Origin: a virus
Taxonomy: Duplodnaviria; Caudoviricetes
DNA length: 26,164 nucleotides
IMG/VR virus record: IMGVR_UViG_3300047283_000052
Span: 1-26,164 of that record
Direction: 5' to 3' (one strand)
Made by a program: the position numbers and the translations under genes. How positions within the stretch are numbered: the stretch's first letter is position 1; every line of letters starts with the position of its first letter. Below the pieces are notes generated by a model. The model was not told where the DNA came from. It saw only the letters and a list, made by a program, of their open reading frames with translations, and made no database searches. Positions 1-26,164 of the stretch are shown here, one piece after another.

Positions 1-44
1 GGTTCGTCCATAAGGACTACATAGTAGAGGGAGAGGCAGCGTGA
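1..44 (+). CDS. 3' end of a hypothetical phage gene, truncated by the window edge
   Basis: Frame starting at 3 reads FVHKDYIVEGEAA then TGA at 42-44, overlapping the next GTG (GTGA). Confidence 0.4.
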   Translation, partial: FVHKDYIVEGEAA

Positions 45-118
45 CCCTGCGCCAATTCCTGCAAGATAATTTCGGCTGGGATATTTACGACTGGGCCGAC
101 GATGAGATTAGATTTTAA
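41..118 (+). CDS. Small 25-aa hypothetical protein (not in the ORF track)
   Basis: GGAGAGG SD upstream of GTG at 41; MTLRQFLQDNFGWDIYDWADDEIRF; TAA at 116-118 overlaps the next RBS. It fills the gap exactly. Confidence 0.55.
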   Translation: MTLRQFLQDNFGWDIYDWADDEIRF

Positions 119-129
119 GGAGCAAGCAA

Positions 130-342
130 ATGATTGATGCAAAACCACGCTGGACGGTAACGCTGACCTATTACCATGGGGATGGGCCACGCAGCAGCAC
201 AATCAACATCCACGAACTTTACGAGCTTCAAGACATCGTAGAGCGCGGACCTAACTTCTACGCCATTGAGAGTATCGTGATAGGGATTAACACTGATGCA
301 GACCACCCCAAGATGACCGTGGAAGAGGCGGCGAAGCAATGA
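130..342 (+). CDS. Hypothetical protein, 70 aa
   Basis: AAGGAG SD at 117-122, ATG start, ATGA overlap with the next ORF. Confidence 0.75.
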   Translation: MIDAKPRWTVTLTYYHGDGPRSSTINIHELYELQDIVERGPNFYAIESIVIGINTDADHPKMTVEEAAKQ

Positions 343-467
343 CCGCAAACAACTGGCTATTCATAGTAGTCATGGGGGTGCTGGGCCTAACAGGATACCT
401 CATCGCAACGCGCCCAACCATAACGCCAGAAGAACGTAAAGAGATGGAAGAGGAGTGGTGGGGCTAA
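339..467 (+). CDS. Small 42-aa single-pass membrane protein (not in the ORF track)
   Basis: MTANNWLFIVVMGVLGLTGYLIATRPTITPEERKEMEEEWWG; ATGA overlap upstream and TAATG overlap with the polymerase ATG; hydrophobic N-terminal helix. Confidence 0.7.
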   Translation: MTANNWLFIVVMGVLGLTGYLIATRPTITPEERKEMEEEWWG

Positions 468-2332
468 TGAACATCCTAACCATCGATTTCGAGACCTACT
501 ACGACCGGACTTTCTCGCTCTCCAAGATGACGACCGAGGAGTATATCCGGGACTCTCAGTTTGAGACTATTGGCGTAGCTGTAAGGCGTAACGACGAGGA
601 CACAGAGTTTTTCTCCGGAACCAAAGAGCAGACCAAAGAGTGGCTGGATAAATGGGAATGGGGTGACGCTGTAGCTGTAGCGCACAATGCTGTGTTCGAT
701 ATGGCTATCCTTAACTGGCACTTTGACATCCGACCCAAGCGTATCGTGGACACGCTATCCATGCTTCGCGCCATCGACGGGCCTGATGCGGGTAACAGTC
801 TTGCTAAAGCTGCCGAGAGATATGGGCTGGGCGTCAAGGGCGACGAGGTTATCAATGCACTGGGTAAGCGGCGGTTGGATTTCACACGAGAGGAAATGTA
901 TTACTACGGTAAATACTGCATGAACGACGTGAAGCTTACCTACGACCTGTTCAAACGTATAGCGGTTGGCTTTCCTGCTAGTGAGCTACGTCTAATCGAC
1001 CTGACCATCCGGATGTTCACCGAGCCTGTGCTTGAGTTGGACAAGTGGACCCTGACGTCTCACTTGGTGAAGGTGCAGAACTTGAAGACCCAACTGCTGA
1101 ACAAGGCAGTCATCTCCAAAGAGAACCTGATGTCCAACCCCAAGCTGGCCGAGACACTGACTAGCCTAGGCGTTGAGCCGCCTATGAAGATTAGCCCTAC
1201 CACGGGCAAGGAGACCTATGCGTTCGCCAAGAACGACGAGGCTTTTAAGGCGCTTCTGGAGCATGACAGCCCGATTGTGCAAGCCATTGTGGCTGCGCGG
1301 CTAGGTGTTAAGTCCACGTTGGAAGAGAGCCGCACCGAGCGGTTCATCAAGATAGCCGAGCGCGGTACGCTGCCTGTGCCTCTACGCTACTACGCTGCAC
1401 ATACTGGGCGATGGGGAGGAGACGATAAGGTCAACCTTCAAAACCTACCAAGGAAATCACCCTTGAAGAAAGCAATTCTGCCGCCCGAAGGCTATGAGTT
1501 CATTGACTGCGACTCATCGCAAATCGAAGCGCGGACGTTGGCGTGGCTGGCTGGGCAACAAGACTTGGTGGAGTTCTTTGATAAGAACAACGCAGAGGTT
1601 GCAGCGGGTGTGAAGAAAGAGGACATGCAGTACGACCCGTACAAAATCATGGCTTCCCAGATTTACGGCATACCCGTCGATGACATAACAGATGACCAGC
1701 GGTTTGTGGGTAAGACCACTATCCTTGGCTGTGGCTACGGCATGGGCGCTGCCAAGTTCAAGGCGCAGCTAAAGACGTTCAACGTCGATATGGAGTTGGA
1801 AGAGTGTGAGCGTATCATTCACGTTTATCGCGCTACCTACCCCATGATACCGCTTCTGTGGCAACAGGCTGGCCGTGCTTTGAAAGCTATGATGCGTAAT
1901 GCAACGGCTCCGCTTGGTTGTGGCGAAGCCCTCACGGTGTGCGGCACTGCCGGTATCAAGCTACCCAATGGCCTCTCCCTTAAGTACCCCAACCTGCGCG
2001 AGAAGGCGCTATTGGGGAGCAGCCACAAGGAGATAGTCTACGATACCAAGAAGGGTAGGGCTATTATCCCTACGCGGATATATGGCGGGAAGCTTATCGA
2101 GAACGTATGCCAAGCACTAGCTCGTATCATAATCGGTGAGCAGATGCTGATGATTGCCCGTAAGTTGCGCGTGGTGATGACCGTGCATGACGCCGTGGGG
2201 GCGATTGCTCCTACCGAGAAAGCGGATGAGGCGCGGCGGTTCGTCGAGGACTGTATGCGTATACGCCCAAAGTGGGCGACGGCACTGCCGTTAAACTGTG
2301 AAAGCCACATAGGAGAAAGTTATGGCGGTTAA
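467..2332 (+). CDS. polA: Phage DNA polymerase, family A (3'-5' exonuclease plus polymerase, no 5'-3' exonuclease)
   Basis: ExoI IDFET, ExoII HNAVFD, ExoIII YCMND; HTGRWGG..NLQNLP; motif A DSSQIEAR; motif B RFVGKTTILGCGYG; motif C VHDA. ATG at 467 preferred over GTG 455. Confidence 0.96.
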   Translation: MNILTIDFETYYDRTFSLSKMTTEEYIRDSQFETIGVAVRRNDEDTEFFSGTKEQTKEWLDKWEWGDAVAVAHNAVFDMAILNWHFDIRPKRIVDTLSMLRAIDGPDAGNSLAKAAERYGLGVKGDEVINALGKRRLDFTREEMYYYGKYCMNDVKLTYDLFKRIAVGFPASELRLIDLTIRMFTEPVLELDKWTLTSHLVKVQNLKTQLLNKAVISKENLMSNPKLAETLTSLGVEPPMKISPTTGKETYAFAKNDEAFKALLEHDSPIVQAIVAARLGVKSTLEESRTERFIKIAERGTLPVPLRYYAAHTGRWGGDDKVNLQNLPRKSPLKKAILPPEGYEFIDCDSSQIEARTLAWLAGQQDLVEFFDKNNAEVAAGVKKEDMQYDPYKIMASQIYGIPVDDITDDQRFVGKTTILGCGYGMGAAKFKAQLKTFNVDMELEECERIIHVYRATYPMIPLLWQQAGRALKAMMRNATAPLGCGEALTVCGTAGIKLPNGLSLKYPNLREKALLGSSHKEIVYDTKKGRAIIPTRIYGGKLIENVCQALARIIIGEQMLMIARKLRVVMTVHDAVGAIAPTEKADEARRFVEDCMRIRPKWATALPLNCESHIGESYGG

Positions 2333-2540
2333 AGGAGTTAGGGTTAATGCCGAGCGAGACCTAGCAATCCATAGGGAACGCAAGGAGCAAGGAACCACGT
2401 TCGCAGCCTTGGGGCGAAAGTATGGGATTACCTGTGAGCGAGCGCGTCAGGTTGTAGGTAGGGAAGACCGCCGAGCAGCACAGCAAGCCCGTATTGACGA
2501 GGCACGTAAGCAGAGAGAAGGAGCAGACCATGTTGGTTAA
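2322..2540 (+). CDS. Sigma70 region 4.2-like HTH protein
   Basis: TFAALGRKYGITCERARQVV aligns without gaps to RpoD TLEEVGKQFDVTRERIRQIE; AGGAG SD at about 2310. Confidence 0.75.
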   Translation: MAVKGVRVNAERDLAIHRERKEQGTTFAALGRKYGITCERARQVVGREDRRAAQQARIDEARKQREGADHVG

Positions 2541-2931
2541 ACCTACAAATGAAACGCTGATTGACGACCTAGAGCTATCGGTACGGACGGCCAACTGCCT
2601 CCTTGGTATGTACAGAGACATACACGGGTGGCGACCATTTGAGCCAGCTGGCACGTTGCCCCTGCCAAAGGTTAAAGACCTGAGGCACATATCAGATGAA
2701 GAGATGCTGCGGACCCCTAACTTTGGTAGGAAGTCATTGGTCGAATGGAAACACATACTTTGGCTTGTTGACGAACCAGAGGGGACAACTGCCTCTAGCG
2801 AGTACCACACAATCCAAGAATTAAGGGATACCCTTTCACGTATCGACAGAACACGCAATGAGCTTGGTAGCTTTGTGCGCCGTGCGCGGGACCTTGTGGA
2901 TACGCTAGAGAAACTAGGAGCAGACCGATGA
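2530..2931 (+). CDS. RNA polymerase alpha subunit CTD-like protein with a C-terminal coiled coil
   Basis: IDDLELSVRTANCL...DL...EEMLRTPNFGRKSL matches the RpoA CTD signature; AAGGAG SD at 2518 supports ATG 2530. Confidence 0.88.
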   Translation: MLVKPTNETLIDDLELSVRTANCLLGMYRDIHGWRPFEPAGTLPLPKVKDLRHISDEEMLRTPNFGRKSLVEWKHILWLVDEPEGTTASSEYHTIQELRDTLSRIDRTRNELGSFVRRARDLVDTLEKLGADR

Positions 2932-3425
2932 GCGAACCACATGAGGTAGTAAAACTGCTACTAAAGCGGATGGAGAGTCATCCGGAGGAGTTTAAGAGTC
3001 ACGCAGACCGTTGGGATAGGGTTTTATCAGAGGTACTCGAACATGGGAACGAGGCCGATACAGCGGCAATCAACGCCGCTATGCGCGACATCCGGCTGAG
3101 CGAAGCCCACGAAGATATGATGGACGAGCTTTGCAATGGCGACGAGCGCCGCCGCAAGGAAGCGGAAGAGCATGAGTACGAGCGTAACCTTGCAAAGTCA
3201 CTGCTACTTACGAAGCAGCAGATGATGCAACAGGCGCAGCAAGGTTTACAGAACGCCTACTCAAACGCGTACGACGTGGACCGTGATATGTACCGGAGCG
3301 CAGGGGTTACACACATAGCGGGGCGGTCTCCGAACAGTCTACCTATAGCTAACGGCAGCACAGGCGCTACCCTTCCAAAATCAGCCATCAATCAAATCAA
3401 ACAAGCGCTAGGAATTAAAAAATGA
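2928..3425 (+). CDS. Hypothetical helical protein, 165 aa
   Basis: AGGAG SD, ATGA overlaps at both ends. Confidence 0.8.
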   Translation: MSEPHEVVKLLLKRMESHPEEFKSHADRWDRVLSEVLEHGNEADTAAINAAMRDIRLSEAHEDMMDELCNGDERRRKEAEEHEYERNLAKSLLLTKQQMMQQAQQGLQNAYSNAYDVDRDMYRSAGVTHIAGRSPNSLPIANGSTGATLPKSAINQIKQALGIKK

Positions 3426-4024
3426 GCGAGTATCAATTCACCAAGGACTGGTTCAACTGGGCACCGGAGGTCTGGCAACAGCTTATCCCGCACCTGCCAG
3501 AGCGTAAGGCTTTCCTTGAGATTGGTTCCTTTGAGGGCCGCAGCACCACTTGGATTGTTGAGAACATGATGGAGGATGGCGGTTGGATTGACTGCGTCGA
3601 TACATGGGAAGGTGGCGAGGAGCATGACGAAGAAGACATGGATGCAGTCTTACTTCGTTTCCGTGCTAATGCTAAGCTATTAGGAGCAAAGTACCCCGCC
3701 CGCACCGTGTGTGAACACCGAGAAACGTCCCAATGGACGTTGGCGCAATTCGTTGCCAAGACGTTTGGGAGCCACATCTACGACTTCATCTACATCGACG
3801 GGAGCCACATCGCCAAGGATGTGCTGACCGATGCGTGTATGGCTTGGCCATTGCTCAAGCCCAAGGGGATGATGGTGTTTGATGACTATCTATGGACACC
3901 GAACGCACGTGACATCTTGCACCGCCCTAAAGCAGCCATCGACGCCTTCACCAACATCTTCGCAGAGGAGGCAGAGATTGTCCACGTTGGATACCAGTTA
4001 GTCGTACGCAAGAAGGAGGAGTGA
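3422..4024 (+). CDS. Class I SAM-dependent methyltransferase (Methyltransf_24-like)
   Basis: FLEIGSFEGRST (motif I), YDFIYIDGSH, LLKPKGMMVFDDY. Confidence 0.9.
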   Translation: MSEYQFTKDWFNWAPEVWQQLIPHLPERKAFLEIGSFEGRSTTWIVENMMEDGGWIDCVDTWEGGEEHDEEDMDAVLLRFRANAKLLGAKYPARTVCEHRETSQWTLAQFVAKTFGSHIYDFIYIDGSHIAKDVLTDACMAWPLLKPKGMMVFDDYLWTPNARDILHRPKAAIDAFTNIFAEEAEIVHVGYQLVVRKKEE

Positions 4025-4026
4025 GT

Positions 4027-4230
4027 ATGTTTGATATAGCAAGCTTCGTGGTTGGATTTTTCAGTGGTGGGTTCCTCGGTGCCGTTGCCGCTATTATCGT
4101 AAAGACAGTATACATTAACCAGCTTGAAACCGACGTCTTGATACGCGACATGCTTATCGATGACGCGCAGAAAAAGCTGCGTAGGCTAACAGAACGCGAC
4201 TCCAGAGGGCGTTTCACAGGAGGTAAGTAG
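4027..4230 (+). CDS. Small membrane protein with C-terminal RDSRGRF motif
   Basis: AGGAGGAG SD; hydrophobic FVVGFFSGGFLGAVAAIIV segment; GTG 4021 is an alternative start. Confidence 0.75.
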   Translation: MFDIASFVVGFFSGGFLGAVAAIIVKTVYINQLETDVLIRDMLIDDAQKKLRRLTERDSRGRFTGGK

Positions 4231-4391
4231 TGCCCAAAAAAGTATGGACCCCAGAAAGGGATGCCGAATTATTGGAGTATTACAAGCACGGCCTAAGGCC
4301 AGCATATATAGCGGAACGAATGGGGCTTACGATTGCCGCCGTGGAAGGTCGCTATTACAAACTAAAGAGAAAGCAAAAAGCAAATGACTGA
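4230..4391 (+). CDS. 53-aa GcrA N-terminal-like / Myb-like HTH protein (not in the ORF track)
   Basis: AGGAGGT SD at 4218-4224, GTG overlapping the previous TAG; MPKKVWTPERDAELLEYYKHGLRPAYIAERMGLTIAAVEGRYYKL follows the WTxER..L..GL...IA..LG.T..AV.G pattern. Confidence 0.75.
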   Translation: MPKKVWTPERDAELLEYYKHGLRPAYIAERMGLTIAAVEGRYYKLKRKQKAND

Positions 4392-5142
4392 AGAAAAACG
4401 CCCAAGCCTGATGATTGCCACACCCATGTATGGGGGCATGTGTACAGGACACTATGTGCAAGGCTTGTTGATGACCATGAACAAGATGCGTGAGATTGGC
4501 GTCAACGTGGCATGGTGTCAGATTATGAACGAGAGCCTCATCACCCGTGCCCGTAACGAACTGGCCCGTGTGTTTCTTGAGAGCGACCATGACTATCTGA
4601 TGTTCATCGACGCCGACATTGGGTTCGATGGTGAAGCCATTGCGCACTTGATGCTGGCCGACAAAGATATCGTGTGCGGCATCTACCCCAAGAAGGAAGT
4701 GAACTGGGACAGCGTCAACCGCGCAGCAGTTGCCGGTAAGAAAGACCTAGAAGCCTATGCGGGGGCCTTTGTGTTCAACATGGTTGGGGGCGAAGACGCG
4801 CACAGCGACGAGGCAGGATGCATCGAGGTCCGCCATGGTGGCACTGGCTTCATGCTCATCAAACGGGGAGTGTTCGAGCATCTTATACCCCACGTTCCTA
4901 CCTACCGCATATCGTCGTTCAAAGACCCAGAGACAGACGAGTACGTCAAGCCTTTGACCCACGAGTTTTTCGCTACCAGCATAGACGCCAGCGGCGCGTT
5001 GCTAAGCGAAGATTACCATTTTTGCGAACTGTGGCGCAACCACGGTGGCAAAATACACGCCCACCCGTTCATCAAGCTGCACCATGTAGGCACGTATGTG
5101 TTTGGTGGTGACATCCTGCAGAGCGGCGGCAATCTTAAATAA
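4384..5142 (+). CDS. GT-A fold (GT2-like) glycosyltransferase
   Basis: LMIATPMYGG, NESLITRARN, MFIDAD (DxD), GTGFMLIKR, LSEDYHFC. Confidence 0.85.
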   Translation: MTEEKRPSLMIATPMYGGMCTGHYVQGLLMTMNKMREIGVNVAWCQIMNESLITRARNELARVFLESDHDYLMFIDADIGFDGEAIAHLMLADKDIVCGIYPKKEVNWDSVNRAAVAGKKDLEAYAGAFVFNMVGGEDAHSDEAGCIEVRHGGTGFMLIKRGVFEHLIPHVPTYRISSFKDPETDEYVKPLTHEFFATSIDASGALLSEDYHFCELWRNHGGKIHAHPFIKLHHVGTYVFGGDILQSGGNLK

Positions 5143-5154
5143 GGAGCAAATGAA

Positions 5155-5646
5155 ATGCAGAGAAAGAAAATATTAGGCGATAAGGTTATCAAGCTGTTGA
5201 AGCAGGGTTACTCACCTAGGGAAGTCACCCAGCGTATGGCGGTAAGCTACAACTACGCATGGAAGCTATGGAAGGATATGAGAGACCAAGCACAGGGTGA
5301 AGTCAAAGCCGCAGTTGAAGCTGTACAGGAAGCTGTACAGGGACTTAAGCCCGGAGAGTTTGTCCAAGCTGATACTAACGTAGACGCAATCCTCAACGAG
5401 CGTGCGGGTAACTATGGGCCGTTTGCTACTCAAGCAAAGATTGCACAGCGGCTGAAACATGTAGCTCACACTGCGGCTGGCGAACAAGGTAAGACCTTCG
5501 CTACCGACCAAGCCGAAGCACTGGACATGATATTCAGCAAGATTGGGCGTATCCTTAACGGTAACCCCGACCATGTAGATAGCTGGACCGATATAGCCGG
5601 ATATGCTACGTTAGTGGCTGACCGTCTCCAAGGGAAAATCAGATAG
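5155..5646 (+). CDS. N-terminal HTH-like segment fused to a DUF6378 / nucleotide-modification-associated-like helical domain
   Basis: ILNERAGNYG...KIGRILNG.PDHVDSWTDIAGYATL pattern; N-terminal GYSPREVTQRMAVSYNYAW; AAGGAG SD at 5141. Confidence 0.7.
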   Translation: MQRKKILGDKVIKLLKQGYSPREVTQRMAVSYNYAWKLWKDMRDQAQGEVKAAVEAVQEAVQGLKPGEFVQADTNVDAILNERAGNYGPFATQAKIAQRLKHVAHTAAGEQGKTFATDQAEALDMIFSKIGRILNGNPDHVDSWTDIAGYATLVADRLQGKIR

Positions 5647-5647
5647 C

Positions 5648-6322
5648 ATGACAGCGTGGTCCTACAGCAGCATCAAGACTTTCGAGCAATGCCCGAAGAA
5701 ATACTTCCACCTCAAAGTTGTGAAGGACGTCAAGGACGAGCCGGGAGAAGCCGCTGATTACGGGACCGCTGTACATTTAGCTGCCGAAGAGTTCATCCGA
5801 GATGGCAAGCCTGTCCCCGATAAGTTTGCGTATATGCGACCTATTGTGGAACGGCTTGCCAGTTTCTCCGGTGAGAAGCGTACCGAGATGAAGGTGGGTA
5901 TCCGGAAGACGGACACTGGCTACGAGCCTACTACCTTCTTCGCTAAGGACGTATGGTATCGCGGCATCATCGACTTGCTGATTATCAACGGTGAAAAGGC
6001 CCACCTACTCGACTATAAGACAGGTAAGAACGCCAAGTACGCTGATATGAAGCAGCTTGACCTGATGGCAGGTGCTATCTTCGTACATTATCCGCAGGTG
6101 CAGGAGATTAAATCCGGTCTGCTATATGTCGTATCAAATGAATTTCCTAAGAAAGTACACGTAAGAGAGAACATGGATCAGTATCTTTCCGTGTTTGATA
6201 CGCAGCTTGAGAACCTTAACGATGCGCTAGAAAATGGCGTGTTCAACCCGAAGTCTGGCCCTTTATGCGGCTGGTGTCCTGTGGTCGAGTGCGCACATTG
6301 GAGACCAAAGAGGAATAGATAA
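5648..6322 (+). CDS. PD-(D/E)XK (RecB/Cas4-like) exonuclease
   Basis: WSYSSIKTFEQCP, GTAVH, GIIDLL..LLDYKTG, C-terminal CGWCPVVEC (1+3 Cys, Fe-S-type arrangement). Confidence 0.9.
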   Translation: MTAWSYSSIKTFEQCPKKYFHLKVVKDVKDEPGEAADYGTAVHLAAEEFIRDGKPVPDKFAYMRPIVERLASFSGEKRTEMKVGIRKTDTGYEPTTFFAKDVWYRGIIDLLIINGEKAHLLDYKTGKNAKYADMKQLDLMAGAIFVHYPQVQEIKSGLLYVVSNEFPKKVHVRENMDQYLSVFDTQLENLNDALENGVFNPKSGPLCGWCPVVECAHWRPKRNR

Positions 6323-6690
6323 TGAGCAAACATGGATTTAAATTACTGAGCCGCGAGGAAATCAGGCAGCTGCCCATCGGCGCTACTGAGCGCGAACCAT
6401 ATGGTGCATATATCACGAAAGACGGTGAAGAGGTTCTGTTCGACCGAGGCTACAGCCCCATGCTGCGCCGCGATAAAGACAAGACCAACGTACGCAAAGC
6501 ATCTGGCTGGATTGATAACATCGCGGCGCAGGTGTGGTTCTATGAGGACGCAAATAGCCCACGGGGGCCGCGCCGTTTAAAGCGCACTAAGGATACCATT
6601 AGCCGCTGCGATATGGTGCTAGAAGCGTTCAACGCTGGGGAGTCAATCGCCCCCTATGTATGGAACGGAGATAAAAATGTCGTCCAATAA
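6322..6690 (+). CDS. Hypothetical protein, 122 aa
   Basis: TAATG overlap with the nuclease; GAGG SD. Confidence 0.7.
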   Translation: MSKHGFKLLSREEIRQLPIGATEREPYGAYITKDGEEVLFDRGYSPMLRRDKDKTNVRKASGWIDNIAAQVWFYEDANSPRGPRRLKRTKDTISRCDMVLEAFNAGESIAPYVWNGDKNVVQ

Positions 6691-6925
6691 TCAAGCTATG
6701 AGCAACGAAGCTACCGAAGACGATGCCGCAATGGCGTTTGTCCTACACGGCAAAATCGAAGAGTTAGTACGCAAGCACATACTGGAAGCCTTTAACGACC
6801 CCGACTTTATGGACCATCTGGCGATAGACTTTCTGCACCGCAAACTAGAAAAATATAGCTATGGCGGTGGGAGCTTTGCGCAAGCCGTTCGGGGTGTTAT
6901 AGCCCAGCAGATGAACAAATACTAA
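6677..6925 (+). CDS. Hypothetical protein
   Basis: GGAG SD at 6667-6670 supports ATG 6677 rather than 6656. Confidence 0.7.
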   Translation: MSSNNQAMSNEATEDDAAMAFVLHGKIEELVRKHILEAFNDPDFMDHLAIDFLHRKLEKYSYGGGSFAQAVRGVIAQQMNKY

Positions 6926-6936
6926 GGACGCTACCC

Positions 6937-7245
6937 ATGCCTTACAAAGACCCTAAGGACCGCAAGTATAACGGCGCTGCCGCAGCCTACGGGGCGCAGC
7001 CGGAGCAGAAGAAGAACCGCGCTGCGCGTAACGCCGCCCGTGCCAAGCTGATGAAGGCCGGTAAGGTCAAGAAGGGTGATGGCAAGGATGTCGCACATAA
7101 GGTCGCCTTCGACAAAGGCGGTTCGAACAAGGGCGGTGTGCGCGTAGAGAGCGCGTCAACTAATAGGTCGTTTAAACGCGACAGCAAACGCAACCTTGTG
7201 TCAGAGGTTAGCAAGCGGGAGCGCAAAAAGCGTGGAGATAGTTGA
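6937..7245 (+). CDS. Basic HNH-like endonuclease
   Basis: GDGKDVAHK...KGGSN...VRVESASTNRS resembles the compact phage HNH pattern; very Lys/Arg rich; AAGGA SD. Confidence 0.7.
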   Translation: MPYKDPKDRKYNGAAAAYGAQPEQKKNRAARNAARAKLMKAGKVKKGDGKDVAHKVAFDKGGSNKGGVRVESASTNRSFKRDSKRNLVSEVSKRERKKRGDS

Positions 7246-8791
7246 GAACAAAGCGCTGCTCATTGAGACAGCGGAACCCAACCTGATTACCGACAGCATA
7301 AAAAAGAGCGCGGTAGTTTCAACCAACGGGAGCAAATACAAAGTGCTAGTTAGATGGGGGCTAGAGGAAGCCCAGACCCTTGCCACGCTTGAGCATAAGG
7401 GCATACCCTCACCGATATTGCGGGATTACGCATGGACTGGGAAGCTCACTCCGTTTGAGCACCAGAAAACAACAGCGTCCTTCTTGACATTATACGACCG
7501 CGCTTTCTGCTTCAACGAGCAGGGTACAGGTAAGACAGCGTCAGTCATCTGGGCAGCAGACTATTTGATAAAGCGCAACGAGATTAAGCGTGTGCTGGTG
7601 CTGTGCCCCTTGTCGATTATGAAGTCAGCATGGCAGCAGGACTTGTTCAAGTTCGCTATGCACCGCTCGTGTGGCGTGGCCCATGGTGATGCCAAGACCC
7701 GCAAGAAAGTTGTCGCCGCTGGCGCAGAGTTCGTCATCGTTAACTTTGATGGGCTGGCTATCATCAAGGACGACATCATCAATGGCGGGTTCGACCTTAT
7801 CGTGGTGGACGAAGCGAACGCATATAAGAATGTGCAGACCAACCGCTGGAAGATACTGAACGAGATTGTCAAGGCAACTACACCCCGACTGTGGATGCTT
7901 ACTGGTACGCCAGCAGCACAATCACCGCTAGACGCCTACGGGCTAGCCAAGTTAGTTAACCCACGCAACTGCCCCACCTACTACAGCCACTTTCGTGCCG
8001 AGACGATGTATCCGGTGACGAAGTTTAAGTGGGCACCTAAGCCCGGGTCGGATGCTTATGTGCATAAGATGCTACAGCCAGCAATTCGGTTCGAGAAGAA
8101 AGACTGCCTAGACCTGCCGGATGTAACTTATCTTGACCGCGAAGCGCCGCTCACCGTGCAGCAAGCCAAATACTACAAGCAGCTTAAGACCGAGATGCTG
8201 CTTGAGGCAGCGGGTGAAGAGGTCAGCGCAGTGAACGCAGCGGTCAAGATTAACAAGCTACTCCAGATAAGCGGAGGTGCGGTGTATTCGGACACTGGCG
8301 AGGTCATAGAGTTCGATGTGTCCACTCGCTTGAACGCTGTGTTGGAAGTCATAGACGAGGCTACAAGCAAGGTGCTGGTCTTCGTACCGTTCACGCACAC
8401 TATTGAGTTACTAAAGGCCAAGCTGGAGAAGGAAGGCATCACATGCGATGTCATCAACGGCAAGGTTCCGGTCAATAAGCGCACCGACATTGTCACCGAG
8501 TTCCAGACCAAGAAGAACCCCCATGTGCTGCTCATCCAGCCACAGGCTGCATCGCACGGGCTTACGCTTACGGCAGCAGACACAATCATCTGGTACGCCC
8601 CAGTGACATCGGTGGAAACTTATCTACAGGCGAATGCCCGTATTAATCGCCCCGGGCAGAAAAACGCTATGACTATTGTGCATATCCGAGGTAGTGAGGT
8701 CGAGGGGAGGTTATACTCGATGCTGCGTGGCAACATCAACAATCACGAGCGTATCATAGATTTATACAGGGATGTGTTAAGTAACCCTTGA
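7232..8791 (+). CDS. SNF2-family (SF2) DNA helicase
   Basis: EQGTGKT, VVDEAN, LTGTP, HGLTL, QANARINRPGQ; GGGAG SD supports GTG 7232. Confidence 0.93.
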   Translation: MEIVENKALLIETAEPNLITDSIKKSAVVSTNGSKYKVLVRWGLEEAQTLATLEHKGIPSPILRDYAWTGKLTPFEHQKTTASFLTLYDRAFCFNEQGTGKTASVIWAADYLIKRNEIKRVLVLCPLSIMKSAWQQDLFKFAMHRSCGVAHGDAKTRKKVVAAGAEFVIVNFDGLAIIKDDIINGGFDLIVVDEANAYKNVQTNRWKILNEIVKATTPRLWMLTGTPAAQSPLDAYGLAKLVNPRNCPTYYSHFRAETMYPVTKFKWAPKPGSDAYVHKMLQPAIRFEKKDCLDLPDVTYLDREAPLTVQQAKYYKQLKTEMLLEAAGEEVSAVNAAVKINKLLQISGGAVYSDTGEVIEFDVSTRLNAVLEVIDEATSKVLVFVPFTHTIELLKAKLEKEGITCDVINGKVPVNKRTDIVTEFQTKKNPHVLLIQPQAASHGLTLTAADTIIWYAPVTSVETYLQANARINRPGQKNAMTIVHIRGSEVEGRLYSMLRGNINNHERIIDLYRDVLSNP

Positions 8792-8816
8792 CACTGTATA
8801 GTAAGTGGTCCATAGC
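8788..8816 (+). promoter_or_regulatory. Putative sigma70 promoter for the replication operon
   Basis: Perfect TTGACA at 8788-8793, 17-nt spacer, weak -10 (CATAGC), in one of the few intergenic gaps. Confidence 0.5.
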
Positions 8817-8842
8817 AGAGGGCCAACCATAAGGAGCAAAAC

Positions 8843-9250
8843 ATGGAAGAAGAAGTAATCCCAGCTGATAAGCTGGTAGCAGTTTATCGTCGCATCCGTT
8901 CAGCTATCGAAGACCTTGAAGCAGCCCATGCAAAAGAGGTCGAGGTCCTAAAGGGCAAGCTTGAGATGGTATCCGACAAGCTACTCAAGATATGCAATGA
9001 CCAGAACCTAGACAGCCTCCGCACTGCGGAAGGCACCGTGACACGGCGGGTTAAATCCCGTTACTGGACCACGGACTGGTCTACCATGTACAATTTCATC
9101 AAGGAACACGACGCCCCGTTTCTCTTAGAGCAGCGTATTCACAACGGGAATATGAAGCAGTTCCTCGAAGAAAACCCCGAACAGCATCCTGCTGGCTTAC
9201 AGATTGATAGCAAGTACGCTATCACTGTACGTAAACCTACAACCAAGTGA
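8843..9250 (+). CDS. Phage replication/recombination-region protein with an N-terminal coiled coil
   Basis: AAGGAG SD; helical N-terminus then SLRTAEGTV and DW..MYNFI motifs; function not assignable. Confidence 0.8.
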   Translation: MEEEVIPADKLVAVYRRIRSAIEDLEAAHAKEVEVLKGKLEMVSDKLLKICNDQNLDSLRTAEGTVTRRVKSRYWTTDWSTMYNFIKEHDAPFLLEQRIHNGNMKQFLEENPEQHPAGLQIDSKYAITVRKPTTK

Positions 9251-9258
9251 GAGACACA

Positions 9259-10152
9259 ATGAGCAATATCACAATTTTTGAAGACCAAAGCAGCCTACCC
9301 ACCGTCAAACGCGAGTCGCGGCTGGCGGACAAAATCGGTTCTGGCGCAAGCCTACGCCGCATTGCCACCAATACCAACGGCACATTTAAGCGTGTCGTCA
9401 ACGGTGAGCAGATTGGTAAGGCCGTACCGCATGAGATTAACATCATCGTCGTTGACATGCTCAAGGACGTGTCCCGTGAGTTTTATGCGTCTGACTACGA
9501 CCCAGAGGGTAAGGCTTCATTGCCTGATTGCTGGTCCGCTGATGGCCGCACTCCAGATGCTAAGGCTCCTAATCGTCAGGGTTCCGGCTGCGCCACATGC
9601 AGTATGAACATCGATGGTTCTGGCGCTAAAGGCCGTGGTAAGGCTTGCCGCTTCAAGCGCCGCATCGCGGTGTTGGTTGAGGGTGACCCGACTGGTGACA
9701 TCTACCAGATGAGCTTTGCTGCTAAGTCGCTATTCGGTAAGGGTGTCGGCAACGAGCATCCGTTCGAGAGCTACTGCAATTACCTAAAGGCTAACGGCGA
9801 AGCACCGGACACGGTGGTGACCAAGGTTATGTATGACCTCGACGCAGACACGCTGACTCTTAAGTTCAAAGCAGTGCGCCATCTGACACAGGACGAAGCT
9901 GACCTTGTTGATGCTGCCTTTGCCAGCGGTGAAGCACAGCGTTATATTCAGCTTACGACGTCCGAAGTTGATGGTGCCAAGGCACAGCCAGCAAAGGTTA
10001 TCGAAGCCCCCAAGGCTACGTTGTTTGACGAGCCGGAAGAGGAAGAAGCAGCGGAGCCGGTAAAGCGCGTTGCTAAGAAACCTGCTGTTGTCGATGCTCC
10101 CGTAGAAGACAAAGGTCTCTCGGACTTGCTCGGCGAGTGGGCGGAGGACTGA
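9259..10152 (+). CDS. Probable single-stranded DNA-binding protein
   Basis: Cys cluster (PDCWS, CATC, KACR), long acidic/Pro tail ending LLGEWAED, position upstream of the primase-helicase. Confidence 0.6.
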   Translation: MSNITIFEDQSSLPTVKRESRLADKIGSGASLRRIATNTNGTFKRVVNGEQIGKAVPHEINIIVVDMLKDVSREFYASDYDPEGKASLPDCWSADGRTPDAKAPNRQGSGCATCSMNIDGSGAKGRGKACRFKRRIAVLVEGDPTGDIYQMSFAAKSLFGKGVGNEHPFESYCNYLKANGEAPDTVVTKVMYDLDADTLTLKFKAVRHLTQDEADLVDAAFASGEAQRYIQLTTSEVDGAKAQPAKVIEAPKATLFDEPEEEEAAEPVKRVAKKPAVVDAPVEDKGLSDLLGEWAED

Positions 10153-10155
10153 GGC

Positions 10156-10401
10156 ATGTCGCATGGCTACACAATCAAAGTAGCTGATGCCATCAGGAAC
10201 GCTGACGGTAACTTACTAGGTGTAAAACTTGGGCGTGTTTGCTTGGACCGAGATATCTCGGTCCAAGAGGCCGCTCGGACCTTAGGGGTTACCCGTCAGA
10301 CGATATACCAGTGGTTCTGCGGAGAAACTAATCCACATGCGCAGCATATTGATATGATGTTGACGTGGCTGGACGACCTCGGCGAGATTACTAAGTCTTG
10401 A
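10156..10401 (+). CDS. XRE/Cro-like HTH DNA-binding protein
   Basis: ISVQEAARTLGVTRQTIYQWFCGETNP. Confidence 0.85.
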   Translation: MSHGYTIKVADAIRNADGNLLGVKLGRVCLDRDISVQEAARTLGVTRQTIYQWFCGETNPHAQHIDMMLTWLDDLGEITKS

Positions 10402-10455
10402 TTTTCAGCAAAAGATATCAACCTGCAGGTGTTTCCTGCGATAGTGGACTATACA

Positions 10456-13293
10456 ATGAATCACGTAGACCTTTTGAGTATCGTGCAGCCAGCTGATGGC
10501 TGGTTTGCCGTACTCGGTATCAAGGGTGAACGTGACGTAAGGCAGAAACTTGTAGCTACTAGGGAAGAGGTAGACACGCTTACAGAGAAGTATGTTGCGG
10601 AAGGTCGCAACGTATTCTTCGGTGTCGCCAAATATGAGACGGGGCAAAACAGGCAAAAGGAGAACGTCAAAGCTCTCCGTTCGTTCTGGGTGGATATTGA
10701 CTGCGGCCCTACGAAGGCTGTGGTCAGCGAGAAGACAGGGAGGCCAGACGGTTACATTGACCAAGACGCAGGGATAGCCGCACTTCGGCAGTTCTGCAAA
10801 ACGGTTGGGTTGCCAAAGCCGCTCGTTGTTAATTCGGGACGCGGTATACACGCATACTGGCCACTAACCCAAGACATAACCCGCCAAGAGTGGGAACCCG
10901 TAGCTAATAGGCTTTCCGCACTATGCGTTACGCACAACTTTTATGTAGACCCAGCGGTGTTCGAGGTAGCGCGTATCCTGCGTATACCGGGCACATTCAA
11001 TTTTAAGGATAACCCACCCAAGCAGGTGACGGTGATTTTTGACGCTGCTCCGGTAGAGTTCGAAGAGTTCCGTACGGCTCTTGGGGTTGAAGCTCCGCGT
11101 GAGATGGCTGTGCCTGAGCGGCGCAAGAGCAACATCGCCGAGAAGCTACAGGATAATAACATATCCCGTTTCTCCAAGATAATGCGGCGCAGCGCGAAGG
11201 GTGACGGCTGTCAGCAGCTGCTATCTGCCTATGAGGAACGAGCTTCGCTATCAGAAGTCCGGTGGTTTGACGCGTTGTCGATTGCCAAGTTCTGTGTGGA
11301 TAGGGACACTGCAATCCAGAAGATGTCCCACGGGCATCCGGATTACGACCCAGTTCGGGCGTTGGAGAAGACCAAGCACATCACGGGGCCACATAACTGT
11401 GCGACCTTTGAGCGCAATAATCCCGGGGGCTGTTATGGCTGTCCCTACTTGGGTAAGGTTAAGAACCCCATCGTGCTCGGTAGGGAAGTGGCAGAGACCG
11501 AGACAGAGGACGGAAACTATGTCGTCCCTGAGATGGGTGAAGACGATGTGCCTATCGACTATCGTATACCCGAGTACCCGTTCCCGTTCACACGGGGCAA
11601 GAAGGGCGGCATCTACCTCAAGCCAGAAAAAGACGAGGAGGTAGCTACTCTCGTCTATGAGCACGACTTATATCTCGTGAAGACGATGACTGACCCCAAA
11701 GAGGGTGACGTCTTAGTCATGCGGCTGCACCTACCCAAAGAAGGTGTGCGCGAGTTCGTCATCACGCAGAAACAAGCGGTTGGGGACGGGTCAGAGCTTC
11801 GTAAGGTGCTGGCAAGTAAGGGCGTAGCTGCCACCGAAAAGCAGTTCAAACAGCTCATCTTGTTCATAACCATGTCACTCAAGGCGATACAATATAAAAG
11901 GAAAGCAGAGCTTATGCGTATGCAGTTTGGCTGGGCTGATAACGACACCAAGTTTATCATCGGGGACCGTGAGATTTGCTTCGACGGTATATTTCATAGT
12001 CCGCCATCATCAACAACACGTGAGTGGGCTGAACACCTACACACAGCAGGTTCCTATGAGAAATGGCAGGAAGTCATTAACCTGTACGGACGTCCGGGGT
12101 TAGAGCCACATGCGTTCGCTGTGCTGACTGCGTTCGGGGCACCGCTCTTCAAGTTTACAGGGCAGTCGGGCGCAATCATAAACGTCATCCACCCCACATC
12201 AGGTACGGGTAAGACCACCCTGCTCCACGCAACGAACAGCATATACGGCCACCCCAAGGACCTATGTGCAATCAAGGGGGATACTGCCAACGCTAAGACG
12301 CAGCAGCTTGGCGTCTTTAACAACCTGCCGTTCTGCGTAGACGAAATCACCAACATGACAGGGGCGGGGCTGTCAGAGATGTCGTACAACATCAGCCAAG
12401 GGCGGGGTAAGAACCGCTTGAAGGCATCGTCCAACGAGCTTCGCATGAACACCACAAGGTGGCAGACGATGAGCCTTTGCTCATCCAACGCTTCCATCTA
12501 CGAAAAGCTGGGGCTGCACAAAAGTCACCCGGACGGTGAGATGATGCGTCTACTAGAGTATAAGATAGAACCCACTACTGCTATTCCGACCGACTACGCA
12601 AAGCAGATGTTCGACTTCCAGCTGCTCGAAAACTACGGTCATGCTGGACCTATCTATATCCAGTGGGTGATAAACAACCTCGAAGACGTTAAGAACACGC
12701 TCAAGGTGGTGCAGGAAAAGGTTGACCGTGAATTGAAGCTTACGCAGCGCGAACGCTTCTGGTCTGCCAAGCTGGCGGCTAACCTAACTGGCGGTATGAT
12801 TGCTCGTCGCCTTAAGATTATCGACTGGGATATGCAGCGCATCTATGCGTGGGCAACGAGCATGGTCCTCGAAACACGGCAGGATGTGGAAGCGCCGCAC
12901 ATCTCCACGATGGCGGTACTGGGCGACTATCTGAACCGGAATATCCACAACATCCTTGTCGTTAACAACGAGGCAGATAGCCGGTCTAACTTGGCACCAT
13001 CGCCTCTTCACGAACCCAAAGGTGCGCTATATGCTCGGTTTGAGCCGGATACTAAGCGCCTGTATGTGGACTATAAACACTTCCGCGAGGAGTGCATCAA
13101 GGCACAGATAAACTACAAAGAGATCATCAAGGACTTCAAGAAGTGTGGGGCTTACCTCAAGACAGACAACAAGCGTCTATCCAAGGGTATGGCGATGACG
13201 ACCCCGTCCGTATACTGCATCGAGTTCGATACCAGCGTGGGCGACTTCCTTGATATGGGTGCCTTCGTACCGGAGAATGAGGATGCAGATTGA
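10456..13293 (+). CDS. Primase-helicase fusion (RepB'/AEP-like primase plus DUF927-type helicase)
   Basis: WVDID, NSGRGIHAYW, RILRIPGTFN (primase); HNC..CYGC Cys cluster; QFGW, SGTGKTT, VDEITN (P-loop). ATG 10456 preferred. Confidence 0.88.
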   Translation: MNHVDLLSIVQPADGWFAVLGIKGERDVRQKLVATREEVDTLTEKYVAEGRNVFFGVAKYETGQNRQKENVKALRSFWVDIDCGPTKAVVSEKTGRPDGYIDQDAGIAALRQFCKTVGLPKPLVVNSGRGIHAYWPLTQDITRQEWEPVANRLSALCVTHNFYVDPAVFEVARILRIPGTFNFKDNPPKQVTVIFDAAPVEFEEFRTALGVEAPREMAVPERRKSNIAEKLQDNNISRFSKIMRRSAKGDGCQQLLSAYEERASLSEVRWFDALSIAKFCVDRDTAIQKMSHGHPDYDPVRALEKTKHITGPHNCATFERNNPGGCYGCPYLGKVKNPIVLGREVAETETEDGNYVVPEMGEDDVPIDYRIPEYPFPFTRGKKGGIYLKPEKDEEVATLVYEHDLYLVKTMTDPKEGDVLVMRLHLPKEGVREFVITQKQAVGDGSELRKVLASKGVAATEKQFKQLILFITMSLKAIQYKRKAELMRMQFGWADNDTKFIIGDREICFDGIFHSPPSSTTREWAEHLHTAGSYEKWQEVINLYGRPGLEPHAFAVLTAFGAPLFKFTGQSGAIINVIHPTSGTGKTTLLHATNSIYGHPKDLCAIKGDTANAKTQQLGVFNNLPFCVDEITNMTGAGLSEMSYNISQGRGKNRLKASSNELRMNTTRWQTMSLCSSNASIYEKLGLHKSHPDGEMMRLLEYKIEPTTAIPTDYAKQMFDFQLLENYGHAGPIYIQWVINNLEDVKNTLKVVQEKVDRELKLTQRERFWSAKLAANLTGGMIARRLKIIDWDMQRIYAWATSMVLETRQDVEAPHISTMAVLGDYLNRNIHNILVVNNEADSRSNLAPSPLHEPKGALYARFEPDTKRLYVDYKHFREECIKAQINYKEIIKDFKKCGAYLKTDNKRLSKGMAMTTPSVYCIEFDTSVGDFLDMGAFVPENEDAD

Positions 13294-13477
13294 GGGTGTC
13301 ACCTACGATGTGAACTGGAAAGCCTTCAAAAAAGGCACGGATATCTTCGTTCCGTGCCTAGACCCCAAAGCCGCAAAAGCACAACTGCTTGTGGTCACTA
13401 AACGCCTCAAGCTCAAGGTATTGATAAAAGTGACGGTCCAAGATGGAATTAGGGGTTTACGTGTCTGGCGTTTGTAG
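13283..13477 (+). CDS. Small basic protein ending in GLRVWRL
   Basis: GGAG SD 7 nt upstream of ATG 13283, overlapping the primase stop. Confidence 0.75.
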   Translation: MQIEGVTYDVNWKAFKKGTDIFVPCLDPKAAKAQLLVVTKRLKLKVLIKVTVQDGIRGLRVWRL

Positions 13478-13484
13478 GTATATG
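13451..13484 (+). promoter_or_regulatory. Putative promoter AGGGGTTTA-N19-TATA for the junction sRNA
   Basis: TTTACG-17-TATATG; same motif and spacing as 25059-25092 on the - strand. Confidence 0.5.
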
Positions 13485-13490
13485 TGCCCC

Positions 13491-13562
13491 CGCAAGTTTT
13501 GCTCCTTGCAAGGTTGATACCTTTCTACCCCTCATCGGACCTCCCCCGATGAGGGGTTTTTT
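13491..13562 (+). ncRNA. Putative trans-acting antisense sRNA, about 72 nt
   Basis: Non-coding, bounded by a promoter-like motif and a terminator; complementary to leaders at 8824-8845 and 10411-10429; short hairpins GCAAG/CTTGC and AAGGT/ACCTT. Confidence 0.55.
13527..13562 (+). terminator. Rho-independent terminator
   Basis: 12-bp perfect stem ACCCCTCATCGG / CCGATGAGGGGT, loop ACCTCCC, followed by a T run. Confidence 0.92.
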
Positions 13563-16500
13563 ATTTCGGATTAAGCAGTTTGTCCGCGTATAAGGACTCA
13601 ACTTCATTAAGCCCCATGCCTTGGATATCGTACTTCGCTTCTGCCGCAGAGCTAGTCAGTGACCTGTACATATTGGCATAGGAGATGCCGAAATATGGGT
13701 TCCCAACCTTCTTGTTAAACTCCATGATATCCTCGACCGCCTCACGTGCTTTCTCTTGCCCGTCTGCGTCACCGTTCTGGATGCGGCGCACGGCTTGCTT
13801 GTAAGCACCGAGCAACTCGGTCTTCTCATCTTTAAGCCCCTCGTAGCGGTTCAGCACGTCGCGGTTCTGCTGCTGCACCTTCGCAACCTGCGTCGGGTTA
13901 AAGCCTAATGCGGCACCGATAATCTCAGCGTTACTGATATCTTCCGCTCTCAGTTTAATCTTCTCTGTTTGGGTACGTACACCCTCTTCGCTGAGCCTGT
14001 ACGCTTTGATTGGTGCGCGGACCATAGCCGGAAGGCCAAGCTCAAGACCCTTAAGCACGTCGCCCTTGGCGAACTCTTCACCCATAGCCACCATGTTGAG
14101 CGATGCAGACGCACCGGGGATATTCTCCACCAACGCGTTGTTGACCGTCTGCGTCCATGTTTCCGCATCCTTAGGTGAACGGAACCACATACCCGCAAGG
14201 TCGAGCGAGACACGAGAACCAAAGTTCCACCCCGTTGCTTCCGACACAGCACCGTTGAGGATGATGTCGCTTAGTTTAATCTGCTTGCCGTTAGCAGCAG
14301 TGAGCATGGGCTGCCCGAAGTGCTCCGGTAGCCACTCGTAGCGGAACTGCATCTCGACACTGTCGGCTGTCAGCGGGTTCTCCAACATCCGCTTCTTACG
14401 GTCTTCGTCATCGTCAGTTGCGTCTTGGAGCGCTTGAAGCGTCATCATACCCAGCGTGTACAGCGGTAGGCCGACCACACCACCCATCAAGAAGCCCATG
14501 CCCAGAACGCCGGTCATTTCTTTCATAGCGGCAGTGCGCTCATCACGCGGTGTGTTCTTGCCGAAGATAGCTCGCGTTGCCTGCACAAAGAAGGTCGTGG
14601 TGATAACAGAGTATTGTTTAAACAAGAACAAAGCCCGGGCAAGCTCACTGCCTTTCATCACGGGAGGCCGGTTGAGGTTAGTGTAGTTACCCAATGTGTA
14701 GTTCACGGTGTCCTTGGCAGCGATGATAGCCTTGTTCTGCCGTTCCTCAGAGGACAGCCCTGCATTGGCCAGCTTGTCATACTCAAGGTCGTACGTAGCC
14801 ATAAAGGCCACTTCGCGGGTCAGCTGCTCCGACGTATCAAACAGGTACGTCATAGCATCATAAATCTTTTCACGAGTTTCCGCCACGCTACTTTCCAGCC
14901 CTGACAGCGCAGTGCGCTTATCACCCATAAGAAACTCCGACAGTGGCATAATCAGGCCATACTCGTTCGTCGCACGGGTCAGTGCATCACGGTGCCGCCC
15001 GCTGTTCTTTATGATATTTGACTCCATAAGGGTCGGAATGCGGAAGGTCTTACGCTTGCCTTTTTCTTTGTTCTCAAACTTAGGGAGGTTTTTGAACACG
15101 TTCATGTACCGACCCATGGCACGGGTCGTATTAGCCATTCCGTACTTACCCCATAGATTAGGTGCTACACGCATAGGCAGAGCGGTAACCTGTACGAGTG
15201 CAGTAGCCGGGGCGGTTAGGAACGACACGAACGCAAGCTGGTTCATCCACGGAACAATCTTGGTCGCAAGGCCGCTTGGTTGTGGCTCCATCTCCCCTTC
15301 GATGCGTTTTTCGATGCTCGAAATAAAGTCGCGTGCCAGCGTTTGCTCGCTTGAGGATATCGAAATCTTATCCTCTTCGTCCTTACCAACATCCGGAACC
15401 GCCCCGATGGACTTCTTTGCAGCCTGAATAGCGCGGTCAATCTCAGGCGAATAACGCAACCGAGAGACGTCCGAAGCATATTCTTCAGCCGTTGCGCCAA
15501 ACGTACGTAGTATGTCTGAACTCCATCCGAGGCGGTTCTTGGACTTGATAAACTGCTTACGCCCAGACCCTTCCGGGGTGTTGAGCAGGTGCATCTGGTA
15601 CACATCGTTGCGAAGCTGGTTTTTCTTAGCTTCCGTAAATGTGCCAACGTCAATTTCTGAAATCTTGTTCAGGATTTTGATGAACGCATTATCAGCATCA
15701 AAGTCGTCACCAAGCTGCGTCTTGACATCGTTACCCGCCTGTATGTGGTTTGCATTTTCTTTGTCTAGATTAAACTGTTTCGCAGCGGCTTCCATGTCAG
15801 CGTCACGTTCCGCCATGGTTTCGTAGAAACGCAGGATAGGTTCGCCATATGGGGTTTTCTTGATGCGTAGCCAGTAGTTACCATAACGACGCTTGGGAAA
15901 ATACTCACGATGGAACAGACCCAGCGGCACCTCAGGGTAATCTAAATGTGCATCTTCTTTGCTAGGTGCATTAACCTTGTCGTTCAGGCGCTCCTGCTCA
16001 GCCCGTATAGCGATGGCCATCTTAGAAACGGTTTCGTCAGAAAGTCCAGCGTCACGCAGGTTTTCAATCCGCTTGTCCATCAGATACTGACGCCGCAGTT
16101 GCATGTCACGATTTGCATTACGGATACGCGTGTACAACTTACGCCCTTCTGCCCCGAGTTTGCTCAGGATGTCCAGCGCACCGTCAATCTCAGCTTCCCG
16201 CTTGGCGAGCTTACCTTCAAACTTTTTCTTATTCTCGGGGGTAAGAGCAGGGTCCTTTAGCAGCTTAGTGTACCTGCGCCAGATTTGGTCGGTCTTAAGC
16301 GCATCCTCACGAGACTTTGCGTCCATAAGGCTGACCATATCTATGTTGTAATAATTGCCATGGTCCATGGCAACTGGGAGCGCTTTGCGCTTTTCCTTAC
16401 CAACCATTATAGGGTCTGCATCGCTAAGCAGGTAGCTCTTGAGGTCGGATGTTATCCTGTTCAACAGGCGGCGCGTGGCAGCGCGGGTACCGTTCATCTT

Positions 16501-19500
16501 ATCCGCAGCGTCAACAGCATCCTGAAGCGCATCTGCCGTGACCTTAGCAATTTTGCTATATGCGTAGGCTATCACACCATCCGTAGGCATGAAGTCAAGA
16601 CCTCCACGGCCTATCCAGCCGTTCGAAGCAGTCGTGCTCATGAGGCCGCCAAGCCAGTTCTTGATGGCCTTACCCGTAATTATGCTACCAATACCCCCGA
16701 GTATGCTACGTGAGTTTTTCACATCGACCCGGTCTGCTACCGTTGTGCCAACCTTCTCGACGGTAGCCTGTGCATCGGTGTCGGCATCTGCGACTTTCTC
16801 ATCAGCTTCGTTTTCCTCGGGTGTCTTAAACATCATCGACGAGCCACCCATGACAGTTCCCTTACCAGAGAGAGCCTGCTCATGAGCCATGGCAAGGATG
16901 GTGCGCACCTCGCGGTCACTGAATTTAAAGTCGAAGCCAAGGTACTTACGAGCGAAGTCCTTGATGTACTTCATCAGCTTGTCCAACCGGCTTGCACGCA
17001 GTGGTCCTGCTTCCGACGCAGACGCAAGGACTTCTTCTACCGCACGTGCAGTGGGGTTCTCGTCCTTAGAATATAGGTCTTGGTTCGCACTCAGCCATTT
17101 GTCAGCCAATGCAGCTACGCCCTTATTGGTACGATAGATATCGTCCAGCACGGCGTCCAAACCTTCACGGAACCGCTCACGCAGGCCAAGGTGCCCAAGA
17201 GCCTCATGGTAGAGCGTAGGTGCGACGTCCTCAACGCTGTGCATATTGTCAGCGATAAGGTAGGCTTTGCCGTCCTTGTAGAAGCCGAACGCGTCGGTGC
17301 GGCCAAGCTTCTCGATTTCCTTACGGATAGCATCAGGCAAGTCTGCAACAGACTGCACCATCTTAGGTTCGAGACGCGCACCCCAGCGGCTCGTGATAGC
17401 CTTGACCGCGTTGTTAAGCTCTTCCAGCGTAATACCAGTAGCTTTGCCCTTGGCCCTACGGAACATAATGGGTTCGGGACGCACCTCACCCATTTCACGC
17501 CTAAACACAACTTCGCTAATAAGCCCGCGCTCATAGTTGCGCTTAAGTTGTTCAATGCGCTTCTGGCGCGTGTTTTTAATCTCCGCAAGTTTTTCACGGG
17601 TGCGCTTGTAGATACCAGACTTTGCCTTGGCTAGCTCGGCACTCTGGTCCTTGGTGCGTGCAGCAATTTCTTCCGCCCGCTTTTTGAACTCTTTCTTCTT
17701 GGCGGGGGTCAGATTGTTTTGCTTTTCGGCTAACTTTTCTTCGGCGCGAAGTTTCCGACCTTCCTCGGTGAGCGCATCAATATCGTTTTGGATCGCCGTA
17801 GCCAGCGTCCATTCACGACTCTTTGCAAGCTCCTTACCCTGTGGAGTACGTAGCATCTGTACAAGTTCAGTGCGCTCAGCGTTGTTAATTTGCCGCGCCT
17901 TACGTGCTTCGTCAATTTCAGACAGAAGCAGTTCTTGCTGCTGCTCCTGCGCAGGTGTCAGTTTACCGGCGTTTGCAGGTCCTTTCGGGGCAGCTTCAGC
18001 CACTGTTGGCTTTGCTTGTTCCAGACCCTTTGCGGCACCCGCAGGCATTTGCTTGACGGGAACGCCTTCTATAACCTGCTTGGGTTGGATTGGCGTCTGG
18101 TTGAGGATAGCGTTGCGTAGACCACCTATTGAAGTATACGCAGTGTTACCGATAGCTTTCTTTTGCCCCGCAATACCGAAGGTGTAGGGCTTAACTTTAT
18201 CCGGGTTGTAGCGCACTTCAAAGCCGGGGTTATACTGGTCAACTTCAGCTTGCAGCGCCTGCACTTCGGGGGGCAGCGCAACCTTCTCGACCGTAGCAGT
18301 CTCAGCAACCGTAGGTGTCGCTTCTTGTGCCGGGAGTTCGGGTAGTTCTTCTACTGTGGTAGGAGCAGCAATATTCTGTTCCAGCGTTCCAGCAACTTCA
18401 GAAACTTTTTGTTCGGGGACGGCAGCAGCTTCAAACGCTGTTTCTGCCTCGATAGCCTTTTCGATACCAAGCACTTTGAAGAGTGCAGACGGAGCGTCGA
18501 GACCCGGAGTGCGGACCATCTGCTGTGCGGCTATGTTAATTTGCTTTGGTGTAACCTCGAAACCTTCAAAGTCCGGCGCGGCAAGTGTAGTGTTCAACAT
18601 CTCCGTAGCGGCAGTAATCCGCTCAGGAGTTACGAGCTTCTTTGCTTTTGGAAGCGCCATGACCGGAGGGGCTTCTACAGCAGGTGCCTCTACAGCAGGT
18701 GCGGGTGCAGACGTAATAGGCGCAGCTTCTTCTACGACCTGCGTAGGTGCAGGTTTGATAGGCGCAACTTCTTCTACGGCTGGCGCAAGCTGCTTAGCAA
18801 TCTGGGCTTGCGGGCTTACCTCTTCTATAGGTGGGATAATCGGTGCGGGCTTCAGTGCAGGCTCGACAGCTCCTTCACGTGCCATAGGTTGTCCAGTAGG
18901 AACGCCAACTCCTCCCACTGGTCCTCCCTCAACATCTGTAGATGGTCCGGCAGGTTCTGTATCGGTATCTGGTGGGCTAACACTTGAAACAGCAGGCTCA
19001 CCTCCTCCAACGTCAAGTTCTTCAGCAACATCGGGTTCCTCCGTCGGCTCAGTATCTGCTTTGGCCCTACCCCGTTCAGCTACTGCTTGTTCAACAGCCT
19101 CTATTGGAGTGGCACTAGCATCAATTTGCATAATCTCAGCAGCGCGTGCACGGATAGCGGGGTCTTGTGCTTCCGGCATTCCGGTGGCTTCGATTTCTCC
19201 CTTAAAACCCTCTAGGTCTGCAGCAAGTTCTTCGTCTGTAGCAATAGGACCCGGCGCGGACTGTCCCGGAATACCACCCACACCACCAAGGACGCCACCT
19301 GCCAGAGCTTCAAACGCAGCCTGACCGGCCACACCAGCCATAAGGTCGGTGTCATATCCTTCGCGTCGTTCAGCGAGATTTTGTGCAAACCGTTCTTGGC
19401 CAGCCTGAGCAGCTTCAGGTATTGCTTCTGCCCCAGCCCCTGTGGCCACACGCCGTGCGATGCCGCGTGTAGCTTCTTTTTCAACGACGCCCTCAACGAC

Positions 19501-20262
19501 ATCTTCGATTGCACTTTTGGCGATTGCGCGTCCAAGCACCTTATCGAAACCTGTAGCGCCAGCAACGGCACCAAGTGCGCCACCCAAGGCGACTTGATCT
19601 AAGTTTTTACCTCCGTAAGCCTGCGCTTCTTCGGCCATAGCTTTTGCTTGTTCTTCGGATGCACCAGCTTCTTTCGCACGTGCATACACGGCATCGCTTA
19701 TGCTACCTTTAACAGTACCTACACCGGATGCAGCACCGAGGGCACCAATCACGGGGAGGCCAGCACCAGACGCAGCGGCAGCGGCAAATGGAAGCGCGGA
19801 ACCTGTGACGTTAGCAAGCGTGTCGAGCGGGTTAACAGCAAACGAACGAGCCGCAGCTTTAACTTCTTCCCAGATACCCTTACCCTCTGCAGCCTTACGG
19901 ATAGCGGCGGCGGTCTTCTCGTCTTGACGCGACTGGGCCGATGTCAGGCTTTCTGCATACTGGGCTACGGTCTCAAGTGCATTGGAAGCCATGTTCTCAG
20001 CACCGAACACATCGGTGAAGCTCTTACCCGTATTGGCCAACCCAGAGACAACATTGAGCGGAATGTCCGCAGCACCGGCCAACAACCCGCCGACCACGGG
20101 GACTTTCTCAAGAAGGTTCTCTTCTTCCTTGGGGCCTTGAGGTCCACCTCCACCCGCTTGCTGTTTAACGAACGCAAATATTTCATCCGGGCTAGCTGTG
20201 TCAGCGGCGCGAACGTCGTAAATACGCCCGTTATATTGGACAGAATAAATCCGGTCGGGCAT
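13561..20262 (-). CDS. Giant internal virion / ejection protein (large polyvalent protein type), 2233 aa
   Basis: Gly/Ala-rich hydrophobic N-terminus, long Pro/Glu/Ala linker, zincin-like LYHEALGH..EE, PLxRFG-like YFPKRRYG, helical C-terminus with hydrophobic segments; last gene of the virion arm. Confidence 0.8.
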   Translation of the reverse strand: MPDRIYSVQYNGRIYDVRAADTASPDEIFAFVKQQAGGGGPQGPKEEENLLEKVPVVGGLLAGAADIPLNVVSGLANTGKSFTDVFGAENMASNALETVAQYAESLTSAQSRQDEKTAAAIRKAAEGKGIWEEVKAAARSFAVNPLDTLANVTGSALPFAAAAASGAGLPVIGALGAASGVGTVKGSISDAVYARAKEAGASEEQAKAMAEEAQAYGGKNLDQVALGGALGAVAGATGFDKVLGRAIAKSAIEDVVEGVVEKEATRGIARRVATGAGAEAIPEAAQAGQERFAQNLAERREGYDTDLMAGVAGQAAFEALAGGVLGGVGGIPGQSAPGPIATDEELAADLEGFKGEIEATGMPEAQDPAIRARAAEIMQIDASATPIEAVEQAVAERGRAKADTEPTEEPDVAEELDVGGGEPAVSSVSPPDTDTEPAGPSTDVEGGPVGGVGVPTGQPMAREGAVEPALKPAPIIPPIEEVSPQAQIAKQLAPAVEEVAPIKPAPTQVVEEAAPITSAPAPAVEAPAVEAPPVMALPKAKKLVTPERITAATEMLNTTLAAPDFEGFEVTPKQINIAAQQMVRTPGLDAPSALFKVLGIEKAIEAETAFEAAAVPEQKVSEVAGTLEQNIAAPTTVEELPELPAQEATPTVAETATVEKVALPPEVQALQAEVDQYNPGFEVRYNPDKVKPYTFGIAGQKKAIGNTAYTSIGGLRNAILNQTPIQPKQVIEGVPVKQMPAGAAKGLEQAKPTVAEAAPKGPANAGKLTPAQEQQQELLLSEIDEARKARQINNAERTELVQMLRTPQGKELAKSREWTLATAIQNDIDALTEEGRKLRAEEKLAEKQNNLTPAKKKEFKKRAEEIAARTKDQSAELAKAKSGIYKRTREKLAEIKNTRQKRIEQLKRNYERGLISEVVFRREMGEVRPEPIMFRRAKGKATGITLEELNNAVKAITSRWGARLEPKMVQSVADLPDAIRKEIEKLGRTDAFGFYKDGKAYLIADNMHSVEDVAPTLYHEALGHLGLRERFREGLDAVLDDIYRTNKGVAALADKWLSANQDLYSKDENPTARAVEEVLASASEAGPLRASRLDKLMKYIKDFARKYLGFDFKFSDREVRTILAMAHEQALSGKGTVMGGSSMMFKTPEENEADEKVADADTDAQATVEKVGTTVADRVDVKNSRSILGGIGSIITGKAIKNWLGGLMSTTASNGWIGRGGLDFMPTDGVIAYAYSKIAKVTADALQDAVDAADKMNGTRAATRRLLNRITSDLKSYLLSDADPIMVGKEKRKALPVAMDHGNYYNIDMVSLMDAKSREDALKTDQIWRRYTKLLKDPALTPENKKKFEGKLAKREAEIDGALDILSKLGAEGRKLYTRIRNANRDMQLRRQYLMDKRIENLRDAGLSDETVSKMAIAIRAEQERLNDKVNAPSKEDAHLDYPEVPLGLFHREYFPKRRYGNYWLRIKKTPYGEPILRFYETMAERDADMEAAAKQFNLDKENANHIQAGNDVKTQLGDDFDADNAFIKILNKISEIDVGTFTEAKKNQLRNDVYQMHLLNTPEGSGRKQFIKSKNRLGWSSDILRTFGATAEEYASDVSRLRYSPEIDRAIQAAKKSIGAVPDVGKDEEDKISISSSEQTLARDFISSIEKRIEGEMEPQPSGLATKIVPWMNQLAFVSFLTAPATALVQVTALPMRVAPNLWGKYGMANTTRAMGRYMNVFKNLPKFENKEKGKRKTFRIPTLMESNIIKNSGRHRDALTRATNEYGLIMPLSEFLMGDKRTALSGLESSVAETREKIYDAMTYLFDTSEQLTREVAFMATYDLEYDKLANAGLSSEERQNKAIIAAKDTVNYTLGNYTNLNRPPVMKGSELARALFLFKQYSVITTTFFVQATRAIFGKNTPRDERTAAMKEMTGVLGMGFLMGGVVGLPLYTLGMMTLQALQDATDDDEDRKKRMLENPLTADSVEMQFRYEWLPEHFGQPMLTAANGKQIKLSDIILNGAVSEATGWNFGSRVSLDLAGMWFRSPKDAETWTQTVNNALVENIPGASASLNMVAMGEEFAKGDVLKGLELGLPAMVRAPIKAYRLSEEGVRTQTEKIKLRAEDISNAEIIGAALGFNPTQVAKVQQQNRDVLNRYEGLKDEKTELLGAYKQAVRRIQNGDADGQEKAREAVEDIMEFNKKVGNPYFGISYANMYRSLTSSAAEAKYDIQGMGLNEVESLYADKLLNPK

Positions 20263-20273
20263 GTCTTACCTCA

Positions 20274-21821
20274 CTATACTGGTCGAGAACCTAACAGTAC
20301 AGGTTGTTGACCTCCTGCGCCACTCGTTTGTGGGGTGACACCGGGCAGTGCTTCCATACCTGATTGGCTACTGCCAAGTAACCCGTCAGTCTTCATCTGC
20401 TTGAGTATCGAAACTTCGCTAGCTCCGGGGTACGACTTTTGGTACATAGCAAACTTAGTGTCGAAATCAGATGGGTTTTGTGTACGGTACATAGCAGCTG
20501 CAAGAGTAGCGGCCCGGTCCTTCTCACCTTCACTAACACGAGTAGCAAGTTCTTTTTCTTGGAACGCTAACGTACGTTCAGCTTGCTCTGCCGTTACGCC
20601 AAGCTTGTAGGCGTCCATACCAAATTCAAGGGCAGCTGTAGCGGTCTTACGGTCGAGTTCTTCGTATGCCATAAGGTTACGGATCGCTTCGTTCTTGGCA
20701 GCTTTTTGCTCTTTCTTCGAGTCTCCACGAGCTGCCATGTAGGCTGCCCCCGCTTTTGCGATAGACGCACTTAACGGTCCGGTTTCACCCATTAATGTGA
20801 AACCAGCCTGCATCATGGCTTCGGCTTCACCGAGCCTTTCTTGTTTCTTTATATTTTCAGGATCAAGTTCTTTAAGCGTTTCTGCTTTTGCACGCTCCAT
20901 CGCTTCACGGGGGAGGCCAGAAAACATGCTATTCGCAAACGCAATCTGGTCCTCAAGGGACATACCCCGACCTGCGAATGTGTTAGTATCTACTTCACGA
21001 GGGAGAGGAGCAGATGAACGCCTACCTCCGGGACCCGGCTCTAAATGTAAATGGTCAAAGTGGCCCTTGCTGTTGAAGACAGCATCAGTACCCTTAAGTT
21101 CCGGTATAGCTTTTACCCTATTCCCAAACTCAGTTAGCGACATACCCTTAGGTGGCACAAAGTCACGCGCTTGATCGGTCTTATGAAAACTATTAGGTAC
21201 ACCACCTACTTGTGCGTTTTTGGCAGCGCTTCTCTGACGACTTGTTACAATCGTTCCGGGTATATATTGCGTGACTATTCTTTCAAAACGCTGGCCGTCG
21301 GTTTCTCTGGGTGCACCACCAGCAGCAAACGCAACCATGCCGCCACCTGCGTAGCCGTCATTGAAGCCACCATTGCTTGGCTCATCGAACATACCATCAG
21401 GCACAGGGACATCAGATAGACCACCACCAGAAGCATAAGGGGGCACCATGCCGCCTTCAGCCATCATAGGCATTTCTTCAGTGGGCATTTCCATCTGCGG
21501 CGGAGGTGGAGGAGCACCCATTTCTGGTGGAGGTCCCATAGGCGGCATAGCTGCAGCTTGCGGCGTAGCACCAAGACCCGCAGGAGGTGCAGGAGGGGCC
21601 GGGGGCGCAGGAGGCGCAAATGTTTGTTGGGCTACCGTCTGTTGTGGAGCAGCTTCTTGCTGTGCAGCGGAGCGCATACGGTCAATAAACATACCTGCCA
21701 ATGTGCCAGCCGTAGGGTCAAGAATGCCCATCTGCATAGCTTCGGCAATCTTCTGTTTGTTGCCACCGTAGTCCTTAGCAATCTGTTCCGGGGACTGTAT
21801 GCTAAATGGTTTAGTTTCCAC
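20274..21821 (-). CDS. Internal virion protein with a peptidase M15-like peptidoglycan hydrolase domain
   Basis: VTSRQRS..KNAQVGGVPNSFH...ARD...HLH; Pro-rich linker; AxGG repeats; GGAGGA SD before GTG. Confidence 0.8.
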   Translation of the reverse strand: METKPFSIQSPEQIAKDYGGNKQKIAEAMQMGILDPTAGTLAGMFIDRMRSAAQQEAAPQQTVAQQTFAPPAPPAPPAPPAGLGATPQAAAMPPMGPPPEMGAPPPPPQMEMPTEEMPMMAEGGMVPPYASGGGLSDVPVPDGMFDEPSNGGFNDGYAGGGMVAFAAGGAPRETDGQRFERIVTQYIPGTIVTSRQRSAAKNAQVGGVPNSFHKTDQARDFVPPKGMSLTEFGNRVKAIPELKGTDAVFNSKGHFDHLHLEPGPGGRRSSAPLPREVDTNTFAGRGMSLEDQIAFANSMFSGLPREAMERAKAETLKELDPENIKKQERLGEAEAMMQAGFTLMGETGPLSASIAKAGAAYMAARGDSKKEQKAAKNEAIRNLMAYEELDRKTATAALEFGMDAYKLGVTAEQAERTLAFQEKELATRVSEGEKDRAATLAAAMYRTQNPSDFDTKFAMYQKSYPGASEVSILKQMKTDGLLGSSQSGMEALPGVTPQTSGAGGQQPVLLGSRPV

Positions 21822-21823
21822 GA

Positions 21824-23536
21824 TTATCCTCCACGGAACGTATTATATATACCAGCCGCAGCAAGACCACCGCCTAATAGTGTCTGCCCTACGCCCGGTG
21901 CCGGAGCACTTTCTGTGCGTGTAGTTTGTGTAGCTTGTGGCACACCGCTCATAAGGTTAGCGTAACGCTGGTACTGCATGTACGGATAGTCGGCTTCCCG
22001 CAAGAAGTCTCCATAGTCAAGGTCACGCCGCTGCTGGCCAAGAGCTTGCTCCTGTGCCGCTGTGGAAGTCTGCAAGCCGTAACGTGCAAGGTCCGCATTC
22101 TGCTGCGCCGAACCGATATTAGAGAGTGTTTGTCCGAACTGACCCAACTGACCGAAAGCAGCTAGTCCTTGACCTGCACCAAACTGACGCGACTGCTCAC
22201 GCATACGCTGGCGCTCAAGGTCCGCCTGCTGGTTCGCCCGAAGAGCTTCAAGTCCGGTGGATGCACCCAGACGTTGCGTCTCAAGTGCGGCCTGCAAGTT
22301 TTGCTGGCCCGTGGTGAGTTGTGCCTGCTGGTTGGCCAAGGCAGCCTGCATGGCTTGTTGTTGGTTAAGACCTTGCTGCTGAAGCTGCGCCGCCAAATTC
22401 TGGACATTAGCCTGCGAAGCGGCGTCAAGGTTAGCAAGTGAGGCACGTAGGTCTGTCTCGGTACCAAGCTGCTGCGTTTGCAGGTTGGCCATAAGATTCT
22501 GCTGACCTGTGGTTAGCCCCGCTTGCTGGTTGGCCAGCGCAGCACGCATCGACTGCTCGGCATTCATACCCTGAGCTTGGAACTGCTGGGCTTGGTTATT
22601 AACACGTGCCTGCTGCTCTTTGTCAAGGTTAGCCAAAGCCGCCTGTAGACCCGTCTGGGTGCCAAGCTGTTGCTGCTGGAGTGCCGCTTGGAGATTCTCA
22701 CGTCCGGCTGTCATACCCGCTGCACGGTCACGCTCAAACTGGGCTTGCGCACTTTCGTACGCTGCCTGACGTCCACGAGCCTCGATATCACCAAGCTGCT
22801 GACCAAGATTACGCTCACGCTCAAGACCAGCAAGTAGCTGACGGCTACCACCATAAGTGCCCTGACGTGCGGCACCAAGGTCTTGAACAAGCTGCGATTG
22901 CTTCGCACTGCGGATAGCTTCGCGCTTCTGTGGCTCCATTACGGCTTCCGCAAAAGGCGACATGTACTGCTGAGCCTGCACGCCACCAAACTGCTGTGGA
23001 GCATCCATACGGAACTGCTCAAGCGGACCTTGGCCATACGTAGTCTGCGCTGCCTGCATATCTTGCGACTGCACATTGCTACCTTGCACATTACCCGGCT
23101 GCTGCATTTGGAAGTAATTCAAGTTTGGTGTGAAACCAGTCTGAGCGGCTTGCATCTGGGGTGTGCCGTATTGCTGAGCACGCACATTACGTACTGGACC
23201 CATACTATACTGCTGCAGGTTGGGCATACCGATTTGCTGAGCACCAAACTGACCGGGATTATACTGCGCATTGGCAAGTGTGCCTTGCGCGGCAGTGTTC
23301 ATAAAATTGGAAGCCTGACCAAACTGACCCGGTGTCTGCATACCAGCAATTTGGTTTTGAAGGTTTTTCTGCTGCTGCGTAAACCCTTCGAGGCGGTCGC
23401 CCCCTTGGTAGATAGGCATATCGGTACGCAAAAGACCCTGCGCACCCTGCATAAGGGTGTTATAGTAAGGCAGTTGGGCCGCACCGATATTCGATGTGGT
23501 CTGAATAACATTTTGAGTAGTAGTTTTAGAGGCCAT
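21824..23536 (-). CDS. Gln-rich DNA ejection / pilot-like protein
   Basis: QQYMSPF..V, GTYGGSRQ, long Q/N/A-rich coiled coil with 66-aa repeats, hydrophobic Gly-rich C-terminus. Confidence 0.75.
   Translation of the reverse strand: MASKTTTQNVIQTTSNIGAAQLPYYNTLMQGAQGLLRTDMPIYQGGDRLEGFTQQQKNLQNQIAGMQTPGQFGQASNFMNTAAQGTLANAQYNPGQFGAQQIGMPNLQQYSMGPVRNVRAQQYGTPQMQAAQTGFTPNLNYFQMQQPGNVQGSNVQSQDMQAAQTTYGQGPLEQFRMDAPQQFGGVQAQQYMSPFAEAVMEPQKREAIRSAKQSQLVQDLGAARQGTYGGSRQLLAGLERERNLGQQLGDIEARGRQAAYESAQAQFERDRAAGMTAGRENLQAALQQQQLGTQTGLQAALANLDKEQQARVNNQAQQFQAQGMNAEQSMRAALANQQAGLTTGQQNLMANLQTQQLGTETDLRASLANLDAASQANVQNLAAQLQQQGLNQQQAMQAALANQQAQLTTGQQNLQAALETQRLGASTGLEALRANQQADLERQRMREQSRQFGAGQGLAAFGQLGQFGQTLSNIGSAQQNADLARYGLQTSTAAQEQALGQQRRDLDYGDFLREADYPYMQYQRYANLMSGVPQATQTTRTESAPAPGVGQTLLGGGLAAAGIYNTFRGG
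22220..22714 (-). repeat. About 2.5 imperfect 198-bp (66-aa, 6x11) coding repeats
   Basis: Units start at 22714 (MTAGRENL), 22516 (LTTGQQNL) and 22318 (LTTGQQNL). Confidence 0.85.
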
Positions 23537-23542
23537 TACAAA

Positions 23543-25033
23543 TCATCCTAGTCCACGACGCAGTTTGGTATCTTGCCCACGCTCTGCTTTCTTGCGGGCC
23601 GCGTGTGCCTTGTTCATAAGCGAGTACAGTTTATCAGTGCCCTTCTTTGCACTACCTTTTCCTAGGCGTTTAACTGCTTCTGGTGGGAACAGCACTTCGT
23701 CGCGGGCAACACGTGCTTCTTGCTTGCCGCCTATACTTGCGCGTATCGAGTCACTCACTCCGTCACCGGGTCCTTGCAGTGGCTGTCCACCCATACGGGA
23801 TAAAAACTCCATGCCAGCATTGCTGCTGCCATTACCAAGCTCTGATACCGTGCGTGCATCGACTACAAAAGAACCGTTGCGCATGTTCACCGGACCACCA
23901 TCGGCGTAGCCTTCTTCTTCGGGATCGACGCCACCCATGTAGGTAACCGGCACAAAGTTGTACATGTTCTGGCCCTTCTTGGCCTTCGGATTTAGCACTG
24001 GCTGCATAATCTGCGTACCGCGTACTGTGCTGGAACCGGGCTGTACTACCTGCCCCATGGTGTTATAGATTTCAGGCATACCTATTGCGAAGTGCCTGCG
24101 CTGCTTAGATGACGTAGGGTCTCCAAGGTCCATGATTTGCTTGCGGTCCTGCGCATAGTATGGGCCTTGATACGAGTTATCAATCTGACCATCCGGCCCC
24201 ATCGAACCACCCGAAGGTGTCATCGCGCCGCTAATACCCTGTATGGCACCAGAAGCAGCCAGTGGAACCGCAGCCTTACCAAGAAGCCCCGTCATATTAC
24301 CTTTAGCGGTATTAGCAAAACCCTGTGCAAACTTACCTAAGACACCGGGGGCGGCAGTTTGGCCAGCAGCTTGGCTAATAGCGCCGGGCAGATTTCCGGT
24401 TACCTTAACAGCACCCTCTACAGCAGGCAGTCCTAACGGGTTAGCCACATTACCCGCCACATTCTGAGCGACGTTTCCAGCAGTAGCACCCGCCGTGTTA
24501 GTTGCTGCTGTTTTAGCAAGTGCGCCCTGAACACCACCAGCCAATGAAGCACCCCCATAGGCACCCAGACCTGCGGAAATACCCTTTTTGATGTCACCAG
24601 TTACTGCCGCTGTACCAAGACCTGTCATAAGTCCAGCCTGTAATGCGGTGCTAAGACCCTTAATAGCTAACCCAGAACCCGGAAGTATAAAATTCATACC
24701 AATACCTAGCAACGTAGGCAGTAGTTTCTTAAGGATGCCCGCTTCGGGTAGGCCGGTTTCCGGGTTAATTGTAAGTGAACCACCATGCGCCATGGCCAGA
24801 CCCTGAAGGCTGTTAACCTCTTCAGGTGTCATGTGGACGAGCATCGAGTCTTCACCGCGCCCCTGCGACTGCAGCTGTCGTGCCATCGGATTAGCCGTCA
24901 CAGACAAGCCACCTTGCGAGGGCAGGCCACCAGACATCCCCGGAATCTGCTGTCCAAGCACGGGAGGGTTGCCGACCGGGGGTTGCCCAGTGTTCATTTC
25001 TGCGTATGTTGGCGGAGCAGCCTGCATGTCCAT
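23543..25033 (-). CDS. Gly-rich internal virion / ejection protein
   Basis: GRGEDSMLVH..TINPETGLPE motif, Gly-rich hydrophobic helices, C-terminal GPGDGVSDSI..DEVLF domain of the kind seen in phage tape-measure/internal proteins. Confidence 0.7.
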   Translation of the reverse strand: MDMQAAPPTYAEMNTGQPPVGNPPVLGQQIPGMSGGLPSQGGLSVTANPMARQLQSQGRGEDSMLVHMTPEEVNSLQGLAMAHGGSLTINPETGLPEAGILKKLLPTLLGIGMNFILPGSGLAIKGLSTALQAGLMTGLGTAAVTGDIKKGISAGLGAYGGASLAGGVQGALAKTAATNTAGATAGNVAQNVAGNVANPLGLPAVEGAVKVTGNLPGAISQAAGQTAAPGVLGKFAQGFANTAKGNMTGLLGKAAVPLAASGAIQGISGAMTPSGGSMGPDGQIDNSYQGPYYAQDRKQIMDLGDPTSSKQRRHFAIGMPEIYNTMGQVVQPGSSTVRGTQIMQPVLNPKAKKGQNMYNFVPVTYMGGVDPEEEGYADGGPVNMRNGSFVVDARTVSELGNGSSNAGMEFLSRMGGQPLQGPGDGVSDSIRASIGGKQEARVARDEVLFPPEAVKRLGKGSAKKGTDKLYSLMNKAHAARKKAERGQDTKLRRGLG

Positions 25034-25058
25034 TGCGATATCCTACCTTGTACCTACG

Positions 25059-25092
25059 CTTATAGCGCTAATCTGTCCAAAACTAAAGCCCT
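25059..25092 (-). promoter_or_regulatory. Putative promoter for the ejection-gene cluster, AGGGCTTTA-N19-TATA
   Basis: - strand reads TTTAGT-17-TATAAG (GCTATAA) in the 65-nt gap upstream of ATG 25033. Confidence 0.55.
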
Positions 25093-25098
25093 TACGCA

Positions 25099-25770
25099 TC
25101 ATGTTATCTCCGACACGAACTCGACCTGCACAATAGCCGAAGGGGTAGCAGGAATAGCGGGGGTAACACCGGCTGAATAAGTCACTGCGGGGAAGTGCTC
25201 AAGTGTGACACTGGTGCTCGTGGCGTGCCACATAAGCTGAATATAGTCGTTTGCCGCCAACTCGACCATGACGGATGTAGCAGCGATGAGATGCGAGGCT
25301 GTACCTGTGCTTTTGCGTGGCGGTATCGAGAACCGACTATTAGTGTCGGGGATATCCGTACCGTTCTTACGTATCCAAATATCAATGTCTTGTAGGTCGT
25401 TGGTTGTGTTCTTTAGTTGAAGACTAAACGTGACGTTGTATACACCTTCGTTCGGGACCGTAAGCCGAGAGCCGCTACTTAGCGTAACCCCATCCAAGAA
25501 GTCAGATTGGTCATAGGTAATTGCGTAAGCCACATCAATAGCAGCAATCGTCTGGTCTGTTTGGCTCTGAAACTGCCCATACGGGAATGATAAGTGGACC
25601 CCACTTCCGTAGAAAAAGTCAGCCGTGTAGCTCTGGGCATAGTTCGGCGTGTTGCTGTCCAACTGCGAGAAGTAAGTTTCAAGCACACGGATAAGCTGCC
25701 GCACATACTGTGGGTCGTATTCCGACGGTGCGTTGGGTAGCGGGGCTGCCTTAAACTTCGTAAGTGCCAT
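25099..25770 (-). CDS. Tail protein with a C1q/TNF-like beta-sandwich
   Basis: GVYNVTFSLQL and VELAANDYIQLMW strands; N-terminal LPNAPSEYD helix; follows the gp10-like gene. Confidence 0.65.
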   Translation of the reverse strand: MALTKFKAAPLPNAPSEYDPQYVRQLIRVLETYFSQLDSNTPNYAQSYTADFFYGSGVHLSFPYGQFQSQTDQTIAAIDVAYAITYDQSDFLDGVTLSSGSRLTVPNEGVYNVTFSLQLKNTTNDLQDIDIWIRKNGTDIPDTNSRFSIPPRKSTGTASHLIAATSVMVELAANDYIQLMWHATSTSVTLEHFPAVTYSAGVTPAIPATPSAIVQVEFVSEIT

Positions 25771-26164
25771 TAGCGCCGCCCATCTGGTCGTGCATCAAGG
25801 CGCGGTGCGCCAAGCTGCCACTGGACCCCAAGGTTTTCTGACCTAATCTTAAACGCCATCTGACGGGCACGCGCCCGCATGAAGACCTGATCGGTATAGA
25901 CACCGACCGAAGTTTCTATAACACGCTGCGTATCAGCGGCGTCCGAACTGAATGTACTACCCGGGAAGTTGCGTGGGCGCACAGTCAGCGTGACTTCGGG
26001 AGATGCAGCGGTCGAACCCTCAAAGCCGACGTCAGGCAGTATACGCCGGGTGAGCATGAAGTTGTCACCGTCATCAAGGTCAAAGTCAGACGACTGGATG
26101 TAGCTGTCCATTGGATCAGTATCATCGTCGATACCGTCTTCGTGGTTGTAGATATATCCATCCC
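25770..26164 (-). CDS. C-terminal part of a P22 gp10-like tail / packaged-DNA stabilization protein (5' truncated)
   Basis: Frame stays open to the window edge (..YIYNHEDG..SYIQSSDFD..RRILPD..RARARQM..WQLGAPRLDARPDGRR); TAATG overlap with the next gene. Confidence 0.65.
   Translation of the reverse strand, partial: DGYIYNHEDGIDDDTDPMDSYIQSSDFDLDDGDNFMLTRRILPDVGFEGSTAASPEVTLTVRPRNFPGSTFSSDAADTQRVIETSVGVYTDQVFMRARARQMAFKIRSENLGVQWQLGAPRLDARPDGRR

Follow-up and report, generated by a model that had tools for sequence, protein, structure and literature searches.

We propose that the helix-turn-helix (HTH) gene and the RNA polymerase α-subunit C-terminal domain (α-CTD) gene following polA are separate accessory genes occupying one post-polA slot, and that the α-CTD protein, independently of the HTH protein, might act as a dimer competing at UP-like DNA, a tentative reading to which we assign a probability of roughly 0.4. 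Directly established within this reading are the domain itself with its retained residues for DNA contact, the heptad helix, and the fact that the two genes are distributed independently. According to this model the heptad helix would pair two copies of the α-CTD, the paired domains would hold on to A/T-rich DNA upstream of promoters, and the dimer would compete with the α-CTDs of the likely alphaproteobacterial host polymerase at strong promoters, with the output of UP-dependent host promoters (e.g. those of rRNA) expected to fall during infection.

Locus organisation and gene calls

The window, i.e. the whole stretch of 26,164 nucleotides analysed here, derives from an IMG/VR record that is 42% complete. 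The source of the locus is an uncultured freshwater phage. The features discussed are the following:

455..2332, + strand: polA, family A DNA polymerase; context, anchor of the variable slot
2312..2324, + strand: polA/HTH junction, RBS and ATG within the 3′ end of polA; a degenerate copy of the extended RBS tag of the clade
2322..2540, + strand: HTH gene (72 aa, stand-alone, weakly σ4.2/Mor-type), accessory and swappable; residues 26-46 form the HTH, and the helical tail is basic
2518..2532, + strand: HTH/α-CTD junction with ATG and extended RBS tag; in locus L002 polA is linked directly to the α-CTD gene by the same junction
2530..2931, + strand: α-CTD gene (133 aa, free α-CTD with C-terminal heptad helix), accessory and swappable
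2554..2760, + strand: α-CTD domain of alphaproteobacterial type (residues 9-77) with an intact face for DNA binding
2602..2670, + strand: loop, residues 25-47, with a net 16-residue insertion; length differs across the α-CTD family
2791..2925, + strand: predicted coiled coil, a long amphipathic helix spanning residues 88-132 in which a 3-4 repeat of hydrophobic residues is conserved
2915..2930, + strand: junction of the α-CTD gene with the next gene, containing a 10-bp direct repeat of 2520-2529
2928..3425, + strand: clade backbone gene downstream of the α-CTD gene, function not assigned; context

The HTH and α-CTD open reading frames overlap by 11 nt on the + strand. We rejected this overlap as a sign of coupling, since the end of polA shows the same junction, which is the RBS junction shared by the clade. 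The α-CTD gene starts at ATG 2530 with the RBS GGAG at 2520; a longer form with a TTG start at 2494 was rejected because the RBS and the starts of homologues favour 2530, and an opposite-strand reading frame at 2361-2942, which is shortened in L002, was rejected as well. As the downstream junction repeats 2520-2529, the α-CTD gene is bounded by repeats. The pN/pS ratios are 0.16-0.28 for the HTH gene (three homologue pairs) and 0.13-0.50 for the α-CTD gene (four pairs); compared to its counterpart in L001 the HTH gene shows four non-synonymous and no synonymous changes. The ESM Atlas returned no usable match for the downstream gene, and its leads for the α-CTD protein were all below 0.9.

The phage protein is a true α-CTD with an intact DNA-binding face

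The product of 2530-2931 is a true α-CTD of the helix-hairpin-helix α-CTD fold: it matches Pfam RNA_pol_A_CTD (PF03118) with 47 bits (E 2.1e-12), above the gathering cut-off of 23.8, and 25 of 25 PDB sequence matches are α subunits, the best being 9ZUM. The top Foldseek matches of its AlphaFold model (pLDDT 82) are α-CTDs as well (probability 1.0, rmsd 1.6 Å over ~70 columns), with a best E-value of 0.007 and no match reaching 0.001. No family match to the α-NTD was found in the 133-aa protein and family members begin at the CTD; being devoid of α-NTD and linker, the protein is unable to join core polymerase.

An earlier note on this DNA had claimed that all α positions named for DNA and σ contacts are retained, which is confirmed by alignment to E. 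coli α 257-307: D13, E15, R19, N22, N64, G66, K68 and S69 correspond to D259, E261, R265, N268, N294, G296, K298 and S299, i.e. eight of eight. Among 34 family members the DNA face is conserved to differing degrees (R265 in 34, G296 in 34, N294 in 33, S299 in 32, K/R298 in 29 and N268 in 27), with positions 285 and 287 being variable. The equivalent residues touch A/T-rich DNA in the C. crescentus structure 9ZUM (PMC13004042). Of the 33 members that have position 259, 30 carry Asp/Glu there; position 261 is Glu/Asp in 29/34, and both are retained also in loci lacking the phage HTH. The family furthermore shows an invariant Trp at the I303 position.

Two features were overlooked in the earlier note, i.e. 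the net 16-residue insertion compared to E. coli α and the replacement of α 308-329 by a 45-residue helix. In 24 sequences, large hydrophobic residues occupy positions 95, 98, 102, 105, 112, 116, 122 and 123 in 92-100%, and position 109 is Arg/His. All heptad positions lie on this single helix in the AlphaFold model, and the helix is a predicted coiled coil that would likely pair two copies of the α-CTD.

The HTH protein resembles σ region 4.2 only weakly

The earlier note had described the overlapping genes as encoding a σ4.2-like HTH and an α-CTD-like domain; the latter holds, and the product of 2322-2540 can be assigned only weakly as a σ4.2/Mor-type HTH. It stays below the Pfam cut-offs of both Mor (PF08765; 22.4 bits, cut-off 24.9, covering 59-104 of 107 profile positions) and Sigma70_r4 (PF04545; 15.6 bits, E 0.012, cut-off 24.1), and no match to the N-terminal dimerisation part of Mor was found with Pfam. 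The HTH family profile identifies σ factors in 59 of the 60 PDB matches listed (best E 2.9e-4). The Arg claimed at the 603-equivalent is present, Arg57 being in register with R603 (offset 546) and Arg occurring at this position in 16 of 20 close homologues, but the tail consists of 30% Arg and Gln-Gln-Ala stands where σ70 has the His-Pro-Ser turn preceding R603. In L069 and L129, the two other paired loci, the position is Tyr and Gly (compared by eye). The hydrophobic σ70 positions L595 and L598, which have a role in binding the β-flap tip, are Asp49 and Ala52 in the HTH protein. The −35 base readers R584/E585 correspond to Cys38/Glu39; in the 20 homologues the former position is Arg in 8, Pro in 6, Gly in 5 and Cys in 1, and the latter is Glu in 14. 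In σ70, R584C relaxes −31 recognition (PMC2613000). Most likely, the HTH protein is a small regulator that binds DNA but no longer has the −35 element as its specific target, its specificity having drifted.

The two genes are gained and lost separately

The notion that both genes form one UP/−35-binding complex is not borne out by their linkage, lack of which in other phages the earlier note had itself listed among the grounds for refutation. Among the 14 family loci with upstream DNA, the HTH gene precedes the α-CTD gene in only 4 and polA does so directly in 10; upon merging near-identical loci, 3 with HTH face 6 without. In L002, an α-CTD gene of 97.5% identity follows polA directly, and the HTH occurs without α-CTD in L004, L005, L054, L068 and L075. 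Co-occurrence across phages, a check proposed in the earlier note, gave the same picture: 50 hand-picked records contain both genes in 3, the α-CTD in 13 and the HTH in 8, and single-gene records are 84-100% complete (G014, 98%, HTH only; G040, 84%, and G026, 100%, α-CTD only). Among the best 80 of 416 polA loci, the closest polA relative carries neither gene, presence and absence are scattered over the polA tree, and an α-CTD of any sort is found in 7, suggesting that the function is dispensable. The obligate-pair reading fails, as related phages acquire and lose the σ-like gene independently of the α-CTD gene, and the two are probably not one machine.

Some observations count against the preferred reading of an independent α-CTD dimer. 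Within the best 80 of 416 polA loci, co-occurrence is above the naive expectation (2 observed, 0.3-0.4 expected, p 0.03-0.06), though not within the subclade (p 0.16-0.30). Furthermore, the two genes form a 610-bp block that shares 98.2% identity with L001, where the flanks share 69% and 75%, and that is near-identical in contigs from two other studies; the block was recently transferred as a unit. In view of this whole-block transfer and of the fused forms in other phages, HTH and α-CTD may interact in an optional manner, albeit with low probability.

Fusions and other phage-encoded α-CTDs

Of 46 distant HTH loci, 15 were found with our own HMM, built with four of them, to have α-CTD-like sequence fused to the HTH, and both domains were confirmed by Pfam in three of four tested. 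Fusion proteins of the σ4-α-CTD type comprise L025-L032, L035, L144, P0081 and P0083, with large forms in P0063, P0066, P0067, P0080 and P0091. A metagenome scan with the HTH (1/64 parts) gave seven distant loci. Searches for fused or longer forms did not reveal the window α-CTD family fused to its HTH; in its longer forms the window HTH is joined to a second HTH or to the downstream gene and never to an α-CTD, which is weak evidence (2 matches among 8000 scored). In relatives, the N-terminal domain of the downstream gene is fused to an α-CTD (P0054, L074) or to the HTH (P0199).

In cultured phages, the α-CTD is fused to a tRNA-synthetase-like domain in Caulobacter phage CcrColossus gp133 (AFU88003.1, annotated as α-CTD in GenBank), of which CcrPW has a homologue, to a domain annotated as pyrophosphatase in gp23 of Ruegeria phage vB_RpoS-V16 and to NinX in ORF34 of Morganella phage Mecenats66. 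Aravind and Iyer (2012) reportedly discussed α-CTD and σ domains of bacterial proteins that are not part of RNA polymerase. Our literature search found no paper on a phage-encoded α-CTD, and the main text of the CcrColossus genome paper mentions neither gp133 nor RpoA (PMC3556154). An α-CTD-like domain outside RpoA is also described in PglW of type-2 BREX (PMC12839542).

Host and promoters

The host is likely alphaproteobacterial: a 13-residue motif of the α-CTD protein is alphaproteobacterial in 74 of the 80 records listed, and a GcrA-like HTH is encoded at 4230-4391 (Pfam, below cut-off). No member of the α-CTD family was found in metagenome contigs, GTDB genomes or cultured phages, so that prophages offer no hint at the host. 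The promoter scan of 1-14000 gave 8 sites compared to 10.8 in shuffles, i.e. neither an excess nor a candidate site, and the terminator scan gave no excess over shuffles. In two RNA runs the word match was 0.05 and 0.00.

Alternative explanations

Promoter occlusion and activator titration are still the leading ideas for the α-CTD protein alone. Host α-CTDs are tethered and enjoy a local-concentration advantage, which counts against competition by a free copy. Conservation does not single out DNA as the ligand, because the activator DriD uses the same kept residues: DriD, an ssDNA-sensing WYL activator of Caulobacter, is a DNA mimic contacting α-CTD N295, R298, K299, E303, E306 and K272 (PMC13004042), of which the first four are N64, R67, K68 and E72 in the phage protein. 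A decoy in form of a free α-CTD of alphaproteobacterial type might soak up such activators docking on its DNA face, and titration of DriD would dampen a damage response of the infected cell that includes division block and the BapE nuclease. We consider this unlikely, in spite of E72 being Glu or Asp in 34/34 family members although E303 faces solvent in the DNA complex (PMC13004042), as the phage protein has H75 and L25 in place of E306 and K272, with the insertion beginning at that loop, and E302/303 is invariant in 118/118 host domains and may thus be structural. That the dimer instead activates phage promoters, binding upstream of them and recruiting the host holoenzyme by contact of Asp13/Glu15 with region 4 of the host σ, is very improbable: the acidic pair is kept even without the phage HTH, and the 25 window ORFs scanned in this 42% complete record contain no RNA polymerase, but host domains show no variation in the pair, which may have been inherited as part of the structure, most relatives among the best 80 of 416 polA loci lack the gene, unlike expected for an essential activator, and candidate promoter sites are missing in 1-14000.

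We see little chance that HTH and α-CTD act as an optional pair binding adjacent DNA sites with Arg57 touching Asp13/Glu15, a polymerase-free −35/UP complex that would represent a split version of the σ4-α-CTD fusions. In a wider form of this idea, equally improbable, the coiled-coil α-CTD pair would dock on DNA beside a co-inherited HTH and, as a polymerase-free mimic of the platform that reads upstream promoter DNA, shut or reroute host promoters while leaving RNA polymerase unmodified. The underlying contact of α D259/E261 with σ R603 is established (PMC5511352), the order HTH to α-CTD is kept in 4/4 paired loci, and the block transfer, the fusions (L144, P0083 and P0081 among them) and the frequent Arg at position 57 all fit. 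Against this, most carriers hold one gene only, the R603 position deviates in both other paired loci, D13/E15 persist in HTH-less loci, the R584 position is Cys and varies among homologues, the longer-form search (2 matches among 8000 scored, weak evidence) yielded no α-CTD fusion, and the fusions come from other phage groups with divergent α-CTDs. Similarly improbable is a generic helix-hairpin-helix DNA-binding module that coats or organises phage DNA or brings a partner to DNA without special link to promoters; the many unrelated fusion partners, including NinX and the downstream-gene domain, speak for it, and those in cultured phages may point to such a module rather than to promoter competition, but the core is 66% identical to host domains over 44 positions, beyond the needs of generic binding, and we are dealing with a small, early gene of accessory character.

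Comparison with known systems

The phage protein shares with the α-CTD of RpoA (PF03118; C. crescentus 9ZUM, E. coli 1LB2 and 3N97) the fold, the DNA face and the acidic pair, and differs by the absence of α-NTD and linker, the insertion, the Trp at I303 and the heptad helix in place of 308-329. CcrColossus gp133, the CcrPW homologue, V16 gp23 and Mecenats66 ORF34 are likewise phage-encoded α-CTDs without NTD but, unlike the window protein, are fused to other domains and lack a coiled-coil tail. The HTH shares the recognition-helix pattern of σ70 region 4.2 (PF04545), but has lost the His-Pro-Ser turn as well as R584, L595 and L598, and, compared to Mu Mor/C (PF08765, PHROG 836), lacks the N-terminal part of Mor; the σ4-α-CTD fusions have both domains in one chain, belong to other phages or bacteria and possess no coiled-coil tail. 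The significance is tempered by the two-gene complex not being required and by free α-CTDs recurring in phages. The family bears on whether a free, paired α-CTD out-competes the tethered one or soaks up activators such as DriD, and related domains are available in the cultured phages CcrColossus and CcrPW. G1 gp67 (binding σ), T4 (ADP-ribosylation of α R265) and LUZ19 Rac (cutting α) block α-CTD/UP function (PMC3694059, PMC7552054). The outcome would likely be the same for the window protein, i.e. loss of UP-dependent host transcription, although none of these is an α-CTD homologue and the competition by the phage copy is our proposal. Phages are known to disable the α-CTD/UP contact by modification, cleavage and steric block, and competition by an α-CTD of their own would, if true, represent a further route.

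The α-CTD gene and its predicted product

The two genes under study follow polA on the plus arm of the window, a linear record of 26,164 bases that is ~42% complete, and are arranged as follows:

455-2332, plus strand: polA
2322-2540, plus strand: HTH gene, 72 residues
2530-2931, plus strand: α-CTD gene, 133 residues
117-129, 2518-2529, 2915-2927, 5141-5154 and 8831-8842: extended RBS tag, before five plus-arm gene starts

The α-CTD protein scores 47 bits against Pfam RNA_pol_A_CTD (cut-off 23.8), and all 25 matches of a PDB sequence search are α subunits, the top one being 9ZUM, the C. crescentus α-CTD on A/T-rich DNA (PMC13004042). Its AlphaFold model (pLDDT 82, pTM 0.58) retrieves α-CTDs in Foldseek at probability 1.0 and an rmsd of 1.6 Å, none reaching E 0.001. 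The alignment of E. coli α 257-307 with residues 11-77 of the phage protein fixes the residue numbering and a net insertion of 16 residues. All eight α residues which the earlier note had named as retained are present. Among 34 aligned family members R265 and G296 are invariant (34/34 each), N294 is found in 33, S299 in 32, K/R298 in 29 and N268 in 27, while positions 285 and 287, which belong to the CRP-contact patch, vary across the family. C-terminal to the domain the predicted structure shows a single helix (residues 88-132) whose hydrophobic residues recur in 3-4 spacing. This pattern is conserved in 24 sequences, some as low as 26% in identity, and we read the helix as a predicted coiled coil.

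The domain core shares 66% identity over 44 positions with 118 host domains, a figure inflated by the selection of these domains through a shared 13-residue motif. The taxa of the motif matches suggest an alphaproteobacterial host: the 80 matches listed of 120, counted by hand in a search covering 1/64 of the collection, comprise 74 alphaproteobacterial records, 5 unassigned proteobacterial records and one Lactobacillus bin. A GcrA/Myb-like HTH of 53 amino acids (4230-4391; Pfam GcrA E 8e-4, under the cut-off; PHROG 323), frequent in the window's clade, fits this assignment. The cultured phages nearest by polA, Rhizobium RHph_TM and Pseudomonas KPP25-like phages, show just 34-35% identity, and the sequencing runs best matching the window are freshwater metagenomes, of which two may have yielded this DNA.

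Gene junctions and genome setting

The 11-nt overlap of the HTH and α-CTD genes is the clade's usual junction, with the RBS and the ATG inside the upstream gene. The identical junction sequence ends both polA and the HTH gene, and in the related locus L002 it joins polA straight to the α-CTD gene. The reverse complement of the RBS tag lies at 13497-13507, just ahead of a terminator-like hairpin (13527-13557). The plus arm also codes for a methyltransferase, a glycosyltransferase-like protein, an exonuclease, an SNF2 helicase and a primase-like protein, and the minus-arm genes are of virion type. A 2233-aa protein (13561-20262, minus strand) resembles PHROG 10089, DarB-like antirestriction, in its C-terminal third. 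The gene at 2928-3425 belongs to the backbone and encodes a conserved N-terminal helical domain with a Gln-rich tail; this domain is fused to an α-CTD twice, in two lineages (P0054, L074:6231-6878), and to the HTH once (P0199).

The HTH protein and its σ4-likeness

The earlier note's description of the two genes was largely right, the α-CTD lying above its Pfam cut-off and the σ4-likeness of the HTH holding only below the cut-offs: the HTH protein falls under those of Mor and Sigma70_r4 and weakly matches PHROG 836 (late activator). A profile of 20 members hit σ factors in 59 of the 60 PDB matches listed and aligns Arg57 with R603, the residue touching D259/E261 in E. coli (PMC5511352). The proposed Arg at the 603 equivalent is thus in register, but counts as weak evidence because the tail is 30% Arg, the His-Pro-Ser turn is absent and L595 and L598 are replaced by Asp and Ala; read by eye, L069 has Tyr and L129 Gly at the R603 position. 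Position 584 is Cys, in one of the family's most variable columns; in σ70, R584 to Cys relaxes -31 recognition (PMC2613000). pN/pS is below 1 for both genes in the compared pairs, except for the HTH of the window against L001, with 4 non-synonymous and 0 synonymous changes. Residues 38-39 (2433-2438) are variable recognition-helix positions in a family otherwise 84% conserved, which together with the 4:0 changes hints at a shifting DNA specificity. A bigger HTH protein with a σ4-like C-terminal end occupies the same post-polA slot in two relatives (L064:1165-1836, L087:6469-7107).

Distribution of the two genes

The idea that both proteins form one free UP/-35 complex implies linkage, for which several observations speak. 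Window and L001 share 98.2% identity across the 610-bp two-gene block, against 69% and 75% in the flanks. In the 4 of 21 runs examined, contigs of two other studies carry the block with 2 differences in 641 bases and 14 in 734, and one contig skips both genes. Such sharing does not prove function, because neighbours travel together by linkage alone. The order HTH to α-CTD holds in 4/4 paired loci. In other phage groups, 15 of 46 distant HTH loci encode HTH-α-CTD fusions by our own, partly circular HMM; Pfam confirmed 3 of 4 tested, and L144, P0083 and P0081 add further ones. Viral single-chain σ4-α-CTD fusions comprise L025-L032, L036, L041, L042, L035, L018/L019 and L144, with that of L030 (2995-3414) sitting between primase-like and UvrD-like genes. 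Searches found no such fusion among cultured phages and no fusion of the window's own α-CTD family to its HTH.

The distribution does not support an obligate pair. The set of 14 loci (16 from the family-alignment search plus the window, less the upstream-truncated L139 and the differently arranged L144 and L145) has the HTH upstream of the α-CTD gene in four (window, L001, L132, L143) and the α-CTD gene directly after polA in ten, or 3 versus 6 after merging near-identical loci. The best 80 of 416 polA loci contain the α-CTD gene in 7, the HTH in 5 and both in 2, giving hypergeometric p = 0.03-0.06 over all 80 loci and 0.16-0.30 within the subclade of both genes (~32 loci, counted by eye), the loci being related, partly redundant and partly cut. 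Fifty hand-picked whole records show 13, 8 and 3, respectively, some single-gene records being 84-100% complete. All four gene states are scattered over the polA tree (71 distinct among 86 sequences, short ones excluded). The window's closest polA relative, L052 (94%), carries neither gene, and in L069 the α-CTD gene is 93.5% identical to a copy without HTH and the HTH 87.7% identical to a copy without α-CTD. An optional complex, to which the fusions and Arg57 would point, is an unlikely reading.

A model for the α-CTD protein

Our most likely reading, with a probability of about 0.42, is that the α-CTD protein acts as a stand-alone pair competing at host UP-dependent promoters. The coiled coil would take the place of the α-NTD dimer and join two α-CTD heads, which would gain avidity for A/T-rich upstream DNA and compete with host polymerase. 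The α-CTD domain, its retained residues, the heptad pattern and the separate distribution of the genes are shown, and pairing, DNA binding and any effect on promoters are inferred from them. The main rival, titration of activators binding the DNA face such as DriD, is rather less likely. DriD uses α-CTD residues N295, R298, K299, E303, E306 and K272 (PMC13004042), and the first four are kept in the phage protein, whereas E306 and K272 are not. A generic DNA-binding module is as improbable as the optional complex, and an activator of phage promoters acting through host σ4 is slightly more so.

Comparison with known systems

Competition at UP-dependent promoters would match the outcome attained by G1 gp67, T4 ADP-ribosylation of R265 and LUZ19 Rac (PMC3694059, PMC7552054). 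Phage α-CTDs are already known as annotation, and PglW bears an α-CTD-like domain (PMC12839542). We found no study of a phage-encoded α-CTD in the largely open-access literature searched, and within that scope the α-CTD/coiled-coil proteins are a hitherto undescribed family, probably of transcription competitors or decoys. In the complete relative L082 a second, more host-like α-CTD is encoded ahead of polA (1837-2214) and bears a separate helical tail, suggesting that the clade has captured the domain more than once. Cultured phages carry the α-CTD fused to other parts, as in CcrPW: with a tRNA-synthetase-like domain in CcrColossus gp133 (L288:2477-3331; α-CTD by GenBank annotation), whose gene lies directly before the lysis genes and which, like RpoA, goes without mention in the main text of the genome paper (PMC3556154), with a domain annotated as pyrophosphatase in Ruegeria V16 gp23 (L287:2423-3289) and with NinX in Morganella Mecenats66 (L289:1165-1728), the last three phages offering tractable test systems.

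Follow-up and report, generated by a model that had tools for sequence, protein, structure and literature searches.

A predicted small RNA at the early/late junction of a phage family mirrors a lineage-specific tag at early-gene ribosome binding sites

The antisense RNA c4 is phage-encoded, acts in trans and presents its antisense sequence in a loop to a phage target. It controls one antirepressor operon in immunity, through target sites that lie upstream of the antirepressor gene. The ar14 or cuckoo sRNAs of Alphaproteobacteria have repeated CCUCCUCCC loops. SviR is reportedly another named phage sRNA, grouped with the phage-encoded base-pairing RNAs. Several such RNAs, including VpdS, PreS, 24B_1, sar and OOP, steer the infection cycle (described in the sections of PMC12197685 that deal with them), and c4 of phages P1 and P7 constitutes Rfam family RF01695 (listed in PMC2864571).

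Two further systems act at, or are positioned at, the translation starts of early genes. Cluster K mycobacteriophages carry start-associated sequences (SAS), an asymmetric AGGAG-containing repeat found a few bases before the starts of non-structural genes (Pope et al. 2011, PMC3203893). SAS is longer than pairing with 16S rRNA explains, and in the sections devoted to it the authors left open whether an RNA or a protein binds it; four K1 genomes have one SAS copy that runs in the opposite orientation and is unconnected with a start (PMC3203893). In T4, translational shut-off of early genes by phage proteins is already known. RegB cuts GGAG/U within the Shine-Dalgarno (SD) sequences of early mRNAs with the help of S1, thereby ending early-mRNA translation while sparing or stimulating the polymerase (PMC3014915, PMC9409239).

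The locus described here lies in a 26,164-nt stretch of viral DNA (Caudoviricetes; IMG/VR record IMGVR_UViG_3300047283_000052, positions 1 to 26,164), called the window below. Its + strand encodes a DNA polymerase, an exonuclease, a SNF2-type helicase, ORF 8843, an SSB-like protein, an HTH protein, a DUF927 primase and a 64-aa protein, and late-type genes on the - strand converge on these early genes. ORF 8843 heads the block formed with the SSB-like, HTH and primase genes. The label SSB-like comes from an earlier, sequence-only reading of this DNA; the PHROG match of that gene has no known function. The features of the junction and of its main predicted target are the following.

8788-8816, + strand: predicted ORF 8843 promoter, with an imperfect palindrome lying over its TTGACA; its -10 is poor in the window and good in relatives
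8824-8845, + strand: leader, RBS and start codon of ORF 8843, the main predicted target (from the predicted duplex)
8843-9250, + strand: ORF 8843, a conserved protein of 135 aa (phrog_13900, E 3e-18; DUF7307 below the cut-off)
13283-13477, + strand: 64-aa gene, conserved in relatives and last on the early strand; contains the -35 element
13456-13461, + strand: predicted -35, TTTACG, within the 64-aa gene (from codon constraint in relatives)
13479-13484, + strand: predicted -10, TATATG; TATAAT, TATACT and similar in relatives (from conservation)
13492-13563, + strand: predicted 72-nt small RNA, comprising hairpin 1, hairpin 2, a short linker and an intrinsic terminator (from the fold and the conserved junction unit)
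13492-13509, + strand: hairpin 1, with a 5-bp stem and an 8-nt loop at 13497-13504 (from fold and covariation)
13496-13507, + strand: seed, exact complement of the ORF 8843 RBS and spacer; 8 of its 12 nt are in the loop
13512-13516, + strand: second pairing stretch, GGTTG, within hairpin 2, complementary to 8824-8828
13527-13563, + strand: intrinsic terminator with a U-tract only on the + strand; the stem at 13527-13557 is called by a terminator scan
13561-20262, - strand: convergent late-strand gene of 2233 aa, whose stop codon overlaps the U-tract of the unit

The 64-aa gene belongs to no Pfam or PHROG family and has no match among GenBank phages; the Atlas neighbours of its product are unnamed viral proteins, with DUF7303 only as a lead at 0.84. 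The imperfect palindrome TTGAC-N3-GTCAA over the -35 of the ORF 8843 promoter (window 8788-8800) recurs before some other early genes of relatives (L221:19481, L217:18459, L235:17635, L236:14394, L209:10664 and 17457) and is perhaps an operator, for which the HTH gene at 10156 is a candidate. Between the helicase gene and the 8843 ortholog, loci L001, L003, L005-L008, L014 and L017 of close relatives have about 270 extra bases that are absent from the window.

Relatives of this phage are abundant in metagenomes, with roughly 1,300-2,300 stored stretches matching the marker-gene patterns. Near-complete relatives measure about 60-74 kb, and the late strand of one of them, G004, carries terminase, portal and capsid genes. 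The nearest cultured relative, Pseudomonas phage Rollin, shares 30% identity in the primase and 30% in ORF 8843; its converging genes overlap, so that no junction is present. In Rhizobium phage RHph_TM3_14A there is a gap of 64 nt that contains a terminator and lacks an evident seed. A scan of 185,579 genomes returned five loci, two of them strong, on MAG contigs of 15 kb and 60 kb whose labels we do not read as hosts.

On strong comparative evidence, the junction element is real and conserved. The sequence-only reading had placed at the early/late junction a candidate 72-nt RNA beginning at 13491, with its seed near the predicted 5' end and partly in a hairpin loop, an upstream promoter-like motif and a strong terminator. 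The unit and its position stand and the terminator is borne out by the scan call and the U-tract, as is the position of the seed by the eight bases that hairpin 1 exposes; spacing suggests G13492 and not 13491 as the probable 5' end, both ends of the 72-nt unit being placed from promoter spacing and the U-tract. The unit folds at -33 kcal/mol (z = -7.0), largely due to the terminator. At least five T follow the terminator stem on the + strand in 92 of 94 loci and on the - strand in 0 of 94; folding energy fails to distinguish the strands (43 of 94 loci). In an alignment of 51 sequences drawn from 79 typical loci, hairpin 1 shows two-sided changes in 18 cells, equalled by none of 500 shuffles, a result that relatedness can inflate; on the + strand it also allows G-U pairs (19 one-sided cells). 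A weak covariance model built on only 4 pairs detects a single copy, at the junction, in the window and in each of 7 of 10 relatives; five of those seven had been training sequences. It gives one further hit at E = 0.05 and misses G002, G007 and G008.

Variation around this core takes several forms. A GCAGTTGC motif recurs 5' of the seed in distant lineages (L246, L249, L260-L263, L266, L288, L325-L327, L331, L341 and others) and GCATCAC occurs 3' of it in many near lineages; these motifs are possibly a second seed or a protein site. Longer units in L031, L046, L049, L086 and L112 have an extra hairpin with CTCCCTCC-like loops that resemble generic anti-SD loops. The possibility that the unit encodes a small peptide was rejected because the seed undergoes one-base length changes.

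The promoter-like site has its TTTACG and TATATG separated by 17 nt. The case for this motif is made by conservation; the consensus promoter scan of the window did not call it. Among 88 loci with the motif (6 others lacked it), the codon overlapping the -35 is TTA in 74, TTG in 11 and GTA in 3, and never CTN, whereas the other Leu codons of the 64-aa gene are CTN in 306 of 422 cases and TTA accounts for 5% of primase Leu codons. The distance from promoter to seed is 47-49 nt in 63 of 76 distinct metagenome matches, though 33-61 nt were allowed, and a loosely defined terminator follows promoter and seed in 70 of 75 metagenome matches. The -10 is frequently without its final T. In one lineage, L322-L341, a longer form of the upstream small gene appears to extend over the promoter into the RNA unit, and in L354 the promoter-bearing end of the small gene is tandemly duplicated ahead of the unit. 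Of five runs listed, one RNA run contributed a small share; with three of the five compared, that run yielded six low-depth contigs, one of which spans 13432-13563 and then diverges. These are not used as evidence of expression, because single assembled contigs give neither ends, strand nor level.

The proposed pairing of the seed with the start of ORF 8843 holds in the window: 13496-13507 is the exact reverse complement of 8831-8842, adjoining ATG 8843, and the predicted duplex includes both the pairing of GGTTG with CAACC at 8824-8828 and, past one mismatch, two pairs with the start codon. With a 19-nt leader assumed, this duplex has a net energy of -14.1 kcal/mol and is the best target in the window. 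Shuffled controls had been suggested together with the claim; among 5000 dinucleotide shuffles, 2 attain a 12-nt match to the 8843 start region. A second 12-mer of the unit nevertheless matches within late coding sequence near 22300, so a 12-nt match alone is not rare. In addition, half of the seed is a generic SD complement. The case for the unit is built on its relatives.

Four scans produced 207 loci; with the window added, 137 of 208 had both the 8843 ortholog and the junction, 94 of them distinct. The longest exact complement to the start of the 8843 ortholog averages 10.1 nt in these 94 loci and is at least 8 nt in 94% of them, compared with means of 4.7-6.0 nt and 0-11% for four neighbouring starts (SSB-like, HTH, primase with n = 72, and the 64-aa gene). 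In all, 79 of the 94 loci beat at least 198 of 200 shuffles, and the 8843 ortholog is the best-energy start of the five in 73. Of the 94, L076, L093, L126 and L178 show no match between seed and 8843 ortholog, and L120, whose element was not extracted, was scored as a miss. Conservation of the complementarity at the junction, which the sequence-only reading proposed to check by alignment, is found in most of the near set. From two more scans, started from distant proteins, 111 distinct pairs remained once loci lacking one or other gene and three without a terminator call had been removed. The terminator-ended unit is retained in this distant set and only 56 of 111 reach 8 nt; about half of the loci have a short generic match only, in many cases just CTCCT. 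Own pairs still average 8.0 nt against 5.9 nt for foreign pairs, with at least 10 nt in 35% versus 2.3%. For own against foreign pairs in both the near and the distant set, none of 10000 permutations was as good, and conservation reaches to about 50% primase identity.

The seed and the RBS change together. Among 198 loci, the pair TTGCTCC/GGAGCAA occurs in 74 (8 with the seed word only, 4 with the RBS word only), TAGCTCC/GGAGCTA in 15 (1 and 0), TCGCTCC/GGAGCGA in 11 (3 and 1) and AGTTCC/GGAACT in 5 (2 and 2). The generic words TTCTCC and CTCTCC do not track their RBS, and word-by-word tests on independent pairs reach no significance because switches are too few. A swap test over 84 disjoint sister pairs from a primase tree does reach it: the own partner gives the longer pairing in 32-33 pairs and the shorter one in 11 (p 0.001-0.002). 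By energy the own partner is the stronger in 41-43 and the weaker in 13-14; in both the word and the swap tests the L121 element substituted for that of L120. Individual loci illustrate the pattern. In L120/L121 the match is perfect over 16 nt and of different sequence, L124/L132 reproduce the two-part duplex of the window in other letters with gene-specific pairing past the tag that includes G-U pairs, and the window and L003 differ in length by one base, in seed and leader alike. L002 combines a longer seed with a shorter leader. The second stretch at 13512-13516 covaries weakly in relatives (19 versus 6 of 46 sister pairs). Covariation of seed and leader, a check that had been proposed for this locus, is present, both in the sister pairs and as code changes of whole lineages.

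The match is not confined to ORF 8843. Five early starts of the window (130, 2530, 2928, 5155 and 8843) have AGGAGCA ahead of them; of the six late start positions listed, none does. The four sites besides that of ORF 8843 are given below.

117-125, + strand: tag before ORF 130; 9-nt match to the seed
2518-2525, + strand: tag before ATG 2530; 8-nt match
2916-2922, + strand: tag before ORF 2928; 7-nt match, lengthened by a G-U pair
5141-5150, + strand: tag before ORF 5155, whose product is a DUF6378 protein; 10-nt match

The net energies of these secondary targets, -5.7 to -8.0 kcal/mol, are no better than that of the untagged start at 9259 (-6.3). The tagged gene at 2530-2931 contains an RNA polymerase alpha-CTD domain (Pfam E 2e-12) and its product is a possible transcription-related host-takeover factor. 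GTG 7343 was considered as a sixth target and not counted, because its tag falls within the helicase reading frame.

A survey of the window and ten records, with gene starts from a simple caller, extends the pattern to relatives. A hand-picked 7-mer of each genome's own precedes 59 of 251 SD-bearing early-strand ORFs versus 2 of 219 late-strand ORFs, with up to 11 tagged genes per genome that lie up to 21 kb away from the unit. Without hand-picking, the early 7-mer that ranks first or ties for first is the one mirrored by the unit in 10 of 11 genomes, and its late count is 0; shuffles of single genomes reach that count 2-91 times per 1000 in the ten positives, which is modest, and G007 has no tag match to its unit. 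The tag differs by lineage (AGGAGCA, AGGAACT, GAGGTAA, AGGAGCG). The distinct codes of G001 and of G002/G008 best match their own genomes, and tags are mostly without cross-match. Orthologous genes switch tag along with the seed: the 284-aa gene in 8 of 9 cases, an ATPase in 5 of 8 and 8843 in 8 of 10. The bases that follow AGGAG lack complementarity to the usual 16S tail, and late genes in these genomes do not use them; the ribosome is therefore no explanation for the tag.

These results redraw the target that the sequence-only reading had assigned, namely the replication operon of 8843, SSB, HTH and primase. The RBS of 8843 as an aim of a trans-acting antisense RNA is upheld by conservation, covariation and + strand polarity. 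The operon as such is not, since the tag precedes five early genes in the window and up to 11 in relatives, and the SSB-like, HTH and primase starts match the seed at background level; an effect on those three would need polarity from 8843. A switch from replication to assembly in the form proposed fares no better, replication orthologs being tagged in only 0-2 of 11 genomes (polymerase 1, helicase 2; primase, nuclease and SSB-like 0 each). On the sequence evidence, the observation is thus confirmed and broader than first reported, its object being a tagged early set and not one operon.

Sequence comparison establishes the anatomy and + polarity of the unit, its single copy per genome (where the model finds it), an early-only tag and the joint change of the two. 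Because the seed mirrors the tag and both change together, the unit likely makes a small RNA that would switch off the early set: a trans-acting antisense RNA would probably block the tagged RBSs and end synthesis of the tagged early proteins as it accumulates. Host polymerase would transcribe the RNA of about 72 nt from the promoter-like site in the 64-aa gene. The loop would nucleate pairing, after which the 3' arm of the stem would open and cover the SD, with ORF 8843 as the strongest predicted target at about 20 pairs. The expected effect is repression rather than activation, with ribosome loading blocked on the tagged genes as a set. By analogy with RegB, the RNA would build up during infection until the tagged early proteins stop, and the mostly untagged replication enzymes and the late genes would continue. 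Host mRNAs with the same RBS could also be hit.

The same RNA and pairing might instead serve immunity or a dormant carrier state, in which a constitutive RNA represses resident early genes and silences phages of the same tag; the lineage-specific tags would then be immunity groups. Their general lack of cross-match agrees with such a role, as does a promoter that looks of host-polymerase type and would need no phage factor, and lysogeny and exclusion are the settings in which P22 sar and BTP1 STnc6030 act (in the sections of PMC12197685 on these RNAs). We nevertheless consider immunity unlikely: no integrase or immunity repressor occurs among 56 proteins of G004 and 22 early proteins of G008 (subsets), the large genome scan gave five loci, two of them strong, and one tag is common to many distant relatives. 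A distinctly unlikely alternative is the narrow scheme originally put forward, where the RNA acts mainly on 8843 and then on SSB-like, HTH and primase through translational coupling or polarity to turn replication into assembly, other tagged starts being secondary. It draws on 8843 being the best target in the window and the best of five starts in most loci, and on an SSB-like gene that begins 8 nt past the 8843 stop; however, in G002 and G008 the 8843 ortholog is equalled or surpassed by other early genes in its match to the seed, tagged genes number up to 11 per genome, and the HTH gene at 10156 possesses an SD-like sequence of its own.

Other readings dispense with a free-standing RNA or with pairing altogether. 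The unit lies 14 nt past the last stop codon, on the strand of the early genes, and the 8843-to-64-aa transcript must also finish at its terminator, so the unit could be the promoter-less 3' end of that transcript, folding back on its own 5' RBS or cleaved into a 3'-UTR-derived RNA. The -10 that often lacks its last T would fit, but constraint at synonymous sites yields TTTACG or TTGCG at a fixed distance, the promoter-to-seed length is nearly constant and tagged genes lie as far as 21 kb off, which makes this origin quite improbable. Very improbable is a tag bound by a RegA- or RegB-like protein, with the junction copy in the other orientation acting as a decoy, a read-through cleavage site or a DNA site. 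On its - strand the junction indeed reads as a copy of the tag, and T4 proteins do act on early SD sequences (in the part of PMC3014915 on this subject). Against this stand the U-tract and promoter confined to the + strand, the G-U pairs tolerated there by hairpin 1, the gene-specific pairing with G-U past the tag in L124/L132, and the new protein specificity that each repeated code switch would require. Finally, 12-nt matches do arise by chance in the window and the seed is half generic, yet a plain terminator region with a chance anti-SD-like sequence has next to no likelihood given conservation to about 50% primase identity, the swap test and the early-only tag, and is refuted for the near family.

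Measured against the described systems, the antisense RNA favoured here shares features with several and coincides with none. Like RegB, it would be phage-encoded, aim at the SDs of many early mRNAs, end their translation and spare the polymerase; the difference is that RegB is a protein, whereas the reader here would be an RNA and its site a lineage-specific extended tag. No RegB nuclease was named in PHROG scans of protein subsets from the window and two relatives. As in trans-encoded sRNAs, the unit has an intrinsic terminator with a U-tract and a conserved, covarying seed against a distant translation start. By analogy, it would work like RegB, and it is built like a trans-encoded sRNA. 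c4 differs in serving a single antirepressor operon, whereas the unit mirrors a genome-wide early tag; c4 (RF01695) is absent among the three Rfam matches obtained at E up to 5, all of them sub-threshold, and in the protein subsets covered, 18 from the window and 78 from two relatives, no antirepressor annotation occurs. The best Rfam score belongs to ar14 (RF02344), which resembles the unit in an anti-SD sequence in a hairpin loop and a terminator; at 24.2 bits (E 0.32) it falls below the gathering threshold of 58.8, and the unit has one seed loop rather than repeated ones. VpdS, PreS, 24B_1, sar, OOP and SviR target host genes or single phage genes, or work as cis-antisense RNAs, and none is portrayed, in the parts of the literature that cover them here, as mirroring a shared RBS tag. 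Literature searches listed no description of the unit. Its seed motif is absent from six supplementary files of Fremin 2023 (PMC10690425) that were searched, and the unit may be among the 10,006 unannotated candidates reported there.

Of all these systems, SAS offers the likeness of an extended AGGAG repeat confined to early (non-structural) gene starts together with a rare reverse copy, both found here for the tag. The two differ in sequence, in the unrelated phages that carry them, in the longer SAS motif of 13 nt and in the greater number of SAS copies, and the tags described here diverge from the 13-nt SAS consensus outside the AGGAG(C) core. The sections of PMC3203893 on SAS describe no partner RNA, whereas the reverse copy here has a promoter-like site, a hairpin, a terminator and covariation with the tag. 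A wider idea, which we offer tentatively and regard as doubtful, is that early genes carry a private RBS barcode read by one sRNA, the two drifting into mutually blind codes that serve both as an early-gene timer and as kin-specific exclusion; such a reader would be the unexplained partner of SAS, recurring in unrelated phages. If true, an RNA reading an RBS tag that is genome-wide and lineage-specific would add a new mode of running the phage programme, and would offer a testable answer to the question of 2011 as to what reads SAS. The roughly 200 natural seed/target pairs would allow a study of how one RNA and many targets switch code jointly, and would be a source of natural orthogonal repressor/RBS pairs.

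Among SAS-bearing phages, Pixie has 18 forward SAS sites and no reverse site in the 40 kb covered. Mycobacterium phage Validus has, likewise in 40 kb covered, 19 forward sites and one reverse site with 2 mismatches, at L402:38899-38911 in annotated gene 103; as a lead only, this reverse site lies in a predicted hairpin loop directly 3' of another strong hairpin.
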